IMG/VR virus record: IMGVR_UViG_3300009285_000029
Source of the DNA: a virus
Reading direction: 5' to 3' (one strand)
Length of the DNA: 39,981 nucleotides
Shown: positions 1-39,981 of the stretch, piece after piece
Numbering within the stretch: the first letter of the stretch is position 1
How the letters are laid out: each line of letters opens with the position of its first letter
Translations under genes and position numbers: made by a program
The notes under the pieces: model-generated
What the model was told of the DNA's origin: nothing
The model's input: the letters and a program-made list of their open reading frames with translations, nothing else
Database searches by the model: none

Positions 1-77
1 TGTGGGGGGGGCAGAACAAGTAGAACTTTCGGCCTTATTTGGTGTTTATCTAGCAAGGCAATCCACTACTCTTTCGG
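1..77. repeat. Terminal direct repeat copy 1, an exact 77-bp duplicate of 39905..39981 (circular-closure overlap)
   Basis: Bases 1-77 (tgtgggggggg...ctactctttcgg) read identically at 39905-39981. The window ends exactly at the end of the repeat. Confidence 0.97.
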
Positions 78-86
78 AGGTGTAAG

Positions 87-422
87 ATGGATTTCGCAAG
101 TTTTTGGGAGGTGATCAAATCACTTCCCGCCGAGGTTGTGCCGGTCGCGTTTTTCCTGTTCGTGGCGGTGCAGCTTCTCAAGGCTACCGGCGTGGTCGGC
201 CAGGACACCGCGGCTCAAATCGTGGTGTTGATTGGCTCGTTCCTCTCCGGCGGCGGCCTGGACATTGGGAGCTTCGAGGAAGCCCTGGTCCCGGCTGGCG
301 TGGCGTTCTTCGCCTCGCTGTTCTACTGGCTTTGGGCGAACTGGGTCTCGCCATTCGTCACGCCCGGACTATCGAAACTTACGGGCAGGCTGATGGCGGC
401 CACGAGCAAGTCCAAAAAGTAA
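87..422 (+). CDS. Putative holin (small membrane protein, about 3 TM segments, basic C-terminus)
   Basis: 111-aa ORF with GGAGG upstream of the ATG. Hydrophobic stretches are VVPVAFFLFVAVQLL, IVVLIGSFLSGG and VAFFASLFYWLWANWV, and the tail is SKSKK. Across the circular junction it follows the GH25 endolysin gene. Confidence 0.6.
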   Translation: MDFASFWEVIKSLPAEVVPVAFFLFVAVQLLKATGVVGQDTAAQIVVLIGSFLSGGGLDIGSFEEALVPAGVAFFASLFYWLWANWVSPFVTPGLSKLTGRLMAATSKSKK

Positions 423-450
423 GAGTTTTTCTTCCTCTCCTCCTCAACGT

Positions 451-483
451 GAAAGACCCTCTTGCGAGGGTCTTTCCATTTCT
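451..483 (+). terminator. Intrinsic terminator closing the late operon, in a convergent intergenic region
   Basis: Perfect 11-bp stem GAAAGACCCTC / GAGGGTCTTTC with loop TTGC, followed by CATTTCT. A second GC hairpin, GCCGGCGG-N12-CCGCCGGC, lies at 484-511. Confidence 0.7.
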
Positions 484-527
484 GCCGGCGGGAGGAAGGG
501 TGGCCGCCGGCGTCCGGGAAATAATCG

Positions 528-773
528 CTAGTGTCTTGCCCGCATCACCACTGCGCCCATGATGATACCGGCCAGCAGGAACGGCAGCGCACAGAGGGCG
601 GCTCGGGTCTGGTAAAGCGGGGGTAACTCGATCTGGACGATGACCAGGACGAAGATGAGATAGCCCATGACAAGTAGGAAAGCGATGCGTGCCCAATCGC
701 GAAGGCGGTTGTTTCTCCAACGGTTCATGTAGTCCTCTTTCTGCCAGAGCTGGCGGTCATTGGGGCGGTTCAT
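528..773 (-). CDS. Small 2-TM membrane protein, last gene of the leftward operon
   Basis: ORF-track 528..788 begins at a TTG. ATG 773 gives MNRPND... and ATG 728 (GAGGA 4 nt upstream) gives MNRWRNN.... Hydrophobic segments are IAFLLVMGYLIFVLVIV and ALCALPFLLAGIIMGAVV. Confidence 0.6.
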   Translation of the reverse strand: MNRPNDRQLWQKEDYMNRWRNNRLRDWARIAFLLVMGYLIFVLVIVQIELPPLYQTRAALCALPFLLAGIIMGAVVMRARH

Positions 774-969
774 AGTATTTGCCTGCAACCTCCCGCCTGC
801 ATCTCACACCACTCGTTGGGCGGGCCGGCGGGAATTACCAGGCTCATGTGGGCGTGTATCATCCACGCCTTGCGGCGCAGGAGCTATTTGAGAGGTAGCT
901 TGACATCGCAGTACACTCCTGGGTTAGGTGGTGGATAGGATGCTCCCGCGCCGAAGGGTGAGGACGAGA

Positions 970-1146
970 TCAGCCGACGTCATCCTCCTCGATCTCCTCG
1001 CCGTCGTCCAGTTGCGCCAGTAGCTTTTCAATCTCCTCCTGCACGGTTTCGAGGGCTTCGATGCGAGCTATCGGTGAGACCTTGACTGCGGCCAAGAGAC
1101 GGACAGCGGCGAGGGCGGTGTCGGTGCGGTGCGTGAGGTCAGACAT
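970..1146 (-). CDS. Hypothetical small acidic protein (58 aa, below the ORF-track cutoff)
   Basis: Hand translation: MSDLTHRTDTALAAVRLLAAVKVSPIARIEALETVQEEIEKLLAQLDDGEEIEEDDVG*. Its ATG overlaps the upstream stop as ATGTCTGA, which suggests translational coupling. Confidence 0.5.
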   Translation of the reverse strand: MSDLTHRTDTALAAVRLLAAVKVSPIARIEALETVQEEIEKLLAQLDDGEEIEEDDVG

Positions 1147-1366
1147 CTTCGGCTTCCCGAATTACTTCTAGGATTTCATTGGGTTGTAACTCTATCGTGT
1201 TTCCCTCAATGGTCACATAGATGCCGTCGATACGAGTCTTCTCGCCCCAGTAGAAGCCGGGAGGGACAAACTTATTGAAACCAACCACATGGCCTTTCCC
1301 TCTGGTGGTCATTACGATATCTCCTATACCAACTATGTAGCGACGTTCAAATATCGGCTCGTGCAT
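1139..1366 (-). CDS. Hypothetical protein (75 aa)
   Basis: Internal ATG at 1366 (MHEPIFERRY...) is preceded by GGAGGAG. The longer ORF-track start at 1402 would overlap the upstream gene more deeply. Confidence 0.65.
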   Translation of the reverse strand: MHEPIFERRYIVGIGDIVMTTRGKGHVVGFNKFVPPGFYWGEKTRIDGIYVTIEGNTIELQPNEILEVIREAEDV

Positions 1367-1634
1367 ATTTTTGCTCCTCCAGCAAATCAGGATACGGGCC
1401 AATCATAATTCTAAGTTCCTCAAACTCCGCGGCGGTCTCGGCCCGCTTCCATTGAACCAGTTGAAACGTCTCAATCAGGAATTGCGCCAATTCCTCCGTG
1501 ATTGGCTGGCTGACTTCGCGGCGCTTCAGATCTTTGTCGTGATACCAGAACCGCCACCCATCAGATTGTTTTTCTACCCGCAGGGCACGTTGTGGGTGTC
1601 CGAGCGTCCGATACCATATATCAAGAAGTCTCAC
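1347..1634 (-). CDS. Hypothetical protein (95 aa)
   Basis: GTG start preceded by GAGGAGG. Overlaps both neighbours by short coupled junctions. Confidence 0.65.
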   Translation of the reverse strand: MRLLDIWYRTLGHPQRALRVEKQSDGWRFWYHDKDLKRREVSQPITEELAQFLIETFQLVQWKRAETAAEFEELRIMIGPYPDLLEEQKYARADI

Positions 1635-1989
1635 TCTTGACCTCCTCGGCCTGTTTCACATCGGCGATGGCGTTGGCGAGGTCGCCGGGACGGTTCAGTC
1701 CAAAGCGAAGCCATAATTCAATCGTTGCATCTTCGGGATAAATGGTGGGCTGAGACTCGCACAGGATTTTTAGCAATGCCGCTTTGAACCTATCCCATTC
1801 ATCCTGTTCAAAAAACCGAATATGCTCAATGCACATCCACTCCGTTTCGGGGGTGGCCTCGGAGCAGAAGCAAAGCGCTGACTTTCTGTAAATTCTATCG
1901 TCCCCGTCCCGGAGCATCCAGTCAGGACTAAGTTCTCGGAAGCCCAGCGCCTCCGCAACCAGCTCGTCTCGGTAAAGCATTCCGTTCAT
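1621..1989 (-). CDS. Hypothetical protein (122 aa), possibly phage ABA-sandwich-like
   Basis: ATG preceded by AAGGAG. The N-terminal DELVAEALGF...W resembles the lDalvAe.vmGw opening of ABA-sandwich domain proteins; this is a weak by-eye match. Confidence 0.6.
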   Translation of the reverse strand: MNGMLYRDELVAEALGFRELSPDWMLRDGDDRIYRKSALCFCSEATPETEWMCIEHIRFFEQDEWDRFKAALLKILCESQPTIYPEDATIELWLRFGLNRPGDLANAIADVKQAEEVKSETS

Positions 1990-2099
1990 GTGGACTCCTT
2001 ATCTAATCTCTCGCGCCTCTGCTCCATGCTCAGGGACAGCGCGCGGGCGCGGCGGGGGTCGCGATGAGCATGCATCCCGCGCAGGCCGCGGGGAGGCCG

Positions 2100-2444
2100 C
2101 TATGGTTGCGCATCGTTTCTCTTTTTCCATGATGGTGTTTCGCCAGTCCTAGAAAATGGGCCACTACCCCAATACATCGGCACTTCTTCCATGCCCAGGA
2201 ATTTCAGGCGGCGGAGTATGCAGTTACAGCATAATACTCCTGCCCCAGGATACGGAGTTGGATTGATTGCTTCCCAAACATCGTCAGGTACGATCAAATC
2301 AGCCCAACCCTCATCTCCATAGTCCGCTCCGCAATCCGAACATTCACCCCCTGCCGAAATATCATCTGGATATACCCATTGTCGTTGTTGACCATGTGGC
2401 TTATCAAGACGTTCAAGGGGCGATCTATTTCTAAATTCACTCAC
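2100..2444 (-). CDS. Hypothetical Cys-containing protein (114 aa)
   Basis: GTG start preceded by GGAGGAG. CSDCG and CCNC motifs suggest a zinc-binding fold. Confidence 0.6.
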   Translation of the reverse strand: MSEFRNRSPLERLDKPHGQQRQWVYPDDISAGGECSDCGADYGDEGWADLIVPDDVWEAINPTPYPGAGVLCCNCILRRLKFLGMEEVPMYWGSGPFSRTGETPSWKKRNDAQP

Positions 2445-2492
2445 AGTACTCCTCCGTCCTTACACCCGTCCCGAAACAGGAGGCGGAAGGCG

Positions 2493-2819
2493 TCACTCTG
2501 GGCGAGCATCGTATTCCACTGCCCCAATCGCCGCCAGCGCCTCGTCCACATCGTTGCAAACGTATACCGGCGCGTGTTGGCTGAACTCCTCGTGCCATGC
2601 TTCCTCCGCGGGCGTTAGCCTCCGTTCCGAGGGCGGCTTTGCCCCATCCTTGACTTCGATGAGAACCCAGCGGCCACGGAACGCCACGAGCAGATCTGGG
2701 CAACCGCCTCCGACAGCATGGAGGTGACACACTTTCGCTCCCGCAGCGCGGAGGGCGGCGACAACCCGGGGTTGATTGGCGTCGGCGCGCTTAGGCTGGT
2801 AAGCTAGTTTACGGGGCAT
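2493..2819 (-). CDS. VRR-NUC / PD-(D/E)XK family nuclease
   Basis: GGGCPDLLVAFRGRWVLIEVKDG...LTPAEEAWHEE matches the VRR-NUC pattern G.PD-x(n)-hhhE.K followed by ls..Q..W. Size of 108 aa is typical. Confidence 0.75.
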   Translation of the reverse strand: MPRKLAYQPKRADANQPRVVAALRAAGAKVCHLHAVGGGCPDLLVAFRGRWVLIEVKDGAKPPSERRLTPAEEAWHEEFSQHAPVYVCNDVDEALAAIGAVEYDARPE

Positions 2820-2867
2820 CGGACTTGTAGGCGGGGAGGAGGGAATTGAGGTCGAGAGTGAGGGGGA

Positions 2868-3191
2868 TCATTTCTTCGGCCGCGGCCACGGTGTCAACTT
2901 GCCGTTCATGCCCACGGCATTGTCGATTTCGAGTTTTTGGAGAGGGACGCGCCGTGGTCTTGGTTGTGCACGCGTGGACTGGTCTGCCGCCGGACTAACG
3001 GTATAACCCATTTCGATGAGGCGATATGCCTTGTCGCCCGACATCCTGACCAGATGCACCTTGCCGCCATTCCAATCCGGGCGCGAGACGTCAAAGTTGG
3101 CAGGGCTGAACTTCTTGCTCGTGGGGTTGTAGAGATTGAGGCGGGCGACGGCGCCCCTCATTCTGTTCTTCTGTTTATCGGTTGTAAACAT
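2868..3191 (-). CDS. Hypothetical protein (107 aa)
   Basis: Internal ATG at 3191 (MFTTDKQ...) is preceded by AAGGAG. The longer ORF-track form to 3281 would overlap the upstream gene by over 100 nt. Confidence 0.6.
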   Translation of the reverse strand: MFTTDKQKNRMRGAVARLNLYNPTSKKFSPANFDVSRPDWNGGKVHLVRMSGDKAYRLIEMGYTVSPAADQSTRAQPRPRRVPLQKLEIDNAVGMNGKLTPWPRPKK

Positions 3192-3618
3192 CTTGAGCTC
3201 CTTCCACAATTTCAAGAGGTAATTGTACCTGCACCGGCTTCGGCACGGGCAGTTTGGCGAGGCGACGCTGCTCGTAGGCATTATGCTTCATGCGCTCCGC
3301 CTTCGCCAGCGTCTCCAAAGTCACCTCATCCACCTCCTGCCGGGTCCCGAGCCAATAACCGCCGCCGTCGCCGGAGGTGGCGAAGATATAGCAGCCCTCG
3401 TTGGTCAGGCGCAACTCCTCGATCCATTTGCGTACCTTTCTATCCCAGTGTTCCTCGGAACGGCTATCTGAGAGGAAGTGGCTATATTCGAGATTGTCTA
3501 TCTCGTCGGCTTCAAGGAGCAGGAACACGACGCGGGAGACGAGGGCATTGCGTTTGATGCGGGTATCGCGGCTCCGGTGGTTTTTGAGGATGCCGAGGAT
3601 GAGTTCGCGTGGATTCAT
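3175..3618 (-). CDS. Hypothetical protein (147 aa)
   Basis: ORF in the leftward operon, with an ATGA-type junction to the upstream gene at 3615-3618. Confidence 0.65.
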   Translation of the reverse strand: MNPRELILGILKNHRSRDTRIKRNALVSRVVFLLLEADEIDNLEYSHFLSDSRSEEHWDRKVRKWIEELRLTNEGCYIFATSGDGGGYWLGTRQEVDEVTLETLAKAERMKHNAYEQRRLAKLPVPKPVQVQLPLEIVEGAQDVYNR

Positions 3619-3914
3619 TTCTTGCCATCCAGGGCGGAGAGGGCATCATCTAAGGCTGCAAAAGCTTCTGTTTCCCTCATGATTGCCTCGGACAAAATCT
3701 CGGGAGAGGAATGATTTATTACCCATTCCGCTAGACTAATCTCCCTGACGTTACGTACCACCCTTGCCGCCTCCGCTATCCGTCTGAGGATGGCGTTCTC
3801 GGCGAGAGCGGATGCCCAAGATTCGAGCATTTTCGGGATTGTGTTGCCCCATTTCCGGCCATATATTTCCTGTGCCCATTTTGGGAGCAGGGCAATCTCT
3901 TCATTAGTTGTCAT
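3615..3914 (-). CDS. Hypothetical protein (99 aa)
   Basis: ATG 3914 (MTTNEEIALLPKW...) overlaps the stop of the upstream gene by 11 nt. Confidence 0.6.
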   Translation of the reverse strand: MTTNEEIALLPKWAQEIYGRKWGNTIPKMLESWASALAENAILRRIAEAARVVRNVREISLAEWVINHSSPEILSEAIMRETEAFAALDDALSALDGKK

Positions 3915-4239
3915 CGCTGTGCTCCACAGCCGCGAGGACGGCTTCGCAAATCCGCTCAGCAAAATCCTTAGAAAGTAATAAATATATTGTTGAGTATCTC
4001 CGACCCAGAATTTCAGTTAGGCGATCCTGAACATCGGCATTGTTACATGCTTCTCGCAAGAACGCGAGCGCCTGCGCGGGGTCGCGGGAGGGGTGGTAGC
4101 GTGCCACCGGATGTATCCGCTTACTCATCAAATTGGGAGCATCCCGCATTACCCAATCGCGGCCATCGTCTGATAACACCCACCCCTGCGCCCTTGCGAC
4201 GCGGGCGTCCAGATCGGGTTCGGTTCGGGGGTCAGTCAT
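3904..4239 (-). CDS. Hypothetical protein, phage ABA-sandwich-domain-like (111 aa)
   Basis: ATG 4239 (MTDPRTEPDLDARVARAQGWVLSDDGRDW...YHPSRDPAQALAFL) fits the lDalvAe.vmGw ... Ystd.aaa opening of that family. ATGACTGA overlap with the upstream small ORF. Confidence 0.55.
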   Translation of the reverse strand: MTDPRTEPDLDARVARAQGWVLSDDGRDWVMRDAPNLMSKRIHPVARYHPSRDPAQALAFLREACNNADVQDRLTEILGRRYSTIYLLLSKDFAERICEAVLAAVEHSDDN

Positions 4240-4411
4240 TGGAGGACTCCGACAGATCCTCCATCGTAGCAACAATGTGGCTGCGTTCTGTTGCCAATCC
4301 TTTGCTCTCCGCATAATTCAGGAATTTATCATATAGTCGGTCAAGCTCATTTTCTTGCTCTTCCGTAAGTCCTTCAAGTTCGATGTGGATTGTTAGCTTC
4401 TTGGTGCTCAT
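4232..4411 (-). CDS. Hypothetical small protein (59 aa, below the ORF-track cutoff)
   Basis: Hand translation: MSTKKLTIHIELEGLTEEQENELDRLYDKFLNYAESKGLATERSHIVATMEDLSESSND*. Coupled at both ends, with ATGA at 4408-4411 and ATGACTGA at 4232-4239. Confidence 0.55.
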   Translation of the reverse strand: MSTKKLTIHIELEGLTEEQENELDRLYDKFLNYAESKGLATERSHIVATMEDLSESSND

Positions 4412-4956
4412 TCGCTTCTCTCCTGCTCGACCGCCTTGCTCGCGGCCAGGGCTTTAAGTTGCTTATGGACGGGATTGCCTTCGTTCAATCTGGCGACGTG
4501 CTCACGTACCTCCGGCAGCATGGTGAGGTTCTGCTTCTCGCGTGCTACGATCTGCTCGTAGGCTTTGCTAAAATGGGCATACAACACGCCCATGTTATCG
4601 TACTGCATGATGGTTTGCCGCCCCATTGCTTTGAGAGTGGCCTTCACCAGGGGGTGAGTCGAGGGATACCCACTGTAGGAGTTCAATTCGGCAATCGCCT
4701 GCCCCCAGGCCTCGGCGGTGGAGGGCACGTCGGGGTTCGAGATTTCGGCATACACGGAGCGGATTTCTGCGATGGTGGGCCAGGTTGCATAGGGATGACG
4801 CGCAATTGCGGTCTGCACGGCCAGGATCATGAGCTCGGGGTCGAGGTCGGCCAGGAATTTCTGGTAAACGATTATCGTACCCTTCTCGACCTGGACGTTG
4901 GGGAACGCGCCGGTGAGCAGGGCGATGGCGGCGTCTAATTCATTCGGTTTCGCCAC
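4408..4956 (-). CDS. Replication accessory protein, G39P-like helicase loader/inhibitor family (tentative)
   Basis: LLTGAFPNVQVEKGTIIVYQKFLADLDPELMILAVQTAIARHPYATWPTIAEI resembles the N-terminal domain of SPP1 G39P-like loaders. Lies directly downstream of the initiator-like gene. Confidence 0.5.
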   Translation of the reverse strand: MAKPNELDAAIALLTGAFPNVQVEKGTIIVYQKFLADLDPELMILAVQTAIARHPYATWPTIAEIRSVYAEISNPDVPSTAEAWGQAIAELNSYSGYPSTHPLVKATLKAMGRQTIMQYDNMGVLYAHFSKAYEQIVAREKQNLTMLPEVREHVARLNEGNPVHKQLKALAASKAVEQERSE

Positions 4957-5761
4957 GTTCGCGATCCTCCATGACTTCTTTCAGCAGTTGCATGTTCCGG
5001 GCGGTCTTGCTGGTGGAGCGGTTCTGTTTCGTTCCGGGCAGCTCTCGGCGCTGGTAGTAGTCAAGCATTGCGCCCACGTTGCTGCGGTTCCAGCCGGCGA
5101 GAACGTAGGCTCGAGCAACGGAATACCAGAACTCGATGTCGTTTGGTTCTTCCCCCACGATTTTGATGATTTCCTCCGCCTGGGGAGGGCTGGCGTTCCA
5201 TTTCGCCCCATCGGTGTAAGCCTGGACGGCGGGGTGGCGTGGGGCGAAGCCACCCCCCTGGTTCTTCTTCTTATTGGTTCTTCTTATTGGTTCTTCTTCC
5301 CGTCTCACTAAGTGGACTGTTTCTTGTTGCGAAACGGACTGTTTATTCACAGACTGGACTGTTTCTCCCCCTCTATTCTGTCCGCTTTTCGGACTCTTTC
5401 CATAGGACATAAATCGTTTTATCTGGTAGGTGTTGGGCTTTCCTCGTCCCCCCCCTGGAGTTATTTGAATTAGAGATAGACCGGCCAGTTTGTCCAGTGC
5501 CCTCTTGATCGTTGAGCGATTGGAATATCCGGTCTCGGCCATTATGGTTTCGTAGGAGGGAAAAGACTCGCTTTTTTCGTTGATGTGAAGGGCAATGCAG
5601 ATAAAAACGGAAAGAGAGGCATCCGATAAAAGGCTCAATGATTCTCGAAAGGTAACGTCCATTTTGATGAAAGGCGGTAATTTCTTTTCTTTTAGCTGCC
5701 CATATTCCGTGACGTATTCGGTTGTTTCCTCGCGGATGGTCAGGCCTTGTATTTGTGGCAT
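4940..5761 (-). CDS. Replication initiator/organiser-like protein with a winged-helix (HTH_36-like) domain
   Basis: SFPSYETIMAETGYSNRSTIKRALDKLAGLSLIQI is a typical HTH_36 motif. I prefer ATG 5761 (MPQIQGL, GGAG 8 nt upstream), because the ORF-track start at 5815 lies inside the loop of a terminator-like hairpin. Confidence 0.65.
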   Translation of the reverse strand: MPQIQGLTIREETTEYVTEYGQLKEKKLPPFIKMDVTFRESLSLLSDASLSVFICIALHINEKSESFPSYETIMAETGYSNRSTIKRALDKLAGLSLIQITPGGGRGKPNTYQIKRFMSYGKSPKSGQNRGGETVQSVNKQSVSQQETVHLVRREEEPIRRTNKKKNQGGGFAPRHPAVQAYTDGAKWNASPPQAEEIIKIVGEEPNDIEFWYSVARAYVLAGWNRSNVGAMLDYYQRRELPGTKQNRSTSKTARNMQLLKEVMEDRERGETE

Positions 5762-5769
5762 TGCTCGCT

Positions 5770-5850
5770 CCAACGAAAAACCCGCTTTGGTGAGGTCTCC
5801 GGTTTCCGCCGCCACCTAAATGGACGAACCGAAAACCTCACCAAAGCGGG
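5770..5850 (-). terminator. Long hairpin plus U-tract (intrinsic terminator or attenuator) upstream of the replication genes
   Basis: Perfect 16-bp inverted repeat, cccgctttggtgaggt (5781-5796) against acctcaccaaagcggg (5835-5850). In minus-strand sense the stem is followed directly by TTTTTCGTT (5780-5772). Confidence 0.6.
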
Positions 5851-5874
5851 CTTCTGGCGGCAGCGGATAGAGAC

Positions 5875-5902
5875 ATTGTACCACGTCGCGGGCGGGGCGC
5901 AA
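5875..5902 (-). promoter_or_regulatory. Candidate sigma70-type promoter with extended -10 (leftward)
   Basis: Minus-strand reading is TTGCGC-N16-TGgTACAAT. The inferred start, near 5868, lies about 18 nt upstream of the hairpin at 5850. Confidence 0.4.
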
Positions 5903-5904
5903 GG

Positions 5905-6063
5905 CTAGGCCTTCGGCTTCCACAGCACGAGTTCGCCGTCTTGCAGGCGCACAACGTAAGCGATAACTAGCCGGACGAGCAGAACGTACCCGTAGCGTAA
6001 TCCCACAATCGTGCCCGGCCCTTCGTGGGTGAGGACATCGTGGCCGAGCATTTCATTTTCCAT
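5905..6063 (-). CDS. Hypothetical small protein (52 aa, below the ORF-track cutoff)
   Basis: Hand translation: MENEMLGHDVLTHEGPGTIVGLRYGYVLLVRLVIAYVVRLQDGELVLWKPKA*. Its start overlaps the HTH gene stop as TAATG. Confidence 0.4.
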   Translation of the reverse strand: MENEMLGHDVLTHEGPGTIVGLRYGYVLLVRLVIAYVVRLQDGELVLWKPKA

Positions 6064-6356
6064 TAGAACAGCGCTCCGCCCGGATAGAGAATCTCAAGCC
6101 CGCGGCGGCCAAAGTCGCGCTGCCAGGAACCGTCTTCATAGTAGGCCATGATGAGGGCAAAGTAATTCCGGCCTGGGATGTACTTCCCCTGTGACCACGC
6201 ATGTACGGTGGCATGAGTTATGCAGGCGTCCTCAGGCAGCCCCGAATTCAGAGAGGCCGCGAACTTGCGGAACGTTTCCTTGCGCTCGGCCATCAAGGCT
6301 TTGAGATACTCTTTGAATAGGGTTCGTTGCGCAATGGCTTTTTCGTAGGGTTTCAT
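6063..6356 (-). CDS. XRE/Cro-CI-type helix-turn-helix transcriptional regulator
   Basis: FRKFAASLNSGLPEDACITHATVHAWSQGKYIP fits the XRE HTH pattern (lA..l.....is...v..We.G...P). It is the first gene transcribed leftward from the divergent promoter region. Confidence 0.7.
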   Translation of the reverse strand: MKPYEKAIAQRTLFKEYLKALMAERKETFRKFAASLNSGLPEDACITHATVHAWSQGKYIPGRNYFALIMAYYEDGSWQRDFGRRGLEILYPGGALF

Positions 6357-6365
6357 CTCGGCACA

Positions 6366-6394
6366 AGAATATCACAAAAGAAACAGGTTGTCAA
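6366..6394 (-). promoter_or_regulatory. Leftward early promoter (near-leaderless transcript for the HTH gene)
   Basis: Minus-strand reading is TTGACA-N17-TATTCT with TGa extended -10. Only 9 nt separate the -10 from ATG 6356, and no SD is visible. Confidence 0.6.
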
Positions 6395-6405
6395 GTCACT
6401 TGACA
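6389..6405. promoter_or_regulatory. 17-bp perfect palindromic operator candidate spanning both -35 boxes
   Basis: TGTCAAGT-C-ACTTGACA read directly. Each arm contains the TTGACA -35 hexamer of one of the two divergent promoters. Confidence 0.65.
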
Positions 6406-6428
6406 GGATTGAGGAGATATGCTAGAAT
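6400..6428 (+). promoter_or_regulatory. Rightward early promoter, near consensus
   Basis: TTGACA (6400-6405), 17-nt spacer ending in TGc, then TAGAAT (6423-6428). GAGGAG RBS lies at 6452-6457 and the ATG at 6463. Confidence 0.8.
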
Positions 6429-6462
6429 TTGGCAGACATCCGCAAAATAACGAGGAGACGCG

Positions 6463-7146
6463 ATGACCGAAACCGAGAAGCAAGCCCGCGAGATTTACGA
6501 AGAATACGATGTCCCCTTCCCAAAGCCGTGGGCGGGGCTGAAATTCATCTGGCACCCCTGGCACCAACCGGCGTCTCGGCTATATTGGCCGATGCTATTC
6601 GAGGAGTTTTGCAAGCGCGCGGTTGAAATCGGCACGAAAAAACCAGAGCGTGAGCGGCTTGAACGGCTAACGCTAATGCGGCCCGCCAAGAGGCAGTTGG
6701 CTATTCCGAAATATTTCGCCAAAGCGTGGGAGGCTTACGTCAAAACGCGGGAGGCTTACGCCAAAGCGTGGGAGGCTTACGCCAAAGCGCGGGAGCCTTA
6801 CGCCAAAACGCGGGAGGCTTACGCCAAAGCGTGGGAGCCTTACGCCAAAACGCGGGAGGCTTACGCCAAAGCGTGGGAGCCTTACGCCAAAGCGCGGGAG
6901 GCTTATGACAAAGCGCGGGAGGCTTACGCCAAAGCGTGGGAGCCTTACGCCAAAACGCGGGAGGCTTACGCCAAAGCGTGGGAGGCTAACGTCAAAGCGC
7001 GGGAGGCTTATGACAAAGCGCGGGAGGCTTATGACAAAGCGTGGGAGGCTTACGTCAAAGCGCATAAGAAACAAATCCTCGCCATTCACGCCGTCGAGTG
7101 TCCTAACTGTAGGTGGGATGGCGAGAAGCTTCCGCAATTCGATTGA
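6463..7146 (+). CDS. Heptad tandem-repeat protein (16 x K[AT][WR]E[AP]Y[AVD]) with a C-terminal CxxC
   Basis: 227-aa ORF and first gene of the rightward early operon. It has a unique 85-aa N-terminus, then AKAWEAY/VKTREAY-type 7-aa units, then HAVECPNCRWDGEKLPQFD. Confidence 0.8.
   Translation: MTETEKQAREIYEEYDVPFPKPWAGLKFIWHPWHQPASRLYWPMLFEEFCKRAVEIGTKKPERERLERLTLMRPAKRQLAIPKYFAKAWEAYVKTREAYAKAWEAYAKAREPYAKTREAYAKAWEPYAKTREAYAKAWEPYAKAREAYDKAREAYAKAWEPYAKTREAYAKAWEANVKAREAYDKAREAYDKAWEAYVKAHKKQILAIHAVECPNCRWDGEKLPQFD
6718..7062 (+). repeat. 21-bp tandem repeat, about 16.4 copies (coding)
   Basis: Unit is gccaaagcgtgggaggcttac, with variants gccaaaacgcgggaggcttac, ...gagccttac and gacaaagcg.... 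Units are phased exactly every 21 nt from 6718. All six frames stay open across it, which produces the spurious ORFs in the track. Confidence 0.95.
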
Positions 7147-7156
7147 GGAGGCCTGG

Positions 7157-7459
7157 ATGAACCTAAAAGAGATTGAGATCAGAGCAAAGCATTTGGGGAA
7201 TTATTTACATGACAACAGAATGTCCGCTGCCGAAATGGTTAGCAAAGATGTCCCTGCCCTCATCGCCCAAATAAGGGGGCAAAGGAATTTGTTGAAGAAA
7301 CTGCGGAACGGCATTGGCGATCACTACCATCCCGAAGAAATAACAACTGACGAGGACAGATATATCTATGTTGAATTATCGTCGCTTCAAACATGGTGGG
7401 AAGATGCCAACGATGCCCTCGCCGATTTGGAGGATACCGATGACCCTGATACTGATTGA
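7157..7459 (+). CDS. Hypothetical acidic protein (100 aa)
   Basis: ATG 7157 (MNLKEIEIRAKH...) is preceded by GAGGAGG. The ORF-track extension back to 6905 is a repeat-frame artefact. Confidence 0.7.
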   Translation: MNLKEIEIRAKHLGNYLHDNRMSAAEMVSKDVPALIAQIRGQRNLLKKLRNGIGDHYHPEEITTDEDRYIYVELSSLQTWWEDANDALADLEDTDDPDTD

Positions 7460-7769
7460 CCCCCTCACCGGAAAAGCCGTGGAGCACGACATCGAATCCT
7501 GGGGTGCGCAGTGCCGTCTTGATCCAATCGACGAAGCTGCTGCGTTACCCGAAGGCACCGTCATATACACGACAGAGGAAGCTACCCCCTCGCTGCTCTC
7601 GGACGCGGAGTTGTTGGCGACGCTGAGGAGCGTGGAGTGGGTACAATGGGATGGCGGCGTTTACTGCCCCGGTTGTTTTGCTTATCACGGCAATGGTCAC
7701 AACGGTGGTTGCCGCTTGGCGCTCACGATTTCCGCACTGGAACGGAGGTTGGATGGACGGCTTTCCTGA
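7440..7769 (+). CDS. Hypothetical protein (109 aa) with a CxxC...H...C cluster
   Basis: ATG 7440 (MTLILIDPLTG...) is preceded by GGAGGA. Contains CPGCFAYHGNGHNGGC. Confidence 0.65.
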   Translation: MTLILIDPLTGKAVEHDIESWGAQCRLDPIDEAAALPEGTVIYTTEEATPSLLSDAELLATLRSVEWVQWDGGVYCPGCFAYHGNGHNGGCRLALTISALERRLDGRLS

Positions 7770-8061
7770 GCATCTTCTGCACCCTGACCACAAGGCGGCC
7801 AGGATAAAACGAACTCTGGTTTGCTCCAATTGCTGGGGCGAGTTGAAGGTGGAACCGTCTGATGAGCCGCACATTGACCTGATCTTCTGCTTCAATTGTG
7901 GATTGGAGACGCGCGGCTACGTGAGCCGGGAGTGGGCTCGGCAACGGAAGCTGGAGAGCGGGCTGGAAGCGGGCGAGGTCAAGCGCAATTATCCTGAATT
8001 GGCGCCGGATGATGGTGAAAAGAAAAGCGCCGAGGAGCTTATCCACGAAATCGGATTTTGA
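7753..8061 (+). CDS. Zinc-ribbon protein (102 aa)
   Basis: ATG 7753 (MDGFPEHLL...) is preceded by GGAGG. Contains CSNCWGEL...CFNCG. Confidence 0.65.
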   Translation: MDGFPEHLLHPDHKAARIKRTLVCSNCWGELKVEPSDEPHIDLIFCFNCGLETRGYVSREWARQRKLESGLEAGEVKRNYPELAPDDGEKKSAEELIHEIGF

Positions 8062-8073
8062 TTGGAGGAAGAA

Positions 8074-9183
8074 ATGTCTGGAATCGTAGGACTTACTGAC
8101 AGGGGTATGGCGTTCCCGGAGATCGGGCAGATACGCAAGGGCGAGGAGAAAACCAGGGCAGACCAACCCGGCAAGGACTTGACCTATTTCCGCGTAGTGT
8201 TTGCCGAGGCCGAGCGCGAGGCGCAGCGCGTGTTCGAGCAGCATTACGGCAGCGAACCGGCGAAGATCCAAATTTGGCTGCCGTTCCCTGACCGTGACCG
8301 CTGCTGGGAAGCGGCTTATGAGGCGTATACCGCCAGCGAGTTGAAGGCCCGCGCCGGTATCTGTCCCCTGCCCGAGGCTGACCTCACTCTGAATTATTTC
8401 GAGAAGTTGAAGGACCCGGAGACGCTGGAGGTGCTGGTCAAGGATTGGCGGGATGCGGACGGGAAGCTGCGCGTGTTTGACCCCGATGCGCCGGTGGGTC
8501 ACTACATGAACCAGAAGGGCAAACGCATTCCGCTTTACGCAACTCCGGCGGGCCGCCTAAAAGTTATTCTCCCCATTCTTGGGCGGTTGGCTTTCTTCAC
8601 GGTACACACGACCTCGATCTGGGACATCGCCGAGATTTCGGGCAACCTGGACGCCTTGCAATGGACGAACGCGCAGGTGACGGGGAATGATAGCCTGAGC
8701 CGCATCCTGATCGACCTATACCGCAAGCCGAAAAAGATTTCCGTGCCGAAGGGCAAGGGTGCGGGAGGCGAGCGCATCCGTGTGGAGAAGTGGCTGCTGC
8801 ACCTAGAGGCGAACCCGGAGTGGGTGCGCACGAAGGTTGCCGAGAGCTATGCCACCAGCTTGCCCGCCTCCCCCGCCGGCGCATTCCTGCCGGAGGGCAA
8901 CGGCTATGAGAATGGGGACGGCGAGGAGGTAATTGAAGCCGAAGTCGTTGAAGAGAACGAACCCGAGGCGGCAAAACCTGCCACAAAACCCAAGCCTGAG
9001 AAACAGGAGGCGCAAGTCAGCAACAGCGATGAGCGCGCACACAAAAACTCCTCGATGTATTGGGATTTCGTGAAGGAGAACGGGATACCCCAGAGCAAGG
9101 GGCAGGTGATGCTCGCGAAGAACAACCATGATTACACGGAGGCATATTGGGAGTTGGCCGACGAGCTTGGGATCGCCGGATGA
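8074..9183 (+). CDS. DNA-metabolism protein, possibly of the phiC31 gp3-like (RDF-like) family (tentative)
   Basis: ATG 8074 is preceded by GGAGG. The N-terminal FPEIGQIRKGEEKTRADQPGKDLTYFRVVF resembles the G.IR.G.K...P.kLd.FR opening I associate with gp3-like proteins. An acidic, Pro/Lys-rich linker (EEVIEAEVVEENEPEAAKPATKPKPEKQEA) follows, then a small C-terminal domain. Confidence 0.4.
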   Translation: MSGIVGLTDRGMAFPEIGQIRKGEEKTRADQPGKDLTYFRVVFAEAEREAQRVFEQHYGSEPAKIQIWLPFPDRDRCWEAAYEAYTASELKARAGICPLPEADLTLNYFEKLKDPETLEVLVKDWRDADGKLRVFDPDAPVGHYMNQKGKRIPLYATPAGRLKVILPILGRLAFFTVHTTSIWDIAEISGNLDALQWTNAQVTGNDSLSRILIDLYRKPKKISVPKGKGAGGERIRVEKWLLHLEANPEWVRTKVAESYATSLPASPAGAFLPEGNGYENGDGEEVIEAEVVEENEPEAAKPATKPKPEKQEAQVSNSDERAHKNSSMYWDFVKENGIPQSKGQVMLAKNNHDYTEAYWELADELGIAG

Positions 9184-9458
9184 ACGTCGCCATCGGCAGG
9201 CAGCCGCAGGGATGCCTCACCGCCGCCGAGATCTTCAAACGCTGCGGGTACGCCATTACCTACTATGAGGGTAGCCGCCGTAATTCAAGGACACGCGAAC
9301 ACGCTGCCCGTCTCGTTCAGCAGGTTGCAAAGGAACTGGTGGAGCACGAGGTCTCCTGCGCCCAATGCGAGCGGGAAAGGCTGGCGCAATCCGAGAGGAT
9401 GGAGGCGTGGATGCGAAAGAATAAACTATCGCAAGTTGAGGAGCAAGGCAATGGATGA
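9180..9458 (+). CDS. Hypothetical protein (92 aa)
   Basis: ATG 9180 overlaps the upstream stop (ATGA). Sequence begins MNVAIGRQPQG... and contains CAQC. Confidence 0.6.
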   Translation: MNVAIGRQPQGCLTAAEIFKRCGYAITYYEGSRRNSRTREHAARLVQQVAKELVEHEVSCAQCERERLAQSERMEAWMRKNKLSQVEEQGNG

Positions 9459-9894
9459 GAAATTTGTAAAAGATTTGGCTTTGTGGCGGAAAACTCTCGA
9501 ACACAAGAAGAATGATTTGGAAGCGGTTGAAGCAAGCCTACACGAAAGCCCGGAATGGCATCACTACAAGGCGGCTCTCGATGCGCTGAAAGTGGCTCAA
9601 GACGGGGAAGCGGATGCCGCGGCGCTCTTGCGTGAAACCGCATTGGCTGATTACCAAATGAAAGGCATCCCGAACTTGCCCGGTTGCAAGATAGCCGAGT
9701 ACACGGTGCTTTCCTATGATCAAGGACTGGCCTTGGGGTGGTGTGTTGATCACGAACTCGTCAACCTCTTGAGCCTGGACAAGCGCGCATTCGAGAAGGC
9801 AGCGAAGGAATTGCAGCCGGACTTTGTGACGGTATCTGAGGAGCCGCGGGTCAGGATTGACAGCGACCTCAGCGAGTTCCTGACCGGAGATTAG
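9451..9894 (+). CDS. Hypothetical coiled-coil protein (147 aa)
   Basis: ATG 9451 (MDEKFVKDLALWRK...) overlaps the upstream stop (ATGGATGA). The N-terminal half looks helical. Confidence 0.65.
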   Translation: MDEKFVKDLALWRKTLEHKKNDLEAVEASLHESPEWHHYKAALDALKVAQDGEADAAALLRETALADYQMKGIPNLPGCKIAEYTVLSYDQGLALGWCVDHELVNLLSLDKRAFEKAAKELQPDFVTVSEEPRVRIDSDLSEFLTGD

Positions 9895-9895
9895 A

Positions 9896-10081
9896 ATGGC
9901 CGAGAAATACAGCAAGATCGCTATCGTGATTTATGGATGGAGCGGGGAGGCTGCTGATGAGATTGCCGATGAGATTGCCAGAGAGGAAGTGAGCCTAAGT
10001 CAGCCTATCCCTGTGGGGCAGGAACTGGCAGATGGGACGGTTAGCAACGCCCTCGATGAGTTTATGACCCAGCTTCTCTGA
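9896..10081 (+). CDS. Hypothetical small acidic protein (61 aa)
   Basis: ATG 2 nt after the upstream stop, with GGAGA upstream. Confidence 0.55.
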   Translation: MAEKYSKIAIVIYGWSGEAADEIADEIAREEVSLSQPIPVGQELADGTVSNALDEFMTQLL

Positions 10082-10086
10082 CCTGA

Positions 10087-10686
10087 GTGACTGACCGCAA
10101 GCCTGCCGAGCTCGCCAAACAACTGATAGCCGCCATAGACCAGGAGCGCGGCAAGTCCTGGCGTAAATGTCTCCTCGCCTCCCGCGTCGTTGGTCTCTAT
10201 AAACCCGGCCTCACCCTCGCCATTGCGCGCAAGCGCGGTCTCAGCGTTGACCAGATCGAGACCTGGGCGCGGGCCGGACGCACGCTCTATGCTCTGCGCC
10301 GCCTCATGGGGGACGCCGAGCAATACCACTATTTCAAGCAAGTGATCACGATCCTCGGCCCAACCCACCTCGCTATCCTGGGCCGCTATTGGGAGAACGC
10401 GCAGGGGCGCTACCGCCAGATGGGGGACGAGGACGCGGTGACGGTCATCCTCGAAGCGGCTATGGGGGGCTGGTCGAAAGAGAGGCTGGCGGCGCAGTTG
10501 CAGGAGAGTTTCGGTTCCAGGGAGGGCGATCCCCCTGAGTGGCTGGTGTACGGGGACAGGATACGCAAGCCACTATATAAGTTGACCACGAGCTACGGGG
10601 TTCCGGACGAACTGCGGGAGGCGGGGAAGCAGATGTTGAAGGCGTTGGATATGACGAAGGCGAAAGAGGTAGAGAATGATGAATGA
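10087..10686 (+). CDS. Putative DNA-binding protein (199 aa)
   Basis: GTG start. LAIARKRGLSVDQIETWARAG looks like a helix-turn-helix. No further family call is possible by eye. Confidence 0.6.
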   Translation: MTDRKPAELAKQLIAAIDQERGKSWRKCLLASRVVGLYKPGLTLAIARKRGLSVDQIETWARAGRTLYALRRLMGDAEQYHYFKQVITILGPTHLAILGRYWENAQGRYRQMGDEDAVTVILEAAMGGWSKERLAAQLQESFGSREGDPPEWLVYGDRIRKPLYKLTTSYGVPDELREAGKQMLKALDMTKAKEVENDE

Positions 10687-11080
10687 CGTTATCAAGGCGT
10701 TTGAGGAAACTCACGGCAAGTTAAGGGATTGTGTAGATGGGCAGGGTAAAGCATTGTGGTATGCGGCATTAGGTAGCTTCTATCTCGGCTGGCTTGCCCG
10801 GCCAGGTGATGACACGAACAGAGATAGGGAACCTCACGCGGAAATTGTTCAAAAGTGGGAGGATTTTTGTACTATCTATAATCTTCCCAATCACGTTCGC
10901 AATCCCGTTATCTATGCTTACGGATATGGCACGAGAGGTGAACCGCCTGGCACTTTCAAGCTCCTTTTAGAACGCTTTCGCATAGGGAGTATAGCTATCA
11001 GGAATGTTGGCCGATACCGTATATGGCTTGTTCAACAAGCGCTGAAAGAGATGGGGGCAAAAGAAAACCCTCCGGCTTAG
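10676..11080 (+). CDS. Hypothetical protein (134 aa), possible helix-hairpin-helix C-terminus
   Basis: AGAGGTAGAG lies upstream of ATGATG. GSIAIRNVGRYRIWLVQQALKEMG resembles alpha-CTD-type HhH motifs, a weak match. Last gene before a strong terminator. Confidence 0.6.
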   Translation: MMNDVIKAFEETHGKLRDCVDGQGKALWYAALGSFYLGWLARPGDDTNRDREPHAEIVQKWEDFCTIYNLPNHVRNPVIYAYGYGTRGEPPGTFKLLLERFRIGSIAIRNVGRYRIWLVQQALKEMGAKENPPA

Positions 11081-11097
11081 GGAGACCGGAGGGTTTT
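11064..11097. terminator. Bidirectional intrinsic terminator between the rightward early block and the leftward small-gene block
   Basis: 12-bp perfect stem AAAACCCTCCGG (11064-11075) / CCGGAGGGTTTT (11086-11097) with a 10-nt loop. The A-tract and T-tract arms give U-runs in both directions. Confidence 0.85.
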
Positions 11098-11139
11098 GGC
11101 AACTGGAAGCGATACTAGGCCTTGCTTTCAGTTGGCGTT

Positions 11140-11292
11140 TTATCGGCGGGGTAACGGCGGCTTATCGGATATAGAAGCCAGTCGTTTATTGACCTCGCAA
11201 TTCTCCCGATGCTGTGGCAGATGCTCCCAGCGCAACCAGGAGACGACGAGGATGGTGAGTAGCAGGAAGAGGGCGCAGGCGGCGGGGATCAT
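11140..11292 (-). CDS. Small single-TM membrane protein (50 aa, below the ORF-track cutoff)
   Basis: Hand translation: MIPAACALFLLLTILVVSWLRWEHLPQHRENCEVNKRLASISDKPPLPRR*. GAGGAG lies 7 nt upstream of the ATG. Confidence 0.55.
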   Translation of the reverse strand: MIPAACALFLLLTILVVSWLRWEHLPQHRENCEVNKRLASISDKPPLPRR

Positions 11293-11294
11293 TT

Positions 11295-11486
11295 TCAACT
11301 CTCCTCTTTAGCAGACAGAAACAACAGATTGCCGCACACGTACGCGGTTTTTGGCTCCTGCCCCGTTGTAAAACGGAATTGGCGGGCGGCCTCTTCGGGG
11401 AGCATGTGGCTATAGCCCCTCAAATCACCGTAGGGCGGGAAAGCCTTGAGTAGCTTTTGGCGGGGATCAAGCGGGGTGATGGTCAT
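11295..11486 (-). CDS. Hypothetical small protein (63 aa)
   Basis: Internal ATG 11486 (MTITPLDPRQ...) is preceded by AGGAGG. The longer track ORF overlaps the 11500..11688 gene in another frame. Confidence 0.55.
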   Translation of the reverse strand: MTITPLDPRQKLLKAFPPYGDLRGYSHMLPEEAARQFRFTTGQEPKTAYVCGNLLFLSAKEES

Positions 11487-11499
11487 TTGGCCTCCTGGA

Positions 11500-11688
11500 T
11501 CATATTGTAGAGATATGTGCGTCCGCCTTCCTTGATGAGCAGTTCGGCGGATAGTCCAAAAGTTCTTGCAACCTTGCTTCCGCGTAAATTTCTGCGGCTT
11601 TTTTGGGTGAGGGTGCCCCAACTTTCGGGAGTTCTGTAAGCAAGGATAGTCGTCCTCTAAAGTCAAAAACCTCGAATGTCCGGTTCAT
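11500..11688 (-). CDS. Hypothetical small protein (62 aa)
   Basis: AGGAGG upstream. ATGA overlap with the stop of 11685..11897. Confidence 0.6.
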   Translation of the reverse strand: MNRTFEVFDFRGRLSLLTELPKVGAPSPKKAAEIYAEARLQELLDYPPNCSSRKADAHISTI

Positions 11689-11897
11689 TTTGCGGCCTCC
11701 TGTCGTGCCTTGTACTCGCGATAGGTCATATTCTTGGCAAGCAATTCGGTAGATGCGTGTAGCTCATTGGCTGTGCAATGGATGGATTTGCGCGCGGCCT
11801 TCGAGATAGCGATATGCGCGGCTGTGGCTTCGTAGATGTAGGATTGCGCCCATTCCCCATGTTTTTCACTATCTAGCCAAACCCGGTAAACATTCAT
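11685..11897 (-). CDS. Hypothetical small protein (70 aa)
   Basis: GGAGG upstream. ATGA overlap with the upstream 41-aa ORF. Confidence 0.6.
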   Translation of the reverse strand: MNVYRVWLDSEKHGEWAQSYIYEATAAHIAISKAARKSIHCTANELHASTELLAKNMTYREYKARQEAAK

Positions 11898-12019
11898 TTT
11901 GTGGCCTCCATTAGTGCTTCCTGTGCGCGGCGCTTGGCTCCAAATGCACCGCCATCTAACTGAATACGAGTAATCCCGTATCGGCTGGTAAGCCCGTTGT
12001 CATCGTAAATCCATTCCAT
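11894..12019 (-). CDS. Hypothetical micro-protein (41 aa)
   Basis: Hand translation: MEWIYDDNGLTSRYGITRIQLDGGAFGAKRRAQEALMEATK*. Its start follows repeat element A copy 1 exactly as gene 12902..13192 follows copy 2. Confidence 0.45.
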   Translation of the reverse strand: MEWIYDDNGLTSRYGITRIQLDGGAFGAKRRAQEALMEATK

Positions 12020-12102
12020 TGAACTATCCTTTCCGGGCGGCTTGTTCGCCCTCTACTGCCTCTCTCTCGCGAGGGAGGCAGTCGGAGGAGGAGCAAAGGC
12101 TA
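12020..12102 (-). repeat. Intercistronic element A, copy 1 (stop codon, hairpin, conserved RBS, start codon)
   Basis: About 80 bp, near-identical to 13193..13269 (one substitution plus two short indels). Contains hairpin ctgcctctctc-tcgc-gagggaggcag at 12056-12081. Confidence 0.9.
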
Positions 12103-12354
12103 TCGGCTGGCGTCATAAAGTTGTTTGATTGTTTCCAGGCCATGTACTGGGCCAAGCGGCTCGTAGTGATCTGCCAGTAGACGCAAGGCGGCGGCTAAAA
12201 CGTATTTCGGAACCTCATAGTTGTCCTCGTAGTCATCTAAGTTGAGTGTGCCGCTGGCGAGGATTTTTTTACTCTTTTCAATAAGGAAGCTTGATGGTTT
12301 AGCGTCAGCAAGTATTTCCTCTATTCGGGCGAGGGCATTTTCTTGGGTAATCAT
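12100..12354 (-). CDS. Hypothetical protein (84 aa)
   Basis: ATG is preceded by the AAGGAG of element B copy 1. Its stop TAG is the first triplet of element A copy 1. Confidence 0.65.
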   Translation of the reverse strand: MITQENALARIEEILADAKPSSFLIEKSKKILASGTLNLDDYEDNYEVPKYVLAAALRLLADHYEPLGPVHGLETIKQLYDASR

Positions 12355-12358
12355 GGTG

Positions 12359-12384
12359 TTCTCCTTGCCGCTCTACCCGGCGGC
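12359..12384 (-). repeat. Intercistronic element B, copy 1 (26 bp, carries the RBS)
   Basis: ttctccttgccgctctacccggcggc differs at 1 of 26 positions from 13477..13502. Minus-strand sense is GCCGCCGGGTAGAGCGGCAAGGAGAA. Confidence 0.85.
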
Positions 12385-12525
12385 GGGGGGGGGGATTGGT
12401 GATCTCGACGTACACCCAGCCGTTGGCCTCGGCCTCGGCTTGCTGAGGCGCAGGTATGCCAGGGTGAGGGCGGTCACGAGTACGAGGGCAAATACGGCGG
12501 CAAGGGCGAGGGCATTGTGGGTCAT
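12373..12525 (-). CDS. Small single-TM membrane protein (50 aa) with a C10 tract in its 3' end
   Basis: Hand translation: MTHNALALAAVFALVLVTALTLAYLRLSKPRPRPTAGCTSRSPIPPPAAG*. GGAGGG lies upstream, with an ATGA overlap to the pentapeptide-repeat gene. The homopolymer at 12385-12394 encodes IPPP. Confidence 0.5.
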   Translation of the reverse strand: MTHNALALAAVFALVLVTALTLAYLRLSKPRPRPTAGCTSRSPIPPPAAG

Positions 12526-12896
12526 TTTCCCTCCTGGGGGGGCTTATACCCCTCTGGCCACGTGGTGTATTTGTTGTGGCGGGCCTCGCTCAGGTCGGCC
12601 TCGCTCAGGTCGGCCTGGCTCAGGTTGGCCCATCTCAGGTTGGCCCCGCTCAGGTTGGCCCCGCTCAGGTTGGCCCTAATGCGGGCTGGGAGGACTCCAT
12701 TGGCAATCGCCCAGCCCACATACTTTTTGAGCAGGGGATCAGCAAGTAGTTCGTGCCATTTTCCATTGGCCTCCTCCTCTGTCCCCCACAACGGGCCGAT
12801 GTCGAACCCCTTTGGGAATTTCTTCTCGAATTCATCTTTGGCCGGCGAGCAGGGGCCAAAGTTTTCCAGCGTTTTTGGGTTTATGACCTGTTTCAT
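12522..12896 (-). CDS. Pentapeptide-repeat protein (124 aa)
   Basis: C-terminal ANLSGANLSGANLRWANLSQADLSEADLSEA fits the A(D/N)LXX consensus over about 6-7 units. ATG 12896 (MKQVINPK...) is preceded by AGGAGAA. Confidence 0.8.
   Translation of the reverse strand: MKQVINPKTLENFGPCSPAKDEFEKKFPKGFDIGPLWGTEEEANGKWHELLADPLLKKYVGWAIANGVLPARIRANLSGANLSGANLRWANLSQADLSEADLSEARHNKYTTWPEGYKPPQEGK
12582..12680 (-). repeat. 15-bp tandem repeat (about 6.5 copies) encoding the pentapeptide repeats
   Basis: Plus-strand units are ggcctcgctcaggtc x2, ggcctggctcaggtt, ggcccatctcaggtt and ggccccgctcaggtt x2, followed by a degenerate unit. Confidence 0.9.
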
Positions 12897-12901
12897 TTCA
12901 G

Positions 12902-13192
12902 CTATTCTCCTATCGGCCTGGTTCTTGCCCCGCACTCGACGCAGTTGTCCTCGATCGTGAGCATGTGGGCCTCACAGACCGGACACCAGTTTTCGCCGTC
13001 TATTGGTCGCCAAAACCCCAGCGTAAAATGATAGCCCGTTCTGCTGTGTTCGGTAAAAATGTGGACTTCGGCATCATCTTCAAGGTGTGAAATCTTGGGG
13101 TAAATCTTCTCGAAGGCGTGTTCGTACCCGTGTGCTGTGACAGTTTGGGGAGGCGTATTCGTGTTGCCTTCCCTCCAGTAAAAAGTGCGCAT
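12902..13192 (-). CDS. Hypothetical zinc-ribbon protein (96 aa)
   Basis: ATG follows element A copy 2 (AAGGA RBS). Contains CPVCEAHMLTIEDNCVECG. Confidence 0.65.
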   Translation of the reverse strand: MRTFYWREGNTNTPPQTVTAHGYEHAFEKIYPKISHLEDDAEVHIFTEHSRTGYHFTLGFWRPIDGENWCPVCEAHMLTIEDNCVECGARTRPIGE

Positions 13193-13269
13193 TGTCTATC
13201 CTTTCCGGGCTTGTTCGCCCTCTACTGCCTCTCTCTCGCGAGAGAGGCAGTCGGAGGAGGAGCAGGCTA
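13193..13269 (-). repeat. Intercistronic element A, copy 2
   Basis: Near-identical to 12020..12102. Hairpin ctgcctctctc-tcgc-gagagaggcag at 13224-13249 has an 11-bp perfect stem. The element is bounded by the TAG of 13267..13470 and the ATG of 12902..13192. Confidence 0.9.
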
Positions 13270-13470
13270 GTGGGTGCGCTGGAAAATGACGGTATTTTCA
13301 TCCGCCCACATAGTCAAAACGGGTGCATCACCATGCACGTACCATTTTGAAACCGTAATTGCAAAATCGCCAGAGAGCGAATGATTTTTATTGCGGGGGT
13401 GTAAATGGGTCACAATTTCCTCTTCGGGATCAAACTGCTGTAATTTCGTGATAAGCTCTGATACTTTCAT
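13267..13470 (-). CDS. Hypothetical small protein (67 aa)
   Basis: ATG is preceded by the AAGGAG of element B copy 2. The N-terminus MKVSELITKLQQFDPEEEIV parallels that of the next gene. Confidence 0.65.
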   Translation of the reverse strand: MKVSELITKLQQFDPEEEIVTHLHPRNKNHSLSGDFAITVSKWYVHGDAPVLTMWADENTVIFQRTH

Positions 13471-13476
13471 CGCCTA

Positions 13477-13502
13477 TTCTCCTTGCCGCTCTTCCCGGCG
13501 GC
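13477..13502 (-). repeat. Intercistronic element B, copy 2
   Basis: ttctccttgccgctcttcccggcggc matches 12359..12384 at 25 of 26 positions. Confidence 0.85.
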
Positions 13503-13518
13503 TGCATCGGGGGTTTGG

Positions 13519-13701
13519 TTAGTGTTCAGTATAGAAATGCCAGGGATCGGCCTTTACCCTGAACACGGCTTCAGAGGGTTGATTGTTGAGAACTGGTTGG
13601 AAGGTATGCTCATCCGCTCCCCCGCTCGTCCATTTCCAGATAACGATTTCTGTATCATCGGGGAAGGATGTCAATGCGTCAATCAATTCTTTCTTAGTCA
13701 T
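13519..13701 (-). CDS. Hypothetical small protein (60 aa), weak paralogue of 13267..13470
   Basis: AGGAGA upstream. MTKKELIDALTSFPDDTEIVI shares the ELIxxLxxFxxDxEIV opening with the downstream gene. Confidence 0.6.
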   Translation of the reverse strand: MTKKELIDALTSFPDDTEIVIWKWTSGGADEHTFQPVLNNQPSEAVFRVKADPWHFYTEH

Positions 13702-13837
13702 GGGTCGTGTCTCCTGTTTTGGGTTGGCGGATCAGCGCCATTAGCACGGCGTAGAGAAGCCAATAGATTGCCCTGGCGTACTCATCGCGCTCCAGGTGGT
13801 ACTCAGAGGTCTCAAGCGCTTCGTGGATGGCGTTCAT
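13694..13837 (-). CDS. Hypothetical small protein (47 aa), apparently leaderless first gene of the leftward small-gene block
   Basis: Hand translation: MNAIHEALETSEYHLERDEYARAIYWLLYAVLMALIRQPKTGDTTHD*. ATGACTAA overlap with the next gene. TGcTAGACT lies 6 nt upstream of the ATG. Confidence 0.45.
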   Translation of the reverse strand: MNAIHEALETSEYHLERDEYARAIYWLLYAVLMALIRQPKTGDTTHD

Positions 13838-13843
13838 ACTCTC

Positions 13844-13852
13844 AGTCTAGCA
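13844..13852 (-). promoter_or_regulatory. Extended -10 promoter candidate (leftward)
   Basis: Minus-strand reading is TGcTAGACT, then gagagt, then ATG at 13837. There is no good -35 (TTGCAA lies at 14-nt spacing). Confidence 0.4.
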
Positions 13853-13960
13853 GATTTGGGGCATTGCAATGTTGCAGTTTCATATCAAAACTGCCTGAAA
13901 AGTTTGCAAAGCACAGGACAGGTGCAAAGATGATTGCGGGGCTGGATTGCAGCAACCCGC

Positions 13961-13989
13961 TTGCATCCTCCCACGCTTTTTGCTACAAT
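13961..13989 (+). promoter_or_regulatory. Rightward promoter of the late/packaging block, giving a leaderless mRNA
   Basis: TTGCAT (13961-13966), 17-nt spacer ending in TGc, then TACAAT (13984-13989). ATG 13996 lies exactly 7 nt after the -10 and no SD is present. Confidence 0.65.
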
Positions 13990-13995
13990 CCAGGC

Positions 13996-14520
13996 ATGAA
14001 CAAGCAGCAGACGACCGAGGTTGTCTACGAGCGCAACGAGCGGGGGCAGTTCGTTACTCTACCTGAGCCTGCGAAGCACCACCGTATAACCACATCTGAA
14101 AAAGCCCGAGAACTCCTACGTACTCGCTGGGATGCATATCGAGAAGCCCAAGAGCAAGGACTAATGAACGGGGCTTCCGCCAGGACAGCGCCAGAGGCTT
14201 GGGGTCGCGTCGTCGAGAAGCAAACCCGCGTCGCCATCAAAGGCAGTGGCCACGTCGCCAACGGCGCGGCGGACTTTGTCCGGAAGGTTGTGATGGGTGA
14301 CGCGCCGGAGGAGGAGCGCGGCCCGACCACGGTAAACAACGTGTTGGTGCTGATCCAGCGCGCCGCGGCTGAGGAGGCGGGGGACCCGGCTGGCGCGGCT
14401 GGCGAGGTCGTGGAAGGCGAGGCGGTTGACATTCCGTCTGTGGTAGTTGAGGCCACACCACCCGCAGCGACGCCGACACCGGGCAGCACGGGCGAGGCGG
14501 CAACCGAAGGCGACGGATGA
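13996..14520 (+). CDS. Hypothetical protein (174 aa), small-terminase candidate by position only
   Basis: ATG 13996 (MNKQQTTEVVYERNERGQ...). The track ORF extension back to 13483 overlaps minus-strand genes and the promoter. The C-terminus is Ala/Glu/Pro-rich and acidic. Confidence 0.65.
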   Translation: MNKQQTTEVVYERNERGQFVTLPEPAKHHRITTSEKARELLRTRWDAYREAQEQGLMNGASARTAPEAWGRVVEKQTRVAIKGSGHVANGAADFVRKVVMGDAPEEERGPTTVNNVLVLIQRAAAEEAGDPAGAAGEVVEGEAVDIPSVVVEATPPAATPTPGSTGEAATEGDG

Positions 14521-14739
14521 CGGCGGGCGCACAGTTACCCATTGGTCGGCGAGCGAGGACGGGACGGTCTCACCAGGGCAGGCGAGGTGATATGTGGGTC
14601 GAGGACTACTGGTCAGGCAAGGGTGAGCGATGGTTGATGAGTGACGAGGAGATATAACAAATGTGCAGAGCGGCGGGGGAGGGGGGATGTTGGTTGTGGT
14701 GATTATATGCGTCTTACCGGGTTCCCTTACGTGCGAGTG

Positions 14740-14748
14740 TGATATACT
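14740..14748 (+). promoter_or_regulatory. Extended -10 promoter candidate upstream of the packaging genes
   Basis: TGaTATACT read at 14740-14748. The -35 is weak. Confidence 0.35.
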
Positions 14749-14789
14749 GAAAATACGTCGATTGGCTTTGTAAGTAAAAGGAGTTTGTG

Positions 14790-14909
14790 ATGTTCAACCG
14801 TCGAGCACCCTTTATCAATCGCACCGGAAGCAGCATTGAAGTCAACTGTGTTCTCTTTTGCCTTGCCTGGCTGAGGGAGGGCAAAAGAAGGCTGATCGTT
14901 CAGTTCTAA
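14790..14909 (+). CDS. Possible micro-ORF (39 aa)
   Basis: AAAGGAG lies 7 nt upstream of the ATG. Translation is MFNRRAPFINRTGSSIEVNCVLFCLAWLREGKRRLIVQF*. The region also folds (cttttgcc...ggcaaaag), so it may instead be non-coding. Confidence 0.3.
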   Translation: MFNRRAPFINRTGSSIEVNCVLFCLAWLREGKRRLIVQF

Positions 14910-14923
14910 GAAAGGAGTCTAAG

Positions 14924-15388
14924 ATGGCACCAAACCCAAAACGGAGAGAAAAGATAAAGGGGATGCAGCAACAGTACAAGTCAGGGAACTTGCCTCCATT
15001 ACCACCGAATGCGCCGCCGAAAGTCAAGTCGGCATACGAGCAATTTCAAAGTGGCGGCATACCCAAGATGCCCACGTACACACCTGGGAGTCATCCTGCG
15101 CCCGGTGGTGGGAGTGGAGGGACAGCCAATCCGAGGCCGTGGAGGGGAGTAAGGAATCCGACGCAGGCTCAGCTGACAGAGTGGCTGGCTGGGTCTGGGC
15201 TAACGCAGGACCAGGCGATAGCGAGGCTGCAAGCCAATAGAAAAGAGAAAAAGAAAGACGGAGGAGGCACAGGGGGTGACACTACAGACACTACAGACAC
15301 TACAGACACTACAGACACTTCAACCACGACGAAGAAGCCGAAGAAGCCGGGTGGCAAGAGGGGGCCGACGACGTACAAGCCTATGTAA
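14924..15388 (+). CDS. Basic Lys/Pro/Gly-rich protein with a (DTT)4 repeat, small-terminase or DNA-binding candidate
   Basis: ATG 14924 (MAPNPKRREKIKG...) is preceded by AAGGAG. A possible HTH reads TQAQLTEWLAGSGLTQDQAIARL. Lies immediately upstream of the terminase region. Confidence 0.7.
   Translation: MAPNPKRREKIKGMQQQYKSGNLPPLPPNAPPKVKSAYEQFQSGGIPKMPTYTPGSHPAPGGGSGGTANPRPWRGVRNPTQAQLTEWLAGSGLTQDQAIARLQANRKEKKKDGGGTGGDTTDTTDTTDTTDTSTTTKKPKKPGGKRGPTTYKPM
15278..15322 (+). repeat. 9-bp tandem repeat gacactaca x4, plus one degenerate unit
   Basis: Read directly. Encodes DTTDTTDTTDTTDTS. Confidence 0.9.
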
Positions 15389-15390
15389 AA

Positions 15391-15609
15391 ATGGCAACCT
15401 GGGCGGACGTTCCACGAACCGAGGCAAAAGCGAAACTGCTCAGCTGCCTAAGCTGTGGAGGAGTGAAACCCGAGGAGCGATTCAAAATCTGTGAGCAATG
15501 CGGCGTCCCCATCTGTCTTGACTGCACCACCAATCCCTGCTGGTATTGCGGAGAAGAACGTCGGGGACGAAGTAGAGCGGATCAAGAAACGGGCCGGGGC
15601 AATACTTAG
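15391..15609 (+). CDS. Cys-rich double zinc-ribbon protein (72 aa)
   Basis: Four CxxC pairs: CLSCGG...CEQCG...CLDC...CWYCG. ATG lies 2 nt after the upstream stop. The 3' end overlaps the longest form of the terminase ORF in another frame. Confidence 0.55.
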   Translation: MATWADVPRTEAKAKLLSCLSCGGVKPEERFKICEQCGVPICLDCTTNPCWYCGEERRGRSRADQETGRGNT

Positions 15610-17275
15610 CTTCTTAGAGGCGAGGGAGGAGAAGGCGCAGGCAAAGGTCTGGAGGGCCGCGTTGCGCGTATTGAATGGAGAGTTGGGGGAAGTGAAGGAG
15701 GAAGAGGTCATACAGGCGTGGCAGGAGGAACTGCTGCCCGCCTTCGTTCAGTTGAACGATAACCCGATGGGGTATTCGGGGTACTACGAGTTGGTGTGGG
15801 GCGAGGAGTGGCCGGAGCACTGCTGGGATTGGGCGAACCTTTATTACGAGGCACACGAGGAGGGGATGTACTCGCTCATCGAAGCCTTTCGAGGCAGCAT
15901 CAAGTCCACGTTCAATTCATTGTTCGTCAGCTTTCGCGTGGGCCATGAACCGGCCAAAATCAACCTTATAATCTCGTCCAGCGACGACAAGGTGAAAGAG
16001 ATCGGGGAACTGATCGCCAACGTGATCAAATACAACAAGGCGTGGCAGCGCATCTTCCCTCACGTGGTGCCGGACGAACAGGGGCATTGGAGCGTGGAGG
16101 CAGGATACAGCGTCTGGGACAATCGAGTGCCTTACCCGGAGTGGACGCAAAAGACGATGGTGGAGGGAGGGCGCGCGCCCACGGTGAAGGTGGCGAGCTA
16201 CAACAGCCAGTACCTGCCGGGGCCGCACCCGACAGGCGTGCTGATGATCGACGACATCCACACCGAAAAGAACTCGGAGTCGCAGCGGGAACTGCTGAGG
16301 GTGAAAAGTGTGGTAACGAGGATCCTCGTGCCTGTGATTGAACCGGAGACCTGGTTCTTGATAAACGGAACGCCCTTCAACTTTGCTGACGTCGTGGCCT
16401 GGGCCAAGATCAACAAGAGATTCAAGAGCATGAGCACGCCGGTGAGGAAAGAGGATGGGACACCGGCGTGGCCGCAGAAGTGGAACGAGGGCGCCATCGA
16501 GAGGCAGAGGGAAACGATGAACGATGACGTGGCCTTCGCACAGATGTACGAACTCAACCTAGAAAAGGCGAAGGGGCAGGTGCTAAAAAAGGTGTGGCTC
16601 GAACCCTACTTCCCCGCGGCCGAGACCAAACCGAAGGACTGGCTCGCCTTTGGCTTTATTGACTACACCTCGACCTCGCGGCCTGATAAGCAACAGTCGG
16701 ATTACTTTTCACTCGCTATCGGATTGCTGCCGCCGAGGTCACGATTTCTCTTGCTCGTGGACGGCATCTACGCCAGGCTGGACCAGGACGACGCCCAGGA
16801 ACTGGCGGTGGCGAAGATACTGGAATACCCGAAGATGATGGTGGTGGGGGTGGAGGCGCTTTTCTCGGGGAAGGAATATCAAAACACGCTGGCCCAGAAC
16901 CAATACCTGCTTTCAGCCGGCATCGTGCCGAGGGCGTGCCGGGGAGGGCCGTGGGCGAAATCGAAGGGCTACCGCTTCGAGAAGATTTTGGCTCCACGCT
17001 TCAAGAGTGGCATGGTCAGGATCACAGACGAGGAGAACGAATATCTGAACGCCCTCAAAAGCGAATGGGTGGGCTGGCAAGGGGACGCGCTGGCCGCGCT
17101 TGGACATGACGACGCCCTCGACACGGCCTTTGGCGCGTTGTGGATGGCAATGCCCTACCTGCCCGTGGACGAGTATTCGATCAACACCGTGGCCGAGACC
17201 TTGAATTTGGAGGCGGGCGGCGGGGAGCAGAAAGTGAAACCTGATGCTATGCTTCAAGCTTATGCGAGGAAATGA
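15491..17275 (+). CDS. terL: Terminase large subunit
   Basis: Walker A-like AFRGSIKST, Walker B-like GVLMIDDIH, coupling motif INGTP, and nuclease-domain acidic motifs FGFIDYTST, VGVEA and GHDDALDTA. The start is uncertain: GTG 15491, or in-frame TTG 15662 (GGAGGG 5 nt upstream), which would avoid the overlap with 15391..15609. Confidence 0.9.
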   Translation: MSNAASPSVLTAPPIPAGIAEKNVGDEVERIKKRAGAILSFLEAREEKAQAKVWRAALRVLNGELGEVKEEEVIQAWQEELLPAFVQLNDNPMGYSGYYELVWGEEWPEHCWDWANLYYEAHEEGMYSLIEAFRGSIKSTFNSLFVSFRVGHEPAKINLIISSSDDKVKEIGELIANVIKYNKAWQRIFPHVVPDEQGHWSVEAGYSVWDNRVPYPEWTQKTMVEGGRAPTVKVASYNSQYLPGPHPTGVLMIDDIHTEKNSESQRELLRVKSVVTRILVPVIEPETWFLINGTPFNFADVVAWAKINKRFKSMSTPVRKEDGTPAWPQKWNEGAIERQRETMNDDVAFAQMYELNLEKAKGQVLKKVWLEPYFPAAETKPKDWLAFGFIDYTSTSRPDKQQSDYFSLAIGLLPPRSRFLLLVDGIYARLDQDDAQELAVAKILEYPKMMVVGVEALFSGKEYQNTLAQNQYLLSAGIVPRACRGGPWAKSKGYRFEKILAPRFKSGMVRITDEENEYLNALKSEWVGWQGDALAALGHDDALDTAFGALWMAMPYLPVDEYSINTVAETLNLEAGGGEQKVKPDAMLQAYARK

Positions 17276-19209
17276 CCATGCCTGAGACCAAAGACTACTA
17301 TCTCGGCCTCATCCGAGAAATGATCGACGATGACAAGGACAGGGACAAACTCGTTCAGAAGGTGGACGAAATCTTCTACATGGATTGGAAGATCGACGAG
17401 GACTTCCGCAAACTGGGAGTGAGAGAAATGATTGACTCCAGTGGCCACGACGTCGTCAACCAGGCCGCTGCCATCTACTCCAAGTCCATGCCGATGATAA
17501 CTATCTCGCCGCTTTCGAGCGCCAAGCTGACGCCGGAGCGGATCAACGACATCGAGACCTGGCTGAGGGCTACGCTCGAACTGGCCTGGATGCGGCAAAA
17601 CAACAACGGCTTACGGTCGCTGGTGCAATCCGTATTCCTGTACGACGAGATCATCACCCAGGTGAACTTTCTGCCCTGGCAGATAGAGGCGTGGAAGAGT
17701 TTTGGGCGTGACGTCCGCTCCATGCAGGAGACCCTGCGCTACGGGAACTTCTCGCTGCCCGTGCTGCATCCGGCTAATGTGCACGCGAGATATTCGGATA
17801 ATATGGCCGAACGCCTCGTAACCGTGAGAGTGGACAAGATCGACAACTTGGTTGCGCGCTACGGGGAAACGCTGATGAAGCCATTGACCGACAGCGTGGG
17901 TTGGCAGAAGAGGCCAGCTAACAATAAGCTGAACGCGGGCATGCGCTATGCCACGCTTTATGATTACATTGACCGTGAGGCGCACGTGATGCTCGCCACG
18001 CCATCGTCTACGTTCTCGGCAGCCAACGTCAACTCCGGCCTGGTGCTGATGAACCAGAAAAGAAAGGAGCCGTTCTTGCCCTATGCATCCAGGATTGGGG
18101 GAGGCCCGCCGATGCGCTCCGGCAAAGTGCAGCGGCTGCCCATGCTTTACCCCATTGTGGAGACGGGCATGTGGGAGGACGTGAACCTGCTCGATTCGCT
18201 CAACTTCTGGGACGCGACGAAGCGCATGGGAGCGCAGAGGTATTGGTACGAGGGCGTCGGCGGCGAGAAAGTCTTCATCAAGTATTTCACCCACGAAGAC
18301 ATTCTACGTATGCCTCCTGGTACTGTGCTTAACGAACTGCCCGTACCCCCGATTGACCAGAACATCGAATACTTGATCTCGAAACTGAGGGCGCGCATGG
18401 AAGCCAGCTCGATGTCCAATGTGCTGCGAGGCTACGAGCCACAATCCGGCGTGGCCTACGCAAGCATCAATCTGGCGGCGGCATCGGCCGTGAAACGGAT
18501 CGGGCCGATGGTGAGGCTGGCGGAGAACGCCATCGCTGACATCTGCCGCGTGATGCTGGAATGGCACGCATTCACCGGCACGCCTCTTTGGATGCCCGGC
18601 ATGGAAGAAGTTATCCTGGCCCAAGACATTCCGGTGCAGACCCTCTACATCGACGTGAAGCTGGCCGAGGAAGACGCGCTGGATAAGACCAGCAAGATGA
18701 ACCAGGCGCTCATGGCTTACCGCGAGGGCCTGGTGGACCGGCGCGGGGCCATCGAACTGAGCGGCGAGACGAACCCGGATAGTGTTGTCAATAAGGTCAG
18801 AAGCGACAGCTTCGAGAACGCGGCGATGGAGGCTGAGGTGGCTTCGTTCGCCGCCAACCAGCAGCTTATCAACCAGATGAAGGCCGGGGGCTTCCCGATC
18901 ATGGCGCAGAGATTGGCGGCGGGGGACCCGGTGGCGATGCAGATATTCCAGATGATGGAGCAGGTGGCGGCGCAGGCGACGCAGCAACCCGAGCTCGCGG
19001 GACAGCAAAATGGGCGAGGGCCTGTGGAACAGGGAACGCCCGCCAACCCAGAGAACGAATTGCAGGATATGAGAGGCGCGATGATGGAGGGCAGGGAGGG
19101 GCCGCTGTTCAACCGCGCCGAAGGCGGGATAACCAGCGAGGGTTCGGATGGCTTGGACACCTTCGAGGGCCGTACCGGAACCGACCGCGCCGGCAATGAA
19201 ATCCTATGA
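17272..19209 (+). CDS. Portal protein
   Basis: 645 aa. ATGA overlap with the terminase stop. Size and position immediately after terL are typical, and the C-terminus is acidic and Gln-rich. Confidence 0.75.
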   Translation: MTMPETKDYYLGLIREMIDDDKDRDKLVQKVDEIFYMDWKIDEDFRKLGVREMIDSSGHDVVNQAAAIYSKSMPMITISPLSSAKLTPERINDIETWLRATLELAWMRQNNNGLRSLVQSVFLYDEIITQVNFLPWQIEAWKSFGRDVRSMQETLRYGNFSLPVLHPANVHARYSDNMAERLVTVRVDKIDNLVARYGETLMKPLTDSVGWQKRPANNKLNAGMRYATLYDYIDREAHVMLATPSSTFSAANVNSGLVLMNQKRKEPFLPYASRIGGGPPMRSGKVQRLPMLYPIVETGMWEDVNLLDSLNFWDATKRMGAQRYWYEGVGGEKVFIKYFTHEDILRMPPGTVLNELPVPPIDQNIEYLISKLRARMEASSMSNVLRGYEPQSGVAYASINLAAASAVKRIGPMVRLAENAIADICRVMLEWHAFTGTPLWMPGMEEVILAQDIPVQTLYIDVKLAEEDALDKTSKMNQALMAYREGLVDRRGAIELSGETNPDSVVNKVRSDSFENAAMEAEVASFAANQQLINQMKAGGFPIMAQRLAAGDPVAMQIFQMMEQVAAQATQQPELAGQQNGRGPVEQGTPANPENELQDMRGAMMEGREGPLFNRAEGGITSEGSDGLDTFEGRTGTDRAGNEIL

Positions 19210-19430
19210 GCGTGAGAGAGGATGAGGTCTTTCTTATTTCCGCACGCCTGGAGGCGCGCAAGGCGCACGCCGAGTTCCTCGCACGCCATTTCGAGGGCCG
19301 AGGAACACCCGCCCCGCACGGCCTCGACCCTTTCGCGCCGGAGATCACCGCGGCTTTGAAGTCGCTTCTCGCACAACTACAGGCAAAGGTACAGGAACAG
19401 GTCGATGGGACAGAAGGTAGATTACCTTAG
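19206..19430 (+). CDS. Hypothetical small protein (74 aa)
   Basis: ATGA overlap with the portal stop. Helical-looking sequence. Confidence 0.5.
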   Translation: MSVREDEVFLISARLEARKAHAEFLARHFEGRGTPAPHGLDPFAPEITAALKSLLAQLQAKVQEQVDGTEGRLP

Positions 19431-20763
19431 GTCGCTCCCGAAGTCGCTGCAACCCGAGGCGCAGAAACTTTTCGCGCAGGGGAAATCGGTTGACTTCGTA
19501 AGTAAGCAGCTTGGCTACTACGACGTGCCAAAAACCGTCACGGTGGGGGGCGGCCTCAGCACGCCATCTGACATTGCAAACTATTATTATGGGGACCCAC
19601 GCGCCTATGGCGCGATCCTGAATGACCCCCGCAATGCCCAGTTCATCAGTTACGACAGCGCCGGAAATATGTTCTTTAACTTGCAGCCGGGAGACCAGCT
19701 TTACCTGCCCTCGAGCTTCAGCGGCTACGTAAGCCCACGGACGGCGGGAGCGCAGCCCGTGCCTGGCGCGGCCACCTACGCGGAGTTGCAAGCGGCCAAG
19801 GAAGCAGAGGAGGCAGCGGCAGCGGCAGCGGCAGCCCCAAGTTCCGGGGTGATGGGTTCGGGTTTGGAGAATGCCAACCTCCAGGCCCAATTAGGCATTG
19901 GAGTGGCATACCAAACCGCACCTTCGGGCAGACATGGGGTTGGCGCAAGGCCTCCGTGGGAAACCATGTCGGGCGGGGCCACAACTACAAGCACGGGCCT
20001 AAAATCAGAGGATTTACCCAAATACCAGCCGCCGCCTAAACTCGGAGCGGCTTACCAGACCTCGCCCTCGGGACGCAGCGGTGTGGGCGCGCGGCCAGCG
20101 GGAGAGACAAACCAGGCTTACAACCAGGTCTACATCGAGACCTACAAGACATTCGTGGGCCAGGGCTTCGAGCCAGGCTACGCTGCTTATCGAGCCAAGA
20201 TTGCCGCCAACTCTGCTAGTGGCGTTTCGGCTGTGGGAACAGCGCCCACTTCTCAGACGCCGCCCAAGACCGCCGCCGAATCCGTGGGACAGGTCACGGA
20301 GAGCTACGACGCCTTTGCTAATCAAAAGCAGGTCGAGGGAGACCTGACCAGACAAATCACAGAGGACGCCCGCCGTGTTGTCCAGGCTATTGAGTATGCT
20401 TTGCAAATTGGTGATCGCAACCAGATGCCTGTCACCATCGGGGAGGCGGTGACAAAGGTTCTTAGGGATTTCTACGGGTACGCAACGGTAGAGGAGGCGA
20501 TGAAACTGCTCGGTTATATTCAAGTGGCCAAAAATATCTGGTGGCGTCTTGATCCAACCGCGCCGGACAATGACCTCAGCCTCTATTCCGCGGGCATCTC
20601 CTACGGCGGCGGGTCTGGCTTCAACTACTACGGCGGAGGCGGTGGAGGCTATGGTGGAGGCGGTGGTGGAGGTGGCTATGGTGGAGGTGGGCATGGCTCC
20701 GGATACTCCAACTATGGGAACGCGATCATGTGGGAGGCCTCCGCGCTCTTCGGGGGCAGGTAG
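19405..20763 (+). CDS. Virion-module protein with an N-terminal LysM-like motif, an internal duplicated motif and a Gly/Tyr-rich C-terminus
   Basis: TVTVGGGLSTPSDIANYYYGDPRAYGAILNDPRNAQF...LQPGDQLYLP fits LysM (Y.V..GDTL..IA..Y......L...N......L..GQ.L.IP). AYQTAPSGRHGVGARP and AYQTSPSGRSGVGARP are duplicated. The C-terminus reads GGGSGFNYYGGGGGGYGGGGGGGGYGGGGHGSGYSNYG. Confidence 0.75.
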   Translation: MGQKVDYLRSLPKSLQPEAQKLFAQGKSVDFVSKQLGYYDVPKTVTVGGGLSTPSDIANYYYGDPRAYGAILNDPRNAQFISYDSAGNMFFNLQPGDQLYLPSSFSGYVSPRTAGAQPVPGAATYAELQAAKEAEEAAAAAAAAPSSGVMGSGLENANLQAQLGIGVAYQTAPSGRHGVGARPPWETMSGGATTTSTGLKSEDLPKYQPPPKLGAAYQTSPSGRSGVGARPAGETNQAYNQVYIETYKTFVGQGFEPGYAAYRAKIAANSASGVSAVGTAPTSQTPPKTAAESVGQVTESYDAFANQKQVEGDLTRQITEDARRVVQAIEYALQIGDRNQMPVTIGEAVTKVLRDFYGYATVEEAMKLLGYIQVAKNIWWRLDPTAPDNDLSLYSAGISYGGGSGFNYYGGGGGGYGGGGGGGGYGGGGHGSGYSNYGNAIMWEASALFGGR

Positions 20764-23700
20764 ATGGTAAGCTCCTATCAGCAACAGCAGCAAAGAAAGA
20801 TAAAGGGCCTTTACGATGACACGCTTTACGGACAGCGGCTGTCTTTGTCGGGCGCAGCTGGCAGAACGTCCGAAACCCCCACGCTTTCCGCGGCCTCCAA
20901 GGCTAAACTTTCATCTGCGGTTGCCGGGACCGTCTCTCAGCCCAAACGACCTCCTCCTGGCTACGACAAGCTAACCCCGCTCGAACAATCGTTCTCTGAG
21001 ATATTTCCGGGTATTGCTCCCTGGATTTTGCGTGGGACCGGCGCGGTGGGCGGAGGGGTACTTGGCTTTGCCGTGGGAGGCCCGGTTGGGGCTGTCGTGG
21101 GAGGAGCGGCGGGCGCAACATTCATCGAGTCCATTCTGGACACGAAGGTTGGTGATTGGCTATTCAAGGGGTTGGATTACGGGGCAGAAGTTACAGAAAA
21201 AGCCATAGGGACGGCCTACCTCATCGCCAACGACGACCAGTTGGAGGCGCTGAGGGGGACACAAATGAAGGGCACAAGCTCGCTGGCCTGGCTTGACATC
21301 GCTACAGATCCAAAAAAGCGAGCACTTTTCCTTTCGGCCTGGCGAGCCTCCAGCATGTTCTACGAGAGCATCGCCCCGAAGGACGTTGGGGGATTGCTCA
21401 AAGTCAGTCAGGCGCTTGGCGGCTTCGAGCAGTTCTCCCCCTTCGCCTCGGAAGAAGAAAAAGAACAAGTCCGTATAGAGCAGCAGGAGATATGGGGTGA
21501 GTGGGACACGTATTGGGGCGAACAGAAAGAGCACTGGCGGAAGGTGTTTGCCGGTGAACCGCTGCCTGACATCGGCGGCCTGCCGCAGCTTATCGCCATG
21601 CGTGAGCAGATATTCAGCGGGCGCGACCCCGATGAGGTATTGACGGAATACCAGCAATCCCTCGGCATGCTCGCCTTCCGCGGGCAAATGTTCGACAGCC
21701 TGGGCCATATCGTCGCCGATCCCATAAACTTCATTATGCCCAAACTAAAGCCGGTCGAGAAAGGCAAGGCTCTCACCGAATACGTGCTCGCCGCCAGGAA
21801 GGCGCCGCAGGTGACGCAGGCGGTGGATGACATCAAGCGGGCCCAGAAACTCTTCCTCGCCGCCGAGGACGTGGCCGAGAAATCGCGCCTGGCCGATGAC
21901 ATGGTGAGAATTGCCGATAGCCTGGAGACAGCCACCTTCAGCAAGATCGACGAACTCTCGGACATCACCCTGGGGCTAAAGAAAGCGGTGGAGAGCGGCG
22001 AGGGCTTGGACAAAGCGATTGGCAGGCTGGACGACATCATGCGCCGCTTCGACGAGGTGAAGGACGCCTCGCTGATGGAGCGCAAGGTGGCGGCGCTGTT
22101 TGGTGGAGACCCGCTCAACCCCCCGGATTACTACTTCAAGCTCACCAATGCCACAAAGAACATTCCTCTTGGGTCCCGCCTCGTGGGCGGCGTGCTGCGC
22201 TTTTTCACTCTCACCTCCGAATCGAGAGCGCGCATTTTCGTGAACAACATCTCGGACACGCTGCGCATCATCACCGCCGAGGGCAACATTGCAGACCCCA
22301 GGACGCCGTACCTGTGGGTGCAGAATTTCGCCAAAGGCGCGGCAGGGGCATTTGGAGACAGGCTGGGGCATATGTTCATCACCCCCGTGGGCAGGCACGT
22401 GCAGGCGGTTCTCAAAGCCTCGATGACCAAATTTGCCGAGGCCCTCACCGCCTACGACGCCCTCAAGACGCAGCGGGAAATGGCTTACACCATCGCCCGC
22501 TTGCTGGACGACAGCCCCGGCAACATTGTCAAGATGCTGCAAGCGGGCGAGTCCAACGCCGTGTTCCAGAGGCTGACGAAACTGGTGGGCACGCAGCCGG
22601 GCGTGAAGCTGCTGGACGACATCGGAGCGGGGCTGGTCAAGCAGCAAGACTTGGTGAAGCTGGGCGAGATACTGCGCTCGACAAAGAACAACATCATTCC
22701 CTGGACGCCAGAACTGCTGCGCGGCAAGATGCTCTCGGACATGCTGGAAGTGGCGGCAAAACTGGCGGAGACGCAGTTTGGGGTGAAAGAGATAGGCATA
22801 TTCAGGAAAGCAACCGAGGCCATGAAGTCGGTCGAGAGCCTGCTGCTGCTGGGCTTGAACGGGCTTTACCCGGTCAACAACTTCTTCAACGGCGAACTGA
22901 CCATGATCGCCCGCGGACTGTTCAACATGATGACCACCGATCAGGCACTGAAATATTGGGATGAGGCAGTTGGCTTCCGGCCCTCCAATCTGATGAAAGG
23001 CTTCGGTATCTCTGGCGAGGAAGCCATAGCAGGGGTATCGGACATCGAAAAGGCTGCCATGAAAATCCTGGATGACGCACGCTGGGGAGATAACCAGAAG
23101 TTCCTCAAGACCGTCAGGGATGCGGCCAGGAAACCCAAGCTGGCTCGATCTATAGCGGCAATAACGGAGTCGAGGCAACGCCTGCGCGCCACCACCTCCG
23201 CACACATGAAAGTCTTTCCGCAGATCAAGAAGGGGATGATCTCGGGGATGGACGTGGCTGAACCGGGTTTGCGGGAGGCGCTGAACATCGGCGACCCCAA
23301 TCTGGCGCGGGCCTTCGAGGAGGCCGTGCAGTCCTCGCTTTCCGTGAACGACATCGGCAAACTCCGCCAGACGAAGAACCTGAACTGGAACGTGGAGAGC
23401 ATCATCCGGCAGGCGGGAGAGCAGTTGGGGATGCCGACCGAGACCCTGCGAATGTTCCTGGGCGAGGAGGTGCTGGAGGGATTGCGGCGTGTGGTGGACG
23501 ACATCAAGTTGAACCCCACCGCCGAACGCATTTCCTCCGGCATCAGCGACATGAAGCGCACCTTTCAGGATGGACTGGAGGCGGCTTACGTCAGGGAACT
23601 CGAATACCGCGCCGCCGAGTACGCGGCCAAGATCGAGACCGAAGGCATTCACGGCGTGGCGATGGTGTATGGCGAGGTGGCCGATTCCATCTTCGCCCGC

Positions 23701-26700
23701 CAGGTGGCGCACACCATGCGCCTCGACGAGCAGGTGCCGAAAATCCTGGACATCGAGAACGCGGCCCTGCGCAACAGCGCGTGGAAGGGCATCCTGGGGG
23801 ACAGCGACATCGCCTGGCGTAGAACCTGGCAATTCCAGGAAGCGGCGTTCAAGGGCATTGCCGATGGCTTGAAGGGGCGCGGGGCAAAGCTCACTCAGGA
23901 CTTCACCGACGGTTTTCGCTCGCTGAAAAAGACCACCGGCGATTTCATCACCAAGCGCAACAAACTGTGGGACGACTTCTTCGAGGACATCGTAGCCAAA
24001 AAATTCCCCGATGACTTTTCGAGGTTTGCCCGCGGGGACGAGATCCGCGAGATTTTGACGAAGGAATACCAGAACCTCATCGAGACAACCGAGCGCGCCT
24101 ACCTGAAGATGGACACGGTGGTGGTGAACAGCTTCCGTGACCCGCGCCTGCGCTCGCAGGTGAGCATGTGGCGCAGCACCATCCGGCGCATGCGCATCGC
24201 AGACATGGAGAGCATGGCCGATTTCCGCGGCGTGCTTGCGGGCGTTCCGAGAGCGGAGCAGGCGGCGATGTGGAGGGACTACAACTTCGCACGCCGCCGC
24301 GTGTGGGCCAACATCAACCTGCTCGAAAACGCGGGCCGGCGCATGGTGGCCGGAGACCCCGAGGCGCTGCGCATGTTCTCACAGGTTCAGGACTTGCCTC
24401 TGTTTCAGGCCAGGGCTGCCGAAGCCGTGGAGCAGGCCGAGAGATTGTCCCTGCGTAAGCTTGACCCCGTGCAGCAGAGCGACATCTTCCGGCAGGCCGA
24501 ACTCGGGTTTGCCGATACGCCTGTCTCCGAACTGCCGCCCGATTTGAGAACAGCCTTGCAATTCCAGATCGAAGAAATGATGAGTGATATGACCATCGCC
24601 AAGCCAGGGCGGAGGATCATGGATTACGACGTGGCTGGACGGGGTGGCTTGTCGGAGGTAAGTGGCATCTCGTCTAGCTACCCGTATTGGTACAGCGAAC
24701 TCAACCCCTACCTGCGATTGGCGGACGGGACTGTGCTGCGCGGCAAGGCCGCCGTGGAAGAGGCGCTGAACATACTCGTGCGCGGCGAGGGAGATACGGG
24801 CTACTCGATATTCGGGGAGCTGCGCAGGATCGCCTTCCGCGAACTGGCGGACGGCGGGTTGCCCGAGGATTTCTGGAAGGTGATGGACGAGATTGGTGAG
24901 GAGGGCGTTTCCCTGGTGCCGCTTTCTAGGGCGGGGGAAATGGATAACTTTGTTGATGCCATAAAACAAGCTGATATTCAGATTGCTCGTAAGGGCATTG
25001 AGAGTTTGAAGGGAGAAGAATTTCGTCGAGCCTCCGAATTACTATTAGAACATGGCTTACCGAGTGAAAATGAACGCCTCAATCAACTAATCAACAATCT
25101 TAGTGAAACTCTTGCGAAGCTCAACAAGGCTGGGGCAGACCCCCAACTACTTAAATTAGCCTCACAACAGATTTCTGATATTCGTAGCCATTTTCAAACA
25201 GTTTTGGATCGTGTTCAACGCAGAAAATTTTTGGGGAAGGCGACAGACATGGGAGCGCGCAAGCCACCCGTGCAGCCTATCAAAGACACAGAACCTTTCA
25301 TGGCCGATTTCGACAGCCTGGTGGGGCGCATCGAGGCGCGGCAGGCGGGAATAGACGAGGTGTGGTTCGAGTTCACCGCGCCGATGGTGGACGAGGTCGA
25401 GCGCCGCCTACTGGCAATGCTGGACGAGAAGCCAACCAGCATTGCAAAATTGCCCGCCGCTACACAAGCGCAGCTTGACCGCTACCTCAACCGCGCCACC
25501 GGAGAACTGCGCAACGCCCAACTCGTTTCCTCCAGGTTGTCCGAGAAGATGGCGGATGGCGTGATGCTCAACTACAGCAGGCAATACGGCTTCGACGTGG
25601 CGATGGGCTATGCCGCTCCCTTCCCCTACTGGTGGACACACTCGATTGCCTCCTGGCTGGTCAATTCGGTGGACAGACCGGCGATGCTTTCCACCTATTT
25701 CAAGATGGAAAGGTTTCTCAACGAGGTCGTGGGAGACAAAGAGAATTTCCCCAGCCGCCTGCGGGGGCGGGTAAAGATCAGCCTGCCCTTCGTACCCGAG
25801 GAATTCGGGGAAATCTGGTTGGACCCGGGGCGCATGTTCGGCCTGCCGTTTGAGCAATTCTTCGACCCCTACGTGAACCTGATGCGGGAGAACGAGAGCA
25901 TGCAGTACCGCATCGGGGTCACGCTGGGGCAGATGGTCGAGTCCGGTGCAATCACCCAGCAGCAATACGCCAACGCACTATCTGGGAATGACCCCGCGCT
26001 CTACGACCGCGCCAAAGGCATCGTACTCGACCAGGACAGCACGCAGCAATACGACGTCATGGACTTTATGAGCATGAGCACCAGCGCGCACCTGCCCTAT
26101 CAGATCGCCTGGAACATCCTCAAAGGCAGGCCGGAGCGCATTGGCCCATTGCCGTTTACGCGCACGCTAAAAGGGGTGGCCGGACTGTTGGGAATCAAGG
26201 TGGGAGCGGAGGGAGTGGACAAATGGGGCAACATGCGCGAGAGCATCGGACTGCCATACTTTGACGAGTTTGAACGTTACCGTGTGCGCCGCGAATTGTC
26301 CAACATGACCGCCGAGGGCATCATTGACTCCGACACCGCCATACGCGCCATGATCGAGGAGGAGGGCGAGTGGTATCTGTATGCGCTCGACCGCGTGAAC
26401 AAGCAGCAGGGCTTCTCCACGCTGCTGCGCATGGTGGGCTTGCCCACGCTTCCTTACCCTGAAGGTGAGAAGGCATTGAGGGCGAAGAAGGACGAGTTCG
26501 AGGCCGCCATGCGAGCCTGGGATGCGGGCAACGTGGATGCCGCCACAACCTTCTTCGATGAGAACCCGGACTACCTCACGCGGCTGGCAATCGGGAAAGA
26601 ACCCGAGGAGCAGATGCAGAGGTTCACCGTTGACCTGCTGTGGGATGCCTATAATAATCTCTCATCGGTGGACAAGAGGATTGCCCGCGAGGCCCTGGGC

Positions 26701-27492
26701 GAGGAGTTCCAGACCAAGTTCCTCGATAAGGATACGCGCAACACCGACTCCATCCCCGTCGAGAAACTGTCGGGCTGGCTGAAGATGCTGGGAGGACAGC
26801 CTATTGGCAGCCTGGGCGAGGACGCCGTCCCCATCGAACTCGCGCCGCCTGAGATTGCGAACCTCACGCAGGCTTTCTACGACCGCCGCAGCCTTGATTT
26901 CCCCGACTGGTTCCAATTGCAGCAGGATTACTTCGCCCTCCCCGAAGGCGAGAAGAGGGACGAATTCCTACAGGAAAACCCGGCCCTGAAAGATTATTGG
27001 GCGTGGCGCGACGATTTCATGCGCCGCAACCCGAAGACGATTCCCTATCTCAACGACGACCCGGATAAGGAGATACGCGACCTCACGGTTGGCTCGATAT
27101 GGGACATCTATATGAACCTCTCCTCGGTGGACAAACGCAGCGTGAGGGAGGCTTTCGGGGATGAGTTCGTGAGCAAGTTCCTCGACCGCGACACCAGGAA
27201 CTACAACGCCATAGACATCGAAACCCTCTCCGGTTGGTTGGAGGAGCTTGGCGGGCAGTCACTCACCGGCGCTTCCGCGGAATCGCTTGCGCCCTCCCTC
27301 TCCACCGAGGAAATCCTGTCTCGCCTCTACTTTGTCGGAGGCTATGAACTGGTCAATCAGGTCACGGATTACGTCCAGGGAGGCAGGCTTGCGCCCCAGG
27401 TTTTGGAGGCTTTGCAGGAGATTGCGGAGGCCCTCGGGATTGACATCGACAGCTTGCTAGAAGAATTGAGCATGGTGCTGGTATTGCAATGA
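20764..27492 (+). CDS. Giant protein (2,242 aa) of unknown function, candidate head-internal/ejection (cargo) protein
   Basis: Single uninterrupted ORF whose ATG abuts the upstream TAG. It has a glycine-zipper hydrophobic segment (aa about 92-121) and a duplicated C-terminal module. It sits between the portal and scaffold genes. Confidence 0.85.
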   Translation: MVSSYQQQQQRKIKGLYDDTLYGQRLSLSGAAGRTSETPTLSAASKAKLSSAVAGTVSQPKRPPPGYDKLTPLEQSFSEIFPGIAPWILRGTGAVGGGVLGFAVGGPVGAVVGGAAGATFIESILDTKVGDWLFKGLDYGAEVTEKAIGTAYLIANDDQLEALRGTQMKGTSSLAWLDIATDPKKRALFLSAWRASSMFYESIAPKDVGGLLKVSQALGGFEQFSPFASEEEKEQVRIEQQEIWGEWDTYWGEQKEHWRKVFAGEPLPDIGGLPQLIAMREQIFSGRDPDEVLTEYQQSLGMLAFRGQMFDSLGHIVADPINFIMPKLKPVEKGKALTEYVLAARKAPQVTQAVDDIKRAQKLFLAAEDVAEKSRLADDMVRIADSLETATFSKIDELSDITLGLKKAVESGEGLDKAIGRLDDIMRRFDEVKDASLMERKVAALFGGDPLNPPDYYFKLTNATKNIPLGSRLVGGVLRFFTLTSESRARIFVNNISDTLRIITAEGNIADPRTPYLWVQNFAKGAAGAFGDRLGHMFITPVGRHVQAVLKASMTKFAEALTAYDALKTQREMAYTIARLLDDSPGNIVKMLQAGESNAVFQRLTKLVGTQPGVKLLDDIGAGLVKQQDLVKLGEILRSTKNNIIPWTPELLRGKMLSDMLEVAAKLAETQFGVKEIGIFRKATEAMKSVESLLLLGLNGLYPVNNFFNGELTMIARGLFNMMTTDQALKYWDEAVGFRPSNLMKGFGISGEEAIAGVSDIEKAAMKILDDARWGDNQKFLKTVRDAARKPKLARSIAAITESRQRLRATTSAHMKVFPQIKKGMISGMDVAEPGLREALNIGDPNLARAFEEAVQSSLSVNDIGKLRQTKNLNWNVESIIRQAGEQLGMPTETLRMFLGEEVLEGLRRVVDDIKLNPTAERISSGISDMKRTFQDGLEAAYVRELEYRAAEYAAKIETEGIHGVAMVYGEVADSIFARQVAHTMRLDEQVPKILDIENAALRNSAWKGILGDSDIAWRRTWQFQEAAFKGIADGLKGRGAKLTQDFTDGFRSLKKTTGDFITKRNKLWDDFFEDIVAKKFPDDFSRFARGDEIREILTKEYQNLIETTERAYLKMDTVVVNSFRDPRLRSQVSMWRSTIRRMRIADMESMADFRGVLAGVPRAEQAAMWRDYNFARRRVWANINLLENAGRRMVAGDPEALRMFSQVQDLPLFQARAAEAVEQAERLSLRKLDPVQQSDIFRQAELGFADTPVSELPPDLRTALQFQIEEMMSDMTIAKPGRRIMDYDVAGRGGLSEVSGISSSYPYWYSELNPYLRLADGTVLRGKAAVEEALNILVRGEGDTGYSIFGELRRIAFRELADGGLPEDFWKVMDEIGEEGVSLVPLSRAGEMDNFVDAIKQADIQIARKGIESLKGEEFRRASELLLEHGLPSENERLNQLINNLSETLAKLNKAGADPQLLKLASQQISDIRSHFQTVLDRVQRRKFLGKATDMGARKPPVQPIKDTEPFMADFDSLVGRIEARQAGIDEVWFEFTAPMVDEVERRLLAMLDEKPTSIAKLPAATQAQLDRYLNRATGELRNAQLVSSRLSEKMADGVMLNYSRQYGFDVAMGYAAPFPYWWTHSIASWLVNSVDRPAMLSTYFKMERFLNEVVGDKENFPSRLRGRVKISLPFVPEEFGEIWLDPGRMFGLPFEQFFDPYVNLMRENESMQYRIGVTLGQMVESGAITQQQYANALSGNDPALYDRAKGIVLDQDSTQQYDVMDFMSMSTSAHLPYQIAWNILKGRPERIGPLPFTRTLKGVAGLLGIKVGAEGVDKWGNMRESIGLPYFDEFERYRVRRELSNMTAEGIIDSDTAIRAMIEEEGEWYLYALDRVNKQQGFSTLLRMVGLPTLPYPEGEKALRAKKDEFEAAMRAWDAGNVDAATTFFDENPDYLTRLAIGKEPEEQMQRFTVDLLWDAYNNLSSVDKRIAREALGEEFQTKFLDKDTRNTDSIPVEKLSGWLKMLGGQPIGSLGEDAVPIELAPPEIANLTQAFYDRRSLDFPDWFQLQQDYFALPEGEKRDEFLQENPALKDYWAWRDDFMRRNPKTIPYLNDDPDKEIRDLTVGSIWDIYMNLSSVDKRSVREAFGDEFVSKFLDRDTRNYNAIDIETLSGWLEELGGQSLTGASAESLAPSLSTEEILSRLYFVGGYELVNQVTDYVQGGRLAPQVLEALQEIAEALGIDIDSLLEELSMVLVLQ

Positions 27493-27512
27493 AACTTACT
27501 TTGTGCTATGCT
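27484..27512 (+). promoter_or_regulatory. Candidate internal promoter for the scaffold and capsid genes
   Basis: TTGCAA (27484-27489), 17-nt spacer ending in TGc, then TATGCT (27507-27512). Overlaps the stop of the giant gene. Confidence 0.4.
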
Positions 27513-27540
27513 AAATCCACAATTGAATAGGAGATAAAGG

Positions 27541-28209
27541 ATGAGCGAGCAAACGGAGAGCGCCGCCAGGCCTGGTTCGGAGGGAACGCCAACCCCTCAG
27601 TCTCAGGAGCAGGGCGGGACCAGCTCGACTTCGCAGCCGCTTACAGAGGATCGTTTGACCGAAATCCTCGAGGCGCAAGTTGAGAAGCTGGTGCAGAAAC
27701 ACAGCAATAAAGAAACCAGCAGGATCAAGAAAGACGTCGAACGTCTTGACCAGCGCCTCAATGAGGTATCGGTCATCGAGCAGTACGACAAGCTGATCGC
27801 CGAAGGTTTGAAGCCTGAGCAGGCGAAGCGCGAGATCATGCGCGACGCCGAGATTGCGAGGCTAAAAGGCGGACACGAACAGCCTGACGTTGCTGAATCC
27901 GACTGGATTGACAGTGGCATGTTGACCGGCGAGGATGCCCTGAAAGTGGCGAGTTCTGTCCTCTCCAAACTGCCGGAAGAAACCCGTGCGAAGGTGGCCG
28001 CCGAGATCAAAAAAGGCGTCTTCAAAGACGCAAGCGAGGTCATTCCTTTTGCGGGGCAGAAGCTGGCAGAGGTCTTGACCAAGCCCAGCCCCGACGCGGC
28101 CAGCATCGGCCAGAATCCGGGAGGCGGTGGAGGCGAGACCAACCAAATCGAGAACATCACTGATCCGCATACGCTGGGCAAGATGGCCTTCTCTCAGGAG
28201 AAAAAATAG
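27541..28209 (+). CDS. Scaffolding protein
   Basis: 222 aa, acidic, with helical/coiled-coil-looking sequence (EILEAQVEKLVQKHSNKETSRIKKDVERLDQRLNE). AGGAGA RBS. Lies immediately upstream of the capsid gene. Confidence 0.65.
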   Translation: MSEQTESAARPGSEGTPTPQSQEQGGTSSTSQPLTEDRLTEILEAQVEKLVQKHSNKETSRIKKDVERLDQRLNEVSVIEQYDKLIAEGLKPEQAKREIMRDAEIARLKGGHEQPDVAESDWIDSGMLTGEDALKVASSVLSKLPEETRAKVAAEIKKGVFKDASEVIPFAGQKLAEVLTKPSPDAASIGQNPGGGGGETNQIENITDPHTLGKMAFSQEKK

Positions 28210-28232
28210 CGTAGCGGCAAGGAGAAGACAAC

Positions 28233-29213
28233 ATGCCATTCAGTTTGGCAGACTACGCAAAAATCCAAACTGATCCAAAGCGCAAGATGGTGATCACCAA
28301 CATGCTGCGCGAGTCCGCAATTATGGAACTCATGCAGTATGAGAACACCGACACCCTCTCCACGGTACAGGTGCGCTGGAACACGCTGCCATCGGCGGCC
28401 TTCCGCAAGCTGGGAGCCACATACACAGCGAGTGAAGGTTCGTACGACGAGGTGTGGGAAAGCCTGTATGCCCTGGGCGGCCTGATCGAAATCGACCGCG
28501 TGTACGAGAAAGTGCGCAATCCCATCGTCGATCCCCGCGTTGACCAGGTCTTGCAAAAGACCAAGAGCATCATGCTCACGTTCAACGACTACTTCATCAA
28601 CGGCGACCTGGCCGTGGATGAGGACGGGTTCGAGGGGTTGAAGAAACGCATCTCGAACATGCCCAGCCGCCAGACCGTGAGCGCCTCTGGATCAACCGAC
28701 ATCCTCGACCCGACCGCCTCGGCAGCCAACGCCCGCAAGTTCCTGGATAAGTGGGAGGAAGCGGCCTACGCCGCCAACGACAACGACTTCCAGATGATCA
28801 TCTGCAACGAGAAGATGATGTGGGGCTATGGCCGCGTGCTCCGCTACCTGGGAGCCAGTGGTGGCCCTCTGTTCGATACCGCAACGGATTTCTTCGAGCG
28901 CGAGGTGCTCACCTACAAAGGCGCGAGGATCGTGGACATCGGCCTCAAGAAAGACCAGACCACCGAGATCATCACACTGACCGAAGACCCCGGCGACGGG
29001 GGCAACGACGCCACCAGCGTCTACTTCGTCCCCGTCAATCTGGAGGACGGCGTGTTCGGAATCCAGCTTGCGGAGCCGGACATCGAGGAGGGATACAAGG
29101 ACGGCCTGGTGCTTCGGCAGATCCTCGTGGACTGGTTCGTTGGGTTGGCGACGTTCGGAAGCTATGGCCCCACTCGGCTGAAGAACATCGAAACCCCCGC
29201 CAACTGGACGTAA
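28233..29213 (+). CDS. Major capsid protein
   Basis: 326 aa with an AAGGAG RBS. The N-terminus SLADYAKIQTDPKRKMVITNMLRESAIMELMQYEN...LPSAAFRKLGATYTASEG resembles a capsid family I recall (lpf..i.g..y.re..lp.a.fr). Its position after the scaffold gene supports the call. Confidence 0.8.
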   Translation: MPFSLADYAKIQTDPKRKMVITNMLRESAIMELMQYENTDTLSTVQVRWNTLPSAAFRKLGATYTASEGSYDEVWESLYALGGLIEIDRVYEKVRNPIVDPRVDQVLQKTKSIMLTFNDYFINGDLAVDEDGFEGLKKRISNMPSRQTVSASGSTDILDPTASAANARKFLDKWEEAAYAANDNDFQMIICNEKMMWGYGRVLRYLGASGGPLFDTATDFFEREVLTYKGARIVDIGLKKDQTTEIITLTEDPGDGGNDATSVYFVPVNLEDGVFGIQLAEPDIEEGYKDGLVLRQILVDWFVGLATFGSYGPTRLKNIETPANWT

Positions 29214-29225
29214 AGGAGAAATAAC

Positions 29226-29642
29226 ATGATTTCCGATAATGCTCTTGTTTTGCGCTCCAGTTCGGTGGCTGTTCTGACGGCTGACGCAACGATAAGCGCA
29301 AAGCTGATCCCTGGCGGGACGCCCCTGCGCGGGCTTGCCCTGAAGGTGGTCGTGCCTTCCGTGACCGCGCATGGTGGAACTGGCGTGGATAAGCTGGACA
29401 TCACGGTAAGAGCCAGCAGTTCGAGCAACCCAGACTCCAGCGAACGCGTCTCTGCTCACGAGCAGATTACTGCGGCGGGGGCGCATTTCGTCCCCTTTGT
29501 GTTCTTGCCGCCTAAGAAGTACGTGGAGGTCCTCCTCGACGTTACTGCTGGAGAGACGTCGTCCGCACCGAACTTCGGTCGCGTCACTGTTGAAATCGTT
29601 GACGCTGCCTACGACTGGTCCCGCAAACCCAACTGGGGCTAA
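29226..29642 (+). CDS. Putative head decoration/auxiliary capsid protein (138 aa)
   Basis: AAGGAG RBS. Beta-rich, Ser/Thr/Val-rich sequence. Lies between the capsid gene and a strong hairpin. Confidence 0.55.
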   Translation: MISDNALVLRSSSVAVLTADATISAKLIPGGTPLRGLALKVVVPSVTAHGGTGVDKLDITVRASSSSNPDSSERVSAHEQITAAGAHFVPFVFLPPKKYVEVLLDVTAGETSSAPNFGRVTVEIVDAAYDWSRKPNWG

Positions 29643-29651
29643 TAACCACTG

Positions 29652-29679
29652 AGGGCGGGGCGCGAAATCACCCCGCCCT
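29652..29679 (+). terminator. GC-rich hairpin after the capsid genes (terminator or RNA-stability element)
   Basis: AGGGCGGGG (29652-29660) pairs with CCCCGCCCT (29671-29679) across a 10-nt loop. The downstream T-tract is weak (TCTGGAATCATT). Confidence 0.5.
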
Positions 29680-29691
29680 TCTGGAATCATT

Positions 29692-30813
29692 ATGAGATTG
29701 CCGCTAATCATCAGACGGATGATAAACCGAGGCCGCGCCGTTGCTCTTGTGGGCTTTGCCAACAGCACTTTCCCCGATGCGAAATATTCCAAGGCGGACG
29801 AGTTCTGGACGATGAACCAGGGCGCGATGCCTCACAATCCACTAAATCTACCGGGGGTGGACAGACTCTTTGAAATGCACAGCTACGAGGAGCACCTTCT
29901 TTCTCAGAACGTGAGAGACAACGAGAAGTACAGAGATTGGCTGGGCGAGGAACATCCTTTCCCCATTTACGTGCTGGAGGAGCGAAAGGAAATTCCCTCC
30001 GGCGTGCACTATCCCATCGAGGAAATCCTAAAAGACATCTTCAGGCATTGCTGGCGCGGTGCGGAAAGAAATAAATTCCTCACCAGCACAGCAGAACAGA
30101 TGGTGGCGCTTGCAATACACGAGGGATTTGGTCAAATTGAAATTTATGGAATCGAGATGGCTTCTGGCTCGGAATATCGGTATCAGCGCGAGGGCATGAG
30201 CCACATGCTCGGCGTTGCCGAGGGACGCGGAATAGATGTTGTTTTGCACAAGCGCTCCGCGCTGCTGCGGGCGAAACTGTATGGCTACGAAGCCGGGCAA
30301 ATGCTCCCTCACAGCCAGATGCAGCCTCTACTGGAAGCCTTTAGCAAGTACGAGGCGAAGGCCCGAGTGAATGCAGTGGCAAAAGACGGGATTGCCCAAG
30401 TGAATGCCCTGGCCTGGCAGAACTTATACGGCGGGGCGCGGCAAGCCTGCGAGAAACTCATGAGCCTGGGGAAACTGACCACTCGGCAAACGGCGGAGAC
30501 ATACTATCGAGCCTACGCCATGCAAAAGGCCACCTGGCTGGGCGAGGCCAATGTTCTGTTTGGGACATACGAAGGTAAACTGGACAAGAAAAGTTATCAA
30601 AAGGCCGTGGAAGCTCTCAACCTGATGTATTCCTACGACGGCGCGATGCAGGCTTGTGAGCAAGTCATCGCCTTGTGCGACCTTCAGGAGGCGAGGTTGG
30701 AACTTGAAATGACGGTCGTTCCTGTGGACTTGGAGCACGAACTAATAGAGCCTGTGAATGGCAAATTGGATGAAGTAACTGTCAGAAGAATGGAGAAAGA
30801 TGCCGCAGTATAG
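29692..30813 (+). CDS. Rossmann-like enzyme resembling the CstII (GT42) sialyltransferase / DUF115 (Maf, MptE) fold, putative glycosyltransferase
   Basis: VALVGFANSTFPDAKYSKADEFWTMNQ parallels CstII VIIAGNGPSLKEIDYSRLPNDFDVFRCNQ. LTSTAEQMVALAIHEGFGQIEIYGIEM parallels ITSGVYMCAVAIALGYKEIYLSGIDF. No SD is visible. Confidence 0.45.
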   Translation: MRLPLIIRRMINRGRAVALVGFANSTFPDAKYSKADEFWTMNQGAMPHNPLNLPGVDRLFEMHSYEEHLLSQNVRDNEKYRDWLGEEHPFPIYVLEERKEIPSGVHYPIEEILKDIFRHCWRGAERNKFLTSTAEQMVALAIHEGFGQIEIYGIEMASGSEYRYQREGMSHMLGVAEGRGIDVVLHKRSALLRAKLYGYEAGQMLPHSQMQPLLEAFSKYEAKARVNAVAKDGIAQVNALAWQNLYGGARQACEKLMSLGKLTTRQTAETYYRAYAMQKATWLGEANVLFGTYEGKLDKKSYQKAVEALNLMYSYDGAMQACEQVIALCDLQEARLELEMTVVPVDLEHELIEPVNGKLDEVTVRRMEKDAAV

Positions 30814-31126
30814 CTTCGCCTGTGACTGTGGGAACTCTCTCGACACCGTCCGGTCTATCAAGACCGGCCCTCCTCAGCATTTGAAGTGCGCGCTGTGTGG
30901 GCGCTTGATGCAACGCATTTACCGGGTGGCTCCCAACGTACCGAAGGTAACGCGCAATCCCTGGGACGTGATGTATGAAACCATCATAGAACCCGGCTGG
31001 CAAAAGAGCATGGAGAAATACGAACGCAGCGGCCAGCGGAGGCGAGACGACCAATATCGCCTGAGCCAGGCTGAGAAAAGAAAGACCGAGAAGGAAAACC
31101 AAAAACGAACCGTCCTAGGAGCGTGA
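30800..31126 (+). CDS. FmdB-like zinc-ribbon protein with a basic C-terminal tail (108 aa)
   Basis: MPQYSFACDCGNS...KCALCG resembles the MPxYeYxCxxCG...CPxCG family, with the first knuckle CxC here. GGAGAA RBS. Overlaps the upstream gene by 14 nt. Confidence 0.5.
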   Translation: MPQYSFACDCGNSLDTVRSIKTGPPQHLKCALCGRLMQRIYRVAPNVPKVTRNPWDVMYETIIEPGWQKSMEKYERSGQRRRDDQYRLSQAEKRKTEKENQKRTVLGA

Positions 31127-31127
31127 A

Positions 31128-31619
31128 ATGACTAAACTCACCGATCTCACAAAAGCACAACTGGCAGAGGAAAACGAGCGCCTGCAGCAACTGCTCATCC
31201 AGAAGGAAAAGGAACTGAACGATGCGCAGGATGCTTTGAAAGCACAGCTTGGCGGGACGATGCAGGAGGGCTACCTGGTGCTCACGCCAAACCCCGTCAC
31301 AACTGTGACCTCCGGCGTGCGCATCTACGCCGGACGCGCCTTCCTTCCAATTGTGCGTCCGCCCAAAGGCGCGCGCCCTACCCTTGCTCCTATGACCAAG
31401 GAGGAATCAAATGAACAGTACATGGCGCGCAAGGACAAGTTCCACGCGGCGCTTCAGGAGTGGGAGGGCTACGACGCCCAACAGCAGCTTCTACGCACCC
31501 TGGTCGCCGATTTCGGCTACGACGTGAGGGAGTTGAAAGCCTCCGACCTGGCGCAGCTGCGGGAAGACCCGCTGGCCGCCGAACAGGTTGGGCTGAGCCT
31601 TGCGGAAGTGCTGGGCTAA
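31128..31619 (+). CDS. Hypothetical structural-module protein (163 aa)
   Basis: AGGAG RBS with an N-terminal coiled-coil (LAEENERLQQLLIQKEKELNDAQDALKAQ). Confidence 0.65.
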   Translation: MTKLTDLTKAQLAEENERLQQLLIQKEKELNDAQDALKAQLGGTMQEGYLVLTPNPVTTVTSGVRIYAGRAFLPIVRPPKGARPTLAPMTKEESNEQYMARKDKFHAALQEWEGYDAQQQLLRTLVADFGYDVRELKASDLAQLREDPLAAEQVGLSLAEVLG

Positions 31620-31622
31620 CTT

Positions 31623-32489
31623 GTGGCGACGCTTTTCAACGTTGTTCACAACGTCCTCTTGGAACTTGGGGAAGCCATCGAGGGAAAAGCCACGGGCGGC
31701 TCGACTTCGACCATCGTGGACACCGGCGCGACCGGCAACAAGGAATTTGCCAGCAAGGAGGACGATTACTACAACGGCGGCACGGCGGGCATCCTCTACG
31801 ACGCTGGCGGCGCTGCCGCTGCGCCCGAGGGAGAATACTCCGAGGTATCCGACTTCGACCAGGACAGCAAGACCATCACGGTAAGCCCATTACTCACCAT
31901 TGCAGTGGCGGCCAACGACCGCTACTTCGTGGCAAGTGACCGCTTTGCTTTGCAGGAGATCATCGCCCAGGCAAATAAGGCGCGGCAGGAATACAAGATC
32001 GTCAAGACCGACACATCCTTGAGCACAAGCACCAACACGAAAAACTACACCATCCCTACTGGAGTTGTTGATATTCGGCAGATTGTTTTGCAAGACACGA
32101 GCGGGGGAGGCAAGACGCCCTGGCCTTATTGGGAGGAGACGCCCACAGAAATCATTTTCCGGCAATACCCGCCAGCCAGCAGGACTATCGAACTCATTCA
32201 CGTGGCGAACCAGGCTGCAATGTATAACGCCAGCGACACGCTTGACGACCAGATAGCCCTAGAACTTTTCTCCGTGGACGTGGCGCTCAGACTGCTGCGA
32301 AGCCGCAAGCAGCGCGGGCAGCAGAACATCTACGAGGACCTGATCGAGGACTTGCAAATCCGCTATGATAGACTGCGGTTGGAATTCGAGAAGTACGTGC
32401 TCGAACAGCCTCAGCGTGATCCCAGCCGCATGATGCTGCCCGAACGAGGCGGGCAACTGCCTCCCGACCCGCACAACATTCGCTGGTGA
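31623..32489 (+). CDS. Tail/neck structural protein, adaptor or tail-tubular-A-like by position (288 aa)
   Basis: GTG start 3 nt after the upstream stop. Precedes the 886-aa tail protein, as in the gp11/gp12 arrangement of T7-like podoviruses. This is a synteny argument only. Confidence 0.5.
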   Translation: MATLFNVVHNVLLELGEAIEGKATGGSTSTIVDTGATGNKEFASKEDDYYNGGTAGILYDAGGAAAAPEGEYSEVSDFDQDSKTITVSPLLTIAVAANDRYFVASDRFALQEIIAQANKARQEYKIVKTDTSLSTSTNTKNYTIPTGVVDIRQIVLQDTSGGGKTPWPYWEETPTEIIFRQYPPASRTIELIHVANQAAMYNASDTLDDQIALELFSVDVALRLLRSRKQRGQQNIYEDLIEDLQIRYDRLRLEFEKYVLEQPQRDPSRMMLPERGGQLPPDPHNIRW

Positions 32490-32490
32490 C

Positions 32491-35151
32491 ATGCCTCTTT
32501 CCCTCAACGCCCAAGGACACATCAGGCTTTCAGACGGCGACAGCTCGCTGTGGTTCAACTACATAAACTCGAGGGCGCGGATCGACCCGCTTGCCATTTC
32601 CATTTCCCCCATCCCTGAAACGGCAGTACAAATCACCTCAGGCCAGAGCCGCTACGACGACCGCGAACCTCCCTTCGGCGCGACGGCCAGGGATGAATTC
32701 GCCGGTGGACGGGCGCTCAAATACGCCGAGGATGACCGCACCCGCTTCGCGGACAGCTTCCGCCTGAACACCTGGCAGGGGGGCAAACTCTTCCCCGCGC
32801 CGCAGGAGCACTACTGCACGGGCTACCGGAACGGCAATCAGCTTATGCCGGGCAACGTGAACTGGAAGCCCATTCACGACACCAGCCCGCACACGCGCTT
32901 CTTCGCCATGCCTTTCACGCCCTCGGCCAACTACACCGCCGAGCAAATCTGGCTGTGGCTCAGGTTCAGAGGAGACCCCAGCGACCTGACCGTGGCTCTG
33001 AGGGCGGACAGCGCCGGAAGCCCAACGGGGGCGGACATCGACGCCGAGACGCTGGCGGCCAGCAGCTACGAAGAACTGGTGAGCGTGCTGCACATTTTCA
33101 CCACGCTTTCCGAGGCGCTCGTAAGTGGTACAAAATACTGGATCGTCATCACCGCAGACGCCAACGACAGCCCCGAGAACTGCTGGGAAGTAGGGGTGGA
33201 CACCACGGGTACGACGGCCAAGACCTCGCCGGACGGCAGCGCTTGGAGCACATCGGCCTACGACATCTACTACCGCGTGCTGGACGCGGACGACGACTTC
33301 GTAGCGCAGTTCTTCAAGACCATTGGAGGCTTCTACTTCGCCACGAAGCCGGACGATGACGGCGCGGGCAAGCTGTATCGCAACGGCTATCAGGGCGTGG
33401 CCGACGCCAACACCGGCGCGCTGACCAAGCTCAAGGACAGCACGCAAACGGGCTGGGCGGCGGACGCCATCCTGGGCGCGATAGCCGAGCTTTACTTTGG
33501 GCCCGGCTCGACCGAAGACCCGCCGTGGCGCGAGATCACCGCCAGCGCGTCGGGGGAGGCTACCGTTGATCCGGCTTGGAAGATCGAGCATACGACGGGC
33601 ACGATCTACAACATCCTGGGGACGGACGTTTTCGTGGAGGTGAGTACTACGGGTTTGGCCAAGCCTGTGACCTCGGTACTGCCGGTGATGAACTTCGTCT
33701 ACATGGCACAGGGGGACGAGACCGTCATCAGGAAGGCGCGGTTTTATAACAACGCCGGGACTTACACCGAGGCTTTCGATGCCGAAACCGCCAAGGCGCT
33801 CTTCTTAGCCAACCAACTCGATACCTATGGGAACTTGGAGAAAGTTGTACGCATACGCAATCTGAATGACAGCGGAGTCCAGAATCCGGCAGTCAGTTAC
33901 GCTGATGTGACCGACACTTTTGCCACCGACCTCAGCTTCGGAACAGACATCAAGATCGGGCACAGCGATCCCCGCATCACCGGCTTCCAGTTCTGGGGGG
34001 TCCCGGAGCAGCTCATCGTTTTCAAAGAGAACCGGCCATATACCATCGTAGACGAGAAGGCCAAGCCGATGGCGATCCCGGAACTGGACGTGGTAGCCAG
34101 CCCGAAGAACGGGCGGGCAAGCGCGGCCTGGAAGACCTATCTCTGGTTCTCGCTCTTGAACGACCTGGCGCGCTACTACAGCGACAACCTGGATCAGCGC
34201 GGGCCGATGGGAGGAGAGGGCCTGCCCAGCGACCGACAGGGGCCAATCGTGAAACTGCTGGGCTACCCCGAACTGCTGATTGCGGCAGTGGACGGGGGAG
34301 TGGACAACTACTCCTCGATACTCATCTACAATCAGGGGGGCTGGCACGAACTCTACCGCGCCCCGCAGCCGGGTCTGCGCATAAGGAATTTGTACTACCA
34401 AGCCATTCCGGGTCCTACACCGGACAGACTGTGGATTTCGCAGGGCAGCGATGTGCTCTATCTGCACATGCCCTCCGAGACCCTGAACATGCTGGAGGAC
34501 GCCGAGCTTCGCTTCACCCACGAAAGCCACCTCATCACCGGAAAGTTCTCGACCAACCTATTCGACGTTCCTAAGTTGTGGAACGAGATGAAACTGTACT
34601 CCGAGAGCCTGAGCAGCGGAGCACAGGAGGTCTTCCTGGACTACCGCCTGGATGAGGACACGGATTGGGAGAACATCGAGCAGCCCTTCGACGAAGGCCC
34701 GATACAAGACAAATTCATCGGCGAGGCGGGCAGGACGATTTCGAGACAGATCCAATTTCGGCTGCGCCTGCTGACCAACGACGCCAGCGTTGCGCCGGTG
34801 GTGCGCGCCTACGTGATGGAGAGCATTGGCAAGAGTCCGGTGAAACACCTGTTGTCCTTCACCGGCCAACTCGTGACCGACCGCATGGACTTGCAGGGAG
34901 ACTTCGACATCCAATCCATCGCCGAGGAGCTTGCTACTCTGAAGAGGTGGGAGAGCAACAAGGGACGCTGGGTGGTGGTGAGCAAGGCGCAAAACCCGCT
35001 GGTGGACGAGAAGCTGTACATCATAGACGGCGTGGCCTACCAGCCCATGCTGCTCGAACCCAAGAGCGGGGACACGGATGTGAGCCAGAGACCGGAGAGG
35101 GAGGGCTACTACGTGCAATTAACCCTGATCGAGGTGGGCGATGCCCCCTAG
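32491..35151 (+). CDS. Large tail structural protein, nozzle or tail-tubular-B-like by size and position (886 aa)
   Basis: ATG 1 nt after the upstream stop. It is the largest protein of the tail module. No family motif was recognised with certainty. Confidence 0.55.
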   Translation: MPLSLNAQGHIRLSDGDSSLWFNYINSRARIDPLAISISPIPETAVQITSGQSRYDDREPPFGATARDEFAGGRALKYAEDDRTRFADSFRLNTWQGGKLFPAPQEHYCTGYRNGNQLMPGNVNWKPIHDTSPHTRFFAMPFTPSANYTAEQIWLWLRFRGDPSDLTVALRADSAGSPTGADIDAETLAASSYEELVSVLHIFTTLSEALVSGTKYWIVITADANDSPENCWEVGVDTTGTTAKTSPDGSAWSTSAYDIYYRVLDADDDFVAQFFKTIGGFYFATKPDDDGAGKLYRNGYQGVADANTGALTKLKDSTQTGWAADAILGAIAELYFGPGSTEDPPWREITASASGEATVDPAWKIEHTTGTIYNILGTDVFVEVSTTGLAKPVTSVLPVMNFVYMAQGDETVIRKARFYNNAGTYTEAFDAETAKALFLANQLDTYGNLEKVVRIRNLNDSGVQNPAVSYADVTDTFATDLSFGTDIKIGHSDPRITGFQFWGVPEQLIVFKENRPYTIVDEKAKPMAIPELDVVASPKNGRASAAWKTYLWFSLLNDLARYYSDNLDQRGPMGGEGLPSDRQGPIVKLLGYPELLIAAVDGGVDNYSSILIYNQGGWHELYRAPQPGLRIRNLYYQAIPGPTPDRLWISQGSDVLYLHMPSETLNMLEDAELRFTHESHLITGKFSTNLFDVPKLWNEMKLYSESLSSGAQEVFLDYRLDEDTDWENIEQPFDEGPIQDKFIGEAGRTISRQIQFRLRLLTNDASVAPVVRAYVMESIGKSPVKHLLSFTGQLVTDRMDLQGDFDIQSIAEELATLKRWESNKGRWVVVSKAQNPLVDEKLYIIDGVAYQPMLLEPKSGDTDVSQRPEREGYYVQLTLIEVGDAP

Positions 35152-35608
35152 CATTGGCAGCTATCCCATGCGCTTGAAACGAACGGCGATGCCGAGGGTG
35201 GAGAGCGGCGAGAAAGAGCCTCTGGGCTTCATCAACGGCATCCAGGCCGACAGCCGCGAGGAATGGTTTTGGGCTAACTCGGCCTGGTCTCTGGGCTGGG
35301 CGGGGCGCTTCCATTACCAGCTCCCACTCGGCGGCGGAAGCCAGCGCAGGGGCGGGCAGATATTGGACTTTCTTTTTATGGCTCGGCCTGTGGCGCTCTG
35401 GACGCACATCGACGGGGTATACTGGCATGACCCGAACCGGGACGCCTTCGAGCGAAGGCAGACCGCCTACCTGCTGCTGAGAGAATACGGCATCGTGGCG
35501 GAACCCGCCGAGGTTCCGCAAAGAAGCCCTGGCAGCGTGACCACCGACCTGCTGTCCACGCAGGAGGCCTCCGACAGGCTGTTCCTGCAAGTGATTGGAA
35601 GATACTAG
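35141..35608 (+). CDS. Vsr/DUF559-like PD-(D/E)XK superfamily protein (putative endonuclease)
   Basis: ILDFLFMARPVALWTHIDGVYWHDPNRDAFERRQTAYLLLREYGI parallels E. coli Vsr RPDFVV...CVIFTHGCFWHHH...NVERDRRDISRLQELGW. Overlaps the upstream tail gene by 11 nt. Confidence 0.5.
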   Translation: MPPSIGSYPMRLKRTAMPRVESGEKEPLGFINGIQADSREEWFWANSAWSLGWAGRFHYQLPLGGGSQRRGGQILDFLFMARPVALWTHIDGVYWHDPNRDAFERRQTAYLLLREYGIVAEPAEVPQRSPGSVTTDLLSTQEASDRLFLQVIGRY

Positions 35609-35617
35609 GAGAACGAT

Positions 35618-36058
35618 ATGGTCGCAACGATTACCCACTACAACAGCTTCATCACCCGCCAACTGAACGGAAATGCGATCGACCTGGACACCGACACCAT
35701 CAAGGTCGCCCTGGTTACGTCTACTTACGTACCAAACCAGGACACTCACGACTTCTTCGACGACATCACCAACGAACTGGCGGCTACGGGCAACTACACC
35801 GCGGGCGGCGCGGCGATTGGCTCGAAGACCGTGACCCAGGACGATGTGAACAACGGCGCGACCTTCGATGGCGCGGACGTGACCTGGACGGCGCTGACGC
35901 CCTCGGCGGCGTTTCGATACGGCATCATCTACAAGGACACCGGCGCAGCCGCGACCTCTCCGCTTATCGCCTACATCGACTTTGGCGCAAACCAGAACCC
36001 GGGCGGGAACAATTTCACAATTCAATGGCACGCAGATGGGATTGCCTACATCCGTTAG
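35618..36058 (+). CDS. Tail-module structural protein (146 aa)
   Basis: AGGAGA RBS. Beta-rich sequence (IDLDTDTIKVALVTSTYVPNQDTHDFFDDITNELAATGNYTAGGAAI...) of a type commonly found next to fibre genes. Confidence 0.6.
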   Translation: MVATITHYNSFITRQLNGNAIDLDTDTIKVALVTSTYVPNQDTHDFFDDITNELAATGNYTAGGAAIGSKTVTQDDVNNGATFDGADVTWTALTPSAAFRYGIIYKDTGAAATSPLIAYIDFGANQNPGGNNFTIQWHADGIAYIR

Positions 36059-36066
36059 GTTGTTGA

Positions 36067-37017
36067 ATGGCTGACGTAGTAAAAGGAACGGTCGTCAACA
36101 AAAAGGGGTCTGGCGCTTCCAGCGATTCGGTGAGCGTGACCTGCAACGGCACGAACCGCCTTCTGCTGGTGTTTTTCGCGCTCGTGGACGCTGCGAACCC
36201 TGCCGATATGAATATCACCGCCATCACCTACGCAGGAGCAGCCCTAACGCGCTACCAAGGCCGCCAGTTTGCGGGAAATGACGGCGAAACCGAAGTCTGG
36301 TATCTGGTAAACCCGGCCTCGGGCGCAAACACGCTTAGCTGGACCTTCCAGGGAGCGACCGACGACCACATCTGCGTCGCCATACCTCTGCAAAACGTGA
36401 ACCAGACCTCGCCGATGAACACGGGCAACGGCTCGGCGGGGACGGGAACATCGAGGTCGGTCAGCGTCACCACCACAGTAGACAGATGCCAGCTTTACAG
36501 CTTACTGGCTCTCTCTGCAGCAGCGACCAACGTTGCAGTGGGCAGCGGCCAGACCGCCATTTCATCGCAAACACAAGGGAACGTAGAGGAAATGGCCGGG
36601 GAGAAGGACGCGGTGGTGACGCCAGCGGGGGCGGCCTCGATGAACTTCACCTGGACGGGGAGCGTGGTAAACTCGGAAGAGGTGGTCGCTATTGACTCTG
36701 AGGGCACAACGGCCAGCCCTCCCGCCCTTGCGCTGAACGCCAACGAGAACGCGCCCACCGTCCTGCACGAAGCCGGAGCGTCTGCAAAGAGCCTGGCGCT
36801 CACCTTCCCCGCGCCCACGTTGGTCGAGATCTTGGTAGCACTCCCGCCCGCGCTGGCGAAGACACTCACCTTCCCCGCGCCCAGCTTCTACTCACGACCC
36901 ATTGATATAATGACAGCGCGTATGCCGCCTAGGAACATGCGCGCCCGCTCGCCGGAGACCGACATGACCGCCAAGACGCCGCCGCGCAGGATGCGGGCAA
37001 GGAGCCCTGATGGCTGA
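36067..37017 (+). CDS. Putative tail fibre/receptor-binding protein with a repetitive basic C-terminus (316 aa)
   Basis: Ser/Thr/Gly/Ala-rich beta-type sequence. C-terminal duplications are LALTFPAPTL / KTLTFPAPSF and MTARMPPRNMRARSPE / MTAKTPPRRMRARSPD. Confidence 0.55.
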   Translation: MADVVKGTVVNKKGSGASSDSVSVTCNGTNRLLLVFFALVDAANPADMNITAITYAGAALTRYQGRQFAGNDGETEVWYLVNPASGANTLSWTFQGATDDHICVAIPLQNVNQTSPMNTGNGSAGTGTSRSVSVTTTVDRCQLYSLLALSAAATNVAVGSGQTAISSQTQGNVEEMAGEKDAVVTPAGAASMNFTWTGSVVNSEEVVAIDSEGTTASPPALALNANENAPTVLHEAGASAKSLALTFPAPTLVEILVALPPALAKTLTFPAPSFYSRPIDIMTARMPPRNMRARSPETDMTAKTPPRRMRARSPDG

Positions 37018-37336
37018 ACTGGAATACATTTGGCTTGACCCGAGACGGATAAAGATCAGGGAGGGCGCGCAGGACGTGGGGCGCACCGTCACCTTCGACG
37101 ACACCGTGTCCAGCGTGACCGTGACCGCCTACCTGGGGACGAAGGACGTGACCGCCACCGTGTATTCGACCGGAACACAGAGCATAAGCGGGAAGGTGTT
37201 GACGCTGAAAACATTCTCCGCGTTCGCCCCTGGGAAGATTTACGTGGTGAAGATCCTGGGGACTGTGGCGGGGCTGGTGTGGGTGTGGGCGTTCGAGTAC
37301 GAAACACAGCAATCGTACCAGAAGTGGAGCGGCTGA
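37010..37336 (+). CDS. Small beta-sandwich-like tail-module protein (108 aa)
   Basis: AAGGAG RBS with an 8-nt overlap with the upstream gene. Sequence includes VTVTAYLGTKDVTATVYSTGTQSISGKVLTLK. Confidence 0.6.
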   Translation: MAELEYIWLDPRRIKIREGAQDVGRTVTFDDTVSSVTVTAYLGTKDVTATVYSTGTQSISGKVLTLKTFSAFAPGKIYVVKILGTVAGLVWVWAFEYETQQSYQKWSG

Positions 37337-37339
37337 TGC

Positions 37340-37348
37340 TGCTAGAAT
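37340..37348 (+). promoter_or_regulatory. Extended -10 promoter candidate identical to the early promoter 9-mer
   Basis: TGCTAGAAT is the same 9-mer as at 6420-6428. It is embedded in the palindrome TAGAATTCTA and lies 19 nt upstream of ATG 37368. The -35 is poor. Confidence 0.35.
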
Positions 37349-37367
37349 TCTACAGAGGAGTAACCCG

Positions 37368-38057
37368 ATGAAGAAACTTTTGTTGCTGGGGTTGTTCTTG
37401 GGGTTGTTCTTGAGTTTCCAGAAAGGAGACGGACTGGTGACAGATACGATTGGAACGGTGCTTACAGATTTGCTTGGGATGGTTCTCCCCCCCGAGGGGC
37501 AGAATCGCCTCGAAACGCTGAGGATGGAACTGGACAAGATGTACAAGGCGACGCAAAAGGTGGGAGGCCACGAGGCGCAGTTTAGCAGGATCAACACGGA
37601 TGAAATCAACGCGGTCTACCTTCCGAATGAGCCGGCTAGGTGGGCGCGCGACACCGTCCAATCCATACCCAACAATACCCAAACTGCCATCGTCTTTGAT
37701 GTAGAGGACTTCAACGAAAGCGCGTTCACCTGGGATGCTGCAGATGGGGCTAAAATTTCTGCGAAGGGCATTGTGACGCCCCACCACAGGTTTATTATTA
37801 GCGGACACGTTATCTTTGCGGCGAACAGCACAGGATATAGAACAATCGTCTTCGCTGCATACGATTCCAGTGATGTGCTGATAGGGGGGGGTACACTCGT
37901 ACAACTCAGTGCGCCCTCAACTGCCTTTGCTGCGTCTTTTACCGAGATGACGGAGGTGGTCAAAGACTTTAGCTACTTCACCATCGAGGTTATCCAAACT
38001 AGTGGAGCTGCTCTCGATCTTGCGTTTGCACTGGTTTTCGTCATTCGGGTTTACTAG
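37368..38057 (+). CDS. C1q/TNF-like jelly-roll protein with an N-terminal signal/anchor-like segment (putative receptor-binding protein)
   Basis: N-terminus is MKKLLLLGLFLGLFLSF. FSRINTDE...SIPNNTQTAIVFDVEDFNESAFTWDAADGAKISAKGIVTPHHRFIISGHVIFAANSTGYRTIVFAAYD follows the C1q-domain pattern (Fsa...ip.n..t.i.Fd.e..n.g..fd...g.F.ap..G.Y.f...v). Confidence 0.55.
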   Translation: MKKLLLLGLFLGLFLSFQKGDGLVTDTIGTVLTDLLGMVLPPEGQNRLETLRMELDKMYKATQKVGGHEAQFSRINTDEINAVYLPNEPARWARDTVQSIPNNTQTAIVFDVEDFNESAFTWDAADGAKISAKGIVTPHHRFIISGHVIFAANSTGYRTIVFAAYDSSDVLIGGGTLVQLSAPSTAFAASFTEMTEVVKDFSYFTIEVIQTSGAALDLAFALVFVIRVY

Positions 38058-38110
38058 GAGAGTTGAGTGGCTAAATTCGTTCGCATGGGCGTGGACGCGG
38101 GGAGGTTCAG

Positions 38111-39607
38111 TTGCATCCTGAGATAACCTTCGACGCGCCGCTGGGCTGGGTGCGCGTCCGCCATGAGCGGGACTTTTGGGTTTGCGACAATGGCAAACGG
38201 GTAGTCTCCCGCAAGCAATGTCCAGAGTTCGACGATTCCGGCTACACCGGCTCTTATGCTTATCCGGCGGGCTTCAAGCTGTTCACATCGCCCAAGTCTG
38301 GCTACCGCTATCTCCCCTACACGCCTTCCTGGTTTTTGTTCCTGAAAGACCCGAGGATAAACGCGCCCTGGGTAGCGGCGAAGGCCATCATTCTCAATCA
38401 AGGATTGTTCAACACCAAACCCAACCGCGGCCGCGGCTTCCTGGATGCACAGCCTATCCCTGACCCGCCGTGGGCGGAGCCGCCACGGGCTGAGTGCCTC
38501 ACCAGCACCTATGCCATTCACAAGGTGTTGGAGAGAAAGAACGGCAGTACCAGGATCGAGACCTTCAAACTTTCAGATCCCGCTCCCGACCCGCTAATCT
38601 ACAACCACACCACGACACCCTGGCTTTTCTACCCTTTCATGGCGATTGACGACCTCGGCAATCTAAGCTACAACTGGGGCAACGAGAACCATGTTCCCTG
38701 CATTTCAATAGACGGGAGCGCGTGGATTACAGACGAGAAGCTGGAATTTCTAGCGGAATACCCAACAGCGCCGCCACCGGAGGAACCGATGCCAGAACCA
38801 GTGAAACGAACACGAGCACATGGCCTTGACGTGCATCCAAAGTGGCAGGGGATTTATACGTCTGACGACATCGAGGAGGGCTTCCCGCCTCCCGCCATCA
38901 TTTTCCAGAAGGCCGCGGATGGGGAATTCGATTACACTGAGCCGGGCAACTATTCTTACTGGCTTCCACAATATCTCTCATTCGCCGACGAAGTGCCTGT
39001 GCTGGGAGGCTATCACTGGTTCCAGACCGAACTGCCAGGGAAAGCACAGGCCGTCGTTGCCCTCAAGATCATCAGAAAACGAACGGTACGAAGGGGCCGA
39101 GAGCGCAAACTCTACGATGTCTGGGCTGTTGATTACGAGGGCTATCAAAATCAGATCAACGAAGATACTGCTTGGGAGCTTGTGGCCTACGTTGAGCATA
39201 TCCGCACCGAGGAACCGGACGCAAAGTTACTCCTTTACATAAACGGTTCGACCTACACCTTTTTGCGCAGCGTCCTCGGAGACTGGCTGGACAGTATCGA
39301 CATCTGGTTTGCCGGAGGCCCTTACTACAATCAGCCGCTCATCGAGCAGATCGCGGATGACATATACCCCAAAGACAGCAATGGCAATCCAATTCCCTTC
39401 GAGTTCTGGCAGTACAGCGCCGATCTCAACAAGGCCGCCGACGAAAATGATTTCGAGAATGGCGAGGAGGCAAGCATCGACGTGGACGTTTATGAGGGTA
39501 CACCGGCTAAACTGATGCTCAAATACAGCGACGGTATTATGGACGCGGTGTTGAAGCTGGGCGGTTACTGGAAGATGCGCTATTGGGACAGACCGAGGAT
39601 GGTCTGA
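38111..39607 (+). CDS. Endolysin: unknown N-terminal domain (about 230 aa), Pro-rich linker, then a C-terminal GH25 muramidase domain
   Basis: TTG start with GGAGG 5 nt upstream. GH25 motifs compared with Cpl-1: GLDVHPKWQG (DVSSHNG), IIFQKAADGE (IIKISE), LGGYHWFQ (GFYHFARF), WAVDYE (LVLDYE), LLLYINGSTY (IYYSG), IWFAGGPYY (LWIAGY), FWQYSADLN (WWQYSS). Confidence 0.85.
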   Translation: MHPEITFDAPLGWVRVRHERDFWVCDNGKRVVSRKQCPEFDDSGYTGSYAYPAGFKLFTSPKSGYRYLPYTPSWFLFLKDPRINAPWVAAKAIILNQGLFNTKPNRGRGFLDAQPIPDPPWAEPPRAECLTSTYAIHKVLERKNGSTRIETFKLSDPAPDPLIYNHTTTPWLFYPFMAIDDLGNLSYNWGNENHVPCISIDGSAWITDEKLEFLAEYPTAPPPEEPMPEPVKRTRAHGLDVHPKWQGIYTSDDIEEGFPPPAIIFQKAADGEFDYTEPGNYSYWLPQYLSFADEVPVLGGYHWFQTELPGKAQAVVALKIIRKRTVRRGRERKLYDVWAVDYEGYQNQINEDTAWELVAYVEHIRTEEPDAKLLLYINGSTYTFLRSVLGDWLDSIDIWFAGGPYYNQPLIEQIADDIYPKDSNGNPIPFEFWQYSADLNKAADENDFENGEEASIDVDVYEGTPAKLMLKYSDGIMDAVLKLGGYWKMRYWDRPRMV

Positions 39608-39609
39608 GG

Positions 39610-39927
39610 ATGCCGCCGAAGCAAAACATCACGGTAAGCGAAGAGCGCCTCAACCTGGCACTCGCCACCTTTGAACTCAAAGTCACTCGTGAGATCGCGG
39701 CTTCGGAGGATCGCACCCGCACCCGCATCGAGGAGGTAAAGACAGCAATCGCAGGCAACCCCGAAATGATCGCTGGGATGAGGGCCAGGATTGCGGACAA
39801 CACAGAAGACATCGAGGCTTTGCAGGCGAGCGATAAACGCTGGACGACGATTGCGATCTTGGCCTCGAGCGTGATCTCCGGCGTGATCTCCGGCATTTCG
39901 GCTTTGTGGGGGGGGCAGAACAAGTAG
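39610..39927 (+). CDS. C-terminally anchored membrane protein of the lysis cassette (holin/antiholin-like or other lysis accessory)
   Basis: ATG 39610 lies 3 nt after the endolysin stop, with GAGGA 10 nt upstream. It has a soluble helical N-terminus, then WTTIAILASSVISGVISGISALWGG. The G8 run and the stop lie inside the terminal repeat. Confidence 0.6.
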   Translation: MPPKQNITVSEERLNLALATFELKVTREIAASEDRTRTRIEEVKTAIAGNPEMIAGMRARIADNTEDIEALQASDKRWTTIAILASSVISGVISGISALWGGQNK

Positions 39928-39981
39928 AACTTTCGGCCTTATTTGGTGTTTATCTAGCAAGGCAATCCACTACTCTTTCGG
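39905..39981. repeat. Terminal direct repeat copy 2, an exact duplicate of 1..77
   Basis: Read directly; see the feature at 1..77. Confidence 0.97.

Follow-up and report, generated by a model that had tools for sequence, protein, structure and literature searches.

Long two-helix antiparallel hairpins standing on a compact part are found in the small proteins DksA/TraR and GreA/GreB. In DksA/TraR the architecture is a globular metal-binding part, with Cys/His ligands, plus an antiparallel coiled-coil hairpin. The Alacoil receptor-binding hairpins of colicins E3/E9 are also long and antiparallel, with small residues at the core, and Ala-rich heptads with Ala at the core make up the alanine zippers of Lpp/OprI; trimeric Lpp also has Ala at both core positions. 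Among zinc-binding anti-sigma (ZAS) factors the metal motif has the spacing H-x3-C-x2-C. In streptococcal M proteins, tail-fibre heptad arrays and tape-measure proteins, the DNA repeats are recombinogenic and in-frame gain or loss of repeats alters the length of an alpha-helical rod.

Here we describe a phage gene whose product resembles each of these in part. The window is the 39,981-nucleotide stretch of IMG/VR virus record IMGVR_UViG_3300009285_000029. The gene product is a member of a large, previously undescribed family of small proteins from uncultivated phages and a few bacteria. We think it probable that the protein consists of a split metal-type head and a repeat-encoded hairpin of variable length, and suggest, with low confidence, that it may serve as an early, host-directed accessory factor.

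The gene and its surroundings

The gene had been annotated as the first one after the strongest promoter-like site in the window, and both the gene and its position hold up. The promoter match upstream of it is the top consensus match to a sigma-70-like promoter in the whole window, and it is paired divergently with a second match that is predicted to drive a 97-aa gene (6063..6356) and the leftward operon (Table 1). A perfect palindrome that spans both -35 hexamers is a candidate operator. In the rightward direction the gene heads a non-structural operon whose products include a Gp3-like protein, and 650 bp away from the repeat gene a replication-initiator-like HTH_36 protein is encoded at 4940..5815. 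An antisense ORF (6673..7137, minus strand) and the other two plus-strand frames through the repeat were rejected as by-products of the repeat, because the conserved head is encoded in frame 1 only. An Rfam scan of the region around the gene gave no match.

Table 1. Features of the head-and-stalk gene and its upstream region, in window coordinates.
Feature	Position	Strand	Details
Leftward sigma-70-like promoter match, TTGACA-17-TATTCT	6366..6394	-	10/12, TG before -10
Perfect 8+1+8 palindrome TGTCAAGTcACTTGACA	6389..6405	.	spans both -35 hexamers
Rightward sigma-70-like promoter match, TTGACA-17-TAGAAT	6400..6428	+	11/12, extended -10 TG
Shine-Dalgarno-like GAGGAG	6452..6457	+	6-11 nt upstream of ATG; read from sequence
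Head-and-stalk protein gene	6463..7146 (stop codon included)	+	227 aa; family HMM E = 7.6e-63
N-terminal half of head (residues 1-86)	6463..6720	+	divergent [WF]HxHH module
Array of 16 phased 21-bp units (heptads, residues 87-198)	6721..7056	+	unit order abcdbebefgebhffa
Predicted hairpin turn (residues 137-140, AWEP, Pro140 of unit 8)	6871..6882	+	AlphaFold
C-terminal half of head (residues 199-227)	7057..7143	+	helix KAHKKQILAIH then knuckle

A conserved head in two halves

The N-terminal 86 residues are indeed Trp/Pro-rich (4 Trp, 9 Pro). The initial annotation took this domain to be unique; it is instead a divergent copy of a domain conserved over about 2,000 protein clusters. A profile of the N-domain alone found 1,961 clusters of metagenomic relatives (50% identity) at E <= 1e-3 and 883 at E <= 1e-10, and 144 matches were full-length. 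The N-domain profile also matches P0002, an 85%-identical relative of the window protein, at E = 1.8e-9.

Members of the family are 90-260 aa long and share one layout: a [WF]HxHH strand-helix module, 0-22 KA[W/R]EAY[D/V/A] heptads, and an LHxxxCPxCxWxG..F knuckle. Reading the family sequences by eye, no signal peptide or transmembrane segment was evident. The window protein has all three parts, with 16 units between the two parts of the head. Against the N-module pattern of the family, [WF]HxHH ... R..[YF]I...KP..E..LRL, it aligns W30-H31-x-W-H34, R52, K60-P61, E64 and R68-L69, and against the C-motif L-H-x3-[CH]-P-x-C-x-W-x-G...F it aligns I208-H209-AVE-C213-P-N-C216-R-W218-D-G220...F226. 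The resulting knuckle, H209-x3-C213-P-N-C216-R-W-D-G, includes the CPNC (C213-C216) that had already been pointed out at the C-terminus. The N-terminal half is predicted to have an extra N-terminal helix, strands at 27-30 and 41-44, and helices at 46-59 and 62-71. W30-H31-P-W-H34, on the strands, is a divergent [WF]HxHH in which one motif His is replaced by Trp, and the two helices come with the conserved KP..E..RL motif.

In the family alignment, P214 and C216 are invariant, and L208, H209, W218 and G220 are at least 90% conserved. HxxxCxxC is the commonest form of the C-motif among the complete members that were classified. Members without the His residues of the N-motif are also without the Cys residues of the C-motif, and C-motifs that lack the first Cys (FPxC) are always paired with N-motifs that have gained a Cys. 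A single metal (Zn) site is most likely formed by the conserved His and Cys residues, with ligands from both ends of the chain presumably close together. It is well supported that the N-terminal strand-strand-helix-helix and the C-terminal helix and knuckle come together in a single compact head of about 75 residues.

This family of about 2,000 clusters occurs in environmental phages and genomes associated with the candidate phyla radiation (CPR), yet it is absent from curated libraries and from the literature that we searched by peptide strings and topic. The head family had no match in Pfam, NCBIfam, PHROGs or PADLOC, whether the protein, its relatives or the N-domain alone was searched; the matches from these libraries (alanine zipper, tail fibre, JetC/LmuB) are compositional and fall on the repeat only. 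In the PDB, sequence searches with the profile and with the heptad-less core found only consensus-TPR designs and noise. Among GenBank phages, blastn gave no DNA match, tblastn matched the window protein only to tail-fibre heptads, and tblastn with a low-repeat family member gave no match.

These compositional matches account for names that the protein and its relatives receive in automatic annotation. It is hardly credible that the gene encodes a tail fibre, another virion structural protein or a TPR protein, even with a match to phrog_24159 'tail fiber protein' (E = 2e-13), tblastn matches to Klebsiella phage tail fibres at 44-48% identity, relatives that JGI named 'TPR repeat protein', and consensus-TPR designs as the top PDB sequence matches. 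Every such match is confined to the repeat: phrog_24159 covers residues 85-204 only, and the TPR designs cover only AW..AY..KA composition. The tail-fibre proteins are 800-1,400 aa long and their heptads, AKTSETN/AKASEVA, lack aromatic residues, and a TPR unit has 34 residues, against a period here of exactly 7 residues or 21 bp with no indels. The gene also lies in a non-structural operon, and its relatives sit among replication and nucleotide-metabolism genes. Clustering the gene neighbourhoods of 57 loci found no neighbour family common to unrelated phages. Some members sit in Yanofskybacteria (CPR) chromosomal contexts.

The repeat array and its length alleles

Tandem Repeats Finder reports the array at 6717-7063 with period 21, 16.5 copies, 87% matches, no indels and a score of 519. 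Together with a reading of the units, this confirms the 16 codon-phased units, K[AT][WR]E[AP][YN][AVD], at residues 87-198. The 21-mer consensus, allowing up to 3 mismatches, occurs 16 times, always within the array (0 in 100 shuffles), and is absent from the window outside the array and its ORF. Two details of the earlier description change. Pro is present in 4 units (4, 6, 8 and 11) rather than 5, and the Tyr said to recur every 7 residues does so in the other units but is replaced by Asn in unit 13. The four Pro residues stand at a nominal core position and are unusual for the family, in which Pro makes up 1% at position 5; they would kink the helices.

The repeat is not an assembly artefact. 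Exact repeats within it are no longer than 71 bp, which makes every k-mer of at least 77 nt unique. Gene calls on 20 contigs, in assemblies from JGI and ENA, give the same 227-aa product, and one of these contigs was compared with the window and is 100% identical over 2.8 kb.

The variation in copy number that the initial annotation predicted was found within one phage lineage. In addition to the 16-unit allele (Table 1) there are alleles of 14 units (abcdbefgebhffa), 9 units (abcdbeffa, and 9', abcdbhffa) and 6 units (abhffa). The differences are clean deletions between identical units, and the protein flanks are the same in every allele. The shorter alleles come with linked variants: a 24-bp indel and a cluster of SNPs at other places in the genome are common to the 14- and 9-unit alleles, and the 6-unit allele has a SNP of its own. 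Three orthologues in Yanofskybacteria metagenome-assembled genomes have near-identical heads and lengths of 202, 146 and 142 aa. The near-identity of the units in DNA would allow whole heptads to be gained or lost by recombination or slippage from one identical unit to another, with the head undisturbed, which would give rise to stalk-length alleles within a phage lineage and to the 0-22 units seen across the family. Synonymous differences are nearly absent within arrays, indicating recent amplification. The family offers a clear natural case of a domain with an inserted coiled-coil hairpin that varies by whole heptads on strain-level timescales, and the alleles form a natural series for relating coiled-coil length to function. 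The repeat gene can be used as a strain marker, and, as several contigs break within it, it also calls for care with phage assemblies from short reads.

Such arrays could in principle be neutral, self-expanding insertions that arise from slippage-prone repeats, leaving the head alone functional and the stalk length meaningless. The differences in length between near-identical strains and between orthologues, the scarcity of synonymous differences, and the existence of members without heptads would all fit. We regard this as unlikely, since the array is kept in more than 95% of members, and since the helical periodicity and the K/A/E/A/Y pattern are kept where units are only 55-70% identical in DNA. 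Independent lineages have also evolved units that are different yet compatible with a coiled coil, and phages retain 2-4 paralogues with different stalks.

Another possibility is that the repeats act as DNA, as iterons, as an origin or as an array of protein-binding sites spaced two helical turns apart, with the ORF incidental. The unit length equals two turns of B-DNA, the units are near-identical in DNA, and the initiator-like HTH_36 gene is close by. The heptad period by itself accounts for 21 bp, and the unit is found nowhere else in the window. Strains tolerate 6-16 copies, inter-unit DNA identity falls to 0.55 with the peptide pattern retained, and the same protein architecture appears in thousands of unrelated genomes with differing codons and units. 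A role of the repeats as DNA is therefore very improbable.

The stalk as a probable helical hairpin

AlphaFold predicts for the window protein a helix at 83-136, a turn at 137-140 and a helix at 141-212 (pLDDT 91.8, pTM 0.75), and all five models give the hairpin (mean pLDDT 86-92). In the heptad-less members P0141, P0261 and P0188 the N-module is joined directly to the last helix and knuckle, which makes the array an insertion whose ends must meet. In the arrays of 192 proteins we counted 28 register shifts or loops, 25 of which lie at relative linker position 0.4-0.7 and none of which (0/28) lies in the outer 30% of the linker on the N-side. These central register breaks, the heptad-less members, the AlphaFold models and the correlated His/Cys changes indicate that the array is an Ala-core antiparallel helical hairpin. 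In the window protein its arms would be about 54 residues each, or roughly 80 Å, as modelled.

The periodicity in the family arrays is 7 residues, in one case 11, and lineages differ in their heptads or use the 11-residue unit. Ala occupies two positions per heptad, 3 and 4 residues apart, as expected of core a/d positions. Over 1,218 units the logo is K87% A88% x E70% A87% Y67% x, with entropies of 0.8-0.9 bits at positions 1, 2 and 5 and 2.8-3.2 bits at positions 3 and 7. With Ala2 and Ala5 as a/d, positions g and e on either side of the core would be taken by Lys1 and Tyr6, and residues 3 (W/R) and 7 (D/V/A), which vary, would face outward at b and f. The array had earlier been read as a solenoid and not a coiled coil, or as a ladder of aromatic and charged residues. 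The predicted two-helix hairpin and the coiled-coil periodicities speak against the solenoid, and the ladder is a reasonable picture for the flanking and outer positions. Variability of the kind seen at b and f is also expected where constraint on a coiled-coil surface is relaxed, so it need not reflect diversifying selection. DGR-type targeted mutagenesis was considered and rejected: the variable sites are not adenine-specific, and no template repeat was seen.

A rather unlikely alternative to the hairpin is an extended rod with one long helix per chain, in a parallel trimer like that of Lpp or an antiparallel dimeric coiled coil. The N-module and knuckle would then be at opposite ends of the chain, and an antiparallel dimer would form the metal sites in trans. 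For the 6-heptad member P0018, AlphaFold does give one continuous helix at 55-105 and no hairpin (pLDDT 93, pTM 0.59), Ala at both core positions suits an Lpp-like trimer, and there are weak matches to the Lpp/OprI alanine-zipper models, both below threshold (PF11839, 16.5 bits against a cut-off of 23.1; NF040598, 11.8 against 43). The rod fits poorly with a minimal protein that places N-module and knuckle next to each other, with irregularities and explicit loops at the centres of arrays, and with the hairpin in every model of the window protein, and the correlated His/Cys changes are beyond the reach of a parallel trimer.

Possible role

Our best guess is that the protein is a head-and-stalk binding factor from a non-structural operon. 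With low confidence, we suggest that the conserved head, which is basic (median pI 9.2 for the N-domain), would dock onto a conserved cellular partner, either nucleic acid or nucleic-acid machinery, and that the aromatic and charged stalk would provide a fast-evolving surface for interaction or self-association, or a steric arm. As the first product of a strongly promoted rightward operon the protein would act early in infection, also with low confidence; 'early' is assumed here from gene order. The analogy with T7 Ocr that the initial annotation drew does not stand: the window protein and its array both have a pI of 9.3, and the family median is 7.7, which is too high for a DNA mimic with an acidic surface. 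The part in host takeover or anti-defence that the initial annotation put forward would be a conjecture. A PADLOC scan found no matches to defence or anti-defence models, the coiled-coil matches to JetC/LmuB being compositional and on the repeat, and the chromosomal members in CPR bacteria weaken a purely anti-host role.

A bolder and doubtful extension would treat these proteins as a class of adjustable-length probes not recognised before, in which a Zn-clamped head is anchored to a conserved cellular target. The hairpin, with a Tyr/Trp ladder that repeats about every 10.5 Å, would read or block a periodic polymer, which might be nucleic acid, a filament (cytoskeletal or pilus) or a glycan strand. 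Rapid repeat recombination, driven by an arms race between phage and host, would tune the b/f residues and how long the stalk is; this would account for phages with several paralogues and for length alleles that differ between strains. If the stalk is a tunable binding surface, the family would be a new type of scaffold beside ankyrin, TPR and pentapeptide repeats. The protein may be an early accessory factor in uncultivated phages, and it is small enough for synthesis and testing.

Comparison with known systems

The predicted protein is closest in outline to DksA/TraR and GreA/GreB, with the same long hairpin on a compact part and, as in DksA/TraR, predicted Cys/His ligands. The ligands here are an N-terminal HxHH and a C-terminal HxxxCxxC, in contrast to the C4 of DksA, and there is no sequence match. 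Near-identical tandem units make up the stalk, which lacks a conserved tip motif and has a hypervariable length where theirs is fixed. The C-motif has the ZAS spacing (H209-x3-C213-x2-C216), plus an upstream His/Cys ligand candidate.

These likenesses, useful only as leads, raise the question of whether the protein is a DksA/Gre-type factor of the RNA-polymerase secondary channel or a ZAS-type anti-sigma factor that redirects host transcription, for which a place behind a strong promoter match would be fitting. We consider this quite improbable. The window protein has no match at E <= 1 to the Pfam models zf-dskA_traR (PF01258) or zf-HC2 (PF13490), and its relatives have none even at E <= 10. 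CxxC-x17-CxxC is absent, and so is a conserved acidic tip, since the tip falls within uniform repeat units, and stalks of 0-22 heptads are incompatible with a channel of fixed depth. The predicted head, with two strands followed by two helices, is not the four-helix anti-sigma domain, and no sigma-factor gene was found near the repeat gene.

Foldseek searches of both models against the PDB, and of the window model against BFVD, returned nothing at E <= 1e-3, and the top matches (colicin R-domain, F-BAR, tape measure) are long helices of a generic kind. The best structural match, the colicin-type hairpin 1ujw_B (TM 0.72 on the target, rmsd 3.0 Å over 111 columns), is not significant, with Foldseek E >= 0.03. 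The colicin hairpins share the small core residues and the long antiparallel form modelled here; they have no tandem-repeat array, carry a specific receptor-binding tip and show no homology to the head. Lpp is a parallel trimer without terminal domains, and the window protein, with its similar Ala-rich heptads, has no evident signal peptide or lipobox. The M proteins, tail-fibre arrays and tape-measure proteins have in common with this family the recombinogenic DNA repeats and the change of helical length by in-frame gain and loss of units, but they are large surface or virion proteins, whereas the protein described here is small, has a split head and is encoded among non-structural genes.

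The repeat gene and its array

Tandem Repeats Finder reported a single dominant array in the window, within the repeat gene (Table), and its 21-mer consensus, with at most 3 mismatches, matched exactly the 16 array sites in the window and none in 100 shuffles. The initial annotation had described a 16-copy phased 21-bp repeat, and this holds, with 16 in-frame heptads of period 21. It had also placed Pro in 5 units, where we find it in 4 (units 4, 6, 8, and 11), and Tyr in every unit, which is correct except for unit 13, which has Asn.

Table. Features of the window discussed in the text
Feature	Position	Strand	Description
Divergent promoter-like site	6394-6366	-	10/12 consensus
Palindrome	6389-6405		TGTCAAGTcACTTGACA, perfect; overlaps -35 elements of both divergent promoter-like sites
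Rightward promoter-like site	6400-6428	+	TTGACA-17-TAGAAT, 11/12 consensus, TG extension
GAGGAG	6-11 nt upstream of repeat gene ATG	+	
Repeat gene	6463..7146	+	ORF, 227 aa
Dominant tandem array	6717-7063		Tandem Repeats Finder: period 21, 16.5 copies, 87% matches, no indels, score 519
16 codon-phased heptads	nt 6721-7056 (residues 87-198)	+	K[AT][WR]E[AP][YN][AVD]
Large terminase	15491..17275		
Major head protein	28233..29213		

Across 1,218 units of the family, the heptad consensus is K (87%) and A (88%) at positions 1 and 2 and E (70%), A (87%), and Y (67%) at positions 4 to 6, with W/R/G at position 3 (33/30/12%) and D/V/N/A at position 7 (39/12/7/6%). Positions 1, 2, and 5 have entropies of 0.8-0.9 bits, and positions 3 and 7 of 2.8-3.2 bits. 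Under standard coiled-coil geometry, Ala2 and Ala5, spaced 3 and 4 apart, would be the core positions a and d, Lys1 and Tyr6 would flank the core at g and e, and the variable positions would be b and f, the most exposed. Other family lineages have units such as KKWDEAY, QRDKLNA, and EAGRVYD, and at one locus (L019:5872-6525) the same head framework carries a stalk of about 12 copies of an 11-residue unit, AVERPAWEQYE (a hendecad). Both 7 and 11 residues are periods of coiled coils, so that conservation applies to a helical stalk and not to one peptide. The array had initially been read as more like a solenoid than a canonical coiled coil; the predicted hairpin, the units of period 7 and 11, and the Ala at two core positions overturn this, and the array is a coiled coil. 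The accompanying description of an aromatic and charged ladder is fair for its flanks and outside.

Between units of the window array, 34% of codon pairs are non-synonymous versus 3.8% synonymous, and in arrays across the family unit-to-unit codon differences are also mostly non-synonymous, several arrays having zero synonymous differences. Such a pattern would be expected if a few unit variants had been amplified recently, and it is compatible with, though not proof of, diversifying selection at the b and f positions. The 21-bp repeats could instead act as DNA, for example as iterons, but the heptad peptide pattern is maintained even in arrays whose units are only 55-70% identical in DNA, which points to selection on the protein sequence rather than to a function of the DNA itself.

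A family of head-and-stalk proteins

A search of 5.8 billion proteins found 144 relatives, which have in common an N-terminal module, [WF]HxHH-D-x-L-x-E ... ER..YIK..KP..E..LRL.L, followed by a variable run of KAWEAYD-type heptads (the stalk) and then a C-terminal knuckle, I..LH...CPxCPWDGKTIF, which together with the module forms the head. The N-terminal part of the window protein is a divergent copy of the module (W30-H31-P-W-H34, R52, K60-P61, E64, R68-L69) with a four-residue insertion. A profile of N-domains alone, with repeats excluded, recovers the window protein's close relative P0002 (E = 1.8e-9), and among 1.84 billion representatives it matches 1,961 clusters at an E-value cut-off of 1e-3 and 883 at one of 1e-10.

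No counterpart of the head turned up in Pfam, NCBIfam, PHROGs, or BFVD, among 50,697 GenBank phage records, or in the PDB by sequence or by fold; PADLOC, with full-length proteins scanned, returned nothing for it, and a peptide-string search found no literature match. Library matches fall on the repeat alone, none on the head; they are tail-fibre PHROGs, Klebsiella phage tail fibres, the Lpp alanine zipper, consensus-TPR designs, and JetC/LmuB coiled coils. In the best match, the segment from the tail fibre consists of non-aromatic heptads (AKTSETN/AKASEVA), unlike the family's unit. The window protein belongs to a large family not described before, and its architecture combines a split metal-binding-type head with an antiparallel coiled-coil insertion that is encoded by repeats and polymorphic in length. 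In two members, P0141 and P0261, an N-terminal pentapeptide-repeat extension is fused to a heptad-less head.

Predicted structure of the stalk

AlphaFold2, run with the family alignment, modelled the window protein at a mean pLDDT of 91.8 and a pTM of 0.75. Its N-terminal part consists of a helix, strands 27-30 and 41-44, and helices 46-59 and 62-71, and its stalk of helix 83-136, a break at 137-140 (AWEP) that contains the Pro of the central unit 8, and helix 141-212. The stalk is thus modelled as a long antiparallel hairpin whose C-terminal arm returns onto the N-module. The main structural rival is an extended, oligomerising rod, and in its favor AlphaFold models the 6-heptad member P0018 as one continuous helix, 55-105 (pLDDT 93.4, pTM 0.59). 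The window protein model speaks against the rod, as do the heptad-less members and the central clustering of array interruptions.

Three sequence-only results support the hairpin independently of the model. In the heptad-less members (P0141, P0261, and P0188), the last helix and knuckle follow within a few residues of the N-module, so the array is an insertion into one compact domain of ~75 residues and its ends must lie together. In 192 long-linker proteins, we found 28 register shifts or non-helical loops within arrays (for example NNRGKRGKF, HHGINLVNYP, and KKRQGRFPKKYPKS), with 25/28 at relative position 0.4-0.7 and 0/28 in the first 30% (binomial p ~1e-5, a hand estimate that allows for detection bias, two units being required on each side). 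Finally, all C-motifs that lack the first Cys (FPxC) are paired with N-motifs that gain a Cys (HC.HH and similar), and P0107 and P0179, without the N-motif His residues, are also without the C-motif Cys residues; this joint change is only suggestive, because the events are few and in related sequences.

Array length alleles

The longest exact repeat within the array is 71 bp, with copies at 6809 and 6914, so that all k-mers of at least 77 nt are unique and 150-nt reads suffice to resolve the array. In JGI and ENA assemblies, 20 contigs encode the identical 227-aa product, and L057, the one contig of these that we fetched, is 100% identical to the window across 2.8 kb. Unique k-mers and 20 contigs with an identical product rule out an assembly artefact.

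Copy-number variation, as predicted in the initial annotation, is present. The window protein's 90%-identity cluster contains four further sequences (213, 178, 178, and 157 aa), all identical to it outside the array. Writing each unit type as a letter, the alleles are abcdbebefgebhffa (16 units), abcdbefgebhffa (14), abcdbeffa (9), abcdbhffa (9'), and abhffa (6). A single deletion between identical unit types would suffice to yield each shorter allele, be/be deletions being 42 bp and f..f or b..b deletions 105 bp; the copies of the 71-bp repeat are offset by the same 105 bp. The 14- and 9-unit alleles, which come from other samples, have in common a 24-bp indel and SNP cluster at 8946-8998. 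A further SNP, at 12074, is present in the 9-unit alleles, and one at 5404 is particular to the 6-unit allele. Given these linked variants elsewhere in the genome, the alleles are different strains and not collapsed copies of one. In contigs L001, L058, and L059, the variant at 8946-8998 is a shared in-frame deletion of 24 bp, after which 9 substitutions cluster within 30 bp; it is located in the acidic, low-complexity C-terminal part of the Gp3-like protein (gene 8062..9183), and elsewhere these contigs are almost identical across the 5-10 kb compared.

The more distant relative P0002, with flanks ~85% identical, has about three units. Three Yanofskybacteria MAGs have orthologues with near-identical heads whose stalks also differ in length (proteins of 202, 146, and 142 aa).

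Promoter region and genome setting

The repeat gene does lie behind the strongest promoter-like site, as first annotated: no better consensus match than the rightward site occurs anywhere in the window. The palindrome, placed exactly between the two divergent -35 hexamers, looks like a single shared operator, which we consider a candidate. The first leftward gene (6063..6356, 97 aa) had no family match in library scans.

The window is a tailed-phage genome, with a large terminase and a major head protein (Table). Positions 1-77 are identical to 39905-39981 (77 bp), which suggests a circular assembly, and the window is therefore probably a complete phage genome of ~39.9 kb. The repeat gene is the first of a rightward non-structural block (6463 to ~11080) that includes a Gp3-like protein (PF18897), and the leftward block encodes a replication-initiator-like HTH_36 protein. 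Downstream of the repeat gene are two small, Cys-rich ORFs (7440..7769 and 7753..8061, +), one of which contains CSNCWGE...CFNCG and matches only weakly to Lar-like and zinc-ribbon models.

Other repeats were noted in the window. A second repeat-built gene (12522..12935, -) encodes a 137-aa protein of A[ND]LS[GQE] pentapeptide repeats from a phased 15-bp tandem repeat (12582-12676, 6.3 copies, 91% matches), and in L058 a called gene overlapping its counterpart carries PF00805. Just upstream of the large terminase gene, ORF 14858..15388 contains a perfect 9-bp tandem repeat, GACACTACA (15278-15319, 4.7 copies, 100% matches). After the head-module genes there is a 2,242-aa ORF (20764..27492, +) with no Pfam match at E ≤ 1e-3, and the ORF preceding it ends in a Gly-rich repeat (20631-20696).

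Genomic distribution

Family genes occur in phage-like contigs among small early-type, replication, and nucleotide-metabolism genes, with neighbors such as DnaB/primase, DNA polymerase B, YqaJ, methyltransferases, and a 7-deazaguanine gene set. In one phage lineage (L003:4601-11860 and L004), the family gene sits within a set of QueC-like, PTPS (QueD-like), radical-SAM, and GTP cyclohydrolase I genes. Together these form a DNA-modification module of the 7-deazaguanine type, which lies upstream of a family-B DNA polymerase. Neighborhood comparison found no neighbor family common to unrelated phages, and the protein therefore seems to function with no dedicated partner encoded by the phage. Several phage contigs have two to four paralogues with different stalks (four in L024, three each in L040 and L052). 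At least one lineage of the family is chromosomal. On a Yanofskybacteria contig of 166 kb, its gene lies between genes for beta-oxidation enzymes, an SLT-domain protein and MnmA, an arrangement found again in a second MAG.

The gene is truncated by a contig end at about nine loci. Of 31 IMG/VR contigs of at least 20 kb (loci L022-L056), 23 have the gene less than 6 kb from an end, where 9.1 are expected (KS p ~1e-7), and in five the end cuts the gene. Assembly breaks near repeats or a true location near genome termini could account for this.

Possible function and relation to known systems

The initial analogy with T7 Ocr fails, since the window protein is basic (pI 9.3) and the family N-domains have a median pI of 9.2 (whole proteins, 5.6-9.5), which excludes an Ocr-like DNA mimic. 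We propose that a conserved basic head, probably Zn-stabilised, would dock on a conserved cellular partner, and that the hairpin stalk, with its exposed stripe of Trp/Arg, Glu, and Asp/Val and its Tyr ladder, would present a fast-evolving interaction or self-association surface, on a protein that would be produced first from a strongly promoted non-structural operon. Support for this reading is reasonable as regards structure and evolution, and the functional part is tentative. Host takeover, raised in the initial annotation, is a putative role. Alternatively, stalk length may be neutral.

Only the architecture and the H-x3-C-x2-C spacing suggest a DksA/Gre-like or ZAS-like role; the lack of model matches and of a defined tip, and lengths from 0 to 22 heptads, contradict it. 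The best structural matches of the model, the receptor-binding hairpins of colicins E3/E9, are non-significant. With Ala at both core positions, the family array resembles close-packed 'Alacoil' and alanine-zipper coiled coils, and we regard the repeat protein as a variation on known themes and not a new kind of system.

Follow-up and report, generated by a model that had tools for sequence, protein, structure and literature searches.

The window, by which we mean the whole 39,981-nt stretch of the virus record IMGVR_UViG_3300009285_000029 (IMG/VR), carries a head-gene module in which a single ORF is far larger than its neighbors. The genes that concern us are:

15491..17275, + strand: terminase large subunit (TerL; phrog_38, E 2e-51), which adjoins the giant-gene region in relatives
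17272..19209, + strand: presumed portal of 645 aa, assigned by position and size; it overlaps the TerL stop codon
19405..20763, + strand: ORF of 452 aa with 0 Cys and a Gly/Tyr-rich C-terminus, whose TAG abuts the ATG of the giant ORF
20764..27492, + strand: giant ORF, 6,729 nt and uninterrupted, coding for an all-α protein of 2,242 aa
27541..28209, + strand: presumed scaffold of 222 aa, assigned by position
28233..29213, + strand: major capsid protein (phrog_212, E 5e-40; Pfam GP7, E 1.4e-6)
31623..35151, + strand: 288-aa adaptor-like and 886-aa nozzle-like tail genes (weak SU10_adaptor match; BLAST synteny)

On re-reading the ORF and its length, the first-pass annotation's description of one 6,729-nt frame starting directly at the upstream stop (ggTAGATGg) and taking up about 17% of the genome (16.8% of the window) is borne out. 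The length of the upstream ORF varies by assembly (452, 454 or 456 aa). The giant ORF itself was recovered with 0-1 nt differences from six independent groundwater assemblies spanning several samples, and the identical 2,242-aa protein occurs on at least 16 contigs. The agreement of the six assemblies makes it scarcely credible that the ORF is an assembly chimera or consists of several fused genes, a reading whose sole point in favor is the unusual length; collinear full-length homologs at 26-30% identity in many other phage contigs speak against it as well. The earlier question of misassembly can be answered in that no sign of it was seen. Separately, the contig names of the six assemblies suggest that different assemblers were used.

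The giant ORF had been placed between portal and scaffold genes. Its location in the head module holds, but it is not a direct neighbor of the presumed portal, as the 452-aa ORF intervenes. The two labels fit by position; however, sequence searches lend them no support, with no portal match for the former by PHROGs, Pfam, PDB or hhalign and no family match for the latter. Comparison of the head module across GenBank, IMG/VR and MAG relatives, as had been proposed, recovers a kept order of TerL, a portal-sized gene (~600-650 aa), one or two small ORFs, the giant gene, an ORF of ~220-250 aa and the capsid protein. The synteny of the presumed portal gene is retained in five relatives, an ORF of 220-250 aa occupies the presumed-scaffold position, and the adaptor-like and nozzle-like genes co-occur with the giant gene even in distant relatives (BLAST synteny). 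This location in the head module counts against an ejection protein, for in T7 the ejection genes, and in phi24B the gene for gp47, come after the tail genes, as do the ejection genes of P22. Downstream of the nozzle-like gene there is no large ejection-protein candidate (>500 aa and unassigned).

Sequence comparison assigns the giant protein to a large family of giant phage proteins that had not been described before. Its C-terminal ~700 aa, used in an exhaustive profile search, retrieved 1,657 cluster representatives at E<=1e-3, of which 696 reach E<=1e-30; in the 154 sequences examined, this domain lies at the C-terminus of proteins that measure 1,700-5,488 aa. A tblastn search of 50,697 GenBank phage records matched just one metagenome-assembled phage genome, entered as five records, and no cultured phage carrying a member. 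Region HMMs resolve a common layout of N1-N2-N3, a variable slot and C1-C2(xN)-C3, which maps on to the window protein, together with its more local features, as follows:

20779..20793, + strand: Gln run (aa 6-10; sequence scan) in the variable N-terminal tail
20956..20985, + strand: PGYDKLTPLE motif (aa 65-74), retained in part close to the N-terminus in relatives
21040..21126, + strand: glycine-zipper hydrophobic segment GAVGGGVLGFAVGGPVGAVVGGAAGATFI (aa 93-121), directly before the conserved N-terminal region
21151..24303, + strand: conserved N-terminal region N1-N3 (aa ~130-1180, ~1,000 aa; region HMMs, alignments)
24304..25353, + strand: variable central slot (aa ~1181-1530, ~350 aa) with no recognizable domain (alignment gaps, Pfam)
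24673..24699, + strand: SSYPYWYSE motif (aa 1304-1312), within the slot and not conserved
25354..26463, + strand: C1 (aa 1531-1900), the best conserved part (alignments, region HMMs)
26464..27093, + strand: C2 (aa 1901-2110), helical repeat units modeled at pLDDT 80-90, with module copy 1 at 26638-26799
27097..27258, + strand: module copy 2 (aa 2112-2165), an insertion with no counterpart in the seven closest relatives
27259..27489, + strand: C3, the conserved C-terminal end piece, at the very end of the protein (a median of 2 residues follows the domain)

The N1-N3 HMMs match 102-126 of the 154 family representatives, with the order N1-N2-N3 kept without exception, and the region includes a FGVK...ESL..L.LNP.YP..N..NNE.TM..RG motif. 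C1 is rich in invariant polar and aromatic residues (LNYSR..FD...G...PF.FWTT.S and SPHAP..WA.N) and in the window protein reads LNYSR..FD...G...PFPYWWTHS at nt 25567-25644. Both PYW motifs noted earlier were found; APFPYWWTH (aa 1618-1626), which lies in C1, is conserved in relatives but SSYPYWYSE is not. The slot varies widely: the relative P0003 is, as judged by eye, almost wholly gapped across its middle, and in P0152 some 3,500 aa separate N3 from C1, though part of the region is semi-conserved, with the M-region (central) HMM matching 60 of the 154 representatives.

The duplication at the C-terminus was correctly recognized, with copies at aa 1959-2012 (nt 26638-26799) and aa 2112-2165 (nt 27097-27258) whose identity is 57% over 69 aa (pairwise E 8e-30). 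At the DNA level they agree, by eye, at only about two-thirds of positions, which suggests an old duplication rather than an assembly repeat. It is one instance of a repeat that family members carry in differing numbers, the C2 sub-module being present 2-5 times in many of the others. The body, described earlier as long and helical-looking, is all-α in both AlphaFold models and has a helical-repeat character.

Toward the N-terminus, the Gln run is present as described, and the consensus of relatives at the PGYDKLTPLE site is PNYDKLT..E, a loose regular expression for which matches 20 of 97 full-length members. The glycine zipper is real, though its start had been set about 27 nt too early (the true start is 21040). 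No other internal segment is strongly hydrophobic, and only the extreme C-terminus (aa 2223-2241) also exceeds the hydrophobicity threshold. The zipper has a counterpart at this site in the consensus of 14 large relatives, is absent from alignments of the seven closest ones, and overall occurs in a minority of the family (from 10 of 97 to 32 of 124 members). Hence, it is not a defining feature, and the proposal of a membrane-inserting protein, which may apply to the window protein, fails for the family: membrane insertion cannot be a conserved mechanism when most relatives lack the segment.

Searches of Pfam, PHROGs, NCBIfam, PDB sequences and Foldseek gave no meaningful match for the giant protein. 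In agreement with the first-pass annotation, which reported no polymerase, transglycosylase or peptidase signature, Pfam finds no such domain; neither the conserved N-terminal nor the conserved C-terminal region has a counterpart among the Pfam families, including those of the LPD type. The annotation had assigned no function, and full-length homology to MuF, T7 gp16, the N4 vRNAP or a tape measure is indeed not seen. A weak PHROG match to the tape measure phrog_167 (E 5e-6, aa 349-1076) and the presence of tape measures among weak, non-significant BFVD Foldseek matches raise the idea of a tail tape measure or other tail protein. The phrog_167 match probably reflects composition, both proteins being helical and of low complexity. 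Tape measures set ~0.15 nm of tail per residue, at which rate the 1,700-5,488 aa of the family would correspond to tails 250-820 nm long. The single GenBank relative is labeled a podovirus, and the adaptor-like and nozzle-like genes are conserved. The giant gene also lies upstream of the scaffold and capsid genes, and no tail tube or sheath family appears among the late ORFs searched, most of which match nothing, leaving a tail function very improbable.

The invariant D, N, Y, R, W, T, S and H/P positions of C1, together with the semi-conserved part of the central region, could instead mark an enzyme of unrecognized activity, located in the slot or in C1, with the conserved regions being catalytic rather than a carrier; several uncharacterized domains of polyvalent proteins are possibly enzymatic (Iyer et al. 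2017, PMC5512222). We regard this as unlikely: Pfam, NCBIfam and PDB sequences yield no match; the C-terminal model, for which Foldseek returns nothing significant, shows an all-helical repeat in which no catalytic fold is evident; HExxH is absent and His makes up only 0.5%; and the known enzymes of relatives are inserted between the conserved regions. The earlier suggestion that the window protein could itself carry an undescribed activity likewise finds no support in a slot of ~350 aa lacking a recognizable domain, set against up to ~3,500 aa of enzymes in relatives.

It is these relatives that point to a carrier role, as known enzymes are inserted between their conserved regions. In the larger ones the slot holds ART-PolyVal, ddrB-ParB and helicase domains, mapped between N3 and C1 in P0113, P0126 and P0103. 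Among 14 large members ddrB-ParB occurs in six and ART-PolyVal in five, with PBECR5, RadC and GGDEF domains also present (positions unmapped); Sbno/SNF2 helicases are found in P0103 and P0107. Of 18 mid-size members, three have an SLT domain as a C-terminal add-on, and a SAM lyase (position unmapped) also occurs. All these domains, the helicases included, are hallmarks of phage polyvalent proteins. As their slot holds host-directed enzymes, the larger relatives are phage-type polyvalent proteins, whereas the window protein, having no recognized effector domain, is not polyvalent by definition. On the present sequences, it is best read as a cargo-poor form, near the minimal conserved framework of the family.

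A further pointer is the avoidance of Cys, which is absent from all 2,242 residues of the giant protein. Of 124 long members, 108 are likewise devoid of it, and the 154 representatives together contain 23 Cys among 323,915 residues. The trend is shared by proteins whose ejection is experimentally established, T7 gp15 (0/747) and gp16 (0/1318) and N4 gp50 (0/3500), gp51 (0/644) and gp52 (0/150), and by phi24B gp47 (2/2807), against 0.5-2.2% Cys in the non-ejected proteins checked in these phages. Several short late proteins of the window phage likewise have 0 Cys; the trait is thus suggestive of ejection but not specific to it. A long, helical, charged protein whose gene has the presumed portal on one side and the scaffold and capsid genes on the other could also resemble scaffolding and core proteins, as an internal head component (core, accessory scaffold or DNA-organizing) that is kept or removed at maturation without being ejected. 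We find this rather improbable: the ART, ParB, helicase, nuclease, SAM lyase and SLT domains of relatives can be understood only as effectors delivered to the host, a gene of scaffold size exists separately at 27541-28209, and the near-total lack of Cys matches ejected proteins, while the T7 tail proteins gp11-gp12 and internal protein gp13 contain Cys.

Hence, the head-packaged ejection or cargo protein proposed earlier gains indirect support from the effector domains of relatives, head-module synteny and the lack of Cys, and we consider it probable that the giant protein is a virion-internal, head-packaged and ejected pilot protein in its cargo-poor form. It would be loaded into the procapsid during head assembly and, at infection, driven out by way of the portal and short tail, either before the DNA or together with it. 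The family appears built as a carrier, with a ~1,000-aa N-terminal helical region and a ~700-aa C-terminal helical-repeat region around the slot, into which larger relatives would load an ADP-ribosyltransferase, a ParB-like domain or helicases, a few adding a C-terminal lytic transglycosylase. The window protein would represent this framework plus a ~350-aa middle, the N-terminal glycine zipper and an extra C-terminal repeat. Leaving the capsid in an extended state, it may help the short tail bridge the cell envelope, possibly as a conduit, with the zipper inserting in the membrane, and escort the DNA into the host.

Among known systems, MuF/SPP1 gp7-type minor head genes lie just downstream of the portal gene. 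The giant gene is similarly positioned; yet Phage_Mu_F matches neither the giant protein (Pfam, E<=1) nor the other 37 family members scanned (E<=0.001-0.01). MuF domains fused to effectors in polyvalent proteins are predicted to be packaged and injected (Iyer et al. 2017, PMC5512222). Like the giant protein, T7 gp15 and gp16 are Cys-free. Both are α-helical, and gp16 has an N-terminal lytic transglycosylase, paralleled by the SLT domain of the three mid-size relatives but not in the giant protein itself. They are ejected and form a trans-envelope conduit (summarized in PMC13434306). However, T7 has three separate ejection proteins encoded after the tail genes, and hhalign detects no homology to gp15/gp16 (probability 0.2%), nor to any proven ejection protein. 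The N4 virion RNA polymerase gp50 (3,500 aa), which shares the complete lack of Cys, is packaged and ejected as a loosely folded "beads on a string" (PMC13434306). It differs in its RNA polymerase domain and motifs, absent here (hhalign probability 0.6%, no homology), and N4 has separate conduit proteins, gp51 and gp52. A close functional precedent is the polyvalent gp47 of the Stx phage phi24B (2,811 aa), which proteomics places in virions, which cryo-EM does not show, and for which an ejection role has been proposed (bioRxiv 10.64898/2026.04.10.717836). Its gene closes the late region, behind the tail genes, rather than lying in the head module, and hhalign detects no homology (probability 0.6%). 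Cys is almost absent from gp47 too. The phage-type polyvalent proteins (Iyer et al. 2017, PMC5512222) differ from the giant protein in their recognized effector, MuF, metallopeptidase or LPD domains. It matches them and gp47 in giant size and in being encoded among the virion genes of a terminase-portal phage, and its homologs carry the ART-PolyVal, ddrB-ParB, PBECR5, RadC, helicase and SLT domains of the polyvalent class.

The giant gene of the window is a single open reading frame whose ATG directly abuts an upstream TAG, as the first-pass annotation had read it. That TAG ends a 452-aa ORF, and a G-rich stretch resembling a ribosome-binding site stands just ahead of the start codon. The protein features listed by that annotation are all found in the sequence, at the following positions (aa numbers are those of the giant protein):

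20764-27492 (+): giant ORF, 6,729 nt, uninterrupted, coding for 2,242 aa, 16.8% of the window
aa 6-10: QQQQQ run
aa 93-121: glycine zipper, the sole strongly hydrophobic segment inside the protein
aa 1304-1312: first PYW motif, SSYPYWYSE
aa 1618-1626: second PYW motif, APFPYWWTH
aa 1959-2012 and aa 2112-2165: the two copies of a duplicated C-terminal module

Besides the zipper, just the very end of the C-terminus exceeds the hydrophobicity threshold. Aligned pairwise, the copies of the module share 57% identity over 69 aa (E 8e-30). Their DNA, judged by eye, is only about two-thirds identical, so the module has the look of an ancient in-frame duplication rather than of an assembly repeat. The exact giant protein is present on at least 16 contigs in a look-up that returns identical proteins by design, and the ORF differs by 0-1 nt across six independent groundwater assemblies from several samples. 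This repeated recovery, along with the existence of many collinear full-length homologues, argues against misassembly. The chimera of which the first-pass annotation had warned did not materialize, and we reject an artefact or assembly chimera as scarcely credible.

In the window the gene is embedded among head genes, which run from the terminase large subunit (TerL) through a gene of portal size and the 452-aa ORF to the giant gene, and on to a gene of scaffold size and the capsid protein. The assignments of its neighbors are:

terminase large subunit: phrog_38, E 2e-51
17272-19209: presumed portal, 645 aa, by position only
27541-28209: presumed scaffold, 222 aa, by position only, supported by no search
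28233-29213: major capsid protein, phrog_212, E 5e-40; Pfam GP7

The portal identity of the 645-aa ORF drew no support from PHROGs, Pfam, the PDB (searched with the single sequence and a profile) or an hhalign comparison with the phi24B portal. Hence, the earlier placement of the giant gene between the portal and scaffold genes stands as a position among head genes, with the amendments that the 452-aa ORF intervenes and that both labels are positional. The proposed synteny comparison with metagenomic relatives bears out the conservation of this arrangement: in relatives from GenBank, IMG/VR and metagenome-assembled genomes (MAGs), TerL is followed by a gene of portal size, one or two small, non-homologous ORFs and the giant gene, after which come an ORF of ~220-250 aa and a capsid gene, with homologs of the 288-aa adaptor-like and 886-aa nozzle-like genes lying downstream. 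Conservation extends to TerL and to the portal-sized, giant, adaptor-like and nozzle-like genes but not to the capsid gene, whose type differs between relatives. By BLAST, the window capsid protein has similarity in two contig loci only (L018 and L019), and the ORFs at the capsid position measure ~320-414 aa; the head module thus looks mosaic.

These observations bear on the possibility that the giant protein is a tape measure. Its sole link to one is a weak match, the only one obtained with PHROGs, to the tape-measure family phrog_167 (E 5e-6), which is probably compositional. Tape measures are encoded in the tail module of long-tailed phages; here the scaffold and capsid genes lie downstream of the giant gene, the late ORFs searched matched no family of tail tubes, sheaths or chaperones, and the sizes seen in the family also argue against this reading. 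We therefore reject the tape measure on gene position and family sizes as very improbable.

Several further genes of the window deserve comment. Downstream of the nozzle-like gene the window has no unassigned ORF of >500 aa, and so no second obvious candidate for an ejection protein. A replication-initiator gene (O/DnaD-like) was identified, and no RNA or DNA polymerase family was matched among the ORFs searched (the larger early-region and the late-region ORFs), so that nothing indicates a need for a virion polymerase in this phage. The 452-aa ORF (19405-20763, +) matches no family, has no cysteine and ends in a long Gly/Tyr-rich run, GGGGGGYGGGGGGGGYGGGG..., which may be length-polymorphic since the ORF measures 452, 454 or 456 aa in otherwise near-identical assemblies. 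By eye its N-terminal part is LysM-like, and its positional counterpart in MW202608 is annotated as 'lysin motif'; Pfam did not confirm this reading, and BLAST detected no homology between the two. The 886-aa nozzle-like protein (32491-35151, +) has an NCBIfam 'choice-of-anchor R' match (E 4.9e-9, aa 133-256), and its gene is, after the giant gene, the best conserved late gene in distant relatives, with up to 42% identity. A 146-aa late ORF (35618-36058, +) gives a strong match to phrog_644 (E 5.5e-37), a family widespread in phages whose function is unknown. Tail-fibre PHROGs (phrog_24159, E 2e-13) are matched by a 227-aa ORF (6463-7146, +) that is remote from where the late operon ends. From this layout, the window would seem to be a permuted copy of a genome that is circular or terminally redundant, with the late operon running across the window ends. 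In the early region, a small ORF (12522-12935, -) with PHROG matches to families of unknown function apparently corresponds, by approximate coordinate mapping, to a 124-aa gene with a precomputed Pfam Pentapeptide hit (PF00805) on the identical contigs L010, L014 and L015. Some pentapeptide-repeat proteins are DNA mimics, so an anti-defence role is conceivable for it.

The family to which the giant protein belongs is very large and, in the collections searched, devoid of a cultured member. A tblastn search of 50,697 GenBank phage records recovered one relative, a 2,156-aa hypothetical protein in five records of a metagenome-assembled 'Podoviridae sp.' from Manatee Spring with the gene order of the window. 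This metagenome-assembled phage alone was matched by tblastn with the C-terminal domain of a distant member, and a megablast search of the late region for a cultured relative gave no match. Bcep22 gp75, considered as a possible member, is unsupported, as no GenBank phage besides the Manatee Spring one was matched. Further collinear relatives, 1,715-2,104 aa long and 26-30% identical, came from IMG/VR contigs and the protein collection. The query being long and of low complexity, the word-indexed protein search found few relatives, and the family was revealed only by an exhaustive HMM search. Seeded on the C-terminal ~700 aa, in line with the profile search that had been proposed, it retrieved 1,657 representatives at E<=1e-3 (696 at E<=1e-30); as each stands for a 50%-identity cluster, the family holds at least 1,657 clusters. 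Members also occur on contigs binned to MAGs of candidate division WWE3, Planctomycetota and Anaerolineaceae (loci L016, L017, L018 and L019). One Anaerolineaceae contig of 238 kb carries an ORF of at least 4,023 aa reaching the locus start, with genes of scaffold size and capsid-like type after it; this contig may be a prophage and a way to find a host, mis-binning being possible.

Throughout the 154 sequences examined, the C-terminal domain forms the end of the protein, with a median of 2 residues beyond it, and complete proteins span ~1,700-5,488 aa. Region HMMs derived from the window protein reveal a fixed three-part order: after a variable N-terminal tail come the conserved N-terminal pieces N1-N2-N3 (approximately window aa 130-1180; hits in 102-126 of the 154), then a variable centre or slot, and finally the conserved C-terminal pieces C1, C2 and C3. 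The slot is ~350 aa long in the window protein, almost absent in the member P0003 and ~3,500 aa long in P0152. A sub-module of C2 occurs in 2-5 copies in many members, and the duplication seen in the first-pass annotation is thus one case of a variable-copy repeat. Of the PYW motifs, the second belongs to the family's best conserved block, LNYSR..FD...G...PF.FWTT.S, and the first is not conserved in relatives. The glycine zipper is missing from the seven closest relatives, and the consensus of 14 large members shows it again in the same place; overall it is a minority feature (10/97 members by hydropathy, 32/124 by a Gly-rich filter).

The conserved regions have no convincing match among the known families searched. 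For the window protein, Pfam at E<=1 gave chance-level matches alone (ApoLp-III, InvH and DUF456), NCBIfam gave nothing, and PDB sequence searches with the single protein, a 25-sequence profile of the C-terminal domain and an 8-sequence full-length profile gave no match. Across 38 members scanned, the window protein included, no Pfam family, whether LPD, MuF or another, is matched by the conserved N- and C-terminal regions, and neither MuF nor MPTase was matched in any of these members. Both AlphaFold models are entirely α-helical. The model of aa 1043-2242, from 5 sequences (pLDDT 45), is usable for its helical content alone; that of the C-terminal 743 aa (aa 1500-2242), from 25 sequences, has a mean pLDDT of 71, rising to 80-90 over aa ~1840-2160, and consists of helical hairpins and repeats. 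Foldseek comparisons of the latter with the PDB and BFVD returned nothing significant (best E 1.1 and 0.085, TM-scores <0.13); for this C-terminal part, whose comparison also bears on the gp15 'leg' fold and gp16, nothing in the PDB fell below E=1, and designed helical repeat proteins were among its top non-significant matches.

The relatives supply the functional context, as effector domains of the type that is the hallmark of polyvalent proteins occupy their slot. The 4,752-aa member P0103 combines a Strawberry-notch/SNF2-type helicase with a ddrB-ParB domain, and an SNF2 helicase is present in P0107. Of 14 members measuring 3,180-4,080 aa, ddrB-ParB is found in 6 and ART-PolyVal in 5, others bearing PBECR5, RadC-JAB or GGDEF domains; in the size range 2,400-3,100 aa, with 18 members, an SLT lytic transglycosylase occurs in three, and others have GGDEF, RadC, SAM lyase or DUF3293. 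Where positions were mapped, the cargo falls between N3 and C1, apart from the SLT domain of P0092, which is added at the C-terminus:

P0113, 1450-1583: ddrB-ParB, between N3 and C1
P0126, 2542-2747: ART-PolyVal, between N3 and C1
P0103, 2546-3708: helicase and ParB domains, between N3 and C1

These proteins and others share their conserved N- and C-terminal regions with the window protein. ART-PolyVal, ddrB-ParB and PBECR are signature domains of polyvalent proteins, DdrB-ParB being among those restricted to the phage type, and such proteins are predicted to be packaged in the capsid and injected alongside DNA (Iyer et al. 2017, PMC5512222). The window protein has the virion/packaging gene context of a terminase-portal phage and homology to carriers of the hallmark domains. 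Two or more disparate biochemical activities are found in its homologs and not in the protein itself, which also has no MuF, portal-fusion or metallopeptidase processing domain. With no recognised effector domain, it falls outside the strict definition of 'polyvalent'; judged by its sequence, it is a homolog of polyvalent proteins and not polyvalent itself. In the centre of the alignment of the 14 large members (A7), the consensus contains an HExxH block, ..ST..HE..H....DL..., followed by AEE.FARAFE.YLA.G.AP. This block, which Pfam did not call, resembles a zincin metallopeptidase and may represent the protease for self-processing that polyvalent proteins are expected to have; the window protein itself lacks an HExxH motif and has 0.5% His. 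Given the enzymes in the slot of relatives and the chance-level Pfam matches of the window protein, we consider it unlikely that the latter conceals an enzyme of its own in the slot or in C1.

A further line of evidence comes from amino acid composition. The window protein has zero cysteine, as do 108 of the 124 long representatives of the family, 121 of which have <=2; even their enzyme-bearing central regions contain 0.01% Cys, and the 154 representatives together have 23 Cys in 323,915 residues. The lack of cysteine is shared with ejected proteins:

Cysteine content of ejected phage proteins (Cys / residues)
T7 gp15: 0 / 747, ejected
T7 gp16: 0 / 1,318, ejected
N4 gp50: 0 / 3,500, ejected
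N4 gp51: 0 / 644, ejected
N4 gp52: 0 / 150, ejected
phi24B gp47: 2 / 2,807, proposed ejection protein, found in virions by proteomics

In the same phages, the proteins checked that are not ejected contain 0.5-2.2% Cys. We infer that such cysteine-poor proteins travel extended or unfolded through a channel of ~3-4 nm and the oxidising periplasm, with cysteine presumably avoided because disulfide bonds would trap them there. The lack of cysteine is not specific, since several short late proteins of the window phage are likewise free of it; it is nevertheless the strongest single, if indirect, argument that the family is ejected. An internal head component that stays in the capsid would agree with the gene position and is set against this compositional likeness to ejected proteins; we regard it as quite improbable.

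The best-supported interpretation of these sequence comparisons is that the giant protein is a head-packaged, ejected pilot protein representing a new family of phage-type polyvalent proteins, of which the window copy is the cargo-poor form. It would be loaded into the procapsid and pass through the tail in extended form, to help bridge the envelope, where the glycine zipper may insert into the membrane. A more tentative extension, possible without being probable, is that the conserved N- and C-terminal regions are a self-contained, one-polypeptide injection device, in which a cysteine-free chain builds the trans-envelope path and carries interchangeable central cargo. If so, it would perform the functions of both the three-protein ejectosome known from T7, P22 and N4 and the MuF anchor of classical polyvalent proteins, the window protein would be its minimal form, and an uncultured lineage of phages, with relatives in MAGs of Anaerolineaceae, Planctomycetota and WWE3, would possess a natural plug-and-play platform for protein delivery.

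Giant packaged and injected phage proteins are already a known concept; they form a poorly understood first-strike toolkit, best studied in the N4 vRNAP and T7 gp14-16, with phi24B gp47 known from proteomic evidence only. In the literature we found general papers on polyvalent and ejection proteins and no earlier description of this family. New here are its size in the absence of a cultured member, conserved regions with no Pfam, PHROGs or NCBIfam match save the one weak, probably compositional PHROG match, the clean carrier-and-slot build, the cysteine-free signature and the head-module position of a gene in which no MuF domain was detected. The window protein is a minimal member with a fixed two-part framework around a swappable slot, and for this reason the family helps to separate delivery parts from payload parts. 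Should the carrier role be confirmed, the framework might be used to deliver chosen proteins into bacteria. The near-total lack of cysteine is a simple sequence marker that could help spot injected proteins in metagenomes.

Compared with known systems, the family is an analog of phi24B gp47, N4 gp50 and T7 gp15/gp16 and not their detectable homolog, the hhalign probabilities of the 8-sequence family profile being <1% for phi24B gp47, 0.6% for N4 gp50 and 0.2% each for T7 gp15 and gp16 (single-sequence templates, of limited sensitivity). The MuF/SPP1 gp7 minor head proteins are characterized by Phage_Mu_F, which has no match in the window protein at E<=1. T7 gp16 is distinguished by a lytic transglycosylase, which Pfam does not find in the window protein, although SLT domains occur in 3/18 mid-size relatives. 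The closest architectural analog is N4 gp50, with a membrane-spanning N-terminal domain, a central enzyme and a sizeable C-terminal domain (PMC13434306); its single-subunit RNA polymerase domain has no counterpart in the window protein by Pfam or hhalign. The closest conceptual analog is phi24B gp47, a virion polyvalent protein seen by proteomics and not by cryo-EM, which has been proposed to form a trans-periplasmic conduit (bioRxiv 10.64898/2026.04.10.717836).
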